Both the position numbers and the translations under genes were made by a program. Positions 1-64,000 of a stretch of DNA of 64,000 nucleotides are shown here, in pieces. The stretch is from an uncultured Chloroflexia bacterium (GTDB lineage: Bacteria; Chloroflexota; Limnocylindria; Limnocylindrales; CSP1-4), in contig CAVOWV010000017.1 in assembly GCA_963700245.1 (NCBI GenBank), positions 64,236 through 128,235 on the forward strand. Reading direction: 5' to 3'. Within the stretch, counting starts at the first letter, position 1, and each line of letters opens with the position of its first letter. Below the pieces are notes generated by a model that had not been told where the DNA came from, did not search any database, and saw only the letters and a program-made list of their open reading frames with translations.

Positions 1-1133
1 GATCCCCTTGCCCCGCGGCTTGCCGGAGACCGCATACAGGATGGAGCCCAGGACGATCACCGAGAACACGCTGATCACGCGGTCGAGCAGGGCGATCGCG
101 GTCGCCTCCGGCAGCGGAGACCCCGTACACGAGCGTGAGGATGCCCACGATCCCCGCCTCCACGATGCCCAGCCCCGCCGGGCTCAGCGGAACCGCCGTG
201 AGCAGCGAGCCGATGAGGGCGACGAAGACCGCCCCCGAGATCCCGAGCTCGACATCGGCAAACCCGAACGCCTTGACCACGAAGAACAGGCGCATCGCCT
301 CGGTCATCCAGATCGCGATGCTGAGCAGCGGCCAGGCCGGGCAGCTGCTTGCGGTTCAGGGCACCGAACACCCCCTGCTCGAACCGGTCGTAGAACTCCA
401 CGATCCGCTGCGGGAAGGGCAGCGCCACGAGGATCCGCCGTCCGAAGTTGCGCAGCGTGAACAGCGCGACCGCGAGCAGGACGACGATCACGATCGCGAT
501 CCCGAAGACCACCTGGATCTCCGGGGGCAGGCCGTTTCGGAAGCTCCAGTAGCCCGCCGCGATGCCGAGCAGCGCGATCGTGAAGATGTCCAGGATCCGC
601 TCGATGAACACCGTCCCGAACGTGCGGCTGAGGGAGGCATCGCTGTTGATCCGCAGCAGGTAGGCGCGGTAGACGTCGCCCAGCTTGGCAGGGATCAGGC
701 AGTTGACCAGCCAGGACAGGTACAGGATCTCCGTCGAGTCCTTGACCTCGATGCGGAACCCGGTCCCGCGGAGCAGCAAGGCCCAGCGCAGCCCGCGCAG
801 GGGGAAGCCCAGGTAGAACACGATGAACGCGACCAGGACGAGGACCGGGTCGGCGCCGGCGATCAGCTCGGGGACCTTGGACAGGGCCTCGCGGTTGAGC
901 GCCACGAAGAAGCCGATGATCGCGAGCGGGATGAGGATCGAGACGATGGTCCGCGTCTGGCGAAGCCGGCTGCTCAGCGACACCCGCTCGATGGCGTCGG
1001 CATTCGCGTCCTCGCCGAGGATCCCCGGCGCATCCTCGGGCAGATCCTCCGGCCGGTCCTCGGGCCGATCCGGCTCGGGCGGCTGGCTGGCGTCGGGCGG
1101 CTGGCTGGGGCTGGGCACCTGTGGCTCACTCAT
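1..1133 (-). CDS. Flippase-like / lysylphosphatidylglycerol-synthase TM-region family membrane protein (UPF0104-like). The 3' end runs off the window and the frame is disrupted as assembled.
   Basis: ORF 75..1190 is multi-TM (SILIPLAIIGFFVAL..., LVNCLIPAKLGDVYRAYLL). After ...GALNRKQLPGL the protein continues in other frames: first LLSIAIWMTEAMRLFFVVKAFGF..., then ...PLPEATAIALLDRVISVFSVIVLGSILYAVSGKPRGKG, open to base 1. This implies two apparent indels near 330 and near 120. The ATG at 1133 overlaps the stop of the PHP gene (ATGAGTGA). Confidence 0.6.
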
Positions 1134-1845
1134 TCGGCAGACCCGCGCTGTCCGCGGGCGGCGGGACCACGCGCCCGTTCCCCCGGGCACGGTTGACGAG
1201 CTTGGAGAACGGGGTCAGGGTGCGCACGATATACGACGCGCGGCCCGGCACGATCTCGACATTGGTCAGGGCCGCCAGCAGTCCTTCCGGCGTGGATGGG
1301 TCCACGGAGACCACGTTGTAGGCCACGCCCACCTCGAGCGTGCTGTGCGCGTCCGAGGCGGCAACCCCGGGCAGTCCCAGCTCGCGCGCAAAGGTGGCCG
1401 CGCGCAGGTTGCCATCGCCGCCCACGACGCGCGCGTTGTGGGCCTCGACCCAGTCCACCAGCTGGCCGATGGCCTCGAGCCGTGGATCCTTGAGCATGGA
1501 GCCCCGGTACTTGTCGAATGGATGGGGGATCCCAACCAGGCCGCCCTGCTCGCGAACCTCGGCGATCGTCTCGCGGGCCGGGCGCCCCGGGGCCACGACC
1601 CGCTCGAGGAACAGCGCGATGAGGTCGCCGTCGGCGGTCTTGACCTCCTCGCCCACGATGATCGTGAGCCCATCGGGCGCGGCGTCACGGGCCTCGAGGG
1701 CCCCATCGATCCGGTCGTGATCCGTGATCGCGAGGTGGGTGAGCCCGCGCGACGCCGCGGCCTTCACCACCGACTCCGGCGATGCCAGGCAATCGAAGCT
1801 CGCCGACGTGTGGCAGTGCAGGTCGACGAAGTACCTCACCCCCAC
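1126..1845 (-). CDS. PHP-domain metal-dependent phosphoesterase
   Basis: The N-terminus is DLHCHTSASFDC...LAITDHD, with later HPF.. and SDAHS motifs typical of the PHP family. The ORF is intact at 239 aa. Confidence 0.8.
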   Translation of the reverse strand: MGVRYFVDLHCHTSASFDCLASPESVVKAAASRGLTHLAITDHDRIDGALEARDAAPDGLTIIVGEEVKTADGDLIALFLERVVAPGRPARETIAEVREQGGLVGIPHPFDKYRGSMLKDPRLEAIGQLVDWVEAHNARVVGGDGNLRAATFARELGLPGVAASDAHSTLEVGVAYNVVSVDPSTPEGLLAALTNVEIVPGRASYIVRTLTPFSKLVNRARGNGRVVPPPADSAGLPNE

Positions 1846-1878
1846 GCCCGCACCTCGCCCCGAACCATGGCCGCCCGG

Positions 1879-2877
1879 CTAGATCTGGGAGACCAGCGAC
1901 TTCTTGAAGAAGTCGAAGTGCTCGAGCGCAAGGCCGGTGCCCAGCGCCACGCAGTTGAGCGAGTTCTCGGCGACGTGGCAGGGGACGCCGGTGACCTGGG
2001 TCAGCAGCTTGTCGATGTTGCGCAACAGCGAGCCGCCGCCCGACATGACCATGCCCTTGTCGATGATGTCCGAGGACAGCTCCGGCGGCGTCTGCTCGAG
2101 CACCGAGCGGACCGCCGCGACCAGCTGCTGGAGCGGGATCTCGATGGCCTCCATGGCCTCGGAGGACGTGATCGGGATCGTGCGCGGCAGGCCGGCGATC
2201 AGGTCGCGGCCGCGGACCTCCATCGTGAGCTCGCGCTCCAGCGGCAGGGCGGTGCCGATCTGGATCTTGACCTCCTCCGCCGTCCGCTCGCCGATCATCA
2301 GGTTGTACTTCTTGCGGATGTAGGAGGCGATCGCCTCGTCGAACTTGTTGCCGCCCACGCGGAGGCTGTTGAACACCACGATGCCGCCCAGCGCGATCAC
2401 CGCGATCTCGGACGTGCCGCCGCCGATGTCGATGATCATGTTCCCGGACGGCCCGCTGATCGGCACGTTGGCGCCGATGGCGGCAGCGAGGGGCTCCTCG
2501 ATCAGGAACGCGTCCTTCGCGCCGGCCTTGAGGGCCGCGTCGCGGACCGCGCGCTTCTCGACGGAGGTCACGCCGGCGGGGACCGAGATCATCACCTCGG
2601 GCCGCGAGAAGCCGATGTGCCCCTTCGTGGCCTTGCCGATGAAGAAGCGGAGCATGGCCTCCGTGATCACGTAGTCGGCGATGACGCCGTCCTTCATGGG
2701 GCGGATGGCCTGGATGTTGCCGGGGGTGCGGCCGATCATCTCGCGGGCTTCCTCGCCCACGGCGACGATCCGGTTGTCCTCGCCAACCGCGACGACCGAG
2801 GGCTCGGTGATGACGATGCCCTTGCCCTTGACATAGACGATGACGTTCGCGGTTCCGAGGTCGATTCCAATCTTCAT
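1879..2877 (-). CDS. mreB: Rod shape-determining protein MreB
   Basis: [41 protein letters not shown] and the actin-fold motifs are present. 332 aa. Confidence 0.93.
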
Positions 2878-2949
2878 GACGTGGGGAATGCTACTCCGTG
2901 CAGGCGCCGTGACCGGTCGGGTGCTGGCGCGGGAAGGATCGGGAGGCGG

Positions 2950-4281
2950 TCAGGCGGTGTCGGCCGACCGGGTGATGCTCGCTCCGAGCTGCTGGAACTT
3001 GCGGTCGATGTGCTCGTAGCCCCGGTGCACATGGTGGGCGCCGTGGATGAGCGAAGGACCGTCCGCGGCGAGGGCGGCCAGGATGAGGGACGCACCCGCG
3101 CGCAGGTCGCTGATGGATGCCTCGGCCCCGTGGAGACGGGCAGGCCCGTGGATGGACGCGTGGTGCGCGTCCTCGATGTCGATCCGGGCGCCCAGCTTGC
3201 GCAGCTCGGCCAGCCACTCGATGCGATCCTCGAAGACGGCCTCGTGCACGCGGGAGATGCCGCTCGCCTGGGTCAGGAGCACGCACACCGGCGGCTGGAC
3301 GTCCGTCGCGAGGCCAGGGTAGGGCGCGGTCTCGATGTCCCGCGCCCGGAGGTCGCCAGGTCGCAGGCCCGTCGCGTCGATCTCGATCGATGTCCGTCCG
3401 CAGGCGACCGGGACGCCGACCCTGCCCATGAGCTCCACCAGCGCGCCGACGTGGTCACAGGCGGCGTTCTCGAGGGTCAGCCTGCCGCCGGTCACCGCGG
3501 CGGCCACGAGGAACGTGCCGGTCTCGATGCGGTCGGGCATCACCGAGTGGTCGGCCCCGCGCAGGCGGCGGCGGCCGTGGACCTCGATCACGTCGGGGGC
3601 GGTGCGCTGGACGTCGGCGCCCATCTTGCCCAGGAACTCGATCAGGTCGTCCACCTCGGGCTCCTGCGCCGCGGGCTGGATCACCGTGTGGCCGTCGGCG
3701 AGGGTGGCGGCGAGCATCGCGTTCTCGGTGCCCATCACGGTCACCTGGGGGAAGGTGACCTCGCCGCCGCGGAGCCGTCCCGGCGCCTGGGCGAAGTAGT
3801 AGCCGTTGCGGTAGTCGATCTCGGCACCCAGCGCCCGCATCGCGTCGACGTGCAGGTTGACGGGTCGCCGGCCGATCCGGTCGCCACCCGGGTTGCTGAT
3901 GATGACCCGGCCGAACCGCGCCAGCAGCGGACCCAGCAGGATGAACGAGGCGCGCATCTTGGCGGCGGCCTCGAGCGGGATGAACTGCCAGTCCACGTCC
4001 CCCGCGGCGACCTCGTAGGTGCCGGGTCGCGGGTGATCCACCACGACGCCCAGGTCCACCAGGACCTCGGTCATGACGCGGACGTCCTCGATCTCGGGGA
4101 CGTTCTCGAAGCGGCAGCGCTCGCCGGTCAGGACCGCGGCGGCCAGCAGCTTGAGGGCGGCGTTCTTCGCCCCGGAGACGTGGACGGTCCCCCGGAGCGG
4201 TCGCCCGCCCTCGATCCGGAAGGCCTCCGGGGGCGGCGCCTCCGGGTGGTACTCCCAGTGGAAGGGCCGGGCGTCAGCCAT
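2950..4281 (-). CDS. murA: UDP-N-acetylglucosamine 1-carboxyvinyltransferase
   Basis: 443 aa with the EPSP-synthase fold: GAKNAALKLLAA, NPGGDRIGRRPVNLH and ISDLRAGASLILAAL. Confidence 0.92.
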   Translation of the reverse strand: MADARPFHWEYHPEAPPPEAFRIEGGRPLRGTVHVSGAKNAALKLLAAAVLTGERCRFENVPEIEDVRVMTEVLVDLGVVVDHPRPGTYEVAAGDVDWQFIPLEAAAKMRASFILLGPLLARFGRVIISNPGGDRIGRRPVNLHVDAMRALGAEIDYRNGYYFAQAPGRLRGGEVTFPQVTVMGTENAMLAATLADGHTVIQPAAQEPEVDDLIEFLGKMGADVQRTAPDVIEVHGRRRLRGADHSVMPDRIETGTFLVAAAVTGGRLTLENAACDHVGALVELMGRVGVPVACGRTSIEIDATGLRPGDLRARDIETAPYPGLATDVQPPVCVLLTQASGISRVHEAVFEDRIEWLAELRKLGARIDIEDAHHASIHGPARLHGAEASISDLRAGASLILAALAADGPSLIHGAHHVHRGYEHIDRKFQQLGASITRSADTA

Positions 4282-4284
4282 CTG

Positions 4285-4713
4285 TCAGCCGCGCGAACGC
4301 GGACCCTCCGTGCGACGACGCTCGGCGACACGGATCCGGAGCAGGGCCTGCTGGAGCTCCGCTCGGGCGACGGCCAGGTCGGCCCCCTCCACGTACCCGG
4401 TCTCCAGGGCGCGCTCCGCCTCGCGCCGGGCCTCCCGGGCCAGGTCGAGGTCGATCTCCGAGGCCATGTCCGCGGTCTCCGCCATCACGACGACCTTGTC
4501 GGGCCGGACCTGGAGGAACCCGCCGGCGATGGCGAAGCTCTCCTCGTCGCTGCCCTTGCGGATCTTGAGCTCGCCCACGCCGAGCAGGCTGACGAGCGGC
4601 GCGTGGTGCGGCAGGATCCCGAGCTCGCCGGCGATGCCCGGGACGAGCACCATGTCGACCTCGTCCGAGTACGCCAGCCGCTCGGGAGTGACGATTTCCA
4701 GGTGGAGCGGCAT
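4285..4713 (-). CDS. atpC: F0F1 ATP synthase subunit epsilon
   Basis: MPLHLEIVTPERL..VLVPGIAGELGILPHHAPL. It is last in the atp cluster. I chose the ATG at 4713; the ORF track starts slightly upstream at 4728. Confidence 0.88.
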   Translation of the reverse strand: MPLHLEIVTPERLAYSDEVDMVLVPGIAGELGILPHHAPLVSLLGVGELKIRKGSDEESFAIAGGFLQVRPDKVVVMAETADMASEIDLDLAREARREAERALETGYVEGADLAVARAELQQALLRIRVAERRRTEGPRSRG

Positions 4714-4733
4714 CAGTTCACACCCCAATGACG

Positions 4734-5016
4734 GCCGCTCTCGCCTTGCCGCGCTGTCGGCTCGCTTCCAGTCCTGCGGGACTGAGAGCGCCCGCCATCG
4801 CGACGGCTACGCGGCCTGCGTTGAGTCGGTACTCAACCCCACCCCCCAACCAGCGCACACGGTGGCGGGGGTTCAGGGGGCGCTCCTCGCCGGCCTCAGG
4901 GCGGTAGGGAGGAGGTTGAGGGAGGGGCCGCCCGGCGTAGCCGCGCCGACTGGCGGGCGACCTCAGTCGACGAAGGAGACTGGAGGCGAGCCGGAAGCGG
5001 TGCGGCGAGAGCGGGC
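4734..5016. repeat. Imperfect palindrome (long hairpin or MITE-like element) of about 285 nt, filling the atpD-atpC gap
   Basis: Left arm 4734-4774 (GCCGCTCTCGCCTTGCCGCGCTGTCGGCTCGCTTCCAGTCC) is close to the reverse complement of right arm 4975-5016. A second tier pairs 4776-4820 with 4928-4973 (ACTGAG..CGCCCGCCA..CGGCTACGC on both arms). An inner C-rich segment pairs with a G-rich segment, and there is a GTTGAGTCGGTACTCAAC hairpin. Confidence 0.7.
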
Positions 5017-5029
5017 GTGAGATTCAAGG

Positions 5030-6472
<1,443 letters not shown>

Positions 6473-7333
6473 CTAGCGAGCCTGGGCGCCGCTCGCGATT
6501 TCGACCATCTCGCGAGTGATGTTGGCCTGACGGACCTTGTTGTAGGACAGGGTGAGATCGTCGATGAGCTCCTCGGCGTTCTCCGTGGCGTTCTTCATCG
6601 CGACCATCTGGCTGGAGAAGAAGCTCGCCGTGGTCTCGAGGACCGCGGCGTACAGGCGCGTGGCCACGTACCGCGGGAGCAGCGCCTCGAGGAACGCGCC
6701 GGGGTTCGGCTCGAACAGGAACTGGTTGCCCGGGATGCCGTCGATGTCCTCGGCCGGCACGATCGGCAGCAGCTGCTCCATGACCGGGCGCTGGACGAGG
6801 GTGGACACGAACCGGGGGTAGATGACGTCCACGCGGTCGTACACGCCGGCCACGAAGTCATCCGCCACCAGCCGCGCGATCGGCAGGGTGTCGGCGAACG
6901 AGGGGCGCTCCCCGAAGCCCTCGAAGTAGGCGGCGATCGGGACGCGGGCGCGGCGCATCGCGTCGCGACCCTTGCGGCCGACGGGGACCACCTTGAGGTC
7001 GCCGGGGTGCTCGGTGATCTCGCGAGCCACGAACCGGACGGTGTTGGTGTTGAGGGCGCCGGCCAGGCCCCGGTCGGAGGTCATGATGACGATCAGCCGG
7101 TTGTGCTCCGCGTGGAGATCCCGGCCGGCCAGCAGCGGGTGCTCGTCGTTGCCCAGCACGCCGGCGAGATCCGCGATGACCTCGTCCAGCTTCTCGCGAT
7201 AGGGCCGCGCAGCCAGCGTCGATTCCTGGGCCCGGCGCAGCTTGGAGGCCGCGACGAACTGCATCGCCCGGGTGATCTGCTTGATGTTCTTCGCCGACCC
7301 GATGCGGCGGCGAATCTCACGCTGGCTCGGCAT
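6473..7333 (-). CDS. atpG: F0F1 ATP synthase subunit gamma
   Basis: MPSQREIRRRIGSAKNIKQITRAMQFVAASKLRRAQ; 286 aa. Confidence 0.95.
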   Translation of the reverse strand: MPSQREIRRRIGSAKNIKQITRAMQFVAASKLRRAQESTLAARPYREKLDEVIADLAGVLGNDEHPLLAGRDLHAEHNRLIVIMTSDRGLAGALNTNTVRFVAREITEHPGDLKVVPVGRKGRDAMRRARVPIAAYFEGFGERPSFADTLPIARLVADDFVAGVYDRVDVIYPRFVSTLVQRPVMEQLLPIVPAEDIDGIPGNQFLFEPNPGAFLEALLPRYVATRLYAAVLETTASFFSSQMVAMKNATENAEELIDDLTLSYNKVRQANITREMVEIASGAQAR

Positions 7334-7336
7334 GGG

Positions 7337-8869
7337 TCAGGCCAGGAAGCCCTGGCGGAAGGCATCGATCGCCTCGTCCAGCGCCGAGGCGATCTCGTCC
7401 GTCAGCGCCCGCGACGCGGCGAGGTCCGTGAGGATGCTCGGCCGCTCGGTCTCGAGGAACCGGTACAGCTGCGTCTCGAACTCCTTGACCCGCGGGGTCG
7501 GGATGTCGTCCAGCTTGCCCGTCGTGGCGGCCACGAGGATCGCGACCTGCTTCTCCACCGGGAGCGGCTGGTACTGGGGCTGCTTGACGATCTCGGACAG
7601 CTTCTCGCCCCGGTTCAGCTGGTCGCGGGTGGCCTTGTCCAGGTCGCCGGCGAACTGCGCGAACGCCGCGAGGGCGCGGTACTGCGCGAGGTCCAGCTTG
7701 AGCGGCCCGGCCACCTTCTTCATCGCCTTGGTCTGGGCGGCGGAGCCCACCCGGGAGACGGAGATGCCGATGTTCATGGCGGGCCGCTGGCCGGCGTTGA
7801 ACAGGTCGGTCTCGAGGAAGATCTGGCCGTCCGTGATCGAGATCACGTTGGTCGGGATGTAGGCCGAGACGTCGTTCGCCTGGGTCTCGACGATCGGCAG
7901 CGCGGTCAGCGATCCGCCCCCGTTCGCGTCGCTCATGCGCGCGGCGCGCTCGAGGAGGCGGCTGTGGAGGTAGAAGACGTCGCCGGGGTACGCCTCGCGG
8001 CCGGGCGGCCGGCGGAGGAGCAGGGCCATCTCGCGGTAGGCCCAGGCGTGCTTGGACAGGTCGTCGTAGACGCACAGGGCGTCCTTGATCAGGCGGCCGC
8101 CGATCTCGACGCCGGCCTCCATGACCTCCTCGCCCATGGCCACGCCGCTGTACGGGGCGAGGTACTGGAGCGGGGCCGGGTCCTCGGCGCCCGCGACCAC
8201 GACGATCGTGTGCTCCATCGCGCCGTACTTCTCGAGCGTCGCGACGGTCTGGGCCACGGTGGACAGCTTCTGCCCGATCGCGACGTAGATGCAGACGAGG
8301 TCGCCACCCCGCTGGTTGATGATCGTGTCGATCGCGATGGCGGTCTTGCCGGTCTGGCGGTCGCCGATGATGAGCTCGCGCTGGCCACGGCCGATGGGGA
8401 TCAGCGCGTCGACGGCCTTGATGCCGGTCTGGACCGGCGTGTCGACCGACTTGCGCGTGATGACGCCGGGGGCGATGCGCTCGACCGGACGGGTCCGGGT
8501 GGCGGCGATCTCGCCCTTGCCATCGAGCGGGCGGCCCAGCGGGTCCACGACGCGGCCGAGCAGGGCTTCGCCGACCGGGACCTCGACGACACGGCCCGTG
8601 GTCCGGACCTGGTCGCCCTCCTTGATGGCGTTGGCGTTGCCCAGGATGACCGCGCCGACCGTCTCCTCCTCGAGGTTGAGGGCCATGCCCATCACCCCGT
8701 TGGGGAACTCGAGGAGCTCGGACATCAGGGCGGCGTCGAGGCCGTAGACCTGGGCGATGCCGTCACCGACCTCGACGACGGTCCCGACGCTGCGGGTCTC
8801 CGTGCTGCCGTCGAAATCGGCGATCTGGCTCTTGATGATGCTGATGATCTCGTCTGACCGGATGGCCAT
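7337..8869 (-). CDS. atpA: F0F1 ATP synthase subunit alpha
   Basis: 510 aa with P-loop GDRQTGKTA. Confidence 0.97.
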
Positions 8870-8889
8870 CGCGTCTCCGTTCGGGCGGT

Positions 8890-9441
8890 CTAGCGGGAGC
8901 GGGTGCCCGCGTGGAGCTGGTCGCGCAACCGCTCGAGGCGGCCGCGGATCGATGCGTCGAGAAGCCGGTCGCGGACCTGGATCGTCAGGCCCCCGATGAG
9001 CGCCGGGTCCACCTCCGCACGGAGGTCGACCCGGGAACCGGCCATCGCCTCGACCCGGGTGCGGATCGCGGCGGTCTCGTCTGCGGTGAGCGGCACGGCG
9101 CTGGTGACCGTGGCCATGACCACACCGCGGTGGGCGTTGAGCAGGCGGTTGTACTCCTCGCTGATGCGGGGCAGGGCGTGCACCTTGCCGCGCTGGACGA
9201 CGAGCGTCACCAGCCGGAGGGACCCACGGGAGATCCGGGGCTCCAGCATCTGGCGCACGATCTCGACTCGCTCGTCGAGCGGCACCGCAGGGCTGTGCAC
9301 CGTCGGCTCCACATCAGGCCGGTCGAGGATCTCCGCCGCGAGGGCGAGGTCCCCCTGCCAGCCGTCAAGCCGGTCCTCCGCGAGGGCCACCTCGAAGGCG
9401 GCCTCCGCGTAGCGCCGGGCGGCGGCGACGGGTCTGCTCAT
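8890..9441 (-). CDS. atpH: F0F1 ATP synthase subunit delta
   Basis: 183 aa and OSCP-like ([12 protein letters not shown]...). It sits between atpF and atpA. Confidence 0.88.
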
Positions 9442-10019
9442 CAGTTGTTCGATCCGCCAGCGGCGGGATCGGCCAGGAAGTCGGCGACGAGCTTGCGCTG
9501 GCGGTCGGAGGTCATCGAGTCACCGACCACGCGCCCGGCGGCGGCGAGGGCGAGGTCGGTGACCTCACCACGCAGCTCGGCGATGGCCCGCTGCTTCTCC
9601 CCCTCGATCTCGGCTGCGGCGCGCTCCTTCAGGCGGGCCAGCTCCTCGCGGGTGGCCGCGATGTCCTGCTCGCGCGTCTCGGCCGCGACCTTCTGGGCGC
9701 GGTTGATGATCTCGTTGGCCTCGCGGCGAGCCTCCTGCAGCGCGGCGAGCCGCTCCTGCTCGGCGGACTCGCGGTCATGGCGGGCCTGCTCGGCGTCCTT
9801 GAGGCCCTGCTCGATCCGCTCGCGGCGCTCGGCCAGCGTCTTCTGCAGACCCGCGAGGGCGAACTCGCGGACCAGGAAGAAGAACAGGACGAAGGTCGTC
9901 GACGCGACGATGATCCAGAACAGGTTGATCTGGAACGGCTCCGAGGCCCCCTCGCCGCCCTCAGCGGACAGTGCGGCGACCTGGCGGGCGCCATCACGGA
10001 CGAGGGCGAGGATGTTCAC
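9441..10019 (-). CDS. atpF: F0F1 ATP synthase subunit b
   Basis: A single N-terminal TM helix (INLFWIIVASTTFVLFFFLV) is followed by a long charged coiled coil. Position in the operon supports the call. Confidence 0.85.
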   Translation of the reverse strand: MNILALVRDGARQVAALSAEGGEGASEPFQINLFWIIVASTTFVLFFFLVREFALAGLQKTLAERRERIEQGLKDAEQARHDRESAEQERLAALQEARREANEIINRAQKVAAETREQDIAATREELARLKERAAAEIEGEKQRAIAELRGEVTDLALAAAGRVVGDSMTSDRQRKLVADFLADPAAGGSNN

Positions 10020-10028
10020 GGCCGGCGA

Positions 10029-10241
10029 CTACGCGGCGAAGATCGCGAGGAGGCCGACGACGATCGCGAGCACGCCAAGGCCCTCGGCGAAGGCCGCGAG
10101 GATGATGGCGAGACCGCGGATCTGACCGGCGGCATCCGGGTTGCGGCCAATCGCGCTGCTCGACATGCCGGCAAGGATGCCGATGCCGATGCCGGGGCCA
10201 AGGACGCCCAGAGCGGCGATGCCGGCGCCAATCGCTTCCAT
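10029..10241 (-). CDS. atpE: F0F1 ATP synthase subunit c
   Basis: A 70-aa two-helix proteolipid with a GxGxGxG motif (GPGIGIGILAG) and the conserved carboxylate in helix 2 (AFAEGLG). Confidence 0.92.
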   Translation of the reverse strand: MEAIGAGIAALGVLGPGIGIGILAGMSSSAIGRNPDAAGQIRGLAIILAAFAEGLGVLAIVVGLLAIFAA

Positions 10242-10295
10242 CGAGTGAAACCCTCCATTCGACCCGGGGTTGGCCGGGTTCAGGTGCCTAGGTGA

Positions 10296-11257
10296 TCAGT
10301 GGGCCCCGGCCGTCGCCAGCTCGGGATCCGCGGGGGTGGGGTGCGGCTCGTGCTTCTCATCGTGCTCGTCGCCGTGATGCTCGATCGCCGCAAGGGTGAA
10401 CATGAGCGTGAGCGTGCTGAAGATGAGCGCCTGGACGAGGTTCAGCATGACCTCGAGGGCGTACATGGCAAGGGGGATGAGCGCCACGGTCAGCGCCGTG
10501 AGGACGCCGAGGGCGACCTCGCCACCGTAGACGTTGCCGAAGAGTCGCATCGACAGCGTCACGGGCTTGACGAACTCCAGGAGGAGCTCCACGAGGCCCA
10601 CGAACATCGCGATCAGGCCGGCCCCGATCCCCTTTCGGAACTCGCCGAGCGGGAAGAACTTGCCGAGGTAGCCGATGCCCAGGTGCTTGAAGCCCTGGTA
10701 CTGGAAGAAGAAGAACGCGACCAGGGCGAGCCCGATCGTGACATTGACGTCGCTGGTGGGGGCACGGAACCAGATGACCCTGCCGACGCCGGGAATGAGC
10801 CCGGACCAGTTGCTGAACAGGATCAGGAGGAAGAAGGCGGCGAACAGCGGGATGTAGGGCTTCGCCCCCGGGCCGCCCAGCGACATGGCGAAGTTCTCGA
10901 GGGTCTCGAAGATCCACTCGGCCACGTTCTGGCGGCCGGAGGGGATCATCTTCGCGCCCCGGGTCATCAGCCAGAACGAGAGGATCACCACGATCGCCAC
11001 GATCCACAGCGTCAGGAGCGTGGACGAGATGCTCGGGTCGAAGACCACGAGGCCGGGCGGCGCTGGTGGCCGGGCGGGTACACCACGTGGGGCGCGGGCA
11101 GCTCGAGGTTGCCGTTGATGAAGCAGACCGGGTAGACGCACTCGGCCTCGACGCCCTCGGCGGCAAACGGGTCGAAGGGCGGCACCACGAAGAACGCGAT
11201 GACGTCGATCACGATGACGGCCGCGAGCATCAGCAGGATGCGGTTGCGTCGGCTCAT
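10296..11257 (-). CDS. atpB: F0F1 ATP synthase subunit a, frame-disrupted as assembled
   Basis: The C-terminal 240 aa are in ORF 10296..11141 (LSMRLFGNVYGGE). The N-terminus MSRRNRILLMLAAV..., with a GGAGGG RBS, is in ORF 11012..11326 in another frame. One indel lies near 11080. Confidence 0.85.
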
Positions 11258-11354
11258 CGGCCCGCTCCCTCCACCCAGGTATGGCGCGTCACGTCTCCTC
11301 CAAGCAGCGGCGCGGCCATCGGCCACGCATCGTCCGTGCCCGTTCCGTGGCCGG

Positions 11355-11567
11355 TCAATCCAACCGCTTCAGGAACCGTGTTACCAGGCGGTGGATGGCC
11401 ACCGCTCCCAGACCCGCGCCGGCGAGAAAGCCGACGAGAACGAACAGCGGTTGCGTTCCGAGCCGCTGGTCCACCCAGTAGCCCGCCGCCACGCCGACGA
11501 GGGTCGTCACAAGAAGGACCAGGCCGATCTCGGAGAAGAGCGCGAGGTATCCGAAGCCGGCGTTCAT
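11355..11567 (-). CDS. AtpZ/AtpI-like small membrane protein
   Basis: A 70-aa two-TM protein located directly upstream of atpB. Confidence 0.6.
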   Translation of the reverse strand: MNAGFGYLALFSEIGLVLLVTTLVGVAAGYWVDQRLGTQPLFVLVGFLAGAGLGAVAIHRLVTRFLKRLD

Positions 11568-11646
11568 GGGCGACCGTTCACCGCGCGGGTGACTATACCA
11601 GAGGGCACACGAGGTCCGGAACAGGAGGGTTCGGGACCCGGAACGC

Positions 11647-14600
11647 TCAGTACCCCGTCAGCGTGAGGATGGCGTCGAGGTCGATCCGGCCGCCACCCGC
11701 CGCCACGATGCGGACGGTGTGGCGTCCATGGGCCAGGCTCGCCGTGTACAGGACACGACGGTACTGGGCCGACGATGACCGCTCGCTCACCGTTGCCCGG
11801 TAGGCCCCGTCAACGTAGACCTTGAACTTGCCGCGCGTCGAGCTGCGAGGTCCCACGATCGCGAAGCCGCGGCCGGTGTAGGTGAAGGTCGCGCTCCTGC
11901 CCGAGGTGGACGTGCCTTTCGCGCTGTCGCCGGAGTGCCTGGTGTTCCTCGAGGTGGACCAGCCCGTCGAGTAGACGATGGACGAGCTCGTGTTCTGGTA
12001 CCGGCCGACCCGGAAGTCGGGATCCCGTGGTCCCTGGTAGGGGCGACGCGCGCTCAGGGATTGCGGTCCGACCCGGTCCCGGCACTGGTGCGGGTCGCAG
12101 CGAAACGTGTGTGACGGTCCGCTTGCGGGTCGACGTGGCGGTGGTCATTGTCGATCCTCGTGGGGTACGAGCCGTCGTTGGTGCTCTGGTAGACCTTGAC
12201 GCTACGCGTCGAGGCGCCGGCTCGTGACGCCGCACCAGCTGAGCCTCAGGGAACGGTGGAGCCGATGGTGCTGTTGCTGACGAGAGGTGGCGGGCCCATC
12301 CGTGGCCGGGTTACGAGAGGGGCGACGGGGCGAGCGATGGTGACGAACGACCGTGGCCGTGGCCATCAGGCCACCTCTGTCGGTGATCGTGTAGGTGAAG
12401 GAGTCGCCGCCGGTGGCGCAGCCGATCGGGTCGTAGACGAGGCCCGATCCACCAGCCGCGATCGAGACGGAGCCCCGCTGGCGGTCCCGAACGACTTGAC
12501 GATGATCGTGCGGTGGGCTCGGCTGTCGCACCGCTCACCACCGGTCCGCTGTCGTCGTTGGCCAGGACGTCGAGCGTCACCGCGGGCGTCGAGGTGACCG
12601 TGAACACGTCCGTCCTGGCGTTCGGCGCGTCGTTGCCCGCGCTGACGGTGATCGAGACGGTGGCGGTGGCCGAGTGTCAGCAAAGCCGTCGCTGACCCGG
12701 AAGGTGAGCGCTGTCGGTGCCGTTGTAGTTGGCGGCCGGGGTGTAGGTCCTGGTGGCGCCGGTGCCGCTGAGAGTGCCGTGCGCCGGCTGGCGTGAGCGA
12801 CGGTGTAGTCTCAGCGGGTTCCCGTCGAGGTCGGTTCCCGCCAGGGTGATCGCCTTCGCGGTGTCCTCGTTCGTGGTCACCGACTGGGCGTTGGCGACTG
12901 GGCGCGTCGTTGACCGCCGCGACGGTGATCGAGACGGTGGCGGTGGCTGAGTTCAGCAGGCCGTCGCTGACCCGGAACGTGAAGCTGTCGGGGCCGTTGT
13001 AGTTGGCGGCCGGGGTGTAGGTCCTGGTGGCGCCGGTGCCGCTGAGGGTGCCGTGCGCGGGCGCCGTGACGACCACGTAGGTCAGCGAGCTGCCCGTCGA
13101 TGTCGGTGCCCGCCAGGGTGATGCCCTTGGCCGCGTCCTCGTTCGCGGTCACCGACTGGGCGTTGGCAACCGGGGCGTCGTTGATCGCGGTCACGGTGAT
13201 CGAGACGGTGGCGGTGTTCGTGTCGCCGAGGTCGTCGGTGACATGGAGCGTGAACGAGCAGGGCCGTTGGCGTTGGCGGCCGGGGTGTAGGTGGGGGAGC
13301 CGGTGCCGGTGCTGAGCGTTCCGTAGACACGGCGCGCGCGACGAGCTGAATCAGCGATCCAGGTCGAGATCGCTGTCGATCAAGCGTTGTTGCCTTCGCC
13401 GCGTCCTCGCCGGTGGAAACCGACTGGTCCTCGGCGACCGGTGCATGGTTGCCGATCGTGATGTCCACGGTGACCGGGGGCGAGTCGACCGCGCCGTCAC
13501 TGGCGATGACGGTGAAGCTGTCCGATCCGGTGGCGGCCGTGTTGGGCGTGTAGGTGAAGGCACCAGTGGCGGTGTTGAACGGGGCCACGGTGCCATTGAC
13601 CGGCCCGGTCCCGATGCGGAGCGTCAGGCTGGGGTTGTCGACATCGGCGCAGGACACGGTGCCGTTCACCGGCACGTTCTTGTCAGTGCCGAGCGCGAGA
13701 GGGCTGCAGGCGGGCTCGTCGTTGACCGCGCTGACGGTGATCGAGACAGTGGCCGGGTCGGAGGTGGAGGTGCCGTCACCGGCCCTGAAGGTGAACGAAT
13801 CGGCACCGTGGTAGTTGCCGGCCGGGAGGTACGTCAGGAGCGGGGCCGTGCCGCTGAGGGTGCCGTGGGCCGGCCCTGTGACGATGGCGTAGGTCAGCTG
13901 GCTGCCTTCGACATCCGTGCCCGCCAGCGTGATCGCCTTCGCCGTGTCCTCATCGTGGCGACGGACTGGGCGCTCGCGACCGGGGCGTCGTTGACGGCGG
14001 TAATGCTCACGTGACGGTGCCGGTGTCGGTGCCGCCGTTGCCGTCGTTGATCGTGAAGGTGAAGCTGTCGGCGCCGTTGGCGTCCTGGTCGGGCGTGTAG
14101 GTCTGGTGGCGCTGGTGCCGCTGAGAAGGCCGTGGGCGGGGTCGCCGACGATGTACGTGAGCGTGTCACCGTCGAGGTCGGATGCGCGTGAGGGTGATCG
14201 CCTTCGCCGTGTCCTCATCCGTCGTCACCGACTGGGCGTTGGCGACGGGCGCGTCGTTGACCGGGGTGACCACGATCGCGACGGTGGCCGTGGCGGCCGC
14301 CGCGGCGACGCCGCGTGAACGTGAAGGGTCGGGCCGTGTAGTTGGCGAACGGGGTGTTGAGGACGGCTCCGGCGCAGTCGCCGGGGAGCGTGCATCTGAT
14401 CTCCGACACCGGCTCCACGAGCCCGTGGAGAGCTTGCGTCGCGACGGTGAACGCGGCGGTGTCGTCCCCTTCCACATCGTTGGCCAGACACGGGGATGAG
14501 CCAGGACCCGACATCCTCCTCGAGGACCGCGCAGGTCGTCCCCGGGCGTCGGCGCGTCGTTGACGGGGGCGACCGTGATCGTGAAGGTCACGTTGCGCTC

Positions 14601-15642
14601 GGTCGGCGGACGTGTCGTCGCGACGCCAGTTGCTGGTGCCCGCCGTCGTCGTGAAGATCGACGGTGACGGTGGACGGCCGTGCAGTCGTCGCCGGGATGA
14701 AGGTGAGGTGCCCGTCGGCGAGATGGCGGGCTGGACGCAAACAGGGCGCTGTTGGCGGCATGCACGTCGAACTCGAGGGTCTGGCCGCTCTCGGCGGCAC
14801 CGGGGCTGATCGCGGTCGCCCAGCCTCGTCATGGACCCGGATTCTCAGCACGGCGACGTCGCCGCCGGAGGTGAAGCTCGGGGCGTCGTTCACGGGCGAA
14901 ACCCACAACTGCATGGTCGCCGGCTCAGACCAGTCCGTGCCATCAAACGCCCGGTAGATGAAGGAGTCGGACTCGTAGTCAGGGAGCGGGGTGAAGAAGT
15001 TGGGGTCCGGGGTGTAGCTCCAGCTGCCGTCGAGCGCGACCACCGCGATCCCGTGGCTGGCCTGGGTCGCCAGGGCGAACGTGAGCGCGTCGTCCTCGAG
15101 GTCCGTGTCGTTGAAGTCCAGGGAGCACGTTGGTCCGGGGGGTTGCGGACCAAAGACGTAGTCCTCGGGGATGGGGAACGAGCCTCCCAGTGCTCCGTTC
15201 CCGCACGCGAAAGCTGGATCATCATTGGCGGTCGGCGGGTCGTTGACGGCGGTGATCGTGATCGTGACGGTCGCCGCGGCCGCGTCGGCGTTGCCGTCGG
15301 TGGCCGTGAACTTGAACGAGTCGTCGCCATTCGCATTGGGGTCCGGCGTGTACGCGACCGTCGCGGTGCACGGATCGCCGGGGTCGCCGCAACGCAGGGT
15401 GCTCGGGCGTTCCCAGCCCGCCCATGGACGGCGGTGTCGAGATCGAGAAGTCGGTGATGAGCCCGCCGTCGGGATCCGTCGCGGTCAGGGTGACGGTCCG
15501 GGGTCGGCGTCCTCGTTGATGCTCAGGCTCACGGGCTCCGACGTGGCTGTTGGGCTGGCGCCAACCACGGCCGCCGGGGCGAGGCCCGCCAAGAGGAGTG
15601 GCGGCCGTCACGGTCGCGAGGAATCGCGAGGGTCAGGTTCAT
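11647..15642 (-). CDS. Large secreted repeat protein (cadherin-like / tandem ~95-aa Ig-like repeats) with many frame disruptions as assembled
   Basis: The unit VNDAPVANAQSVTTDEDTAKAITL.G.D.DG..LTY.IV..PAHGTLSGTGATRTYTPAANYNG.DSFTF...DG recurs about every 280 nt. It is spread over at least 8 ORF fragments in all three minus-strand frames. Blocks at 12700-12790 and 12965-13060 are near-identical at DNA level. The C-terminal module is ...RGKFKVYVDGAYRATV...GRHTVRIVAAGGGRIDLDAILTLTGY. The ATG at 15642 overlaps the stop of the upstream PKD gene (ATGA). Confidence 0.6.
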
Positions 15643-16277
15643 TGCACGGTCACCGATGTGGAATCGCTTGATTTGGCCCCACTGGGATTCTGCACGGTCA
15701 GCTTGACGACGTACGTCCCGGCCGCGTCGTAGGTGTGGCCGGCCGGTCTTGCCGGTGCTGGACGTGCCGTCGCCCCAGGCCCACGCGTACGTGGTTCCCG
15801 ACTTGACGTTCACAGATGCGGCGCCGCTGCAGTCCACGGAGAACTGGACCGGTGCGCTGCAGGAGATGATCGCGATCGGGCGGCGGTGCGGGGTGGGCTT
15901 GGGCGTGGGCTTGGGCGTGGGCTTGGGGGTCGGCTTGGGCGTGGGCTTGGGCGTGGGTCGGGCGTTCGGGGTGGCGTCGCCTTGGGCTTGGGCCTGGCCG
16001 TCGGCTTGGGCGTGGGCTTGACCGTCGGTGATGGCGTGGGCGACGGCTGTGAGCGGCACGGGCTCGGGGACGGGCTGGGAGATGGCCTGGGACGCGGTGG
16101 CGGGCTCGGCGAGGGGCTGGCGGTAGCCGTCGGCGAGGGCGTCGGCGTAGGGATGACCGCGATTGCCGCCGGGGATTCACTGGGTCCCGGCGTGGCCGTC
16201 AAGGAGGGCACGACAATCGATAGGCCGAGAGCGGCCACCGAGATGCACAGCAGGACGACCGCAGTGTCGCGCCACAA
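15639..16277 (-). CDS. Membrane-anchored Pro/Thr-rich linker + PKD-domain protein, frame-disrupted as assembled
   Basis: The signal anchor is MWRDTAVVLLCISVAALGLSIVVP, followed by a (PTPK)n linker. The PKD-like domain reads PIAIISCSAPVQFSVDCSG...YAWAWGDGTSSTGKT / GHTYDAAGTYVVKLTVQNPSGAKSSDSTSVTVQ. It is spread over 3 frames. Confidence 0.55.
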
Positions 16278-16466
16278 CCGATGGCGGCTGGACGGTGGAG
16301 CCGGCGGTGCTCCTTGCTCTGGCGATCCGCGGCCCGGACGCCGCCTGCGACGACGGGAGCAGTTGCCGCGGTGGCACCAGCCCGGATCGCGGCCCTGCGC
16401 TCGGCGGCGGCTGCGGCGAATGCGACTGCGGCTGCCGCGGCTTCGGCGGCCTCCGCTGCCTCGAGG

Positions 16467-16685
16467 TCAGCTTCGGAAGCCACGCCAATCCCGACGCGGT
16501 AGGCGAGATCGGCCTGGTTGAGCTGCGGGATGGCGACAGCGGCGGCAGCCGTCAGCGGCGGCCGCGGCGGCCGCGGCGGCCTCGGCGGCCCGGCGTCGCC
16601 TGCGCGTACGCCGCAGGACCAGCACGATCGCCACCGCCGTGAGAACCGCGATGACGACGACGATGCCCAACTCGAACGGCGACAT
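16467..16685 (-). CDS. Hypothetical small single-TM protein; the Ala-rich tail may continue in another frame
   Basis: MSPFELGIVVVIAVLTAVAIVLVLRRTRRRRR. The only support is the hydrophobic helix followed by a positive patch. Confidence 0.2.
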   Translation of the reverse strand: MSPFELGIVVVIAVLTAVAIVLVLRRTRRRRRAAEAAAAAAAAADGCRRCRHPAAQPGRSRLPRRDWRGFRS

Positions 16686-16771
16686 GGCCCCTCAACACGC
16701 CGGCATCCCGGAGCCGACGAGCCGATGCTAGCACCGGACCGATCGGGGGTTCCGCCTGCCCGGACGAGACC

Positions 16772-17908
16772 TCAGGCGCCCGGCTCGGGCTCCCCGTTGG
16801 GGGTCTCGGGCTCGTCGTCGTAGGTCTCTGCCTCGAGGGCATCACTGGCCTCGTTGCGGTTCACGAGGAACAGGATGAGGCCGAAGACCACCGCCAGGCC
16901 CAGGAACGAGTACACCTGCTGCGTCCCCGAGAGGACGAGGCTGAGCACTGCGAGCAGGATGCACAGGCCGTAGATGACCAGCACCGTCTGGCTGTGGGAG
17001 AGGCCGAGGTCCAGCAGCCGGTGGTGGATGTGGCCGCGGTCCGGCGTGAAGGGCGAGTTCCCGGCCCGGATACGGCGGACGAGGATCCAGAAGGTGTCGA
17101 TGATCGGCACGCCGAGCACCAGGAGCGCCACGGCGACCTTGGCCGTCCCCAGGATCGACAGCACCGCCAGCGTGTAGCCCACGAACATCACGCCGCTGGT
17201 GCCGATGAAGATCGTCGCCGGGTGGAAGTTCCAGCGCAGGAACCCGAGCAGCGAGCCCGCGAGGCCGAAGCACAGGATCCCGATGAACGGCTGCGCGATC
17301 GCGGCGGTCAGCGAGATCAGGCCCAGCGTGACGGCGGCGATCAGCGAGATGCCCGACGAGAGCCCGTCCAGCCCGTCGATGAAGTTGATGCTGTTGATCA
17401 TGCCCATGATCCAGAGCATCGAGAACCCGATCGCAAACGGCCCGGTGAGGACGATGTTGCCCGGCCCGAACGGATTGGCGATGAACGTGACGGTGATCCC
17501 GGCGAGGACCGCGAACACCGCGAGGACGAGCTGGCCCAGGAGCTGCCAGCGCGCGCGGAGCTGGAACGTGTCGTCCAGGATGCCCAGCAGGGCAGCGACC
17601 GCGCCGCCGACCAGGAGCCCGACCAGCTCCTCGGGGGCGATGGTGCGCGGCACGGGCACGTCGCCGGTCTGACCGTTGAGCCAGATCCCGCCGAGGGCGA
17701 CGACGAGGAACGAGATCGCGACCGCAACGCCTCCACCCCGCGGCACGGGTGCCTTGTTGACGCGCCGTCCACCCGGGTGGTCGACGTTGCCGAGGCGGAT
17801 CGCGACCCGCCGCACGAGCGGCGTCAGGACGAGCGACAGCAGGGCGGCGGCGAGGAACGCGCCCACGATCAGGGGCAGGTACTCCCCGACCGTGGGGATC
17901 AGCCGCAT
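16772..17908 (-). CDS. wecA: MraY/WecA-family glycosyltransferase 4 (undecaprenyl-phosphate GlcNAc-1-phosphate transferase-like)
   Basis: 378 aa, about 11 TM helices, with motifs NKAPVPRGGG and NFIDGLDGL. Its position upstream of the atp genes matches actinobacterial rfe/wecA. Confidence 0.8.
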   Translation of the reverse strand: MRLIPTVGEYLPLIVGAFLAAALLSLVLTPLVRRVAIRLGNVDHPGGRRVNKAPVPRGGGVAVAISFLVVALGGIWLNGQTGDVPVPRTIAPEELVGLLVGGAVAALLGILDDTFQLRARWQLLGQLVLAVFAVLAGITVTFIANPFGPGNIVLTGPFAIGFSMLWIMGMINSINFIDGLDGLSSGISLIAAVTLGLISLTAAIAQPFIGILCFGLAGSLLGFLRWNFHPATIFIGTSGVMFVGYTLAVLSILGTAKVAVALLVLGVPIIDTFWILVRRIRAGNSPFTPDRGHIHHRLLDLGLSHSQTVLVIYGLCILLAVLSLVLSGTQQVYSFLGLAVVFGLILFLVNRNEASDALEAETYDDEPETPNGEPEPGA

Positions 17909-17923
17909 CGGGCCGTCCGGGAC

Positions 17924-19309
17924 CTAGGCACGATCGCGCGGGAGGCCGGGGACCGGGAACCGGGCGACGAGCTCGCGGACGTCCTCCCGGATCCGGGCAT
18001 GGACGCCCTCCGACATCACGGCCCGTGATCGCCTCGACGACCAGGTGGCCGATCGTGCGCATCTCGTCGGGACCCATGCCCCGCGTCGTCGTGGCCGGCG
18101 TGCCGATCCGGATCCCGGACGCGACGTTGGGCGAATTGACGTCGAACGGGATGGCGTTCTTGTTGACCGTGATGCCGACATCGTCGAGGAGGGTCTCGGC
18201 CTCGCGTCCGGTCACGCCCATCGGGGTCACATCCACGAGCGCGAGGTGGTTGTCGGTTCCCCCGCTGACGAGACGGGCCCCGGCCCCGGCGATGGTCTCG
18301 GCGAGGACGTGGGCGTTCTCGATCGTGCGGGCCTGGTCCCGGCGGAACTCGTCGGTGGCGGCCAGGAGCAGTGCGACGGCCTTGGCGGCGACGACCTGCA
18401 TCAAGCGGACCGCCCTGGACGCCCGGGAACACGCTCTTGTCGATGGCCTGGGCAAGCGTGTTCTTGCCCAGCGCCGGGAAGCTGGCCCGATCGACGCCGT
18501 CCGGCAGGTCGGCCTCGGGCGAACACCAGGCCGCCGCGAGGCCCGCGCAGGGTCTTGTGGGTCGTGGTGGCCACGAGGTCGGCATGGGGGAACGGGCTCG
18601 GATGCAGGCCCGCCGCCACGAGCCCCGCGACATGGGCCATGTCCACGAACAGCAGCGCGCCGACGCCGTGGGCGATCGCCGCCATCCGCTCGAAGTCCAG
18701 GATCCGCGGATAGGCCGACGCGCCCGCCACGACCACCTTCGGCCGCACCTCCGCCGCCTGCGCCTCGAGCGCGTCGTAGTCGATCCGCTCCGTCTCGCGG
18801 TCCACGCCGTAGGCATGCACCTCGTAGAGCCGGCCGGAGAAGTTGACCGGGGAGCCGTGGGTGAGGTGGCCGCCGTGGGCCAGGCTCATGCCCAGGATCC
18901 GGTCGCCCGGCCGCAGCACGGCGAAGTAGGCCGCCATGTTGGCCTGGGCCCCGGAGTGCGGCTGGACGTTGACATGGTCCGAGCCCGGGAACAGGGCGAG
19001 CGCGCGGGTCCGGGCCAGGTTCTCGGCCACGTCCACGTGCTCGCAGCCGCCGTAGTAGCGCCTGCCCGGCAGTCCCTCGGCGTACTTGTTGGTGAGCCAG
19101 GAGCCCTGCGCCTCGTTCACCGCCTGGAACACGTAGTTCTCGCTGGCGATCAGCTCGATCTTGTCGGTCTGCCGGTGGCGCTCGGCCTCCATCGCGGCCC
19201 ACAGCTCCGGGTCCACTTCGGCGATGGACGCCCACGCTGCGGACGACACGCTGGCCTGGGACACGGCGGAGACCTCCTCGGGCTCGGGGCGCTGCAAACG
19301 AGTGGCCAT
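17924..19309 (-). CDS. glyA: Serine hydroxymethyltransferase, three frame shifts as assembled
   Basis: The protein reads ELIASENY...YYGGCEHVD...[10 protein letters not shown] (frame of ORF 18401..19354), then ...[10 protein letters not shown] (ORF 18016..18816), then [11 protein letters not shown]...[10 protein letters not shown]...[13 protein letters not shown] (frame of ORF 16842..19370), then ...[20 protein letters not shown] (ORF 17924..18181). Confidence 0.85.
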
Positions 19310-19627
19310 TGTCCCACGGGTCGCGGGGGTCTGGTCGCCCTGGAGCATGCGCAACCCGGGCCCTGTCCACCCGGGAGTGCCGCGGACCGGGCGCCGGGGA
19401 CCGTCAGTCGCTGGATTTCCTGTTCACCACGCCGCTCGGGGACCGGCAGACCCGGGAGGGACCCAGGCACGCCCGATTACGGGCCAGATCGGGGACAGTG
19501 GATCCCCGACGCGTCCGGGTGAGGCCTCGGCACTGCGACTGCCAGTCCCCGCGCGGAGCTGGATCACTCGTCGGTGCGTGGCGGAGCGGGACGACTCGTC
19601 GGTGCGTGGCGGTGCGTGGCGGCCGCT
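19310..19627 (-). promoter_or_regulatory. Long (318 nt) glyA leader with a tandem 19-nt repeat and hairpins; possible riboswitch
   Basis: No ORF is present. The direct repeat ACTCGTCGGTGCGTGGCGG occurs at 19566-19584 and 19593-19611, followed by the partial unit TGCGTGGCGG. On the minus strand GACTGGCA...CACCCGG...hairpin...TGCCTGGG is loosely reminiscent of the ZTP (pfl) class. Confidence 0.25.
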
Positions 19628-20287
19628 CTACAGCTCGATCGCGTGGAGCAGCCCCGCTCGCTCCAGCTCCTCCACGATCAGCTCCGCGGGGATCGCCCCC
19701 GCCCGCAGGATCACCGGCAGGTCCCAGGTGCAGTCCACCACCGTGGACGCCGGGCCGCCGTGGATCGGCCCACCGTCGATCACCAGCGCGATCGCATCGC
19801 CCAGGCGCGCCGCGATCTCCTGCGCATCGCGCGCGTCCACCTCACCCGACACGTTGGCGGAGGTCGTCGGCAAGGGACCGAGGGTTCGGGCGATGGCCCG
19901 GGGCGCATCGTGGTCCGGCACGCGCACACCGATGGTCGGCGCTCCGGCGGCGAGCACCCGCGGCAGGACGGCGCCAGGGCGCACCGGCAGGACCAGCGTC
20001 AGGCCGCCGGGCCAGAACCGCTCGCCGAGCACCCTCGCGTGCGGCGTCATCTTGCCCAGCGTCTCCGCCTGGGCCATGTCGGCCAGCAGGACCGCGACGG
20101 CCTTCTCCGGCGGGCGGCGCTTGGCGGCGAACAGGCGCTCGATGGCATCGGGGAGCGCGAGGTCCGCCGCGATCCCGTAGACGGTGTCGGTGGGCACGGC
20201 GACGATCAGCCCGGCGCGCAGCAGCTCCACCGCCTCGGCGCGGGCGGCCTCGCCGTCCGGCAGGATCCGTGGCAGGGAGGTCGTCAC
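19628..20287 (-). CDS. tsaC: L-threonylcarbamoyladenylate synthase (Sua5/YwlC/TsaC family)
   Basis: VPTDTVYGIAAD...FAAKRRP..KAVAVL...WPGGLTLVL...VRVPDH...PLPTTSAN.SG. Confidence 0.85.
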   Translation of the reverse strand: MTTSLPRILPDGEAARAEAVELLRAGLIVAVPTDTVYGIAADLALPDAIERLFAAKRRPPEKAVAVLLADMAQAETLGKMTPHARVLGERFWPGGLTLVLPVRPGAVLPRVLAAGAPTIGVRVPDHDAPRAIARTLGPLPTTSANVSGEVDARDAQEIAARLGDAIALVIDGGPIHGGPASTVVDCTWDLPVILRAGAIPAELIVEELERAGLLHAIEL

Positions 20288-21255
20288 GCCGCCGTCCCGG
20301 CACGGAGCGTCGCCTGGATGGCCCGCGCCTCCTCGGCCAGGCGGGCGGCATGCCGGGCGGCGCCCTCGGGCGAGGCCAGCACCAGTGCCTCGACCAGTGC
20401 GGCGGCACCGTCATGGTCAACGGGCGCGGCGACATACCGCGCGGCCAGCTGCACCTCCGCGGGCGCCGTCGCCATGGCGGCTCCGTGGCCCGCGTCCACG
20501 ATCATCTCGACGTCGTTGAGCGCGTCGCCCATCGCGAGGACCTGGCCCATCGGGACGCCGGCGCGGTGCGCCAGCCAGGCGACGGCCCGGCCCTTGGACA
20601 CGCCGGGCGCCACGAACTCCAGGAAGCGCGGGTGCGAGACCGTCGGGCTCGCCCGCCCGGCGAACAGCCGCCGCGCCTCGTCGATCAGCGCCATCGGCCG
20701 CCCGGGCTCCCCCACCGCGATCACCTTGCTCATCGGCGTGCGGATGTCGGTCGTGAGGTCCCTGACCGTCTCGGCCTCGCGCCCGAGGTACGCGGAGTAG
20801 TCGGCGAAGTTGGGGTCGCCCTCCTGCACGATCATCCGCTCGACGGTGTTGATGTGCGGGTTGAGGTCGTTCGCGAAGCACCAGCGCACGGCGTCCGCGA
20901 TGACGTCCGGCGCCATGGGCTGGTGCGAGAGGATCCGCCCGATGCGGCCCCGCGCCGGGGGCGGCCCGACCTCCATCCGGGCGGACCGGGCCGGCATCGC
21001 GCGGACGATGGCACCCTGGTGGCCGATGATCGGCTCCTCGAGCCCGAGGCGGTTCGCGAACACGACCGCGGACGTGGGCATCCGTCCCGTCGCGAGCGAC
21101 ACCCTCACGCCACGCCGCACCGCCTCGCCGATGGCCGCCACCAGCCGCTCGGACAGCTGCATGTCCTGGCCGACCAGCGTCCCGTCGATGTCGAGGGCCA
21201 GCATCCGGACCGGGAACACTGGCGCGGGTCGGGTGCGCGGGCGATGGTCCCTCAC
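20284..21255 (-). CDS. Cof-type HAD-IIB family hydrolase
   Basis: LALDIDGTL at the N-terminus and [10 protein letters not shown] at the C-terminus. The GTG at 21255 overlaps the prmC stop; an internal start at MLALD (about 21204) is possible. Confidence 0.8.
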
Positions 21256-22181
21256 GGGCGAGCCGTCCGGGTGAGGAGCGGCGGCTCGATGCGTGCGAGT
21301 CGCGGCAGATCGGCAAGGTCGGCCTGCACGACGCAGCGCCAGCCCGGCAACAGCTCGGCGACCGCGGCCGGAACGGCCTCCCCCTGGTCGAAGCCGATCT
21401 CCAGCAGGGCGATCCCGTCGCTCTCCAGCACCTTCGGCAATCGGTCCAGCAGCCGGCGGATCTCGTCCAGCCCGTCGGGGCCGCCATCGAGCGCCAGGCG
21501 CGGCTCGAACGAGAGGTCTCTCGCCAGCCCGTCCAGCGCCTCGGTCGCCACGTACGGGAGGTTCGCGCAGATCACCGCGTAGGGCGTGTCGCCGACGGTG
21601 AGCAGGTCGCCCTCGCGGAAGCGCATCCGGTCGGCCACGCCGTGGCCCGCGGCGTTCTCGCGGGCCAGGTCGAGCGCCTCGGGGCTGATGTCCACCGCGA
21701 CGACCACGACGTGCTCGTCCATGCGCCGCCTGCGCAACGCCGCGATGAGCGCCACGGCGATCGCCCCCGACCCCGTCCCGACGTCGGCCACGCGCAGCGG
21801 CGGCGCGCCCGCGGGGCGTGGCGCGGCCGTCAGCCGCTCGATCACGGCGGCGATGGCCGCGTCCACGAGCAGCTCGGTCTCGGGTCGCGGGACGAGGGCG
21901 CGCTGGTCGGTGGCGATGGCCTGGCCGTGGAACTCGCGGAAGCCGCGGATGTAGGCCACGGGCTCGCCGCGCTCCCGGCGGGCCACGTACCCCTCGAACG
22001 CGGCGGCGACACCATCGGGGACCGGGGCCTCCGGGTGGGCCAGCACGCCGACCCGGTCGATGCCGAGCGCAAACCCCATGAGCAGCTCGGCATCCAGCCG
22101 CGCGGAGTCGATGCCGGCGGCGGCGAGGCGCTCGGTGGCGTCGCGGACCAGACCTGAGACGGTTGAGGCTGCGTCAGGCAT
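21252..22181 (-). CDS. prmC: Release-factor glutamine N5-methyltransferase
   Basis: Motifs are [31 protein letters not shown] and the NPPY-type motif as ANLPYV. Start chosen at MPDAAS. Confidence 0.88.
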
Positions 22182-23334
22182 GCCGATGTGACCGTGCCCG
22201 CGTCTGCTCAGGATCGGGCTGGCGGCGCCGGCGCCTGGCCCATCGTCGGACTCCGTGAGGCTGCGCAGGCGGTCCGCCTGGTCCGCCATGACGAGCGCGT
22301 CGATCAGCGGGTCCAGCTGCCCCTCGAGGACCCCCGGGACGTTGTGGATCGTCGTGCCGATGCGGTGGTCGGTCACCCGGTTGTCGGGGAAGTTGTAGGT
22401 CCTGATCTTCTCCGACCGGTCGCCCGCCTGGACCATCTCCGCCGCTCGGCGCTCTGCTCCTCGCGCTGCTTCGCAAGCTGCAGGTCGTACAGGCGTGATC
22501 GGAGGACCGCGAGCGCCTTGGCCTTGTTCTTGTGCTGGCTCTTCTCGTCCTGGATCTCGACCACCAGGCCCGTGGGCAGGTGCGTGATCCGCACGGCCGA
22601 GTCGGTGGTGTTGACGGACTGGCCGCCCGGGCCCGACGCGCGCTTGACGTCGATCCGGAGGTCGCGGGCCTCGTCGATCTCCACCTCGACCTCGTCCACC
22701 TCGGGCAGGACGATGACGGTCGCCGTGCTCGTGTGGATGCGGCCGCTGGACTCCGTCGACGGGACGCGCTGCACGCGATGGACGCCGCCCTCGAACTTGA
22801 GCCGGCTGTAGGCGCCGTCGCCGGCGACCTCGAGGATCGCCTCCTTGATGCCGCCGATGCCGGTCTCGTTGAGGCTCATGAGGTCGGTGTGGAACCGGTG
22901 CTCCAGGGCATACCGGGAGTACATCCGCAGGAGCTCGGCCGCGAACAGCGCCGCCTCCTCGCCGCCGGCGCCGGCCCGGATCTCGACGATGACGTTGCGG
23001 TCGTCGTTGGGATCGCGAGGGATCAGCGAGACCTTGAGGTCCTCGATGAGCTGCGTCTCCCGGGCCTCCAACTGCGCGACCTCGTCGCGGGCCATCGACT
23101 TCATCTCCTCGTCCGTCTCGGCGTGGAGCATGTCGAGGGCGCCGGCCAGCTGCTCGCGCACGTCGCCCAGCTCCCGGTACGCGGCGACGACGGGCTCCAG
23201 CCGGGCGAGCTCCCGCCCAGCCTGCGCAGCTGGTTGGGATCCGAGAGCACCTCGGGCGTTCCCAGCTGGCGGCCGACCTCGTCGTACTGGCGCGCGAGGC
23301 CCGCGAGCTTGGTGTCGAGACTGGTGTCAGCCAT
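22182..23334 (-). CDS. prfA: Peptide chain release factor 1, two frame shifts as assembled; 3' boundary unclear
   Basis: [20 protein letters not shown]... (frame of ORF 23101..23511), then ...[17 protein letters not shown]...[11 protein letters not shown] (ORF 22373..23161), then ...[23 protein letters not shown] (start of ORF 21252..22436). The PxT tripeptide marks it as RF1. The last frame reads into prmC without a stop. Confidence 0.85.
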
Positions 23335-23353
23335 GGTGGTCCGGGTCCACCCG

Positions 23354-24394
23354 TCAGCCGGGGATGGGGGGGTCGATGGCGGCGGGCACGGTGGCCTCAC
23401 CCTCGGCCGCTGCCGCGGAGATCCCGGCATCCGCCTGCTCCTGCGCGGCGCGGACCCCAGCCGCCGTCTCACCGGGCCTGGGCATCGGGTCGCGGGCAAG
23501 GTCCAGGCCACCCTCGGGGATGGGGTCGCCGTCGGCCTTGATCGCCTCCTCGAGCGACACGATCGCGATCTCGATCATGTCGTCGGTCGGCTGCTTGGTG
23601 GTGATCTTCTGGACCAGGATCCCGGGCCACATGATCACCTTGACCACCGGGTTCGAGCGGTGGCGTGCCCCGAGGCGGAGGAGCTCGTAGCCGACCGCGG
23701 CGATGACCGGGATGAGGAGGATCCGGCTGGCGACCATGACCAGCGGGGTCTGCCGGCCGACGAGGCTGAAGGCCAGGATCGACAGCATGATCACCACCAC
23801 CAGGAACTCCGTGCCGCAGCGCTGGTGCGCGGTGGGGTACTTGCGGATGTACTCCGGGCGGAGCGGGTCGCCCGCCTCCATCGCGTGGATCGTCATGTGC
23901 TCGGCGCCGTGGTACTGGAACACGCGGTGGATGTCCGGCGTCCGGCTGATCACCGCGAGGTAGCCGATGAAGATCGCGATCCGCACCAGCCCCTCGACGA
24001 AGTGCTGGACGAAGTCGTTCTCGATGTTGCCGGCCGTCACGCTCGCGATCAGCAGCGGCAGGATGAAGAACAGGCCGATCCCGAGGACCGCGGTGATGCC
24101 CAGCATGAGGGCGACGCTGCCCTTGCCGATCTCGACGCCCTCGTCCTCGGCCTGGAGGCCGGCGGAGCGGATCAGCCAGCGCGTGCCCACGACGAGCGTC
24201 TCGTAGAGGACGACGAGACCGCGCACGAACGGCCACTTGGCGGAGCGATGGCCGTGCACCGTGCCCGAGTCGAGACGCTCGTGCTCGTAGACGATCCGGC
24301 CGTCGGGATGGCGCAGGGCAACCGCGATGGCGTCGCGGCCGCGCATCATGACGCCTTCGATCAGCGCCTGACCGCCGTAGTTGAAGCGGGGCAT
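23354..24394 (-). CDS. DUF1385 domain membrane protein
   Basis: [19 protein letters not shown]... and ...HGAEHM. 346 aa. The position upstream of prfA is common for this family. Confidence 0.8.
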
Positions 24395-24490
24395 CCGCGA
24401 AGTCTACCGGGTGAGCGTCGTTCGGCCCCTCGGGGAGCCCGGCAACATACGCTCCCGTGGAAGCGTCTCAGGGCTGGCGTCCGTGAACCA

Positions 24491-25213
24491 CTCCGAGGGA
24501 ACGACCCATCGAGCCAGAGATCCCTCCTCGGCCTGCCGGTCCTGCTGCTCTTCCTCGCGGCATGTGGCGCCGGCGCGGCACCATCCGCGTCCCCAGCTGG
24601 TTTGACCGCCACCGACGTCGCCTCAACACCGGCCCCGACCCTCGAGGTCCCGGCGGCAACTGGGGCCTTCCCGACGTCCGCAGCCGGCGCGGCCGAGGTC
24701 CCGACGGCCCCGGCAGAGCCCGAGGCGGCCCTCCTCCACGGGGCGCGCCTCGACCTGCAGGGCAAGTGCGCCCCCCTGCGCACGGGCCTCCCGGCAGACG
24801 CGATGGGAGCCGTCGAGTGCACCGCGGCCAGCGACGTGGCGGCGCGGGCCTCGATGGTCGTGTTCGACACGCAGGCCCAGCTCCTCGATGCCTACCGGGC
24901 GGAGTTGGCTGCCCAGGGGATTGCGCCGCAGAGCAACGGAGGCCGCTGCGAGCCGGGTGTCGCGTCCGAGGGCGGATACGTGCCGGGCGACGGCCACCCC
25001 GGCTTCGAACCGGCGGAGCGCGGGGCATGCTGGACCGACGCCGCGGGGACGGCCCACTACGTCGCGACCCTGCCACCGTTCATCCTGCTGCAGGTCGACG
25101 GCCGCGCGGGTGCCACGATCAGCGGCGTCGAGCGCTTCGCGTGGCTCGGCAACCGGGACCAGCCCGGCAACCCGACGCTCTGGGCCGAGGAGCCGATGAG
25201 CCCCGAGAAGTAG
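24491..25213 (+). CDS. Hypothetical lipoprotein (start uncertain)
   Basis: A lipobox LLLFLAAC is followed by a Pro/Ala-rich linker and a Cys-containing domain. This is the 3' part of long ORF 22532..25213. I found no clean ATG/GTG in frame. Confidence 0.5.
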   Translation, partial: LRGNDPSSQRSLLGLPVLLLFLAACGAGAAPSASPAGLTATDVASTPAPTLEVPAATGAFPTSAAGAAEVPTAPAEPEAALLHGARLDLQGKCAPLRTGLPADAMGAVECTAASDVAARASMVVFDTQAQLLDAYRAELAAQGIAPQSNGGRCEPGVASEGGYVPGDGHPGFEPAERGACWTDAAGTAHYVATLPPFILLQVDGRAGATISGVERFAWLGNRDQPGNPTLWAEEPMSPEK

Positions 25214-25270
25214 CGCGAACCGCCTCTCGCGGCCAAGGCGTCCTCGGCCGTTCGGACGCATACTCCGGCG

Positions 25271-25714
25271 ATGCGCCTCGAACTGACCAAGCGCGGCGAC
25301 TACGCCGTGCGCGCGATGCTCGCCCTGGCACGCGGAGCCGGCAACGGGTTGCTGTCCGCGCGGCGGATCTCCGACGCGATGGGCATCCCCGTCCGCTTCC
25401 TGCCCCAGGTGCTCGCCGACCTGCAGCGAGGCGGGCTGGTCGAGGCCGCCCCCGGCCGTTCCGGCGGCTACCGGCTGGCTCGGGATGCATCGACGATCAG
25501 CCTCCTGGACGTGATCGAGGCGGTGGAGGGCGACTCCCGCCGGCAGTCGTGCGTCCTGCGCGGCGGTCCGTGCGGCGCGGACGGGTTCTGCGACGTGCAC
25601 GAGGTGTTCTTCGAGGGACAGGAAGCGCTCCGTACCCACTTCGCGCAGTCGATGCTCTCCGACCTCGCCGCTCCCGCCACCGGCGAAGCCCTGCTCGCAG
25701 TCCCCGAGGCCTGA
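25271..25714 (+). CDS. Rrf2-family transcriptional regulator (NsrR/IscR-like, three clustered Cys)
   Basis: MRLELTKRGDYAVRAML.L... is a winged HTH. The C-terminal CVLRGGPCGADGFC cluster has spacing compatible with Fe-S ligation. Confidence 0.85.
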   Translation: MRLELTKRGDYAVRAMLALARGAGNGLLSARRISDAMGIPVRFLPQVLADLQRGGLVEAAPGRSGGYRLARDASTISLLDVIEAVEGDSRRQSCVLRGGPCGADGFCDVHEVFFEGQEALRTHFAQSMLSDLAAPATGEALLAVPEA

Positions 25715-25748
25715 CGACCCGGACCGTTCGGGCCGGCGATCGTCCCCC

Positions 25749-27200
25749 TCAGCCGGCCGCCCGCAGCGCCTCCACGGCAAGCACCACCGACGCGACGACC
25801 GCCGCCGCCACGAGCACGCCGCCCGCGGCCGCCGGCGCCGCGAGGCCCATCGGCCACCCGATGGCCAGCAGCGCCACGCCACCGTTGAGGGCGAGCAGCC
25901 GCGGCGTCGCGACCCGCCCCAGGATCACCCGCTGGCGCCCGTGCTGCACCGGCGTGCCCGGGCCGACGGACGGGAGCAGGTGCGTCCACGAGGCCATCAG
26001 GACCTGCACGATCCAGCCGACGGCGAGCGGCGCCCCCACCGCCGTGGTTGACCACGCCTCGGCCGTGGCGCCGTGCCTGACCAGGAGCCCGGTCGCCACC
26101 GAGACGCCGACCACGAACCAGGTCACGCCCGCCAGCAGCCCGAGGGACGCGAAGCGGTGCCAGCCTGGATCGGAGGTCCAGCGGCCGCGCTCGCGCACGA
26201 CCCGCGCCGCCTCCAGGGCCGTCGCCAGTGTCCCCAGCATCACCAGCGCCGCTCCCCCGCCGGCCACGGGCCCGGATCCCACGAGCAGGCCGAGGACCAC
26301 GACCGGCGTCCCCATCGCGATGCCCAGCACGGCGAGCGCCGCGCTCCGGCGTGGGACGATCCGCCCGCCGAGGACCGTCGGCAGGAAGTGGAGCAGCGTC
26401 GCGACGATGACCAGCGACACGAACCCGATGACGTTGGTCCAGGCGTGGGCCGGACGGAGCTGTGCCCAGCGCTCGAGGATCGGCGCCCAGCCCGCCAGGA
26501 AGAGCATGCCGAGCACGCCACCCACGGCCACATTGACGAGCGCCAGCGTGTAGCCGAGCGAGACGATCGGGCGGCGGACCATCAGCCCCTTCCGGCCGGA
26601 CGCCCGGACGGCGAGCGCAAGCCACAGCATCCCGGTGAGGTAGAGCCAGCCGCCCACGACCGGGGCCCACGCCCAGGCCTGCCCGGGCGCGATCCCCCGC
26701 ACGGCGACCAGCGCCGCACCCACGGCCACGAACCCGACCGCCGCTTTCCGCAGGCGGGACGGTGCCGGATCGCCCGCCGCGAGTGCCGCGACGAAGAACG
26801 GCATCACGCCGGCGATGGCCGTGGACGCGCCACCGGCGAGCGCCAGGTGGAGCGGCAGCCAGGGTGACACGAAGTCCGCCCCGAAGCCGCTCGCGAGCGC
26901 GGCCAGCAGCGCCGCGACCAGGAAGCCGGCGGCCACGGCGATCGCCACCACGACGACCCGGCGATCGTCGGCGCGCCGGGGTCCGGGCTGGAACGGGCCG
27001 CCGACCGGGCGTGGGGCGGTGGGCGCCAGCGGGACGGCGAGCGGCGGTCGCGAGGGGGGCTCGCGCGGCGGGATCGGCCGCCGGCCAGCCGCGGCAGCAC
27101 CAGCGGTCGAGGCGGCCGCGTCGGCACCAGCGGTCGCGGGAGTCGCGTCGGTCGATTTCGAAGAGGCCGGGTGGCCCCCGGGCAACGGGTCGCTTGTCAT
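25749..27200 (-). CDS. Polytopic membrane protein, tentatively NnrS-like, with an Ala/Pro-rich N-terminal extension of about 90 aa
   Basis: About 11-12 TM helices with conserved-looking His in helices. AHAWTNVIGFVSLVIVATLLHFLPTVLG resembles the NnrS motif HAHEMLFGF..IAGFLLTAVPNWTG as I recall it. The gene lies between the Rrf2 regulator and nirK. Confidence 0.4.
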   Translation of the reverse strand: MTSDPLPGGHPASSKSTDATPATAGADAAASTAGAAAAGRRPIPPREPPSRPPLAVPLAPTAPRPVGGPFQPGPRRADDRRVVVVAIAVAAGFLVAALLAALASGFGADFVSPWLPLHLALAGGASTAIAGVMPFFVAALAAGDPAPSRLRKAAVGFVAVGAALVAVRGIAPGQAWAWAPVVGGWLYLTGMLWLALAVRASGRKGLMVRRPIVSLGYTLALVNVAVGGVLGMLFLAGWAPILERWAQLRPAHAWTNVIGFVSLVIVATLLHFLPTVLGGRIVPRRSAALAVLGIAMGTPVVVLGLLVGSGPVAGGGAALVMLGTLATALEAARVVRERGRWTSDPGWHRFASLGLLAGVTWFVVGVSVATGLLVRHGATAEAWSTTAVGAPLAVGWIVQVLMASWTHLLPSVGPGTPVQHGRQRVILGRVATPRLLALNGGVALLAIGWPMGLAAPAAAGGVLVAAAVVASVVLAVEALRAAG

Positions 27201-27214
27201 CTACTCAAATACAT

Positions 27215-27235
27215 ACTAAGTTACTGATAGTTAGT
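27215..27235. promoter_or_regulatory. AT-rich inverted repeat ACTAA-N11-TTAGT in the divergent NnrS-like/nirK promoter region; candidate Rrf2 operator
   Basis: The stretch CTACTCAAATACATACTAAGTTACTGATAGTTAGT (27201-27235) is conspicuously AT-rich in a GC-rich genome and contains the repeat. Confidence 0.35.
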
Positions 27236-27334
27236 CCGCAGACCGGATGGAGGATCGGGCATCGGGATGTCCGGCCACCGGCAGCGGGACCCGGACGGGG
27301 AACGACCGGGTCACAGCGAAAGGACTCAGAGGAC

Positions 27335-28744
27335 ATGCGTCTCCATCGCCTCGCAGTCACCCTCGCGCTGGCCGCCCTCACCGCCACGGCCTGCACGTCG
27401 GCCAAGGCCCCGGGCTGGACCTTCCCCGCGGCCACCGAACCCGCCGCACCCGCCGCCTCTGCCCCGGCAGCCGGCGTCGACCAGCCCGCCGGCAGCCCGG
27501 GCACCGCCGAGGCCGCCGCCGCGGGCACGATCGAGATCGAGAGCTTCGACCTGGGCTTCACGCCGGCGGCCATCACCGTCCCGGCGGCGGGCACGTACGA
27601 GGTCAAGCTGGTCAACACGGGATCGATCATGCACGACGTCACGTTCGCAGACGGCACGGTCATCGCAGCCGAGGCCGGGCAGACCGCGAAGGGAACGGTG
27701 GCGATCCCGGCGGACGGGCTCGCGTTCATCTGCTCCATCCCCGGCCACAAGGACGGCGGCATGGCCGGTGCGGTCAGCATCGAAGGTGCCACGGCAGGCA
27801 CCACGACCGGCGGCGACAGCCACGGCGGCCCCGCCCCCACGACCGACGTCGCGGCAGACCCGAACGCTCCCGCCTACGTCGTCCACGACCCCAAGGCGCC
27901 CCCGGTCCTCGAGGGCAGCGTCCACGACATCGACCTCGTCATCGAGGAGAAGGACATGACCGTCGCCACCGGCTTCGTGGTCAAGGTCTGGACCTTCGGC
28001 GGCACCGCGCCGGGTCCGGTGATCCGGGCGACGGTCGGCGACACGATCCGCATCCACCTCAAGAACCCGGCCACGAGCCAGCTCCCGCACTCCGTCGACT
28101 TCCACAGCTCGCTGGTCGCCTGGAACGACGAGATGACCTCGATCAACCCCGGCGAGGAGAAGCTCTACGAGTACAAGGCCGAGTTCGCCGGGGTCTGGAT
28201 GTACCACTGCGGCACCTCCCCGGCACTCCACCACATCGCCAACGGCATGGTCGGGATGATGATCGTGGAACCCAAGGGCGGCCTCGAGCCCGTCGACCAG
28301 GAGTTCGCCCTTGTCCAGACCGAGTGGTACCTGGGTCCCCAGGGCGAGCCCGCCTCGCTCACGAAGGCTTCCGCCGGTGCCCCGGCCCCCGACTACGTGG
28401 TCTTCAACGGCGTGGCCAACCAGTACCTGGACAACCCGATCCAGATCGAGACCGGCAAGACCGTCCGGGTCTTCATCCTCGATGCCGGGCCGTCGATCGA
28501 CAGCTCCTTCCACATCGTGGGCACGATCTTCGACCGGGTCATCAAGGAGGGCATCGAGCTCGAGCGCGGCAACCCCGGCAACTGGGGCAGCCAGGCCGTG
28601 GACCTCTCGCCGGCCCAGGGTGCGATCGTCGAGTTCAAGATGGCCGAGGACGGCCTCTACCCGATCGTGACCCACGCCTTCAACTTCGTCGGGCGGGGCG
28701 CCCTCGGCCTCTTCCAGGCCGGCGACGGCGACCCCAAGAACTAG
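27335..28744 (+). CDS. nirK: Copper-containing nitrite reductase with an N-terminal cupredoxin domain; lipoprotein
   Basis: The ATG at 27335 follows AAAGGA..GAGGA. The lipobox is LTATAC. The cupredoxin T1 Cu ligands are ..MHDVTF.. and FICSIPGHKDGGMAG. The NirK core has HSVDFH (T1/T2 His), WMYHCG...HHIANGM (His-Cys...His...Met), SSFHIVGTIFD and VTHAFNFVGRGALG. Confidence 0.85.
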   Translation: MRLHRLAVTLALAALTATACTSAKAPGWTFPAATEPAAPAASAPAAGVDQPAGSPGTAEAAAAGTIEIESFDLGFTPAAITVPAAGTYEVKLVNTGSIMHDVTFADGTVIAAEAGQTAKGTVAIPADGLAFICSIPGHKDGGMAGAVSIEGATAGTTTGGDSHGGPAPTTDVAADPNAPAYVVHDPKAPPVLEGSVHDIDLVIEEKDMTVATGFVVKVWTFGGTAPGPVIRATVGDTIRIHLKNPATSQLPHSVDFHSSLVAWNDEMTSINPGEEKLYEYKAEFAGVWMYHCGTSPALHHIANGMVGMMIVEPKGGLEPVDQEFALVQTEWYLGPQGEPASLTKASAGAPAPDYVVFNGVANQYLDNPIQIETGKTVRVFILDAGPSIDSSFHIVGTIFDRVIKEGIELERGNPGNWGSQAVDLSPAQGAIVEFKMAEDGLYPIVTHAFNFVGRGALGLFQAGDGDPKN

Positions 28745-28816
28745 CCTCCCCTCCCGTGCGCTCGCCGGCGGTCGCCTTCCCCGGGCGGCCGCCGGCGACT
28801 TCGTGTCCGCCGCGCG

Positions 28817-29245
28817 TCAGCGCCGGAGGGCGTCGGGGATCGCGACCTCGTCGCCCCGCCACATCGAGACCTCCTCGGTGGACAGGCGGCCGAAGTAGTT
28901 GAGGAAGTGGGCGCCATGGCGCTCCAGGACCGCGGAGGCCCTGACCATCCGGTCACGATCCGCGACGTGGACGGCGATCACCGCGCGCCCGTCCATGAGG
29001 GCGTGCTCGTAGACGAGGAAGTCCGGCGTCTGGTCCATCAGCGTGAACTGGAGGAGCCGGACGAGTCGCGAGAAGGCGTTTGGCTGGTGCCCGAGGCGGC
29101 CGAGTCGATCGCGTCCCTCGTCACCAACGAGCACGACCAGATCGACCTCGGCGAACGAGGCGTCAACCAGCGCCTCGACCGCTGCGGCGGCCTCCGCGGG
29201 TGCGTCGATGACGCCCAGGAGCCGGTTCGTGGGGTAGGTGATCAT
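28817..29245 (-). CDS. Hypothetical protein (142 aa)
   Basis: This is the 3' part of shadow ORF 28817..31195. The ATG at 29245 lies 8 nt after the CoA-transferase stop. I recognise no motif. Confidence 0.5.
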   Translation of the reverse strand: MITYPTNRLLGVIDAPAEAAAAVEALVDASFAEVDLVVLVGDEGRDRLGRLGHQPNAFSRLVRLLQFTLMDQTPDFLVYEHALMDGRAVIAVHVADRDRMVRASAVLERHGAHFLNYFGRLSTEEVSMWRGDEVAIPDALRR

Positions 29246-29253
29246 GCGGCGGG

Positions 29254-30495
29254 TCACGTGACGCCTCCGTCTCGCAGGGCGCGAGTGGCCGCGGCGTCGT
29301 AGCCCAGCTCCGCGAGGATCTCCTCGGTGTGCTCGCCGAGCAGGGGCGGGGCGGTGCGGATGGTGGCCGGCGTGGCGGAGAACGAGAACGGGAGCCCGAC
29401 CTGGCGCACGGCGCCCAGGACGGGATGCTCCACGTCCACGGTCATCCCGCGGGCCTGCGCCTGCGGGCTCGCGAAGGCGTCGGCGATGTCGTTGATCGGT
29501 CCGCACGGGACCTCGGCGGCATCGAGGGCGGCCAGCCAGTCGGCGGTGGGTCGCTCCGCGAAGCGGGCGGCGAGGATCGGGCGGAGGTCTCCGCGGTTGT
29601 CCACGCGGTCGCCGTTGGTCGCGAACCGGTTGTCCGCGGACAGGGCGCGGAGCCCGAGCGCCTCGCACAGGCGCGGCCACTGGCGCTCGCTGCCGACCGC
29701 GACCGCGAGCTCTCCGTCGGCCGTGGCGAAGGTCTCGTAGGGGACGAGGTTCGGGTGGGCGTTGCCGAGACGCCCGGGCGCCCGACCGGTGGCGAACGCG
29801 TTCTGCGCCTGGTTGACGAGGACGGCGAGGGTCGACTCGAGGAGGCTGACGTCGATGTGCTGGCCGCGGGCCCCGGATCCCGCCACGGTCTGTCCGCGGC
29901 CAATGAGGCCCGCCAGGATCGAGACCGCCCCGAACAGCCCGGTGACCACGTCCGTGATCGCGACCCCCACCTTCGTCGGCCGGCCACCATCGGCGTCGGC
30001 ATCGCCCGTGATCGACATGAGACCGCCCACCGCCTGGACCACGAAGTCGTAGCCGGGCTTCTGGGCGTCCGGCCCGTCCGGCCCGAAGCCGCTGATGGCG
30101 AGGTGGACGAGATCCGGGTTGAGCGCGTCGAGCGCGCTGTCGTCGAAGCCCAACCGGTCGAGGCCGCCGATGCGGAAGTTCTCCACGAACACGTCGCTCG
30201 CTGCCAGGAGCCGGCGGAGGACCTCGCGACCCTCCTCGCGCTTGAGATCGAGGCGGATCGAGCGCTTGTTGCGGTTCACCGCGAGGTAGTAGGCCGCGGT
30301 CCGCGTGCCGGCGGTCTCGTCGCCGACCCAGGGCGGGCCCCAGGTGCGGGTCGCGTCGCCCTCGGGCGGCTCCACCTTGACGACCTCGGCCCCAAGGTCC
30401 GCGAGGAGCATGGTGCAGTACGGGCCGGCGAGGACCGTGGAGCAGTCGGCGACGCGGATCCCGGCGAGGGGTCCGGGGGCGGACGGGTTCGGCAT
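29254..30495 (-). CDS. CaiB/BaiF family III CoA-transferase
   Basis: PLAGIRVADCSTVLAGPYCTMLLADLGAEVVKVEPP.GD..R; 413 aa. Confidence 0.88.
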   Translation of the reverse strand: MPNPSAPGPLAGIRVADCSTVLAGPYCTMLLADLGAEVVKVEPPEGDATRTWGPPWVGDETAGTRTAAYYLAVNRNKRSIRLDLKREEGREVLRRLLAASDVFVENFRIGGLDRLGFDDSALDALNPDLVHLAISGFGPDGPDAQKPGYDFVVQAVGGLMSITGDADADGGRPTKVGVAITDVVTGLFGAVSILAGLIGRGQTVAGSGARGQHIDVSLLESTLAVLVNQAQNAFATGRAPGRLGNAHPNLVPYETFATADGELAVAVGSERQWPRLCEALGLRALSADNRFATNGDRVDNRGDLRPILAARFAERPTADWLAALDAAEVPCGPINDIADAFASPQAQARGMTVDVEHPVLGAVRQVGLPFSFSATPATIRTAPPLLGEHTEEILAELGYDAAATRALRDGGVT

Positions 30496-30516
30496 CGTCC
30501 GATGGTAGGGGGAGCG

Positions 30517-31119
30517 TCAGCCTTCCGGGGCGGGTTCCGGAGCGGGTTCCGCGGCGAATTCCGGGGCGGGTTCCTGAGCGGGTTCCGCGGCGGGTTCCGC
30601 GTCCTGGACGGCTTCCGCGGTGGGCTCCGGGACTGGCTCCGGGATCGTGATGTCCACGACCTGGGCACCCGTCGCCCGGACCAGGTCCGCCGGCGCCAGG
30701 TGCAGGTTCACGCCACGCGCGCCGCCGCCGATCGCCACGACCTCCAGGCCGTCGATGCTGGCATCCGCGATCACCGGCCACGGCCGCCGGGCGCCGAACG
30801 GCGTGATCGCGCCGCGGACGTAGCCCGTCTCGGCCTTCGCCTCCTCCTCGGTGGGGAGCGTGAGCCGGTTCGTGCCCAGGAGCGCCCGCAGGGCCGGCCA
30901 GTTGAACCGGCGACCTCCGGGGACCAGGACGAAGAAGAAGTCGTCGGCGGCGCGGCGGACGAGAATCGAGCGCAGCAGGCTCCCGACCGGGATGCCCTGG
31001 AACGCGGCGCTCTCCTCGGCGCTTCGGGCGATCTCCGTCCGGACGACGCGGAACGGGACACCGGCGGCCTCCAGCGCGTCGATGGCCGGGGTGTGGGGCA
31101 GGGCGGGCTGGTCGGTCAT
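30517..31119 (-). CDS. YbaK/EbsC-type aminoacyl-tRNA deacylase domain protein with a Pro/Glu/Ala-rich tail
   Basis: TPAIDALEAAGVPFRVV...FFFVLVPGGRRFNWPALRALLG...GAITPFG. Start chosen at MTDQPAL. Confidence 0.7.
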   Translation of the reverse strand: MTDQPALPHTPAIDALEAAGVPFRVVRTEIARSAEESAAFQGIPVGSLLRSILVRRAADDFFFVLVPGGRRFNWPALRALLGTNRLTLPTEEEAKAETGYVRGAITPFGARRPWPVIADASIDGLEVVAIGGGARGVNLHLAPADLVRATGAQVVDITIPEPVPEPTAEAVQDAEPAAEPAQEPAPEFAAEPAPEPAPEG

Positions 31120-31224
31120 CGGCGCAGGGTAGCGCGGGAGGGCGTCCAGGGCTCGCGCCCCGCCGGGGGCGGCGTCGTGCGGGCAGCAGGTGCACCGTGA
31201 TCGCGAGGGCGTCACCATGGCCGC

Positions 31225-32103
31225 ATGAGACTGCTGGTCAGCGGGGCGATCGTCGCGATCCTGGTCGCAGGTGCGGCATTGACGTCACGGGCCGTGGCGC
31301 GGGCACTGGCTCCCTGGCGCACGCCGCGGGACAGCCCTGCTGCGTTCCTGCGACGAGGCCGGGCTCCCTCGACCCACACCCTCGTCGTGTGCGCGGGCGA
31401 CAGCTTCACGCACGGCGTCATGAGCGCCGACTACCTGGCAACGCTCCGGGGACGGCTCGGCAGCGACGGCTACGAGTTCGTGAACGCCGGCATCAACGGC
31501 AACCTCGCGTGGAACGTGCTCCAGCGCCTCGACGACGTCGTCGCGTGCCGCCCTGATGCCGTGACGCTCCTGGTGGGCACGAACGATGTGCTCGCGACCC
31601 TTGGCCCCGCGTGGGAACCGATGTACCGGCGCCAGCAGCACATCCCCGTCACGCCGACCCTCGCCTGGTACGAGGAGAACCTCCGCGCGATCATCGACCG
31701 CCTGCAGGCCGAGACCGGCGCCCGGCTGGCGATCCTGGACCTGCCGCCGCTGGGCGAGGACCTCGAGAGCGAGATCAACGACCGCGTCAGCGCGTACAAC
31801 GCGGCTCTGCGAGCGGTCGCGGCGGCGTCGGGCGTCTCCGTCCTCCCGCTCCACGACCGCCTCGTCGATCTTCTCCCGGACGACCACACGCCCCCACCCT
31901 TCGAGGGCCGCCGGAACCTGATGGGCTCGGCGCTCGTCCGTCGCCTCGTTCGGCGCCAGTCGTGGGACCAGGTCTCGGACGCACACGGCCTGGCGCTCCT
32001 GACCGACCACCTCCACCTCAACGATCGCGGCGCGGCGGTGCTCGCGGACCTGATCGCAGGCTGGCTGGCCGCCCCGGAGGCGGAGCTCACGACCCCGGGG
32101 TGA
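31225..32103 (+). CDS. SGNH/GDSL hydrolase family protein
   Basis: Contains GDSFTHG (block I), NAGINGN (block II-III) and VGTNDV. Confidence 0.8.
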   Translation: MRLLVSGAIVAILVAGAALTSRAVARALAPWRTPRDSPAAFLRRGRAPSTHTLVVCAGDSFTHGVMSADYLATLRGRLGSDGYEFVNAGINGNLAWNVLQRLDDVVACRPDAVTLLVGTNDVLATLGPAWEPMYRRQQHIPVTPTLAWYEENLRAIIDRLQAETGARLAILDLPPLGEDLESEINDRVSAYNAALRAVAAASGVSVLPLHDRLVDLLPDDHTPPPFEGRRNLMGSALVRRLVRRQSWDQVSDAHGLALLTDHLHLNDRGAAVLADLIAGWLAAPEAELTTPG

Positions 32104-32109
32104 GCGGGC

Positions 32110-32784
32110 TCACAACCCCAGGGTGAACAGGATCCCGTCCCAGTTCTCGCGCAGGTCCCAGATCGCGACCGCGATCAGGAGGAGGCCCGAGCCGATCTCG
32201 ATCGCCCGGTGGTGCGACGTCACGAACCGCACGACCGACCGCTGCCGCGCCCCGGCCAGCAGCGAGAGCAGCACCAGCGGCAGCCCGAACCCGAGACCGA
32301 ACACGAAGAACGTCACGAGCCCGAGGGCGGCGTCCCCGAACCCCACGGACACCGCGATGAGCGCCGCCAGGAACGGCCCGGCGCAGGGCAGGGCGATCGG
32401 CCCCAGCATCATCCCGTAGACGTACGCCTGGCCGTACGGGTTGCGGATCACGGGCACGGCCATGCCCGGCAGGCGGTTGAACGGGTTTCGCCCGGCGAGC
32501 AGCATCAGGCCCAGCACGATCAGGAACGCGTCGACGAGGGGCACCAGGAACGAGGCGACGCGCCCGATCGGCGCAGACACCGCGACCAGCACCACCCCGA
32601 TGAGCACCATCGTGGTGAGCACGCCCATCAGGACCAGGAGCCCCAGGAAGCCCGTCGCCCGTCGCCCGGACAGCCGCTCCGCGTTCGCGGCGAGGTACGC
32701 CAGGAAGCTTGGGTAGAGCGGCAGGAGACAGGGGCTCGCGGCGCTCGCGAGGCCCGCCGCAAAGACCGCGACGAGCTCACCCAT
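32110..32784 (-). CDS. ccdA: Cytochrome c biogenesis / thiol-disulfide transfer membrane protein CcdA (DsbD family)
   Basis: MGELVAVFAAGLASAASPCLLPLYP... and a second Cys in ALPCAGP. Six TM helices. Start chosen at 32784. Confidence 0.85.
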   Translation of the reverse strand: MGELVAVFAAGLASAASPCLLPLYPSFLAYLAANAERLSGRRATGFLGLLVLMGVLTTMVLIGVVLVAVSAPIGRVASFLVPLVDAFLIVLGLMLLAGRNPFNRLPGMAVPVIRNPYGQAYVYGMMLGPIALPCAGPFLAALIAVSVGFGDAALGLVTFFVFGLGFGLPLVLLSLLAGARQRSVVRFVTSHHRAIEIGSGLLLIAVAIWDLRENWDGILFTLGL

Positions 32785-33480
32785 CAGGCGCCGGCCTTCT
32801 CCACGATCTGCTCGACGGACTCCTGGCCGGTTGAGAACTCGACCTCGCCCGTGGGCGAGACGAAGATGACGGGCACGCTGGGCGGGTTGATGGCGTTCGG
32901 CCCGAACTCCGCGTCCAGGGCCTTGGCCAGCTCCTTGCCGGCCACCGCGTAGCGACCCGTGAACCCGCGCTCGGACTTGTAGCGCGCGAGGTCCTCGGCG
33001 GTCTCGGACGGGTCCACGGTGAGCACGACGTACTCGGCGGTACCCGGGGCCAGCTGGGCGAACGCCTCGGTGAAGCGGCCCTGCTGGGCGCGGCAGTTGC
33101 TGCACCAGATGGCCATGCTCTCGATGAACAGCGGCCTGCCGGCGAGCTCCGCGATCGTGAAGGTCTCGCCGGTCTCGACATCCGTGAGCGGGGCGTTGGC
33201 CCAGGGCTTCGATGCAAGCGCGGCCGCAGCCGGGTTGACCGCCGGGCTGGCCGCGGGCTCCATCGAGGCAGCGGCCGCGTCCGAGGGGGTCGGGTCGGCC
33301 GTCTCAGGCAGCCATCGACGCCGCATCCGACGGGGCCATCGTCTCGGGCGCCATCGATGCCGTGCCGGGCTCGGTGGCGGCGGGAGCCGTCGTCGGGGCG
33401 GCCGATCCGCCACAGGCCGCCAGGGCCATGGCCCCGGTCAGCGCGAGGATGCCGAGGCGGATCGTGATCGTTCGTGTCAT
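32784..33480 (-). CDS. Thioredoxin-like (TlpA/ResA-type) lipoprotein, one frame shift as assembled
   Basis: Signal and lipobox MTRTITIRLGILALTGAMALAACGG lie in the frame of ORF 33304..34533. The thioredoxin domain with WCSNC is in ORF 32784..33413. The shift is near 33305. Confidence 0.75.
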
Positions 33481-33588
33481 TGGCTGCGGTTCCTCGTGGT
33501 CGTGGTGTGCGTGGGGCACTGTGCCTGTCGTTCGTGACGCGCCCGTGACGGGTCCCCCACCGGTGGTTCGAAGGCAGGCGGCGTTAGG

Positions 33589-34593
33589 ATGCGTCCCATG
33601 ACCGACCAGACGTCCCATCCCGCCGCCCCCCACGTCCCCACCCTGATGACGGTACATGCCCACCCCGACGACGAGGTCATCGGCACCGGCGGCACGATGG
33701 CGAGAGCCGTCAGCGAGGGCCGCCGCGTGGTGCTGATCACCTGCACCCGGGGCGAGATGGGCGACATCGTGGTCCCCGAGCTGGACACGCCCGAGAACCA
33801 CCGCCGCCTGGGCGAGATCCGCGCGGCCGAGCTGGAGCAGGCGATGGCTGCCCTGGGCGTCACCGAGTGGGAGAACCTGGGCTACCACGATTCGGACATG
33901 ATGGGTCGCCCCGGGAACAGGGATCCGCGGACCTTCTGGCAGGCGAACCTCGACGAGGCGATCGGCCGCCTGGTCTGGATGGTGCGCCGCTACCGGCCGG
34001 ACGTCATGACCACCTACAACGACTTCGGCGGCTACGGGCACCCGGACCACATCCGGACCCACCTGGTCGCGGTGGGCGCGTTCGCACGGGCCGGTGACCC
34101 GGCGTGGTACCCGGAGCAGCTGGCGCCCGAGCACGGTGGGAGCGGCGGGGCGGAGGGCGAGGGGGGGCTCGCGCCATGGGCCCCTGCCAAGCTCTACGAG
34201 CAGGCGATCCCGGCCTCGGTCCGAACGGCGCTCCAGGAGCGGATGGACGCCATCGGCGAGCGCTCGTTCTGGAGCCCGCCCGAGGACGCCACGCCGGAGC
34301 AGCTCGCAGAGTTCGAGGCCTTCGCCGCCCGGATGCTCGTCCCGGACGAGACCGTCACGACCTGGGTGGACGTGTCGGCGCAGCTGGACCAGCGGTGGGA
34401 TGCCTTCCGCGCCCACGTCACCCAGATCAGCGGCGAGAACCCGTTCGTCCGCTTCGGCCGCGACGCCTGGGCCGAGTTCTGGTCCCGCGAGGCGTTCGTG
34501 CGCCGCGAGACGCGCGTCCCGGCCCCCGACCACGAGGACGACCTGTTTGCCGGGCTCGAGGGTCGCGAACCAGGGCCCTACGGCTGGAGCTGA
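33589..34593 (+). CDS. PIG-L family deacetylase (mycothiol conjugate amidase Mca / MshB-like)
   Basis: VHAHPDDEVIGTGG... and GGYGHPDHI. 334 aa. Confidence 0.8.
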   Translation: MRPMTDQTSHPAAPHVPTLMTVHAHPDDEVIGTGGTMARAVSEGRRVVLITCTRGEMGDIVVPELDTPENHRRLGEIRAAELEQAMAALGVTEWENLGYHDSDMMGRPGNRDPRTFWQANLDEAIGRLVWMVRRYRPDVMTTYNDFGGYGHPDHIRTHLVAVGAFARAGDPAWYPEQLAPEHGGSGGAEGEGGLAPWAPAKLYEQAIPASVRTALQERMDAIGERSFWSPPEDATPEQLAEFEAFAARMLVPDETVTTWVDVSAQLDQRWDAFRAHVTQISGENPFVRFGRDAWAEFWSREAFVRRETRVPAPDHEDDLFAGLEGREPGPYGWS

Positions 34594-34833
34594 GCCCGGT
34601 CCGAGCCGGCTAGGATCGAAGTGCCCCGCCCGGGTCGGCTCGGATCTGAGCCCCGCCCAGGGCCGGCTCGATCACCACTGGTGCTATTCCTGGCCGAGAT
34701 CCGGCTCTCCTGTGGCGTCAGCGCCCCTGGATGAGGGTCAGGCCGCCGTCTATCACCATGGGTGATGAAGGGTGGCCCAAGTCGCCCGTTCCGTCCGGGA
34801 TACGCGGCAGATAGCACCCGTGGTGATATCGGC

Positions 34834-34917
34834 CCCGGGACCGGCGAGCCCGGGACCGGCGAGCCCGGGACCGGCGAAGCGCGGGGACCGGCGAAGCCCG
34901 GGACCGGCGAAGCGCGG
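34834..34917. repeat. Tandem repeat, unit 15-17 nt, about 5 copies (CCCGGGACCGGCGAG / GCGCGGGGACCGGCGAA)
   Basis: Read directly in the convergent intergenic region between the PIG-L and CapA genes. Confidence 0.8.
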
Positions 34918-34993
34918 AATTCAGGGCACGGGCACGACGAGCGGGTTGCGGGTTGCAGCCGCGGACTCGGGCCCGTCGCCCGGACCCAAGCCC

Positions 34994-36819
34994 CTACCAG
35001 TCCAGCAGGCCCTTCGACGCCTTCCAGACCTGGTCCATCACGAACTTGCCGGACCCCGCGGGGTCCATGAGGTTCGGCTGGGCCTTGCCCAGGATCAAGT
35101 GCGGCCGCATCCGCGCCTGGGCCAGCTCCTTGCCGCGGAACGTGAGCTCCAGGGTCAGGCCCTCCATCGTGTACTCGGACCACGTCTGGTCGAACACGAA
35201 GTTGCCCAGGGCGTACCAGATGGGCTTGCCCTTGTAGACCTCCATGCCCTCGGCCCAGTGCGGGTGATTGCCGATGACGAGATCCGCCCCGGCGTCGATG
35301 GCCGCCTGGCCCATCCGCCGCTGCGCGGGCGAGGGGGCCGCCCGGTACTCCACGCCCCAGTGCGGGAACACAACGACGACGTCGGCGCCCGCCTTGCGCG
35401 CGGCCTTGATGTCGGCCTTGAGCGCCTTCGTGGTCATCCGGGCGCTGCCGGCGGTGTCCGCATCGGCGTTGTAGACACGCGCGATCTGGTCGTAGCCCAG
35501 CATCCCGACCGTCACGTCACCGGCCTTGAGCAGGGTCGCCTTGTGGGCCGCCGCCGCGTTCTTGCCCAGGCCTCCGTGGGCCAGGCCGTAGTCGTCGAGG
35601 TTCTCCATCGTCTGGAGCATCCCCTTCCGCCCGGCGTCCCCGATGTGGTTGTTGGCCAGCGATACCCAGTCCAGGCCCGCATCGACCAGCCCCTTGATGT
35701 GCTTGGGGTTGGCCGAGAACACGGTCCCCTTGCCGTGCCACCGGAACGCGTCCGGGGCGGGGTTCTCGAAGTTGGCGATGGCGATGTCGGCGCTCGAGAT
35801 CAGCTCGCGGACGACGCCGGCGTTGCCGGTCTTCTTCGTGTACGGCAGGTCCCAGCCCATGGGCGAGCAGTCCTTGCAGCGCCCCGTGATCTCCACGGTG
35901 CCGCCGTCGAACGGGAAGCTGGCGCCCCGCTTGCTGCCCTGGATCGCCAGCGAGACGCCCCGGTCCAGCAGGATGTCGCCGCCGGCGACCATGGTCCAGG
36001 CGTCGCCCGGGTCGTAGGCCGGGGTCGCCGGCCCGGGGAGGCGCGCGGTGAGGGGCCACTTGGCGAGGCTCTTGACGCGGTCCGTGCCGAACAGGCTCTT
36101 GCCACCCCAGGCCAACGCCCGGACCGACGGTCCCACCTGGTCGGCGCGCAGGAACGCGACGCGACCCCGGTTGGCGGCGAGGTTCTCTGCGAGCTTCTCC
36201 GCGGACGCGACGGTGACCAGGCGCTTGCCCAGGTCGTCGCGCGAGAGGCCGAGGGACTAGAGGATCGCGTCGGCGTCCTCCTCGACGAGGACGAGGGCCT
36301 TGAACGGCGAGCCACCGGTCGCCAGGCTCTCGATGTCCGTGGCGCGGATGCCGGACCGGGCCGACCGGAAGTTGGTGACCGGGACGATCGCGACGTCGGT
36401 CTCGGCGAGGATGGCGACGGGCTCCGCGGACGCCGGCGGCGCAGGCTCCGCGTCGGGAGGGGGCTCGGTGGGGCTCGCGGCATCGGGATCGTGCCGGGAT
36501 CGCCACCGGGATCGGTGCCGTCGGCAGAGGCGGTCGGCTCGGCGTCGGCGATGGCGGACGCGATCGGGGCGCCCGTGGCGGCAGCCCCGGTAGGAGCCGC
36601 TCCCCCGCCGGACACGCTCGACAGGATCCCGCCGCCGAAGCCCAGCCCGACGATCAGCACCAGCACGACGGCGCCGACCGCGGTCAGGATGGCGGGCAAT
36701 CGCGAACCACCCGGCCCCGATCCACCGGCGCCGCGGCTGGTCGGTCCCGGAGACATCGGGTGCGCACCGCTGCGCGGGTTCGCCTGGCGAGGATCGTATC
36801 GGGGGTCGCGGACGCTCAC
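34994..36819 (-). CDS. CapA-family (PGA_cap metallophosphatase-like) membrane-anchored protein; one frame shift and one in-frame TAG as assembled
   Basis: The catalytic part is intact in ORF 34994..36136 (GGDILLDR, ANFENP, ANNHIGDAG, HWGVEY, GNHPHW). Upstream the same frame continues as ...ALVLVEEDADAIL-TAG(36257-36259)-SLGLSRDDLGKRLV.... The N-terminal TM anchor (LPAILTAVGAVVLVLIVGLGF) is in another frame, with the shift near 36480. Confidence 0.75.
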
Positions 36820-37184
36820 GAGTCGGGATTGTATTCGCAGGCGCGAGATGTCTCCCGCGGACGAGCGGCTGCCCGTCCGCGCGGGTGCCTCGGCGCCATG
36901 CAGGGGACAGCTCGGGCCCGTGGAGCGCGACGGTCCGGGAAAGGGCGGCGCCCCGTCCGGGCGGGCGGACGGGGCGCGGGAAGAATCGTCTCAAGCGGCC
37001 CGCGGCGGGCCGGCGGGATGATACATGGGCCTCGCGTTTCGCGCGACCAGACCGCCCAGGAGGCTCGCGCAGGGCCAGGGAAACCGGTCGGGGCGTGCCC
37101 GGATCACGCGACCGTGGCGGTACTACGGGGTGTCCTCGACATCCCGCGTGCGGTGGTGGCGCTCGCACGGGACGGAGGAGTGGA

Positions 37185-37261
37185 TGGCGGACCCGACCGG
37201 ATTCGAACCGGCGATCTCCAGCGTGACAGGCTGGCATGTTGGGCCGCTACACCACGGGTCC
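37185..37261 (-). tRNA. tRNA-Asp (anticodon GTC)
   Basis: The reverse complement GGACCCGTGGTGTAGCGGCCCAACATGCCAGCCTGTCACGCTGGAGATCGCCGGTTCGAATCCGGTCGGGTCCGCCA folds as a 77-nt cloverleaf. The anticodon loop is CTGTCAC and CCA is encoded. Confidence 0.93.
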
Positions 37262-37485
37262 GCGACCGGTGGCGGATCATAGCAGGGACCCTCCGAAGCC
37301 GCCACCGCCGCGAACACACCGGATCGTGGAGGAGAGGGCCTCGCCGTATACTCCGCGTGCCTGCCGCACCCGACCTCGGGTTCGCCGCCACCAGGCGGCT
37401 CGCGACCGGCTCCAGACAAGAGATCCAGGCTCCGGCTCCGTCGCCTCGTCCGCGACGCCGCCGCCCCAAGACCGGAGGGTCGATC

Positions 37486-38874
37486 TTGACGCTCAGCGCC
37501 TCCCCCGCGGCGAGGTCGCGCGCACGCGTGCGCTGGCACGCCCTCGCGGACCGCCTGAGGACCATCCGGCCCGAGGCGCTCGCCAAGGGAGCCATCGGCC
37601 TCACGCTCGCCGTTGTGTCGGTGCAGCTGGCCGTGGCCTCGTGGCCGGCGCTGCTGCCGTTCATCGTCGGCGCGGTCCTGGCCTACGCGGTCCTGCCCAT
37701 CGCCAACCGGCTCGACAGGTTCATGCCGCGCGTCCTCGCGGCTCTCCTCGCGGAGCTGCTCGCCGTCGGGCTGCTGGTGGGCGTGGCGCTGCTCGTGGTT
37801 CCGCCCCTGCTCAACGGCCTGATCATCGTCGCCGGCAAGCTTCCCGCGCCGGCCGACATCCAGGCCTGGGTCGCCAGTCTGCAGGCCCAGCTGGGCACCA
37901 TCCCCGAGCCGATGCGCACGATCGCGCTCGCCGTCATGACCCAGACCGCGGCAAACCTGCAGGGGGTCCTCCAGGGCCTCGCGGACCAGGCGGCCACCGT
38001 CGTCACGGACCAGATCCTCGGGATCTTCGGAACGGCCTCCAACCTGCTCGGCCTGCTCGTGATCCCGGCCTGGATCCTGACCATGGTGTCCGACGAGCGC
38101 ACCATCAAGCGCCGGGCCGGAAGCATGTTTCCCGAGGCGATCCGGAAGGACGTCCTGGCCCTGTTCCGCATCGTGGACCGGACCATGGCGACCTTCCTCC
38201 GTGTCCGGGTGATGCTCGGCGTGGTCACCGGCCTCCTGATCTGGGCCGGCCTGGAGATCGCCCAGCAGCTGGGCTTCGGGCCCTTCAACTACGCCGTCTC
38301 CGCTGCCGTCCTGCTGGGCATCCTGCAGCTGATCCCGGAGCTCGGGTTCTTCCTGGGCTTCTTCCCGGTCCTGCTCGCCTTCGCCATCGGCGGGCCGGTG
38401 TCAGGTGTCGTGGCCCTCGTTGTCTATGTCGGGGCCGTCAAGGCCGCCTCCGCCGTCGTCGAGCCCCGGATCGCCCGGGGCGTCCTCGACGTGCACCCGG
38501 GCCTGCTCATCCCGGCCATCGTCGTGCTCAGCCAGTTCGGCGTCATCTGGCTGCTGGCCGCGGCCCCGGCGGTCGCGATCGTCCGTGATCTCGTGCGCTA
38601 CGCCAACGCCCGCCTCGCCGAGCCGCCCGGTCCCGCCGGCGTCCTTCCCGGCGAGAAGGTGAAGCCGGGCAGGACCAGCCGCGCCGCGTCAACGGTCCCG
38701 TCCGTGTACCGCGCCCCGGCGCCGAGGGCGGCTGCGCCTCGCAGCACCGCCACGACCGCCTCGGCTGTCGCTCCCGCACCGACGCCCCGATCCGCGCCGG
38801 TCCCCGCCGCCTACATGAGCCTCCAGCCCGGGGTCCGCCCGCCCGTCACCAGCCAGAGGAGCACCCAGCCGTGA
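37486..38874 (+). CDS. AI-2E family transporter (PerM/UPF0118) with a Pro/Ala-rich C-terminal tail
   Basis: TTG at 37486 lies 6 nt after GGAGGG. The protein is multi-TM with ...IPELGFFLGFFPVLL... and ...VVEPRIARGVLDVHPGLLI.... Confidence 0.8.
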   Translation: MTLSASPAARSRARVRWHALADRLRTIRPEALAKGAIGLTLAVVSVQLAVASWPALLPFIVGAVLAYAVLPIANRLDRFMPRVLAALLAELLAVGLLVGVALLVVPPLLNGLIIVAGKLPAPADIQAWVASLQAQLGTIPEPMRTIALAVMTQTAANLQGVLQGLADQAATVVTDQILGIFGTASNLLGLLVIPAWILTMVSDERTIKRRAGSMFPEAIRKDVLALFRIVDRTMATFLRVRVMLGVVTGLLIWAGLEIAQQLGFGPFNYAVSAAVLLGILQLIPELGFFLGFFPVLLAFAIGGPVSGVVALVVYVGAVKAASAVVEPRIARGVLDVHPGLLIPAIVVLSQFGVIWLLAAAPAVAIVRDLVRYANARLAEPPGPAGVLPGEKVKPGRTSRAASTVPSVYRAPAPRAAAPRSTATTASAVAPAPTPRSAPVPAAYMSLQPGVRPPVTSQRSTQP

Positions 38875-40079
38875 CCGACGATCCCGCCCGCATGACGGAC
38901 ATGTCGTCCGAGTCCGGGTCCACGCCCCCCGAGGGCGCCGCCGTGCTGGCCCAGGCGTACATCCAGCTCACGGAGGCGGAGGCCACCCCGCTCGATGCCG
39001 CCGATGCCATCGAGCGCCGGGACCAGTACGGGCGCGTGCCGATCCTCGTGCGGATCCGCCGCCAGCCGCCCATCAATCCCGTGTGGATCCTGGTCGCCAT
39101 CGGCCTTGCCGCATCGGGGCTGTTCCTGCCGCTGGTGGCCGCCCTGCGCGCCATGATCATCGTGGGGGCGGTCGTCGCCCTCGTGGTCGGGCTCATGTCG
39201 CGGCTGTTCCTCCGCGTTCCTCCGGGCTCCGTCGGCCTGGTCGTGAAGGGCGGTCGGCAGGATCGTGTCCTGCAGCCGGGCGTCCAGCGCGTCAGCCCGC
39301 TCGTCGCCCTGTCCCACCTGGTCACCACGCGCGAGATCGCCTTCGACGTCCCGGTCAGCGAGGTGCGCTCCGCGGACGGCGTCGGCGTCGCGGTGGACGT
39401 GCTCCTCACGTTGCGGATCGCGGATCCGGTCAAGTTCGCCTACGCGATCACACCCGGCGATGCGGACCAGTTCGTGCAGGCGGCCTGCCAGGACGCGGTC
39501 CGGACGCTCGTCCGCAGCATCGAGGCCATGTCCGCGCTGGACCTCAACTCGACCCAGTCCGACTCGCTCCGCCAGGTCATCGACCCCAAGCTCGACCGCT
39601 TCGGGATCGACGTCAGCGACGTCGCCTTCACCCGGGTCACCCTGCCGCCGGCGCTCACCGATTCCCTCGAGGCGCGCCGGCTCGCGTCGCTCCAGCTTGC
39701 CGCGCAGGCAGAGAGCTACGCGCTCGACAAGCGCCGCCTCGCCGACCAGGCCGCGCTCGTCGCCCAGGAGGCCGAGTCCCGACGGTCCGCCGTGGAGCAC
39801 GAGGCCGCGGCCGAGGCGCTCCGCCTCGCGATGCTCGAACAGCGGATCGGGGCCAACCCGAACGCGGCGCGCTACGACCTGGAGACCTCGCGGATCCGGG
39901 TGGCCCAGCAGCTCGCCGGCAACAGTCGGGCCGTGGTGTCGCTGGGGGCCACGGACCTCATGTCGAGCCTGTTGACGGCGCGCGAGGCGGTGACCGCGAA
40001 CGCGGCGGCCGATGCCGTCGACGCTGCCGAGTCAGCCGGTGCCGTCGACGCCGCCGGCGCCGAAGCCGCGCCGGCCTGA
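38871..40079 (+). CDS. SPFH/Band-7 (stomatin/prohibitin-like) domain membrane protein
   Basis: The GTG overlaps the upstream stop (GTGA). Two N-terminal TM helices are followed by VPPGSVGLVVKGGR...DVLLTLRIADPVKFAY... and a coiled-coil tail. Confidence 0.8.
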   Translation: MTDDPARMTDMSSESGSTPPEGAAVLAQAYIQLTEAEATPLDAADAIERRDQYGRVPILVRIRRQPPINPVWILVAIGLAASGLFLPLVAALRAMIIVGAVVALVVGLMSRLFLRVPPGSVGLVVKGGRQDRVLQPGVQRVSPLVALSHLVTTREIAFDVPVSEVRSADGVGVAVDVLLTLRIADPVKFAYAITPGDADQFVQAACQDAVRTLVRSIEAMSALDLNSTQSDSLRQVIDPKLDRFGIDVSDVAFTRVTLPPALTDSLEARRLASLQLAAQAESYALDKRRLADQAALVAQEAESRRSAVEHEAAAEALRLAMLEQRIGANPNAARYDLETSRIRVAQQLAGNSRAVVSLGATDLMSSLLTAREAVTANAAADAVDAAESAGAVDAAGAEAAPA

Positions 40080-40087
40080 GCGATCCC

Positions 40088-41305
40088 GTGACCGACGCGG
40101 CCGAGCCGGTCGAGATCGCTGAACCGGGCGCGTCGGCCCTGCCCGGCGAGCCCCAGGGCTCGGCCGGGCCCGTGGTTCCGGACGAGCCGGCCGAGTCCCG
40201 GGATCCGGGTGGGCCGGCTCCCACCCGACCCGATGCGCCGGCGTTCGGGCCGCTCGTCCCGCTCGCCACCATCGTCCTCGTCATGGTCGGCGCGCTCGCG
40301 TTGCGCGAGATCGCGACGATCATCGTGCCCGTCGTGTTCGGCCTGTTCCTCGCGCTGGTCGCATGGCCCATGGTCGGGATCCTGGAGCGGCGCGGTGCCC
40401 GCCACGCCATCGCCCTCACCGCCGCCCTGATGGTCGTCCTCGCGATCGTGCTGGTCGCGGGAGGACTCCTCGCGCTGTCCGTGACGGAGCTCGTGCTCCA
40501 GGTGCCGAAGTACGAGGGACGACTCCGCGACCAGATCGAGGTGCTGCAGGACCTCCTCGCGCAGTTCGGCATCACGACGGACCCGGGCGCTCTCCTGGCG
40601 CTCATCAAGCCGGAACAGATCCTGTCGATCGTCCGCCCGGTGGCATCCGCCCTGTCCGGCGCCGGTCTCACGATCTTCGTGCTCACGTTCACGATGATCT
40701 ACGCGCTGTTCGGGGCCTCGTCGCTCCAGGCGCGGGCGCGCCAGGCGTTCGGCGAGCGGCACGCCCTGATGCTGGGCATCGAGCGGTTCGGCATGGACCT
40801 CCGGCGCTACCTGCTGGTCCGGGCCCAGCTCGGCGTCTTCGCCGCCGTCCTCTCGTTCCTGCTGCTGCTCGTGCTCGGCGTGCCGTTCGCGGCCCTGTGG
40901 GCGTTCCTGGTGTTCGCGGCCAGCTTCATCCCCAACATCGGGACGTTCATCGCCGTGATTCCCCCGGCGATCATGGCGTTCCTGTCCGGCGGCCTCGTGC
41001 CGGCGGTGGCGGTCGTCGTGGGCTACACCCTCATCAACTTCGCCCAGGACCACTTCCTGCAGCCGGTGGTGATGGGCTCGGAGCTCAACCTCAGCCCGCT
41101 GGTCGTGTTCATCTCCGTCCTGGTGTGGGCGTGGATCCTCGGGGCCGCGGGTGCGCTGCTCGCCGTCCCGCTCACCGTCGGGCTCGTGGCGATCCTGGAG
41201 GCCTACCCGGCGTCCCGGGACATGGCTGCGCTGCTGCGCAACACCATCGAGCCGCCACCCGGCAGCACGTCGGACGAGGACGCCTTCACGGCGCCGTCCG
41301 ACTGA
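40088..41305 (+). CDS. AI-2E family transporter (second copy)
   Basis: GTG at 40088 lies 9 nt after the SPFH stop. Motifs are IPNIGTFIAVIPPAIMAF... and FLQPVVMGSELNLSPLVVFISV. Confidence 0.8.
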   Translation: MTDAAEPVEIAEPGASALPGEPQGSAGPVVPDEPAESRDPGGPAPTRPDAPAFGPLVPLATIVLVMVGALALREIATIIVPVVFGLFLALVAWPMVGILERRGARHAIALTAALMVVLAIVLVAGGLLALSVTELVLQVPKYEGRLRDQIEVLQDLLAQFGITTDPGALLALIKPEQILSIVRPVASALSGAGLTIFVLTFTMIYALFGASSLQARARQAFGERHALMLGIERFGMDLRRYLLVRAQLGVFAAVLSFLLLLVLGVPFAALWAFLVFAASFIPNIGTFIAVIPPAIMAFLSGGLVPAVAVVVGYTLINFAQDHFLQPVVMGSELNLSPLVVFISVLVWAWILGAAGALLAVPLTVGLVAILEAYPASRDMAALLRNTIEPPPGSTSDEDAFTAPSD

Positions 41306-41358
41306 CGGGCGTGGGGCGCCCGCCAGGTCGCGGACGCTACCCGTGCAGCGGATCGTGC

Positions 41359-41425
41359 GCCCGCGGTTGCGTCCGGCCCGCGGTTGCGTCCGGCCCGCGG
41401 TTGCGTCCGGCCCGCGGTTGCGTCG
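41359..41425. repeat. Tandem repeat, 17-nt unit x4 (GCCCGCGGTTGCGTCCG)
   Basis: Read directly. The copies are head-to-tail with no spacers. Confidence 0.85.
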
Positions 41426-41575
41426 TACGCAGGGTTTCTTGCCCACAGGTGCACCGTTCTTGCGCCGGGCGCACGCCGAGGACGGTCCTGAGGCTTCGGA
41501 CACCCGATCGGGCGCCGTCACCATGCGTGCCACGCAAGCCGGCAGCACATCTGTCGGGATTCCTTGCGTACCACG

Positions 41576-41635
41576 CAGGCCCGCGCTCGGCAGGCCCGCG
41601 CTCGGCAGGTCCGCGCTCGGCAGGCCCGCGCTCGG
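41576..41635. repeat. Tandem repeat, 15-nt unit x4 (CAGG[C/T]CCGCGCTCGG)
   Basis: Read directly. A related core, CAGGTCC[G/A]CG..CAGGCTCAC, recurs at 42600-42620 and 42650-42670. Confidence 0.85.
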
Positions 41636-41745
41636 CAGGTCAGGTATCGGCGCGGGTAGGTCAGCTCGGCGCGGGTAAGGTCAGCTCGGCGCGGGTAGGT
41701 CAGCTCGGCGCGGGTAAGGTCAGCTCTTGGCGCCGGTAGGTCAGA
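41636..41745. repeat. Tandem repeat, 19-20-nt unit, about 5 copies (GGTCAGCTCGGCGCGGGTA[A]); the last unit merges into the stop-codon region of the adjacent gene
   Basis: Read directly. The final unit, GGTCAGACCTCGGCGGCGG, contains the TCA (stop) of the minus-strand gene ending at 41741. Confidence 0.8.
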
Positions 41746-42256
41746 CCTCGGCGGCGGCCTCGGTCTCGATGTCGTCGGCGGCGGCGGTCACCTCGGCCTC
41801 GACCTCCTCCGGGATCTCGTGCGTCTCGGGGGTCCCACCCAGCTCGGCGAGCTTGGCCGCCACGTTGGTCGCCCGATCGTCGGCGACGAGCACTCCCACC
41901 GCGGCCTTGCCCCCGGTCAGCTCCGCGGCGATGCGCTCGCGGTCGTCGGCCTTGAGGCCCAGGCCCTTGTGGTGCATCGCGCCCGCGATGCCACCCAGGA
42001 CGGGGAGGCCGATCACGCCGATGGGGCCGGTGGCGAACAGGATGGCCATGGCCGCACCCACGCCGATGCCCTTGGGAATCGTGCGACGGCCGAGCTTGCG
42101 CGTCTTGACCTGCCCGTCCTCGTCGAGGACGAGGACACCGATCGAGTTCAGCTTGATGTCGTAGTACAGGTCGTCCCAGGCCTTGAGTTCTTCCACGGCC
42201 GCGTCGGCGGCGGCCTCGTCGGCGAAGAACGCGAGAACGACATGCTTCCTGGACAT
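41741..42256 (-). CDS. DUF1269-like glycine-zipper membrane protein (general-stress type)
   Basis: MSRKHVVLAFFADEAAADAAVEELK... is followed by IGVGAAMAILFATGPIGVIGLPVLGGIAGAM and a second soluble repeat with an acidic tail. Start chosen at 42256. Confidence 0.55.
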   Translation of the reverse strand: MSRKHVVLAFFADEAAADAAVEELKAWDDLYYDIKLNSIGVLVLDEDGQVKTRKLGRRTIPKGIGVGAAMAILFATGPIGVIGLPVLGGIAGAMHHKGLGLKADDRERIAAELTGGKAAVGVLVADDRATNVAAKLAELGGTPETHEIPEEVEAEVTAAADDIETEAAAEV

Positions 42257-42403
42257 CAGCAGAACCTCGCTAGCGCATGGGCCCGGCGGGGGTCCGCTGC
42301 GGCGGGACCCCGGGGGATCGAGTATCGCCGACCTGCGATCCGGGAGCATCATGCAGCCGAAGGAGTGGTCAGGGGCGCCCGCCCTCGACACCAAGGAGAC
42401 CAG

Positions 42404-42586
42404 ATGCGCCCGACCCGACTCGTCCTCGCCGCCGTGCTTGCCCTCGTGGGCATCATCTGGCTCGGGCAGGGCCTGGGGTTCATCGCCGGCAGCTTCATGA
42501 CCGGGAGCCTGTTCTGGGCCGCCGTGGGAGCGGTGCTGCTCGCGGGCGCCGTGGTCCTCGTCCTGCGGGAGCGCGGTCGCGCCTAG
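42404..42586 (+). CDS. Hypothetical 60-aa two-TM protein
   Basis: The ATG follows AAGGAGA. Sequence: MRPTRLVLAAVLALVGIIWLGQGLGFIAGSFMTGSLFWAAVGAVLLAGAVVLVLRERG. Confidence 0.45.
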   Translation: MRPTRLVLAAVLALVGIIWLGQGLGFIAGSFMTGSLFWAAVGAVLLAGAVVLVLRERGRA

Positions 42587-42732
42587 GCACGGCCCGACGC
42601 AGGTCCGCGGGCAGGCTCACCCTCAGGTCCACGCGCGGCCCGCGGCGCGCAGGTCCACGCGCAGGCTCACGAGCGCGCGGGCCCACGAGCGAGGAGGCCC
42701 GAGCGCGCCACCCGCGCTATGCTCGCCCGGCG

Positions 42733-43858
42733 ATGCCCCCCGTGATCGACCTCCGCTCCGACACCGTCACGCACCCCACCGACGCCATGCGCCGCGCGAT
42801 GGCCGCTGCCCGGGTCGGCGACGACGTCTTCGGCGACGACCCCACGGTCATCGAGCTGGAGGCCCGTGCCGCCACGCTCCTGGGCAAGGAGGCCGGCCTG
42901 TTCGTGGCGAGCGGCACGATGGGCAACCTGGTCTCGCTGATGGCGCACCTTCCCCGTGGCCACGAGGCCATCGCCGGCGAGATGACCCACACGATCCTGG
43001 ACGAGGCGGGCGGCCACGCCGTCGTCGTGGGGGCGACGATCCGCGCCCTGCGCGAACGTCCCGACGGGACCCTGGACCCGGACGGAGATCGAGAGCGCCT
43101 TCCGCGACCCGACGGACGTCCACGAGCCCATCACCGGGCTGGTCGTGCTGGAGAACACGCACGCCCACTCCGGGGGCCAGCCACTGCCGATCGCCTACCT
43201 GGAGCGCGTCGCGGCCATCGCCCACGATCGCGGCGTGCCCCTGCATGTCGACGGCGCCCGGTTCTTCAACGCCGCCGTCGCGCTGGGCGTCGAACCGGCT
43301 GCCCTGGCTGCGCCCGCCGACACGATCACCTTCTGCCTCTCGAAGGGGCTGTCGGCGCCCATCGGCTCCGTGGTGGTCGGCCCCGCCGCGTTCATCGCCC
43401 GCGCCCGCCGCGCCCGCAAGCTCCTGGGCGGCGGGATGCGCCAGGTGGGCGTGCTGGCGGCCGCCGGCCTGGTGGCGCTCGACGACGGCCCGGACGGGAC
43501 CATCGCGCGCCTCGCCGAAGACCACGCCAACGCACGCCGGCTCGCGGAGGGCCTGGCCGAGCTCACGGCCATCCGATCCCCCGGCGGCATCGCCCAGCCG
43601 GACGAGGACGGGCCGCTGGACCCGACCCGCGTCGCGACCAACTTCGTGCTGTTCCGCGTGGCTCGCGACCGCACGGCGTTCCTCGCCGCCCTCGAGGCGA
43701 GAGGCGTCCTGATGGTGGCCTATCCCCGCGGCCAGATCCGCGCCGTCACGCACCTCGGGGTGACGGCCGACGACATCGACAGGGTGGTGGCCGCGGCCGC
43801 CGACGCCCTGCGCGAGACCGACCCGAGCCCAACGGCAATGGCGGCCGGCGCCGCCTGA
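42733..43858 (+). CDS. ltaE: Low-specificity L-threonine aldolase, one frame shift as assembled
   Basis: [23 protein letters not shown]...[11 protein letters not shown]...ASGTMGNL, then a shift near 43080-43140 into ORF 43145..43858 ([12 protein letters not shown]...[13 protein letters not shown]). Confidence 0.8.
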
Positions 43859-43928
43859 GGCGCCCGCCAGCCCACCGCCCCCGACCCATGCCGGGGCGCC
43901 GCCTCGAACCCGCGGCGCCGGAGGAACG

Positions 43929-45611
43929 ATGACCACACTGCTCGGCGGCCAGGATCTCCCTCGACCGGCCGCCACGCCCGACGCAGGCCCGCTCGACGAC
44001 CGCCTCTACGACATCGTCGAGACCCGCGTCCGGCGCCTGTTCACCGACAACCCCATCATGGCCACCTACTTCGGGATCCACAGCGAGGACCACCGCCTGG
44101 GCGACGCCGGGCGTGATGCCGTCGAGCACGAGATCGCCGAGGACAAGGCGCACCTCGCGGCCGTCGAGGCGCTCGATCCGGCCGGCTTGTCGGCCACCGC
44201 GCGGTTCGAGCGGGACCTGGAGATCCACAACGTCCGCCTGGCGCTCTTCGACGCCGACGAGGTCCGCCGCTGGGAGCACCGGTCGCAGGCCGCCGGCGAC
44301 ATCGGGGACGCCGTGTTCGCGCTGTTCGCGCGGGGCGCCTCGCCGCTCTCGGAACGGATCGAGCGGATCGCGGACCGACTCGAGGGCGTGCCGGCGTTCC
44401 TCCGACGCAGGCGCGCAGCCGGGCCGTCGGGCCGCAGGTCGGCCTGTGGCAGAAGGTGGAGCTGCGCTACGCGAAGGACCTGCCCGGGCCTCTTCGCCGA
44501 GGTGCGCGAGGCCGCGGAGGAGGTCCTCGATGCCCGGGAGCTGGCGCGGCTGGACCGCGCGATCCACGGCGCCCGCACGGCCCTCGACGACCACGTCACG
44601 TGGCTGGACGGGACGCTGGCCACCGCGACAGAGGACTGGCCGCTGGGCCGCGAGCGCTACGACGAGCTGGTCCGCCTGCGCGCCTTCGGCGACCTGGACG
44701 CGGACACCATCCTCGAGATCGGCTGGGACCAGCTGCGCACGAACACGGAGGCGCGCCGCGCGGCCGCCCGCGAGCTGGATCCCGATGCGGACCTGCCGTC
44801 CGTCATCGAGCGCCTCAAGGCGGACCACCCGGCCACCTTCGAGGACGCCCTGGAGGGGTACAAGGACGCGATGCGCCGCGCCCGCGCCTATCTCATCGAG
44901 CACGACATCGTCACCGTCCCGGACGACGAGGTCATCGACGTGATCGCGACGCCCGAGTACCTGCGCAGCGTGATGCCGTTCGCGGCCTACTTCTCGCCGG
45001 CCCGCTTCGACGCCGACCAGCGCGGCATCTACGTCGTGACGCCGGCCGTCGACAACGACCCCAACGCGATGCTGGAGCACTACTTCGCCTCGATCTCGAA
45101 CACCAGCATCCACGAGGCGTACCCCGGCCACCATCTCCAGCTCGCGGTGGCCGCCAAGCACCCGAGCCTGACGCGGATGCTCACCGACGCCCCCGAGTTC
45201 GTCGAGGGCTGGGGCATGTACTCCGAGCAGATGATGCGCGAGGAGGGCTTCGACGCCGGGCCGGCCTTCCGCACGGCGATGTACACGGACGCGGTCTGGC
45301 GCGCCTGCCGGATCATCCTGGACGTGCGGATGCACCGCGGCGAGCTCACCCCCGACGAGGCGACGGACTTCCTCGTGGAGCACACCTCGTTCGAGACGGC
45401 CAACGCCCGCTCCGAGGTCCGGCGCTACACGTACACGCCGGGCTACCAGCTGTCCTACCTGCTGGGCAAGGTGCTGATCCTGGGCATGCGCGAGGACGAG
45501 AAGCGCCGCCGCGGCGCGGACTTCAGCCTCCGGGCCTTCCATGACACGCTGCTCCGCAACGGCTCCCTGCCGATCAGCTTCCATCGCCGCATCCTCCAGG
45601 GCGAGGGCTGA
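43929..45611 (+). CDS. DUF885 family protein
   Basis: 560 aa with IHEAYPGHHLQ. The stretch 44400-44500 (RRRRAAGPSGRRSACGRRWSCATRRTCPG) looks out of frame; the alternative frame reads QVGLWQKVELRYAKDLPG. This suggests two compensating indels. Confidence 0.75.
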   Translation: MTTLLGGQDLPRPAATPDAGPLDDRLYDIVETRVRRLFTDNPIMATYFGIHSEDHRLGDAGRDAVEHEIAEDKAHLAAVEALDPAGLSATARFERDLEIHNVRLALFDADEVRRWEHRSQAAGDIGDAVFALFARGASPLSERIERIADRLEGVPAFLRRRRAAGPSGRRSACGRRWSCATRRTCPGLFAEVREAAEEVLDARELARLDRAIHGARTALDDHVTWLDGTLATATEDWPLGRERYDELVRLRAFGDLDADTILEIGWDQLRTNTEARRAAARELDPDADLPSVIERLKADHPATFEDALEGYKDAMRRARAYLIEHDIVTVPDDEVIDVIATPEYLRSVMPFAAYFSPARFDADQRGIYVVTPAVDNDPNAMLEHYFASISNTSIHEAYPGHHLQLAVAAKHPSLTRMLTDAPEFVEGWGMYSEQMMREEGFDAGPAFRTAMYTDAVWRACRIILDVRMHRGELTPDEATDFLVEHTSFETANARSEVRRYTYTPGYQLSYLLGKVLILGMREDEKRRRGADFSLRAFHDTLLRNGSLPISFHRRILQGEG

Positions 45612-45617
45612 GGGCGG

Positions 45618-46319
45618 ATGGACGTCATCCCGGCGATCGACCTCCGGGGCGGGCGCTCCCGCGTGGTGTACTGGCCCGGGGCCGCCGCCGGCACGGGCAC
45701 GCCGACGGACCGGCCGGAGCGGATCGCGGAGCAGTTCGTGGGCATGGGCGCCCGGATCCTGCACCTCGTGGACTTCGACGGCGCCCAGCAGGCACGCCCG
45801 GTCAACCTCGAGGCCGTGGGCGCCGTGGCCGCCCGGGTCGCCGTCCCGCTCCAGCTCGCGGGCGGGCTGGAGGATGCGGACCACGTGCGACTCGCGTTCG
45901 CGGCCGGAGCCACGCGGGTCGTGCTGTCCGTTGCCATCGCCGAGCGGCCGGACGCCCTCCGCGCGTGCCTGTCGGTGGCCGGAGACTGGCTCGCCGTCGG
46001 CCTCGACCCGCGGCCCGAGCGGCTGGCCGCCTTTCCCTGGCAGCGCACGACTCCGCCAACCCTCGATACCCTTGTGGAGGAGCTCGTCGCCGGCGGCGTG
46101 CGCCGCCTCGTGCTGAGCCACGGCGGCGCCTCGCCGGACACCTCGCTCCTCGCCGCGCTCCGGCGCCGCCACGAGGTGGAGGTGCTGGTCGCCGGTGGCG
46201 CGAACGACCTCGACGCCGTGCGCCGGCTGCGCGACGCCGGCGTGACCGGACTCATCCTCGGAGAGGCGCTCCTCTCCGGGTCCATCGACTTCCCCCGTGC
46301 CCTGGAGACAGCCGCATGA
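45618..46319 (+). CDS. HisA/HisF-family (beta/alpha)8-barrel protein, divergent paralog
   Basis: MDVIPAIDLRGGRSRVV...LHLVDFDGA...VPLQLAGGL...LVAGGANDLDAVRRL...G.ILGEALLSG. Confidence 0.6.
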   Translation: MDVIPAIDLRGGRSRVVYWPGAAAGTGTPTDRPERIAEQFVGMGARILHLVDFDGAQQARPVNLEAVGAVAARVAVPLQLAGGLEDADHVRLAFAAGATRVVLSVAIAERPDALRACLSVAGDWLAVGLDPRPERLAAFPWQRTTPPTLDTLVEELVAGGVRRLVLSHGGASPDTSLLAALRRRHEVEVLVAGGANDLDAVRRLRDAGVTGLILGEALLSGSIDFPRALETAA

Positions 46320-47036
46320 CCCGTCACCGTCACATCAAGGGGTTCCTCGCCGCCCTCGCCGTTCCTGTCCTGCTCGCCGCCTGCTCGTCCGGCGGCGGCA
46401 CGGCGCCCCTGCCCACGATCCCCTCCCAGGGCCCGGCAACCCCGGCACCCGAGGCGTCGCATCCCGGCCCGACGTACCCGCCCGGGTGCCCGACCGAGCA
46501 GCCGGACGCGCTGGGTGCCGGTGAGACCCGAACGGTCACGATCACGACCGACAAGGGCGACTTCACGATGAAGATCGAGGCCGACCTGTCCCCGATCGCC
46601 ACCGGCAACTTCGTGACCCTTGCCGAGTGCGGGTACTACGACAACGTGGTCTTCCACCGCCTCGTGCCCGGGTTCGTCATCCAGGGTGGTGATGGCCAGT
46701 TCGGCCGCTCGCCGGACGTCATCCCGGAGCTCGTGGGAGCGGGGGGACCGCCCTACAACATCCAGGACGAGCCCGTCACCGCGAAGTACGGGCGCGGCAC
46801 CGTCGCCATGGCGCGCTCGTCGCAACCCAACTCGCGTCGGCTCCCAGTTCTTCGTCGTCCTCGACGACGCCGCCGAGCCTGCGCTCGCGAGCGCGAACAC
46901 CTACCAGATCATCGGCGAGGTCACCGCCGGCATGGACGTCGTCGACGCCATCGCGGCGATGCCCAACAGCGGCCCGCCCAACAACGCCGCCGTCGATCCG
47001 CTGCCCATGACCAAGGTCACCGTCGCCAACCCGTAG
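46316..47036 (+). CDS. Cyclophilin-type peptidyl-prolyl isomerase lipoprotein, one frame shift as assembled
   Basis: The ATG overlaps the upstream stop (ATGA). The lipobox is VLLAACSS. The sequence NFVTLAECGYYDNVVFHRLVPGFVIQGGD... shifts near 46820 into ...GSQFFVVLDD...IIGEVTAGMDVVDAI. Confidence 0.8.
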
Positions 47037-47061
47037 CCAATCCCGCACCCGCCACAGGAGC

Positions 47062-47556
47062 ATGCCCATGACCCGCGCGATCATCGCCACCGAAGCCGGC
47101 ACCATCGAGGCCGACCTGTTCACCGATGGTGCGCCGCTCGCGGCCGCCAACTTCATCAAGCTTGCGAACGCGGGCTTCTACGACGACGTGATCTTCCACC
47201 GCGTCATCCCCGGGTTCATGATCCAGGGCGGCGACGGCGAGTACGGCAAGAAGTCGTCGCTCAACACGGGTCGCGTCGGGACCGGCGGGCCGGGCTACAA
47301 GTTCGCGGACGAGCCGTTCACCGGCACCTACCAGCGCGGCACGCTCGCGATGGCGAATGCCGGCCCGAACACCAACGGCTCGCAGTTCTTCATCTGCCAC
47401 GCGGCTGTCGGGCTGCCCAAGAGCTACACGATCTTCGGCCAGGTCACGAAGGGCCTCGAGGTGGTCGATGCCATCGCGACGGCGCCGCGCAACTCGCGCG
47501 ACCTGCCGGACGCGCCGGTGGCGATGACCAGCGTCACGATCCTCGAGGACGCATAA
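47062..47556 (+). CDS. Cyclophilin-type peptidyl-prolyl cis-trans isomerase (cytoplasmic)
   Basis: NFIKLANAGFYDDVIFHRVIPGFMIQGGD...GTLAMANAGPNTNGSQFFI; 164 aa. Confidence 0.92.
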   Translation: MPMTRAIIATEAGTIEADLFTDGAPLAAANFIKLANAGFYDDVIFHRVIPGFMIQGGDGEYGKKSSLNTGRVGTGGPGYKFADEPFTGTYQRGTLAMANAGPNTNGSQFFICHAAVGLPKSYTIFGQVTKGLEVVDAIATAPRNSRDLPDAPVAMTSVTILEDA

Positions 47557-47781
47557 CCCGCTCGAACGTTAAGGGATTTTCACCGAAGGAGCGGATAAAC
47601 CCCTTCCCTAATCCGCACTACGGCGCTAGGATATCGATGCTGCCAGTCAGCCAAGGCTGCCCCAGCATCAGGATCATGGGTAGGTTGGGTTAGGGTAGTC
47701 GGTCAAGCCGACGAGATAGATGATCCTGGAGCGATGGCAGAAGGTCCGCCCGAAATGGTGGACACCTTCACCGGGACAGCA

Positions 47782-47811
47782 ACGAGGCGGTTCCTCCGGG
47801 AACCGCCTCGT
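47782..47811 (+). terminator. Perfect 13-bp stem / 4-nt loop hairpin (ACGAGGCGGTTCC-TCCG-GGAACCGCCTCGT) followed by ACGTTTAA
   Basis: Read directly. The T-tract is weak and the orientation is ambiguous. Confidence 0.4.
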
Positions 47812-47866
47812 ACGTTTAAGGCGCTGCGGCAATTCAGGCGCGGCTGCAAAGGCTCGGCTGCGGCAC

Positions 47867-47890
47867 GGGTGGCCCAGGACCCGGCCACCC
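47867..47890 (-). terminator. Hairpin GGGTGGCC-N8-GGCCACCC, 4 nt downstream of the modB stop
   Basis: Read directly. There is no clear U-tract. Confidence 0.3.
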
Positions 47891-47894
47891 GGGC

Positions 47895-48740
47895 TCAGGC
47901 GGTCGCCCTCGAGTCCAGCACCTGGCCCCAGTGCAGGACGCGGACCGCCACCAGGACGCCGAGCGCCGCAAGCACGAGGATCGCCGCCGCCGCGATCGAG
48001 GTCTCGAGGCTCCCGCCTTCGAACTCGGAGTAGACGACCAGGGGCATCGTCTGGGTCCGGCCGGCCACGTTGCCCGCGAACAGGATGGTGGCGCCGAACT
48101 CGCCCATCGCCCGTGCCCAGCTCATGACCAGCCCGGCGGCGAGCGCCCCACCCGCCAGGGGCACCGTGACGCGGCGGAACAGCTGCAGCTCCGAGGCACC
48201 ATCGACGCGCGCGGCGTCCTCGAGGTCATGGTCAACCCCCGCGATCCCCGCCCGCGCGGAGCGGACGAAGAACGGCGCCGAGACGAACACCTGCGCGAGG
48301 ACCACGGCGAACGTCGTGAAGGCGATGTCCAGCCCTGCGACCTCCAGGGTCCCGCCGAGCCAGCCCCGCCGTCCGAACACCAGGAGCAGCGCCAGCCCGG
48401 CCACGGACGGAGGGAGCACGATCGGCAGGTCCACCACCGTCTCCACCAGCCACTTGCCGCGGAAGCGGCGGCGAGCGAGGACGATCGCCAGCGGCAGCCC
48501 GAACACCACCGTGATCACGAGGCTGACCGCCGTGGTCGCAAGGCTGAGCGCCAAGGCCGGCAGCACCACCGACGACGCTGCGGTCGCTGGCAGCAGGCCA
48601 CCCAGGAGCGCCCGCGTGATGATCGCGAGGACCGGCAGACCCAGGAACAGGGCGAACAGGGTCGCCAGGGCCACGACGGAGCGCGCGCCCCAGCGGTCGG
48701 ATCGCGAGGAGCCCGGGTGGGCGAGGGCGGTCTCGCTCAC
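47895..48740 (-). CDS. modB: Molybdate ABC transporter permease
   Basis: 281 aa with an ABC permease EAA-type loop (DAARVDGASELQLFRRVTVPL). It is adjacent to modA. Confidence 0.88.
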   Translation of the reverse strand: MSETALAHPGSSRSDRWGARSVVALATLFALFLGLPVLAIITRALLGGLLPATAASSVVLPALALSLATTAVSLVITVVFGLPLAIVLARRRFRGKWLVETVVDLPIVLPPSVAGLALLLVFGRRGWLGGTLEVAGLDIAFTTFAVVLAQVFVSAPFFVRSARAGIAGVDHDLEDAARVDGASELQLFRRVTVPLAGGALAAGLVMSWARAMGEFGATILFAGNVAGRTQTMPLVVYSEFEGGSLETSIAAAAILVLAALGVLVAVRVLHWGQVLDSRATA

Positions 48741-49579
48741 GGGGCCGGCCCGAAGCCCAACGGGCCGAGGATCTCGCGCCCGCCGGGCCCGGCCATCCAG
48801 GCGAGGAACTTGGCCGCGGCCACGGCGTTCGGGGACTCCCGCAGCACCAGCCCCGCGTAGGTGGCGGTGACGTTCGCGTTCGCCGGCACCTCGAGGGACC
48901 TGACCCCCGTGGAGGCCACGGCATCGGTCTGGTAGACGATCCCGGCATCGCCCTCACCCAGCTCCAGCTTGGCGACCACGGCCCGCACGCTCGCCTCGCG
49001 GGTGGCCACGTTGGCGGCGTAGGCGTCCGCGAAGTCCGCTGGGTAGCCCGGTTGTCGGGCGAGGTTCTCGACGAGCTCCGAGGCGTACGCGGTGATCGGC
49101 ACCCCCTCGCCGGCGGCGATGACCAGCACGCCCGGCCGGGCGAGGTCCGCGGGCGATGCGAGCTTCGCCGGGTTGTCGGCCGGAACGATGACCGCGAGGG
49201 AGTTCGTGGCGAATGCCACCGGCTCGCCCGCCGCGAACCCGCCGTCCACGAGGCGCTCGGGGTTGCGGGTGTCGGCAGACAGGAACACGTCGCCCGGTGC
49301 GCCCTGCTCGATCCGGGTGGCCAGCGCGGTCGACGAGTCCGTGGCGACCGTGATCGTGACGCCGGGCGTCGCCGCCTCGTAGGCCGTGGCGGCTCGCTCG
49401 AGAGCGTCCTGGAGCGACGCGGCGCCGAGGACGAGCAGCTCCACGGGCTCGCCGGGCTTCGTTCCGGTCGCCGTGGCGGGCTCGGTGGCGGAGCTGGTGG
49501 CCGCCGACGATGCACAGCCCCCGACGATGGGTGCGGCGAGGAGCGCGAGGAGCAGCGCGACGGCCGTACCGACCCGCAT
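48737..49579 (-). CDS. modA: Molybdate ABC transporter substrate-binding lipoprotein
   Basis: The lipobox is IVGGCASS. Further motifs: LLVLGAASLQDAL...VFLSAD...GIVYQTDA. Confidence 0.88.
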   Translation of the reverse strand: MRVGTAVALLLALLAAPIVGGCASSAATSSATEPATATGTKPGEPVELLVLGAASLQDALERAATAYEAATPGVTITVATDSSTALATRIEQGAPGDVFLSADTRNPERLVDGGFAAGEPVAFATNSLAVIVPADNPAKLASPADLARPGVLVIAAGEGVPITAYASELVENLARQPGYPADFADAYAANVATREASVRAVVAKLELGEGDAGIVYQTDAVASTGVRSLEVPANANVTATYAGLVLRESPNAVAAAKFLAWMAGPGGREILGPLGFGPAP

Positions 49580-49975
49580 TCAGCGCGCCTCGCGCCGGGC
49601 GGGGATCTCCACGATCACGTTCGTGGCCTTCACCACCGCGACCGCCTCGTCGCCCACCCGGAGGCCCATGTCATCCACGGCCTCCGCGGTCATGAGGCTG
49701 ACCATCCGGTGGGGGCCCGCCATGATCTCCACCACGGCGGCGACGCGATCCTTCTCGATCCGGGTGACGATCCCCGTCAGCCGGTTCCGCGCGGACCCTC
49801 CAACGATCGGGCGGTCCGGTGCCTGGGCGCGGCGTTCGGCCAGCAGGCGAGTGACCTCGGCGATCGGCACCATCCGCTGACCGCCGGCCGAGCGTTCCGT
49901 GCGGAGGCGGCCCTCCGTCTCCCAGCGGCGCATCGTGTCCACGGACACCCCGAGCATCTCGGCCGCCTGGCCCAC
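49580..49975 (-). CDS. MerR/excisionase-type HTH + TOBE (Mop) domain molybdate-responsive regulator
   Basis: GQAAEMLGVSVDTMRRWETEGRL is the HTH. SARNRLTGIVTRIEKDRVAAVVEI...VKATNVIV is the TOBE domain. It is first in the modAB operon. Confidence 0.8.
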   Translation of the reverse strand: MGQAAEMLGVSVDTMRRWETEGRLRTERSAGGQRMVPIAEVTRLLAERRAQAPDRPIVGGSARNRLTGIVTRIEKDRVAAVVEIMAGPHRMVSLMTAEAVDDMGLRVGDEAVAVVKATNVIVEIPARREAR

Positions 49976-50016
49976 CCGGAGCAGCGTGTCGCGACTCGCT
50001 GGATTCTTCGTCCATA

Positions 50017-50029
50017 CCTAGATACTAGG
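50017..50029. promoter_or_regulatory. Palindrome CCTAG-ATA-CTAGG upstream of the mod regulator; candidate operator
   Basis: Read directly, 42 nt upstream of the GTG at 49975. Confidence 0.2.
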
Positions 50030-50150
50030 GCGTCAGTCGGCACAACTTCCATAGGTACGTGGCGACAACAGCCCGACTCGGACGGCGCCCCACGAGCGGG
50101 TGCCGGGCGGCTGGTATCCTTGCAACCCGCGACTCCCCCGTCGCCACGCG

Positions 50151-50226
50151 CGCCTGTAGCTCAGTGGATAGAGCGTCGGCCTCCGGAGCCGAAGGTCGCA
50201 GGTTCGAATCCTGTCGGGCGCGCCAA
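50151..50226 (+). tRNA. tRNA-Arg (anticodon CCG)
   Basis: GCGCCTGTAGCTCAGTGGATAGAGCGTCGGCCTCCGGAGCCGAAGGTCGCAGGTTCGAATCCTGTCGGGCGCGCCA folds as a 76-nt cloverleaf. The anticodon loop is CTCCGGA and CCA is encoded. Confidence 0.93.
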
Positions 50227-50396
50227 ACCACCCCGCTCTTGCCGCGGACTCCCGTGCTCCGTGTTGCGTGCCGCCCTGTTGGGTGGCCGTCTGGTGCAGG
50301 CACCATGCCCCGTCAGCGCCGCGTGCGCAAGCGCGTTGTGTGCAGTGCCTGCGGGCCGCGGGTGGTCCCTGGATCCGCAGCATGGTCGTCGTGGCG

Positions 50397-50642
50397 TCAG
50401 TCCCCGTCGTCGTCACCGGGCGGCAGCGAACTCACCCCAGATGATGCGTCGGCATCCATCGCATCGCGGATCACGGCCGCGATCGCCGCGATAAGCGGGC
50501 TGCGGCCGACCCGGTCGATCCGCGTGTCGTCCGGCGGCTGGGCGATGGGGATCCGGACAGTTCGGAGCCCCTCGCGGTGCACCGGGCATTCCCTGGGTTC
50601 GCGATCTCCCGGGTCGCGTGCCGGACAGCTGTCGTTGTCCAT
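50397..50642 (-). CDS. Small conserved hypothetical protein (81 aa), paralog of 52326..52583
   Basis: The C-terminal ...VRIPIAQ...SPLIAAIAAVIRDAMD matches ...VRMPTAQ...SPLIAALAAVVRDAME in the second cassette. Over 16 aligned codons there are 5 synonymous third-position changes and 3 conservative replacements. Confidence 0.5.
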   Translation of the reverse strand: MDNDSCPARDPGDREPRECPVHREGLRTVRIPIAQPPDDTRIDRVGRSPLIAAIAAVIRDAMDADASSGVSSLPPGDDDGD

Positions 50643-50803
50643 CGCTGCTCCACGTGCTGGCCGAGGGACAGCGATGGGGTGCGGCGCAAGCTCGGCCACG
50701 ACCACGATCGCTTCCGCAAGACCGGCCATGCCCCGGCCAGGGCGACGAGTGGATGCTCGCGCTCGTGCATCGACCGCGGAGGCGCCCAGGCACGGACGCG
50801 GAC

Positions 50804-51964
50804 TCAGAAGGCCGGATCCCGCGTCAGGATCGAGAGGTACGCGTCGTAGGCGTACAGGCGGCTGCGCTGGCGACCGGTGATCTCGCTGACGATGCCGAGC
50901 CCGGCGAGGGCCTCGATGCCGCGCGTCGCCGTCGGCACCGACACGCCGAGCCGCGAGGCCGCATCGCCCACGGACGCGATGGGCCGCTCGCACAGGACCG
51001 AGAACACCCGGGACGCGGCGCCTGCCGACCGCGCCAGGCCCGCGACCCGCCCCCGGTCGGCCCGCATCAGCTCCAGGAGCCGGTTCGCCGTCGCGACCGC
51101 ACCGCCGGCCGTCTGCTCGACGCCCTCGAGGAAGAAGTCGACCCACGCCTCCCAGTCGCCGTCGGTCCGGACCTGCCCGAGGAGCCGGTAGTACTCGTCC
51201 CGGTGCTCGCGGAGATACAGGCTCAGGTAGAGCAGCGGCTGCCGCAGGATGCCGGCGTGCGCGAGCAGGAGCGGGATCAGGAGCCGCCCGACGCGGCCGT
51301 TGCCGTCGAGGAACGGGTGGATCGTCTCGAACTGGACGTGGACGAGCGCCGCGCGGACGAGCTCGGGCACGCCCGGGTCGGGGGCGTGCAGGAACAGCTC
51401 GAGCGCGCCCATGCAGGTTCCGACGTCGGCCGGCTGCGGCGGCACGAACGCGGCATTGCCCGGGCGCGTCCCGCCGATCCAGTTCTGCGAGCGCCGGAAC
51501 TCGCCGGGCTCCTTGCGCGAGCCGCGGCCGCTGGCGAGGAGCAGGCCGTGCATCTCGCGGATCAGCCGGTTGGACAGCGGGAAGCCCTCGTGCAGCCGGG
51601 CCAGCCCGTGCTCCAGGGCAGCAACGTAGTTCGACACCTCCACGACGTCGTCGAGGGGCACGCCGGGGGCCACGTCGAGCTCGTACATGAGGAGGTCGGA
51701 GAGCGACGACTGGGTGCCCTCGATCTGCGACGAGAGGACGGCCTCGCGGCGGACGTAGCTGTAGAGGAAGAGCATCGTGTCGGGCAGCAGCGTGGAGACG
51801 GCGTCGAGCCGCCCCAGGGCGAGGGTCGCGCGCTCGAGGAGGCGCTGGCGGTCGCCCGTCAACGCGATCGGTGGGGCGGGCGGCAGGTCGAACGGCCGGA
51901 ACGCCCGGACCTCCTCGCCGCTCTCGCGCGATGACGTGTAGGTGCCGGTGAGCCCCCGGATCAT
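50804..51964 (-). CDS. Fic/DOC family protein (AMPylase-type) with a C-terminal winged HTH
   Basis: Contains the catalytic HPFLDGNGRVGR, the N-terminal inhibitory-type motif SSQIEG and a C-terminal ...RLGVSVPTATRGIEALAGLGIV. 386 aa, intact. Confidence 0.9.
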   Translation of the reverse strand: MIRGLTGTYTSSRESGEEVRAFRPFDLPPAPPIALTGDRQRLLERATLALGRLDAVSTLLPDTMLFLYSYVRREAVLSSQIEGTQSSLSDLLMYELDVAPGVPLDDVVEVSNYVAALEHGLARLHEGFPLSNRLIREMHGLLLASGRGSRKEPGEFRRSQNWIGGTRPGNAAFVPPQPADVGTCMGALELFLHAPDPGVPELVRAALVHVQFETIHPFLDGNGRVGRLLIPLLLAHAGILRQPLLYLSLYLREHRDEYYRLLGQVRTDGDWEAWVDFFLEGVEQTAGGAVATANRLLELMRADRGRVAGLARSAGAASRVFSVLCERPIASVGDAASRLGVSVPTATRGIEALAGLGIVSEITGRQRSRLYAYDAYLSILTRDPAF

Positions 51965-52092
51965 TGTGTCGCTGTCCTCAGGATCGTTAGCTGTCGCCCG
52001 TTTTGCTAACGATTGTAGCCGCTATCGTTAGTAACGATCCCGCCCCTGCGCTCGCCGACCTGTTGCCGACACCGGCCACTCGACCGGCTCGT

Positions 52093-52169
52093 TCACCACG
52101 GCCGGGGCGCGATCGGGACCCTCACGATAATGGTGGCGTCTGCAGGTTCGAATCCTGTCGGGCGCGCCA
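52093..52169 (+). repeat. Attachment-site-like repeat: about 50-nt element arm + 28-nt copy of the tRNA-Arg 3' end
   Basis: TCACCACGGCCGGGGCGCGATCGGGACCCTCACGATAATGGTGGCGTCT + GCAGGTTCGAATCCTGTCGGGCGCGCCA. It is not a complete tRNA. Confidence 0.8.
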
Positions 52170-52325
52170 AATCGCCCCGCATGCCGCACCTCTCGCGGCC
52201 GGGGTGGCCGAACAGTCCGATCTGCCGGACCCGATGCCCCAGATGGTGACCGCCGCACCCACCTGGATCAAGCGAGTTGTGTGCACTCGTGCGTCACCCG
52301 CACGAGTCCTGAAGACTCGCCAGGG

Positions 52326-52583
52326 CTAGAAGCCGTCCTTCTCCATCGCGTCGCGGACCACCGCCGCGAGGGCGGCGATGAGCGGGCTAGGCCCTGCGCT
52401 CGACGCCGACCGGCCCGCGACCTGCGCGGTCGGCATGCGAACCCGGCGCATCGCCGGTCCGTCCGTTCCTTCCGATCCATCGAGCGCCGGCTGCCCATCG
52501 GGCTCCACCAGCAGGCTCGCGTCCTCGCGCTCGGCGTCACGTCGTGCTCGTTCCAGCTTCTCGCTCCCTGTCTCGAAGGTCAC
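52326..52583 (-). CDS. Small conserved hypothetical protein (85 aa), paralog of 50397..50642
   Basis: See 50397..50642. It sits at about the same distance (157 vs 170 nt) from the preceding tRNA-end repeat. Confidence 0.5.
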   Translation of the reverse strand: MTFETGSEKLERARRDAEREDASLLVEPDGQPALDGSEGTDGPAMRRVRMPTAQVAGRSASSAGPSPLIAALAAVVRDAMEKDGF

Positions 52584-52749
52584 GCGTCACACTCGTGCAA
52601 TTCGTGCACCCTCGAGGTGACCCCAGTAGCGCAACGATGCAATCGCGCGAGTAGAACCCCCTGCACGCACTGCAGTGCGATCCCTTGTCTATTCTGCAAT
52701 CAGGCCCCTTAGGATTGACGCTCCTGCAGGAGAGCGCGACAATCGCCGC

Positions 52750-54015
52750 GTGACGACCGAGAACACTCGCCTAGCTGACTACCGGCCACGCGTCATGGAC
52801 GGCCAGCTCCGGGAGGCGCTCGGAGCGGCCGGGGCCGTGGTCATCGAGGGACCTCGGGCCTGCGGCAAGACGGAGACGGCGCGCCAGGCGGCGGCCAGCG
52901 AGATCCGGATGGACACGCCCGACGCCCGCCAGGCGTTCGCGGTCGACCCCGGTTTCGTGCTCGCGGGGGACCCGCCACGCCTCATCGATGAGTGGCAGGA
53001 GGTGCCGGATCTCTGGAACCTGGTGCGCCACGAGGTTGACGACCGGAGGGCGCCGGGGCAGTTCGTGCTCACCGGCTCGTCGGTGCCCAGGGACGACGCG
53101 CGGCGGCACTCGGGTGCAGGCAGGTTCATCCGTCTCCGGATGCGCACGATGTCGCTGATGGAGAGCGGCCACTCGGCGGGGACTGTCTCGCTGGCACGCG
53201 TGCTCTCGGGTGAGCGGGTGACCGCTCCGGATCCCGGGCTCCGGGTGGGTGACCTCGCGGAGCGGATCGTGATCGGCGGCTGGCCGGGCAACCTGGGCCT
53301 GACGCCGGCCCAGGCGTCCCTCCTCAACGAGGGGTACCTCGAGGAGGTCTGCCGGGTTGACGTGCCACGCGTCGATGGCGTGCGACGGGATCCGAGCGGC
53401 GTTCGCGCGCTCGTGACCTCGCTGGCACGCAACACTGCATGCCCGGCGAGCGCAGCGAGCCTCGCGGCTGACGCCGGTGCCGACCGGGCCATGAAGGTGG
53501 AGACCGCCCGCGCCTATCTCGGGGCGCTCGACCGCCTGCTGCTGACCGATGACGTCCCGGCCTGGAGCCCCAGCCTGCGAAGCCGGACCCGGTTGCGCGC
53601 ATCGCCGGTCCGACACCTGGCCGATCCGTCACTGGCGGCAGCGGCCCTCGGTGCCGGCCCGGATGCCTTGCTCGCAGACCTCAACCTGCTGGGCCTGCTG
53701 TTCGAGTCCCTGGTCGTGCGCGACCTGCGGATCCTGGCCGGGCCGCTCCGAGGGCGGGTCCACCACTACCGGGACGCCCTGGGGCTCGAGGCCGACGCCG
53801 TGATCGAGCTGCCCGGAGGCGACTGGGCCGCCTTCGAGGTCAAGCTCGGGTCCCACTCCTCCGTCGTCGATCCCGCAGCGGCAGGGCTACTGCGGCTGCG
53901 CGACCGGATCGCCGGGCGCCCGCCGCTCGCGCTCGTTGTCGTCACGGGCACCGGGTACTCGTTCGCACGGCCCGACGGCGTGCTCCAGGTGGCGATCGGC
54001 GCACTGGCCGCCTGA
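52750..54015 (+). CDS. AAA-ATPase (AAA_14-like) + DUF4143-type protein with a C-terminal PD-(D/E)xK-like motif
   Basis: GTG at 52750. Walker A is GPRACGKT and Walker B is RLIDEWQ. The C-terminus is ...EADAVIELPGGDWAAFEVKLG. Confidence 0.75.
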   Translation: MTTENTRLADYRPRVMDGQLREALGAAGAVVIEGPRACGKTETARQAAASEIRMDTPDARQAFAVDPGFVLAGDPPRLIDEWQEVPDLWNLVRHEVDDRRAPGQFVLTGSSVPRDDARRHSGAGRFIRLRMRTMSLMESGHSAGTVSLARVLSGERVTAPDPGLRVGDLAERIVIGGWPGNLGLTPAQASLLNEGYLEEVCRVDVPRVDGVRRDPSGVRALVTSLARNTACPASAASLAADAGADRAMKVETARAYLGALDRLLLTDDVPAWSPSLRSRTRLRASPVRHLADPSLAAAALGAGPDALLADLNLLGLLFESLVVRDLRILAGPLRGRVHHYRDALGLEADAVIELPGGDWAAFEVKLGSHSSVVDPAAAGLLRLRDRIAGRPPLALVVVTGTGYSFARPDGVLQVAIGALAA

Positions 54016-54042
54016 CCACAGGATCCGCGACAACGCCGGCAG

Positions 54043-54119
54043 TCACCACGGGCGCGGCGCGATCGGGACCCTGACGAAAATGGTGGCGTCTGCACGTCCA
54101 AGTCCTGTCGGGCGCGCCA
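54043..54119 (+). repeat. Attachment-site-like repeat, degenerate (arm + tRNA-Arg 3' end with 4 substitutions in the T-arm)
   Basis: TCACCACGGGCGCGGCGCGATCGGGACCCTGACGAAAATGGTGGCGTCT + GCACGTCCAAGTCCTGTCGGGCGCGCCA. Confidence 0.75.
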
Positions 54120-54173
54120 TTTCAACCTTGTCTGGCAGCGCCAGCGCCAGCGCCGATGAGGTTCCGCGAGCCG

Positions 54174-54590
54174 TCAGCGATCAGCCAGCGTCTCGAGGAA
54201 CTCGGCGGGTGTCATGGCCGGAATGACCGCCCGCAGGTCGAGCAGGTGGGCATCGCCGGTGACGAGTGCGTCTGCCCCGGCGTCACGCGCGAGGTCGATG
54301 AGGTACTCGTCGTCGGGATCGGCGCTGAGCGCTTCGGGTGATGGCACCGGATCGGCACGGACGACGGCTTCGCTCCGGATGAGCTCGACGTAGGCGTCGG
54401 CTTCCGCTTCCGACACGTAGCGCCGGAACTTGTCGCGCCCCAGGACCTCGCGCAGCTCGGCAAGGAGGAGCGGCGACACGATGAGTTCGAAGGCACCCGA
54501 GCGCAGCTCGAGCAGGAGCCGGGCGCTCCCGCCGCCCGGGCTGATCAGCGCCGCGACGAGGACGTTGGTGTCAAGAACCGCGCGCGGCAC
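54174..54590 (-). CDS. PIN-domain toxin (VapC-like)
   Basis: VLDTNVLVAALISP...LIVSPLLLAELREVL...DDEYLIDLA...ALVTGDAHLL. The GTG start overlaps the antitoxin 3' end by 20 nt. Confidence 0.8.
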   Translation of the reverse strand: MPRAVLDTNVLVAALISPGGGSARLLLELRSGAFELIVSPLLLAELREVLGRDKFRRYVSEAEADAYVELIRSEAVVRADPVPSPEALSADPDDEYLIDLARDAGADALVTGDAHLLDLRAVIPAMTPAEFLETLADR

Positions 54591-54822
54591 GCCGTTGCGC
54601 ACGCACCGCGTGCGTCTCCTCCACCGCGAGCCGCATCGCCTCGTCCTCGCCCAGGTCGCTGCGTGCCCAAACGCTGGCGACCACCTCGAAGCCGAGATAG
54701 GCGCGCAGAGCCGCCTCGACGACCTCCGAGTCGCGCTTGTCGGTGCGGGCCGCGCGGACACGGGCTGCGCGCAGGACGTCCTCGTCCACGTAGAGGGTGA
54801 CCTTGCGCTTGGTGCCAGCCAT
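54571..54822 (-). CDS. Ribbon-helix-helix (CopG-like) antitoxin
   Basis: MAGTKRKVTLYVDEDVLRAARVRAARTDKRDSEVVEAALRAYL; 83 aa, directly upstream of the PIN gene. Confidence 0.75.
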   Translation of the reverse strand: MAGTKRKVTLYVDEDVLRAARVRAARTDKRDSEVVEAALRAYLGFEVVASVWARSDLGEDEAMRLAVEETHAVRAQRRAARGS

Positions 54823-55001
54823 GAGTGCAGCATAGCGCCTTACTGTCATGCCAGCAAGACCAATCCACCTGGAGCCGAAGGGCCAAGACTCGCGGTCAGT
54901 GAAGCTCCCGTCTGCTGTAGCACCAGGCGCCTGCCGGGCGACACGTGAGAAGGCCACCGGACGGCGATCCGGTGGCCTTCGTTCAGCGGCGACGGGGCCG
55001 G

Positions 55002-55979
55002 TCAGTGCCGGTGGTGTCCGCCATCGTCCAGCTTGACCCGGGTGCTGACGTAGATGTCGGCGGTCGCCCCGCGACCGAAGTAGAGGCGCGTGCCGTCCCC
55101 GGAGAGCGACGGACGAGACTCCGGCTCCGCGGTGTTCACAGCCGCGACCGGGACCGGGGTGGACCACAGACCGGTCGACCGGCTGAGGGTCGCGGTCCAG
55201 ATGTCCATGTTCCCGCCCCGGCTCGACGCAAACACGATCTGCGTGCCGTCGCGGCTGACATTCGGCATCTGGTCCACGGCGGCGCTGTTGAGCTCCGCCA
55301 CGACCTCCGGCGTGCCGAACGTGCCGTCGCGGCGCTGGCGGCTCCGGTAGATGTCGTGGTTCGTCCCGGTCCCGGTGCTCGAGAAGTACAGGTAGATCCC
55401 ACCCCGGGCCACAACGAGCGACGGCCCGAACTCGCCGCCCGGGAAGTTGGGCCCGGTTCCGTCGGAGACACAGCCGAGGCTCCGCGGCGCCGTCCACGTT
55501 CCGTCATACCGCTGCCGGGTCATGTAGATGTCGCCGACCGGCGGGGTCATCCCCGGCGTCGCGCCACAGGCGGCGCGATCAGAGACGAACAGCAGCTTGC
55601 CTCCGCCCAGCGGGGTCGGGCAGAACTCCTGGTCGGCGGTGTTGATCGCGGAGCCGAGGTTCGTCATCGGGCCCCAGGGGGACCGCTTGTCCGGGCGCTC
55701 GGCGACCCAGATGTCGTTCTTCCCGAATCCGCCCGCTCGCGTGGAGGCGATGTACAGCTGCCTGCCGTTCGGTGATTCGATCGGGCAGCCGTCGTGGGCG
55801 GCCGTGTTGACTTCGGCCACGGCCGTCGGCGTACCCCAGGCGGAGTACTCGGACGGCCCGTGGGCGGCGGCCGGGACGACGCCGGCGGCCAGGACGATGA
55901 GCGCGCCCACCATGGACGCCGCTGCCCGCAGTGCTCGCTTGTGCGGCCCGCCTGCCGGGGCCGGACGATGTCGAGTCAT
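55002..55979 (-). CDS. Secreted PD40/TolB-like beta-propeller repeat protein with a His-rich C-terminus
   Basis: Signal ...MVGALIVLAAGVVPAAAHG. Repeated P.LS.DG..LYF.S.R.GG...DI(W/Y) units. The C-terminus is DDGGHHRH. The start is ambiguous (55979 or 56009). Confidence 0.7.
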   Translation of the reverse strand: MTRHRPAPAGGPHKRALRAAASMVGALIVLAAGVVPAAAHGPSEYSAWGTPTAVAEVNTAAHDGCPIESPNGRQLYIASTRAGGFGKNDIWVAERPDKRSPWGPMTNLGSAINTADQEFCPTPLGGGKLLFVSDRAACGATPGMTPPVGDIYMTRQRYDGTWTAPRSLGCVSDGTGPNFPGGEFGPSLVVARGGIYLYFSSTGTGTNHDIYRSRQRRDGTFGTPEVVAELNSAAVDQMPNVSRDGTQIVFASSRGGNMDIWTATLSRSTGLWSTPVPVAAVNTAEPESRPSLSGDGTRLYFGRGATADIYVSTRVKLDDGGHHRH

Positions 55980-56131
55980 TCCCCTTCTCCTCTGCTGGTG
56001 GCGGGGCACGGCCCCCGCGAGTCAGGGAGGAGTGTGGGCGCAAGCGGGGTCCCACCACATCGGCTCAGTCCTTAGGTGGCGGCCCAGAGCGGCCTCATTT
56101 TTCGGGCAGGCGCTCAGCAGGTGGCAGGCGC

Positions 56132-56491
56132 TCAGCAGGTGTAGAGCGGGGTGCCGGTCGCGAGCTCGGCGACGAACTCGGCCGCGGAGATGATCCTCGC
56201 GCCCTCGATCAGGCGCTCGTCGGTGATGCCGCGCGGCTTCGTGCACGCGCCGCACGCCCAGATCTGGCCCCCGCCTTCGAGCAGGGACGCGATGACCTCC
56301 CGGAGCGGCGGCATGCCCGGGTGGTGGAGGTCGTCCGCGTAGCCTTTCGTCGCCAGCCACACGCCTTCGATCGTGAGCAGCACGATCGCCTCCTGGTCCG
56401 CCGAGGCGGCGACGTTCGCGACGATGAAGGGCAGCGTCGCCCGCTCTGGGTCATCGTGACCATGGGTGGCTTGCGACAGGAATCGCGGCAT
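56132..56491 (-). CDS. DsrE/DsrF-like sulfur-relay family protein
   Basis: 119 aa: ...ERATLPFIVANVAASADQEAIVLLTIEGV...IWACGAC... Confidence 0.65.
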   Translation of the reverse strand: MPRFLSQATHGHDDPERATLPFIVANVAASADQEAIVLLTIEGVWLATKGYADDLHHPGMPPLREVIASLLEGGGQIWACGACTKPRGITDERLIEGARIISAAEFVAELATGTPLYTC

Positions 56492-56509
56492 CTCGGCGGT
56501 CCTCCAGCT

Positions 56510-56761
56510 CTACTTGCGACGAAGGTAGTAGCGCGTCCGTCCCGGCCCGTCCTCGGCGATGGCCACGATGGGATTGCCCGTCAGCCTCGACCACGAGGCC
56601 AGGCCGCTTCGCGCCGTCGGGTCGTCGGAGATGACCTCCAGGACTTGGCCCGTGCTCAGCTGGCGCATCCGGGACGCGATGATCGGGGTCAACGTCGAAC
56701 AAGCCTGACCGACAAGGTCCATGCAGACGTCCGGTTCCGGGGTACTCGATGAATCCAGCAT
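56510..56761 (-). CDS. TusA/SirA-like sulfurtransferase with a variant active-site motif
   Basis: It aligns to the TusA pattern LD..G..CP.P......L..G..L.V..DDP.. as MDLVGQACSTLTPIIASRMRQLSTGQVLEVISDDPTA. C-S-T-L-T-P stands in place of CPxP. Confidence 0.65.
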   Translation of the reverse strand: MLDSSSTPEPDVCMDLVGQACSTLTPIIASRMRQLSTGQVLEVISDDPTARSGLASWSRLTGNPIVAIAEDGPGRTRYYLRRK

Positions 56762-56912
56762 GGCTACTACGCCCTCCCAGGTTGCGCGGAGCGTAGGCCA
56801 CGGCGGCGATCGACCGCAATGGGGCGCTCCTTAGAAATCGCCAGGGGCGGTGCTTAGGCGGCGCCTTCCTCGTGGGGGTGACCCTCTCGACAAGGGCGAG
56901 GATAATCGCGCG

Positions 56913-59900
56913 ATGGCGTCCCAAATCGCGAGCCCCGTGTTCGTCGGCCGCGGCGAGGAGCTGCAACGGCTCCAGGCCGTGCTGGAAGGTGCCGGGTCCG
57001 GGATTGTCGGCACGGTCATCGTCGGGGGCGAGGCCGGCGTCGGTAAGACCCGGCTGCTGGCGGAGCTGCGAGCGGGCGCTGAGTCCGCCGGACTTCGCTT
57101 CCTCGTGGGTGCGTGTGTTGATCTCGGAGACGGTGCGCGCCCGTATGACCCACTCGTCGCCGCCCTCCGTCCGTGGCTGAAGGGCCTGTCTGCCGAGGAG
57201 TTCAGCCGCATCGTCGGGCCCGCACGATCCGCCGTCCAGCAGCTGATCCCCGACCTCGAAACCGGCAGCGACGGCAAGACGGCTGTCGACACCGACATGT
57301 CCTCCACCCAGTCCACCCTCTATCTCCAGGTGCTCGGGCTCATCGAGCGCGTCGCCACGGACGCGGTCACCGTCATCGTGCTGGAGGACCTCCACTGGTC
57401 GGACCGGTCGACTCGCGACATGCTGCGGTTCCTGGTGCGGAACCTCACGCACGGTCGCGTGGTGCTGATCGGCACCTATCGAACTGACGAGCTGAACGAG
57501 CGCCATCCGTTCCTGACCTTGCTTGCCGAGCTGGGCCGCAGCGGTCAGGTGGAGCGCATCGAGCTCGACCCGTTCACGCGGAGCGAGGTCCACGACCAGC
57601 TCGCGGGGATCCTCGGCAGCCCTCCGGACAGGGCTCTCGTCACCCGCCTCCACGAGCGCGGCGGTGGCAACGCGTTCTTCATCGAGGAGCTGCTCGTCGT
57701 CGAGCAACGCGGAGAGCAGCGTCTGGGGCTCACGCTCAGGGAGACGCTGCTGGCTCGAATCGGCGGCCTCTCGACCGCATCGCGACACCTCCTGCGCGTG
57801 GTCGCCGTGGCCGGTCAATCCGCGAGACACGACGTCCTGGCGATCGTCACCCGCATGGAGCCCGCCGAGATGGCCCTGGCCCTGCGAGAAGCGATCGACC
57901 GGTCCCTGCTGGTGGCCGGCGTCGACGAGGTCATGCAGTTCCGCCACGGTCTCGTGCGCGAAGCGGTCTACGACGAGCTCCTGCCCGGTGAGCGGCTGGC
58001 GCTCCATGCCGCGGTAGCCGCGGCGGTCGAATCGATTCACGCCGACTCCGACGTCGATGCTGCGGTGGCCTCCGAGCTGGCGCATCACTGGTACGAGGCA
58101 CGCGACGCGCGCCAGGCGCTGCCGGCCCTGTTGCGAGCCGGGTGGGCGGCGGAGCGGATGTTCGCCTTCGGCAATGCGTTCGCGCACTACCACCTCGCCT
58201 TGAGCCTGTGGCCCACCTCCACCGAGACCATCGGCGAGCTCACGCGCCATGAGCTGACGATGCGAACAGCCGAGGCAGCCGCCCTTGCCGGGGCGTACCG
58301 CCCTGCCATTGAGCTGGTGCAGACAGCACTTGCCGCCGAGTCCGCCGACGAGCGGGGCCCGATGCGCACGGGAACGCTCCTCGAACGGCTCGCCGTCTAT
58401 CACCTCGGGTCGGGCAATCCCGACGCCGCCCAGCCGGTGGCCCTTCGAGCGCTCGAGCAACTGCCAGCCGACCCGCCGTCGGTCGCGCGCGCCCAGGTCC
58501 TCGGCGTCCTCGCGCAGGCGCTTGGCCTGAAGTGCCAGTTCAGCGAGTCGAACCGCATCGCCCAGGAGGCGCTGACAACCGCCCGGGCGGTCGGCTCGGC
58601 CGCCGCGGAGATTCGCGCCCTGCGCTGCATCGGGCGCAACGCCGCAGCGGTTGGTGAAGCCGGCTCAGGTGTCCGCACCCTGCGTGAGGCGCTGCGCCTG
58701 GCGCAGACCGTGGGCGATGTCACCGGGGCGGCCGAGATCTCCATCGAGCTCGCGCTGGCACTCCACTGGGCGGGGGACCTGGACGAGGCCTGTCACGCGG
58801 CCGAAGAAGCGATCGCCGAGAGCGGCCGGTGGGGAGTCGAGGGATACGGGAGCGCGCTGCGGGCGATCAGGGGTGTATCGGCTTTCCTCCTCGGGCGGTG
58901 GCCCGAGGCGGACGAGTGGATCTCGAGCGCCCTCGAGCGAGATCCTGTCGGCTCGCACGGCGTCCTGGCGCACGGCGCGCAGGCACTTCTCGACCTGGGA
59001 CGCGGCGAGTTGGACTCGGCCGCCGAACACCTCGAGATCGTGCTGTTGATGTGCAGGGCATTCACGGCAACCGCCTACGGATGGACCGACCTGTACTCGA
59101 GCATTGCCTTGCTTTCGATCGCGAGGGGACGGCCGTCCGAAGCCATCGACTCCGTGAGGGAGAGCCTGGAGCGCTCCGCCGAGCCGGAGCGCGACGTCCA
59201 CATGCGCGTGTGCCATCGCCTGGCCATCCGAGCTGCGGCAGACCTCGCCGAGGTGGCTCGTCCACTGGGCGATGCGGCTGGTCTGGACCAGGCGCTCGCG
59301 ATCGGACGCGAGTTCGACCAACGGCTCGATCATCATGCCCAGCTTGTCCGCGCGCTTCCTGGCGGGGGCGACCCGCACCTGGCCCTCGACACGGCACTCG
59401 CCAAGGCCGAGCTGAGCCGGCTCGAGAATCGCCCAAGTGCGGCCGCGTGGGCTGTCGCGGCGGCCGCTGCCGATGGGCTCCAGCATCCCCACGAGGCTGC
59501 CTACAGCAGAATTCCGCCAAGCCGAGGCCATCCTGCTCGCACGCGGGTCTCGAATGGCTGCGCAGTCCGCGGCGCAGGAGGCGCACCGGATCGCATCCGA
59601 CCTGGGAGCCGTCCCAGTCCAGCGGGAGATCGAACGGCTGGCCCTGCGGTCGCGACTCGACCTCGCGACCCAGCCGGCGGCGTCCGAACGAGCCTCGAGC
59701 GTTGCGCCTGTCGGCCGTGCTATCCCATTCCGGCTGACTCGGCGCGAACAGGACGTCCTCGAGCGCCTCACGATGGGGCGCACGAACCGGGAGATCGCCA
59801 CCGACCTGTTCATCAGCGAGAAGACGGCCAGCGTGCACGTCTCGAACATCAAGTCGAAACTGGGAGCGAACGGCCGCGCCGAGATCGCCGCGATCGCGGT

Positions 59901-59949
59901 GCGCCTTGGCCTCGTCCCCGAGACCACGGGTGGATACGAGCTGAAGTGA
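56913..59949 (+). CDS. Large ATP-binding LuxR-family regulator (LAL/MalT-like: P-loop NTPase + TPR-like region + LuxR HTH), one frame shift as assembled
   Basis: N-terminus FVGRGEELQRL...GGEAGVGKTRLL. The C-terminus, in ORF 59437..59949, is LTRREQDVLERLTMGRTNREIATDLFISEKTASVHVSNIKSKLG. The shift is near 59500. Confidence 0.8.
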
Positions 59950-60019
59950 CCGGTGGCCAGCGGCTAACGGCGCCAGTGGGTCGACCCGTACCCATCCGTG
60001 ACTGAACTCGGGGGAGAGC

Positions 60020-60577
60020 GTGACGAAGTACCTCATCCTGCTGCGCGGGATCAATGTCGGCGGCAGGAACAAGGTGCCGATGGCGCCGCTGCGCGAGCTC
60101 CTCGAAGAGCTCGGCTACTCGAACGTCTCAACGTACATCGCGAGCGGCAACGTCATCCTGCAGTCCCGCCGCGCACCGGACGTGATCAAGCGGCAGATCG
60201 AAACCGCCTTGCCTAAGCGGTTTCGCCTCGACAGCGAGCTGATCGCGGTGCGGGTGCTGACGCACGCAGAGCTTCGGGCCGTCGTCGACCACAGGCCCCA
60301 GGGCTTTGGCGAGCGACCTGGGACATACCACAGCGACGCGATCTTCCTGATCGGGATCGACGCGGCGACGGTGATGGGGGTGTTCGACCCGCACCCGGAG
60401 GTCGATCGGGTGTGGCCGGGGGACGGCGTGATCTACTCGCAGCGCCTCAGCGCGCAACGCATGCGGAGTCGGCTCAGCAAGGCCATCACGACTCCGCTCT
60501 ACAAGTCGATGACGATCCGGAGCTGGTCGACGACGCTCGCACTCCTCGAACGCATGGACGAACGAGAGGACCCGTGA
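60020..60577 (+). CDS. DUF1697 domain protein
   Basis: MTKYLILLRGINVGGRNKVPMAPLRELLEELGYSNVSTYIASGNVI; 185 aa. Confidence 0.8.
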   Translation: MTKYLILLRGINVGGRNKVPMAPLRELLEELGYSNVSTYIASGNVILQSRRAPDVIKRQIETALPKRFRLDSELIAVRVLTHAELRAVVDHRPQGFGERPGTYHSDAIFLIGIDAATVMGVFDPHPEVDRVWPGDGVIYSQRLSAQRMRSRLSKAITTPLYKSMTIRSWSTTLALLERMDEREDP

Positions 60578-60804
60578 GCCAGCCCATCGTGGACGTCATC
60601 ACGTCCCTCGACCACAGGTCGGTCTGCGAGAGCGCGCTCAAGCCGTAGCTGGTCGCGGTGCCTGCGTCAGTCCGGGAACGCCTCCGGGCCTTGTTCCGCG
60701 AGCTCGGCAGCATGACCATTTCCGCGCGCCGCCCGGGGATCATTGAACACCCCTGGTGAGGAACCACTCTGTAGTCTCGGACGGCGCACCCGATGAGCGC
60801 CAAG

Positions 60805-60926
60805 CGTCCAAGTCCTCCCGATCGATGGACCGGCGGGACCTGATGCGCTCGCCCCGCGCCCGACGCCTGTCGGGCGCGGATCGGGGGCGTCGACAGGCTG
60901 CCACCGACCGAGAAGGTGGCGTCTGC
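60805..60926. repeat. Scrambled remnant related to the 52.1/54.1 kb arm + tRNA-end repeats
   Basis: CGTCCAAGTCCT (60805-60816) is identical to 54095-54106. CCTGTCGGGCGCG+GATCGGG (60866-60885) and AAGGTGGCGTCTGC (60913-60926) match parts of the repeat, in permuted order. Confidence 0.4.
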
Positions 60927-60991
60927 GAGACATGGCAGGACCCCGCCGACGAGGGTGGCGGACCTTGACGCGTGGCGTTAGCCTCGTCGCC

Positions 60992-61969
60992 ATGCGTCCC
61001 GATCGCGTCACCATCGCGGCGTTCATCGGCTTCGTCCTGATTGCCGGGGCGGTCTCGGTGGCAATCCGCCTCGGCGCCTTCGAGCTGCCGTCGTTCTGGG
61101 CAGCGACCCTGCGCTACGCGATGGCGGTGCCCATCTTCGCTGCCTTGGCGATCGCCCTGCGCATCCCGTTCCCGCGCGGCGCGAACCTCGCCGGCGCCCT
61201 GCTGTTCAGTCTCACCTTTGTCGTGTCGACCGCGCTCCTCTACGTGGGCGTCAGCAGCTCCTCGGCGTCGATGGGCGCGATCGCGTTCGCGGTGACGCCA
61301 CTGGTGACGCTCGCGCTCGCCGCGGTGATCGGCCTCGAGCGGTTCACCGTCCGCGGGGTCGCGGGGGCCCTGGTCGCGGCCGCGGGAATGGTCGTCGTCG
61401 TGGGCGACCAGCTCGGCGCTGCGGTCCCGCTGCCCGCGCTGCTGGCACTGGGCGGCGCGATGTTCTTCTCGGCGGTTACCTCCGTGGTGATCAAGCGCCT
61501 GCCACCAGGCCACCCCTTCTCGGCAAACGCCGTGGGTGGCCTGTTCGTCCTGCCGATCCTGCTCGCACTCTCGTTCCTCGCCAACGAGACCTGGGCTCTG
61601 CCGAGCCGGCTCGAGACCTGGGCGGCCCTCGGGTTTCTCGTCGTGTTCGGGACCGTGCTCCTGTTCCCGCTGGCCCTGTTCATCATCGGGCGCTGGACGG
61701 CGTCGGGCTACTCCTACACGGGCCTCTTCAAGCCATTGGCGGGAGTTGCACTGGCAGCGGTCATCCTGAGCGAGCCGATCCGCGTCACCTTCGTGCTCGG
61801 CGGGGCGCTCGTCCTCGTCGGCGTCTGGGTGGGCGCGTTCACCACGCCATCGGTCCCCTCGCCGGCGTCAGACGTGATCGAACCCGAGCCACATCCAGCC
61901 CTCGTGCCGGTGATGGCCGACGACAAGGCGCGGGATCGGGCAGGCCCGGAACGCACTTCTCAGGTCTAG
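60992..61969 (+). CDS. EamA/DMT-family transporter
   Basis: About 10 TM helices in two EamA-like halves. Start chosen at MRPDRV. Confidence 0.75.
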   Translation: MRPDRVTIAAFIGFVLIAGAVSVAIRLGAFELPSFWAATLRYAMAVPIFAALAIALRIPFPRGANLAGALLFSLTFVVSTALLYVGVSSSSASMGAIAFAVTPLVTLALAAVIGLERFTVRGVAGALVAAAGMVVVVGDQLGAAVPLPALLALGGAMFFSAVTSVVIKRLPPGHPFSANAVGGLFVLPILLALSFLANETWALPSRLETWAALGFLVVFGTVLLFPLALFIIGRWTASGYSYTGLFKPLAGVALAAVILSEPIRVTFVLGGALVLVGVWVGAFTTPSVPSPASDVIEPEPHPALVPVMADDKARDRAGPERTSQV

Positions 61970-61978
61970 GCCCGCGCC

Positions 61979-64000
61979 CTACACGTCGGAGGTCGCGATC
62001 CAGCCTGCGATCTGGACGCGGGAATCGAACCCGAGCTTGTTCAGGATGTTGCCAACGTGGGTCGTGACCGTCCGCTCCGAGATGAACAGGCGCGCGCCGA
62101 TCTCCTTGTTGCCGAGACCCTCGGCGATCAGCCTCGCCACCTCCACCTCTCGCTTCGAGAGCGGTCCGGTATCGATGTGCTTGTCGGCGTCGCCAGCCTC
62201 GTCACGGTCGCCCAGCGCCAATCGCAGCGCTGTCTCCCGATGCAACCTCGTGCCCGCGGCGTACTCGGTCTCGAAGCTCGCTGCGCCCGTTGCCGTGAGT
62301 GCGGCCGTCCTCACGCGCGCCAGCTCCCGCCCGAACGGACCCGTCGGGCTGGCGCCAGCCGCAGAACCGAGGGCGTCCGCGGCCCCGAGCAACCGCGCCC
62401 CCAGGCGCGGCTGGCCGGATCTCGCCGCCTGCCCACCCAACTGGCACAGAAACGATGACTGTCCGAGCCGGTTGTCCGTCTGCCTCGCGACCCGCAGGCC
62501 CTCGATGAACCGGACCTTCGAGCCAGCCAGATCCCCGGCCGCCGTCGCGACGAGGCCGAGGTTCATGAGCATCCTCTCGAGGTAGTAGAGGTCGCCGACC
62601 TCACGGCTCATGCGAGCGCCTTCCGACGACGCGGTCTCGGCGGTGGCGAGGTCTCCCTCGGCTAGTGCGTGGATGGCCCGTGCCTGTAGCAACCCCATCG
62701 AAGCCGGGTAGTGGTCAAGGCCCGGCGTGATGATCGCGGCTTCGTCGAGGAGTCGCTGGGCCGTTGCCCGATCTCCTGCCATGTACGCCGCCGTCGAGGC
62801 GAGGGACAGCGATTCTGACAACTGCGGGAGTTGCCCCGCGATGCGGGCGGTGCTGATCGCCCGAGCAAGCCAGGGCCTTGCCGCCTCAGGATCGCCCTTC
62901 AGGACGCTGAGCCATCCCCGGAAGTAGTACGCCCGCGCCGGAACCTCAGGACATCCCTCGGCGGCCGCGAGGAGGTCATCGAACCAGCGGATGCTCTCAG
63001 TGGTCCCACGCGTGACCCAGTAGTAGCCAACAGACGTGGCGAGCTCGAGACCGCGCCGCCAGTCCGAGGCCGCCAGGCACTTCTGGAGTGCCGATCGGAC
63101 GTTGTCGATCTCGAGGTCAAGCCATTCGAGCCACGCGAGTGTTCGATTGGGCCCCGGCGCCCGAGTGCGCAGGGCGACCTGGATGTCGCGAAGCAGGACC
63201 GCCCGGCGATCGCGTGTCTGCGCTCGGTAGTACTCGACGAAGATATCGTCGAGCCACTCCGCCTCGCCCGCCTCCTGCAGCTTGAGGCCCGCGTACTCGC
63301 GCATCGTCTCGTGCAAGCGGTAGCAGGCGACGCCAAACGCGTCCTCTCGCATGACCAACGACTTGTCGACCAGCGCGGCCAGCAAGTCCAACGCAGGATC
63401 ACCGGACCCCCGGCCGTGCGCAACGACGGACTCGACGTCGTCCACCGTGAACCGGCCGGCGAAGACGCACAGGCGGCGCAACAGCTCTTGCTCCTGCGCC
63501 GCCAGCAGGTCATGGCTCCAGTCGATGGTCGTCCGCAGCGTCTGCTGCCGGGGCAGCGCGGCGCGGCCTCCTCCCGTCAGGAGGGCGAACCGGTCCGTCA
63601 GGCGATCGAGGATCTGCTCGACGGTGAGCACGCGCATCCTCACGGCGGCAAGCTCGATCGCGAGCGGGAGACCATCGAGCCGTCGACACAGCGCGACGAC
63701 GGCTGATCGGTTTGACGCCGTCAGCTCGAACGACCCAGACGTCGACGCGGCTCGCTCCGTGAACAACATGACGGCTTCGTTCTGGAGGAGCCTCGACATC
63801 GGTTGCTCGTCGCCCGCGGCCGGAAGCTCCAGCGGCGGCACGGGGACGACGCGCTCGCCCGGAAGCTGCAGGGGCTCGCGGCTCGTCGCGATCACGCGGA
63901 CGTTGGGCGCGGCACGGAGGACGTCCGCCACCAGGGCGGCAGACGCGTCGAGCAGGTGCTCACAGTTGTCGAGGACGAGCAGCAGCTCGCGGTCCCGCAG
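61979..64000 (-). CDS. Large LuxR-family regulator (NB-ARC/P-loop-like + TPR + LuxR HTH); 5' end beyond the window
   Basis: The C-terminus is LSKREVEVARLIAEGLGNKEIGARLFISERTVTTHVGNILNKLG. The frame stays open to base 64000 (...RELLLVLDNCEHLLDA...). Confidence 0.8.
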   Translation of the reverse strand: MRDRELLLVLDNCEHLLDASAALVADVLRAAPNVRVIATSREPLQLPGERVVPVPPLELPAAGDEQPMSRLLQNEAVMLFTERAASTSGSFELTASNRSAVVALCRRLDGLPLAIELAAVRMRVLTVEQILDRLTDRFALLTGGGRAALPRQQTLRTTIDWSHDLLAAQEQELLRRLCVFAGRFTVDDVESVVAHGRGSGDPALDLLAALVDKSLVMREDAFGVACYRLHETMREYAGLKLQEAGEAEWLDDIFVEYYRAQTRDRRAVLLRDIQVALRTRAPGPNRTLAWLEWLDLEIDNVRSALQKCLAASDWRRGLELATSVGYYWVTRGTTESIRWFDDLLAAAEGCPEVPARAYYFRGWLSVLKGDPEAARPWLARAISTARIAGQLPQLSESLSLASTAAYMAGDRATAQRLLDEAAIITPGLDHYPASMGLLQARAIHALAEGDLATAETASSEGARMSREVGDLYYLERMLMNLGLVATAAGDLAGSKVRFIEGLRVARQTDNRLGQSSFLCQLGGQAARSGQPRLGARLLGAADALGSAAGASPTGPFGRELARVRTAALTATGAASFETEYAAGTRLHRETALRLALGDRDEAGDADKHIDTGPLSKREVEVARLIAEGLGNKEIGARLFISERTVTTHVGNILNKLGFDSRVQIAGWIATSDV

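Follow-up and report, generated by a model that had tools for sequence, protein, structure and literature searches.

A putative array of small defence cassettes behind a tRNA-Arg gene, probably accreted through large serine recombinases of Limnocylindria

Introduction

In the window analysed here, i.e. the whole stretch of 64,000 nucleotides from an uncultured bacterium of the Limnocylindria (Chloroflexota), small cassettes lie in a row behind a tRNA-Arg(CCG) gene and are closed by copies of the 3' end of that gene, an arrangement that raises the question of how they came to be stacked there and which recombinase was responsible. A previous inspection of the letters and open reading frames, hereafter the sequence-only reading, saw two such cassettes, found no recombinase and regarded them as either decayed remnants or elements mobilised in trans.

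Results

The tRNA-Arg locus and its repeats

The attachment region comprises the following features:

50150..50225, + strand: tRNA-Arg(CCG), intact (ARAGORN; Rfam RF00005, 72 bits)
50210..50225, + strand: core copy 1, the invariant 16-mer CCTGTCGGGCGCGCCA (site compilation)
52154..52169, + strand: core copy 2, an exact copy
54104..54119, + strand: core copy 3

An exact repeat of the last 28 nt of the tRNA gene lies at 52142-52169, and a further repeat, altered at four positions, at 54092-54119; the start-to-start distances are 1944 and 1950 nt. Neither the 28-mer nor the arm that precedes copies 2 and 3 is expected to find a match in shuffles of the window (expectation 0), and together with ARAGORN, Rfam and the exact string matches this substantiates the repeats that had been proposed. 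The 30-nt string GCAGGTTCGAATCCTGTCGGGCGCGCCAAA is found at 50198-50227 and 52142-52171; the first of these had been placed one base too high (50199-50228). Copies 2 and 3 belong to a common block of 77 nt (52093-52169 and 54043-54119, 90% identity) in which a shared arm of 49 nt directly precedes each of them. All four differences of the third copy fall within its T-arm part (GCACGTCCAAGT) and, contrary to what substitutions in a tRNA copy would imply, they are not simple decay, since these 12 nt are part of the element-side half-site, a sequence that varies with the arm family. Only the 16-mer is common to the great majority of 104 compiled sites, when at most one mismatch is allowed in each. 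The syntenic tRNA-Arg gene, with PPIase, His-biosynthesis and DUF885 genes as neighbours, is targeted in dozens of related genomes, and the gene at 50150..50225 appears to mark where the array starts on the left and to serve as its attachment site on the chromosome (attB).

Repeats carry a general risk of misassembly in metagenomes, and this is the one point that speaks for an assembly or chimera artefact. We give this explanation practically no credence, since these units and their junctions recur in independent assemblies and samples (ENA ERZ25039527 and ERZ27247845, JGI 3300032164 and 3300032143) and in many MAGs of other studies.

Three units with predicted defence or toxin-antitoxin cargo

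Apart from their arms, the units consist of:

50226..50396, no strand: left (tRNA-proximal) flank of unit 1 (alignment of units 1 and 2)
50397..50642, - strand: small ORF 1 of unit 1, 81 aa
50804..51964, - strand: cargo of unit 1, SoFic-type Fic protein of 386 aa with the Fic motif HPFLDGNGRVGR (Pfam Fic_N and Fic)
52170..52325, no strand: left flank of unit 2 (unit alignment)
52326..52583, - strand: small ORF 2 of unit 2, 85 aa, paralogue of small ORF 1
52750..54015, + strand: cargo of unit 2, AAA_14/DUF4143 ATPase of 421 aa (Pfam AAA_14 and DUF4143); start codon uncertain, alternative GTG at 52675
54174-54602, - strand: cargo of unit 3, PIN_3 toxin (Pfam PIN_3, E = 1e-22)
54571-54822, - strand: cargo of unit 3, VapB-like antitoxin (weak VapB_antitoxin and DUF6364 matches, below cut-offs)
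54823..54860, no strand: end of the shared array (comparison with locus L005)

The window thus appears to hold three small cassettes with predicted anti-phage or toxin-antitoxin genes behind tRNA-Arg. The array had been described as two units ending at 54119; what follows is a third unit, composed of a recombinase remnant and the PIN/VapB pair, and not chromosomal flank. Its gene calls agree with those in L005, a 99%-identical locus from which the window diverges abruptly at 54860/54861, a point at which no core is found.

The conserved minus-strand ORF of about 80 aa and both cargo assignments of the sequence-only reading were upheld, the former by BLASTP (53% identity over 40 residues, E = 7e-10) and the latter by Pfam. 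The Fic protein matches PADLOC SoFic over its full length (E = 2.3e-117) and an identical copy is present on 8 other contigs; the ATPase matches PDC-S01, which PADLOC lists as a candidate defence family (E = 8.7e-67), and its DNA is 91% identical in L007. The left flanks of units 1 and 2 share a 25-nt motif (CAAGCGNGTTGTGTGCA..., 50326-50350 in unit 1), and in that of unit 2 an inverted repeat with 22-nt arms (52272-52320) lies just downstream of small ORF 2. A remnant of a recombinase gene body was sought in the left flank of unit 1 and none was detectable.

Small ORF 1 has no Pfam, PHROG or PADLOC match and only 5 clusters of homologues were found; its differences from L002 are distributed over the codon positions (9/11/27) as expected for coding sequence. 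These homologues abut the start of a recombinase gene in L088, L089 and L091, and small ORF 2 matches the ORF upstream of the recombinase gene of L089 (tblastn, E = 1.6e-5). In the main clade of the large serine recombinase (LSR) family described below, a conserved small ORF likewise abuts the LSR start, and a profile-profile comparison links it to the relatives of the window ORFs (E = 2.5e-4). Judging from these matches, the ORF of about 80 aa is a relative of the small gene found immediately before the LSR gene of intact elements, and small ORF 1 is a candidate accessory or directionality factor.

The arm as the end of a large serine recombinase gene

Three stretches of the minus strand read as recombinase sequence:

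52093..52153, - strand: arm A of unit 1, last recombinase codons ...FEPADATIIVRVPIAPRPW and stop (translation)
54043..54103, - strand: arm A of unit 2, ...LGRADATIFVRVPIAPRPW and stop (translation)
54120..54173, - strand: recombinase-gene remnant ...SSALALALPDKVEM, left end of the third unit, beyond core 3

On the minus strand, arm and core together read ...MARPTGFEPADATIIVRVPIAPRPW followed by a stop, and the reverse complement of TCACCACGG, CCGTGGTGA, encodes Pro-Trp-stop. In L006 an intact LSR ORF of 504 aa traverses flank, core and arm A, its stop being the first base triplet of the arm, and translation of the window arms gives this tail as well. Arm A of unit 1 (stop TCA at 52093-52095) matches recombinase residues 480-504 with 96% identity (tblastn, E = 5e-10), and the remnant beyond core 3, in frame with core and arm over about 41 codons in total after an in-frame stop, matches residues 454-504 with 67% identity (E = 1.7e-13). 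The same flank follows cores also in L001, L002, L006 and L007. The arm is therefore the last 15 or so codons, with the stop, of an LSR gene of about 500 aa that crosses its own attachment site.

The stretch of some 50 nt before copies 2 and 3 is thus an element-side arm, as the sequence-only reading had supposed. The reading was also right that the units contain no recombinase gene, as none is intact among the approximately 50 largest ORFs of the window or by tblastn with the recombinase family; what it missed is that the recombinase can be identified, as the arm itself is serine recombinase coding sequence. The LSR content of the window amounts to remnants of 25 and about 41 codons, and the latter falls into a series of pseudogenes that runs from the full gene through an internally deleted copy (L001) and 84 codons (L007) to the window.

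Intact elements in related genomes

Among 80 species-representative loci, 55 have a tRNA-Arg gene at the 3' end of the LSR gene, typically with an overlap of about 28 nt; 41 of these tRNA genes have the anticodon ccg, and the remainder tct, tcg or cct. In about 50 of 80 Limnocylindria genomes the intact LSR gene converges on a tRNA-Arg gene and ends in 21 residues encoded antisense to it. The family comprises 553 clusters, and its C-termini mostly read MARPTGFEPATFGSGGRRSI[HR], which matches the tRNA translated in antisense exactly. In contrast to these, copies that are free or lie inside an array have a conserved long tail (...IPIEGRDEWLAAA), a form also carried by viral contigs. The summed entropy of the tail by codon position is 5.5, 3.2 and 12.7, and the tail is under protein-level constraint. 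L018 (8.7 kb), L087 and L057 are complete elements with a second 16-mer as boundary, and the arm of this 16-mer supplies the remainder of the ORF, including the long tail.

Tyrosine integrases classically leave long direct repeats of a tRNA 3' end, and according to the Islander paper (PMC4383910) no other integrases were known to target tRNA genes. One could thus regard the units as ordinary tRNA islands of a tyrosine integrase encoded outside the window, with the serine recombinase gene as an unrelated neighbour. We find this very improbable. The LSR ORF itself spans the repeat and its stop codon sets the edge of the arm, the gene abuts tRNA-Arg in 55 of 80 genomes, and no tyrosine recombinase is found inside the three complete elements, which are bounded by repeats. 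In addition, the attP-type site is an imperfect palindrome of about 48 bp (23+2+23), as expected for serine integrases, centred on the CC that lies at 50210-50211 in the window, and PMC3218068 provides precedents for tRNA-targeting serine recombinases in Mycobacterium AICEs (tRNA-Leu) and phage phiRSM (tRNA-Ser). Sites composed of a type-C arm and an LSR-coding flank are symmetric about the CC at 15-19 of 24 positions, against 6-13 of 24 at tRNA sites. As the A-type arms of the window show weak dyad symmetry (10-14/24) and its right-hand flanks keep the outer GCAACCT motif at only 3-4 of 9 positions, the main-clade LSR may recognise the window sites poorly.

Spread of the SoFic unit

Nine other loci, in at least six array contexts, have the SoFic unit, its identity being 99.1-99.8% at eight of them and 97.6% in L001. 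Backbone identity is 90.7% in L004 and 88.8% in L039, so that the unit lies about 9 percentage points above the backbone; its boundaries fall exactly at the cores, and the neighbours on both sides differ between loci. The contrast between 97.6-99.8% and 89-91% identity clearly speaks for a recent spread as a discrete module, and the occupancy polymorphism at this tRNA that the sequence-only reading had suggested looking for does exist across related loci. The circular junctions it had also suggested were not found: two scans of assembled JGI metagenomes, a collection containing a single copy of the SoFic unit, gave no circular junction of this unit and no further copy of its left junction, the sole match being a contig already known.

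The same observations bear on a further explanation, in which the units are inert scars of full recombinase-bearing elements that decayed in place, and their contexts came to differ by homologous recombination at arms or cores after DNA uptake and by neighbour turnover, without site-specific mobilisation of LSR-less units. The graded pseudogene series, the weak symmetry of the window sites and the missing circular junction agree with it, and so do mosaic arms: an A1 arm is joined to an A2-type 12-mer in L009-L011, and in L004 the SoFic unit has an A2 arm. In copy 2 the 12 nt to the left of the CC match the tRNA T-arm exactly, and in L009-L011 this cassette has a different 12-mer; exchange at the CC alone does not account for this, which suggests that the arms have undergone gene conversion or homologous recombination with one another. 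Nevertheless, we hold inert scars to be unlikely. The boundaries of the SoFic unit are the same at nine other loci, its identity stands well above the backbone, and the repeats usable for homologous exchange measure only 16-77 nt. Moreover, L007 contains seven consecutive units of 1.6-2.2 kb, each with one defence or toxin-antitoxin system, and the same clean reduction would have had to occur many times.

Discussion

We consider it probable that the array arose by tandem accretion of CIME-like units at a tRNA-Arg attachment site, driven by the LSR family of Limnocylindria, an unusual role for a serine recombinase. In intact elements the small gene is followed by the LSR gene and this by tRNA-Arg, the latter two being convergent, and attP lies inside the last 30 or so codons of the LSR gene. 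Strand exchange would most likely take place at the CC that opens CCTGTCGGGCGCGCCA, at the boundary of T-loop and T-stem. Upon integration the last 14 nt of the tRNA would be newly supplied by the element, the old tRNA 3' end would end up at the element's distal end, past the P arm that encodes the LSR tail, and the native tail (...IPIEGRDEWLAAA) would be swapped for the 21 antisense residues. As each product would keep the same 14 nt right of the crossover, the tRNA would stay a usable target and later arrivals would stack between it and earlier units.

Several points weigh against this reading: the missing circular junction of the SoFic unit, the weak dyad symmetry of the window sites, the 12-mers that exchange at the CC alone does not account for, and the score of the Pfam Recombinase domain, which lies just below its cut-off. 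In addition, attP and attL are, to our knowledge, not a substrate pair of canonical LSRs, and reuse of an occupied tRNA therefore requires our assumption that the right half-site is defined essentially by the shared 14 nt.

As far as their anatomy tells, the window units are stripped-down relatives of LSR-inserted mobile elements, without the LSR gene: units 1 and 2 retain the P arm, a single predicted defence gene and the small gene from upstream of the LSR gene, and unit 3 retains about 41 LSR codons and the PIN/VapB pair. Such units would not move autonomously, and their past or present mobility would depend on the LSR of a neighbouring or incoming element, either by excision of a circle or, more simply, by joint excision with a neighbour that has an LSR, the two forming a composite (accretion and cis-mobilisation). 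Of the two origins offered by the sequence-only reading, decay is supported by the pseudogene series and modular movement by the recent spread of the SoFic unit, and neither is selected alone.

The closest known systems are the CIMEs and the tandem accretion at tRNA genes exemplified by ICESt1/CIME of Streptococcus thermophilus (reviewed in PMC5704250). Like CIMEs, the units have attL- and attR-type bounds, have lost integration genes, sit in a row at the 3' end of a single target gene and would presumably need a functional partner element in order to move. Unlike CIMEs, which depend on a tyrosine integrase, they involve an LSR, are very small (1.9 kb), carry one cargo gene each without conjugation remnants and, in units 1 and 2, still contain the small gene usually found beside the recombinase.

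An attP within the integrase gene, a tRNA target and a product changed or split on integration are also reported for Mx8 IntP and the 'suicidal' integrases of the SSV type (PMC4383910, PMC7253208). Those are tyrosine recombinases, whereas here only the last 26 or so residues are swapped, the replacement peptide is an antisense reading of the tRNA and the lost tail is conserved at the protein level. The Mycobacterium AICE integrases and the resolvase-like integrase of phiRSM share with the present family the insertion of an element into a tRNA gene by a serine recombinase, which the pertinent passages of PMC3218068 and PMC4471427 call rare. The present family differs from them in kind and phylum and in targeting tRNA-Arg isoacceptors, and those passages describe for them neither a recombinase ORF overlapping the site nor LSR-less arrays.

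With regard to cargo, the window and related arrays match models of defence islands and single-gene systems (SoFic, PDC-S01, AbiE, VapBC), an anti-phage role in this lineage being predicted from these models and PDC-S01 being a candidate family only. Finally, the row of small, similar-sized, mostly single-gene units parted by a recurring recombination site resembles integron cassette arrays, as do the newest unit, presumably beside the primary site, and the adaptive or defensive cargo, here a prediction. In contrast to integrons, the present arrays have no IntI tyrosine recombinase, folded single-stranded attC or common promoter, their cargo lies in both orientations with its own upstream regions, and the recombinase travels within some units instead of being fixed beside the array.

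Results

Array and cargo in the window

The last 28 nt of tRNA-Arg(CCG) and two flanking A's form a 30-nt string at 50198-50227 that recurs exactly at 52142-52171, and a third copy of the tRNA 3' end, with four changes in the T-arm, lies at 54092-54119; shuffled sequence gave zero comparable matches. The copies are spaced by 1944 and 1950 nt. A 49-nt arm stands ahead of both copies 2 and 3, and the 77-nt block of arm plus core is 90% identical between them. Each interval holds one cargo gene and one small minus-strand ORF, of 81 and 85 aa respectively, the two ORFs being 53% identical over 40 residues (E = 7e-10). The annotated features are:

50150-50225, + strand, tRNA-Arg(CCG)
50804-51964, Fic_N/Fic cargo gene
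52750-54015, AAA_14/DUF4143 cargo gene

The sequence-only reading had described this layout of repeats, small ORFs and cargo as two stacked cassettes, and comparison of repeats, ORFs and domains confirmed it, its coordinates being right except for one pair displaced by one base. The signature of a tRNA island, an intact tRNA with a displaced 3' fragment in direct orientation, is present in the window. A further core was looked for at the distal end of unit 3, which holds the PIN/VapB pair, and none was found. The window diverges abruptly from L005 (L numbers denote related loci from public assemblies), which is otherwise 99% identical, at 54860/54861 (7105 in L005), 38 nt upstream of the VapB start and without a core; past this break L005 enters a truncated Fic fragment and the window a PD40 beta-propeller gene. 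The right-hand chromosomal flank (54861-64000) gave no useful match when all related loci were searched for an empty or alternative site.

The Fic cargo matches the SoFic model of PADLOC (PDLC03963, E = 2.3e-117), with residues 18-382 aligned to positions 5-360 of the 361-position profile, and its Fic motif HxFx(D/E)GNGRxxR is intact (HPFLDGNGRVGR in translation); judged by this full-length match and the motif, it is a candidate defence protein. The ATPase of unit 2 belongs to the PADLOC candidate family PDC-S01 (E = 8.7e-67). Immediately 5' of the SoFic start codon (51975-52040) lie the palindromes GTTAGC...GCTAAC and CGTTAGTAACG, which are kept with the unit in other loci and look like an operator.

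The sequence-only reading had also reported that no recombinase gene is present in the units or elsewhere in the window, and this holds: none was found among about 50 of the largest ORFs, which encode housekeeping or unrelated products (ATP synthase, MreB, SHMT, ModABC, LuxR-type regulators and cadherin-like proteins), and a tblastn search with the large serine recombinase (LSR) described below returned the two remnants only. An integrase in every island, a feature of the Islander set, is accordingly lacking in the window and is found in L006, L018, L057 and L087. Elsewhere in the window, a perfect 17-nt tandem repeat (41359-41424, 3.9 copies) shares an intergenic stretch with arrays of 15, 19, 30 and 39 nt (41575-41753). 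Coding sequence for cadherin-like and Big_9 Ig domains extends over several ORFs at 11100-16800 with weak codon-position contrast, includes a 12-nt repeat (15893-16020, 10.8 copies), and may represent one large surface-protein gene, in decay or disrupted by frameshifts.

The arm is the 3' end of a serine recombinase gene

Searching public assemblies with the small ORF and the Fic protein gave eleven loci on ten contigs, in all of which the 16-mer CCTGTCGGGCGCGCCA, the invariant core of the tRNA 3' end, lies between small gene groups. In L006 a 504-aa Resolvase-domain protein directly adjoins the Fic unit, and the frame of this LSR crosses flank, 16-mer and arm, its stop being the first triplet of the arm and its C-terminus reading ...YAHGLALALPEKVAMARPTGFEPADATIIVRVPIAPRPW-stop. 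In fact, the opening bases of the arm, TCACCACGG, are the reverse complement of CCGTGGTGA (Pro-Trp-stop), and the minus strand of the window translates to ...ARPTGFEPADATIIVRVPIAPRPW-stop at copy 2 and to ...SSALALALPDKVEMARPTGLGRADATIFVRVPIAPRPW-stop at copy 3; antisense translation across the tRNA itself gives ...ARPTGFEPATFGSGGRRSIH-stop. Because of the L006 frame and these translations, the arm is the 3' end of the LSR gene. Beyond copy 3 LSR gene sequence continues, to about 41 codons in all, with the PIN/VapB pair directly next to it. A degenerate tRNA or structured RNA was also considered for the arm and rejected, since Rfam finds only the two true tRNAs, no cloverleaf is seen by eye and the arm is coding.

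The N-terminal catalytic domain of the LSR matches PF00239 (E = 1e-11; score 45.6 bits, cut-off 23.3), and in the motif ARWIRESTAGQ the residues R18, R21, S23 and Q27 are invariant across 20 diverse members; among solved structures it comes closest to the catalytic domain of TP901-1 integrase and to that of a conjugative-transposon recombinase. The Recombinase domain PF07508 scores 19.2 bits, below its cut-off of 21.1. C292, C294, H313 and C317 are invariant, a pattern compatible with a zinc site, and the LSR gave no match to a zinc-ribbon family.

Homologues fall into 553 clusters (E < 1e-10). The majority have the C-terminus MARPTGFEPATFGSGGRRSI(H/R), which is what tRNA-Arg(CCG) encodes in antisense; a smaller group finishes with ...ARPTGVGRALATYEIPIEGRDEWLAAARRLA or a tail related to it. 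When species-representative genomes were scanned, 80 loci emerged, nearly all in MAGs of Limnocylindria and other Chloroflexota. At 55 of these 80 the 3' end of the LSR gene meets a tRNA-Arg gene encoded on the other strand, with a typical overlap of about 28 nt, and in many the far side of the tRNA (PPIase, His-biosynthesis and DUF885 genes) shares synteny with the window. The anticodon is ccg at 41 of the LSR-associated tRNA-Arg genes and tct, tcg or cct in divergent clades, whose LSR tails match the antisense of their own isoacceptor; the target specificity of the LSR has therefore shifted among Arg tRNAs. The tct anticodon was seen in L043, L081, L083, L085 and L069, tcg in L047, L048, L074, L076, L079 and L090, and cct in L091.

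Several loci hold complete elements (L018, L087, L057 and L073 among them), in which the tRNA and the LSR gene are followed by 3-9 kb of genes and then by another 16-mer; the arm in front of this 16-mer would finish the LSR ORF with the long tail if the element were circular. The long-tail form is found on predicted phage contigs. Beyond the half-site the summed entropy of the tail codons is 5.5 at the first codon position, 3.2 at the second and 12.7 at the third, and because of this pattern the tail is regarded as a constrained peptide that integration removes. Among most of the larger predicted genes of three complete elements no tyrosine recombinase was present. A tyrosine-integrase origin of the units was rejected, given that the LSR ORF spans the repeat and that the genes screened in these three elements include no such enzyme.

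Attachment site

Sites formed by a type-C arm and an LSR-coding flank read AGGTTGC TAACGCGCGCCCAACA CC TGTCGGGCGCGCCATT GCAACCT (AGGTTGC-N16-CC-N16-GCAACCT), and 15-19 of 24 positions are symmetric about the CC, versus 6-13 of 24 at tRNA sites. A short attP (~50 bp) with imperfect dyad symmetry around 2 bp, a feature of serine integrases, is thus present. To the left of the CC the sequence differs by arm family (tRNA T-loop or arm types A, B and C), and to the right 14 nt are invariant before an element-dependent flank begins. Symmetry and variation together form the pattern expected of a serine integrase exchanging strands at the CC, and from them we infer that the crossover would be the CC at 50210-50211.

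The SoFic unit carries GCAGGTTCGAAT, identical to the tRNA T-arm, just left of the CC in the window (52142-52153), and GCACGTCCGACT in L009 (2422-2433), L010 (1868-1879) and L011 (215-226). These strings differ at three of 12 nt, with about 99.5% identity over the rest of the unit, which suggests gene conversion, possibly of an element-type half-site into a tRNA-type one. In three unrelated loci an IS-like terminal sequence, TGTC(A/T)TGAGTCGCGACAT, lies 1-3 nt past the CCA of the 16-mer (L001 at about 16877-16900, beside an rve transposase gene at 16037-16813; L050 at about 12800; L062 at about 6310), and a transposable element may use the same spot as the serine recombinase.

Small ORF

The small ORFs matched no family in Pfam, PHROGs or PADLOC and have only five homologue clusters. 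Compared with L002, the differences fall 9/11/27 by codon position, a coding-like distribution. Relatives lie directly upstream of the LSR gene in a divergent clade (L088, L089 and L091), and in the main clade a conserved small ORF particular to that clade (...DPLVAALARYVEALHRRYPDGP...) stands directly against the start of the LSR gene; the profile-profile link between the two is weak (E = 2.5e-4, probability 43%). Because relatives abut the LSR, units 1 and 2 carry the gene that normally accompanies it, placed and oriented as usual, without the LSR itself. From its position, our guess is that this is an accessory or directionality gene. In the 156-171 nt between small ORFs and cores no remnant of the LSR gene body was found beyond the tRNA-antisense tail, and therefore units 1 and 2 cannot be shown to have lost the LSR gene by simple deletion.

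Discussion

Eleven loci on ten contigs carry the SoFic unit, always spanning precisely the interval between two cores, and the encoded 386-aa protein is identical on eight of the contigs. Its left neighbour is the tRNA in the window, L004 and L005, a type-B arm in L006 and L007, an A2 arm in L008 and a truncated tRNA in L009 and L010; its right neighbours likewise vary by locus. Identity of the unit is 99.1-99.8% at eight other loci, with 97.6% in L001, and the chromosomal backbone reaches only 90.7% in L004 and 88.8% in the MAG holding L039 and L001. The latter MAG has an intact LSR at the tRNA and the SoFic unit about 28 kb further along the same array, and in L006 the unit adjoins an intact LSR element. 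L007 holds at least seven consecutive units of 1.6-2.2 kb, each with cargo of its own: SoFic; Phd/Doc-like genes; AbiEi/AbiEii; an AbiEii-like protein together with an HTH protein; a PIN gene; and, in two units, a DUF4143 ATPase. Our conclusion is that LSR elements gave rise to the units, which have moved as modules in recent times, most likely through the LSR of a neighbouring or incoming element or by travel within composites, homologous exchange between arrays being a less probable route.

A further step, which we put forward tentatively and consider rather doubtful, is to read the arrays as a functioning system of defence-gene cassettes and not a graveyard. Each recombinase-less unit of about 2 kb would combine a P arm with a single defence or toxin-antitoxin system and, in some cases, a small accessory gene; resident phages or elements would supply the LSR in trans, so that units would be routinely excised, exchanged and re-inserted at tRNA-Arg; and the swap of the LSR C-terminal tail at integration would act as a built-in switch between free and integrated states. 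On the question of whether the units are mobile at all, several observations point towards decay or plain homologous recombination: LSR pseudogenes of decreasing length exist, arms are mosaic between loci and the A-type sites of the window have weak symmetry. Scans of JGI metagenome contigs for circle junctions were likewise empty or uninformative, in a collection that barely contains the SoFic unit: the circular junction, which would read ...CGATAATGGTGGCGTCTGCA[12 nt]CCTGTCGGGCGCGCCAAACCACCCCGCTCTTGCC preceded by CGGCTCGTTCACCACGG, gave 0 matches, and the left junction of any copy gave 1, in an already-known contig. At the tRNA-proximal end of a unit in L001 (12238-12574) lies an internally deleted LSR pseudogene, residues 249-302 being joined to 448-502, which represents a stage on the way to losing the recombinase gene.

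Tyrosine integrases are usually credited with integration into tRNA genes. The present LSR family, which probably uses tRNA-Arg and restores the tRNA end, comprises hundreds of protein clusters and is found in most Limnocylindria genomes sampled. Since the attachment site lies within the LSR coding sequence, the enzyme has one C-terminus in the free element and another in the integrated one, and this tail exchange would give a class of enzymes widely employed in genome engineering a directionality switch that is natural and open to testing. Software for finding islands that needs a tyrosine integrase, or an integrase per unit, will miss such arrays, which are a route for the circulation of single defence genes in an uncultured phylum.

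In the literature searched we found no description of this LSR family or of the arrays, which does not prove their absence from it. An attP inside the integrase gene is known for the tyrosine integrases of Mx8 and of SSV type (PMC4383910, PMC7253208). The authors of Islander describe tyrosine integrases as the sole known enzymes targeting tRNA genes, and for that reason left serine recombinases out of their search (PMC4383910). Serine recombinases with such targets are called rare, the precedents being Mycobacterium AICEs and phage phiRSM (PMC3218068, PMC4471427). Tandem accretion and CIMEs provide a precedent for the logic of a tRNA array (PMC5704250); like a CIME, the units of the window have attL- and attR-type flanks and lack recombination or transfer genes, with the caveat that their small ORF may be a recombination accessory gene. 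Mobilisation in cis once a functional element has joined by accretion, the other mark of a CIME, may apply as well, the evidence being indirect: the place of the SoFic unit beside an intact LSR element in L006 and in one array with an LSR in L039/L001. If the cassette-system reading were true, the arrays would be a serine-recombinase analogue of the integron in an uncultured soil and freshwater phylum. An integron has the tyrosine recombinase IntI, an attI site and attC sites between promoterless cassettes, an organization that differs from that of the arrays, in which the ORFs screened include no tyrosine recombinase, the sites are double-stranded palindromes derived from the tRNA end and the cargo lies in both orientations.
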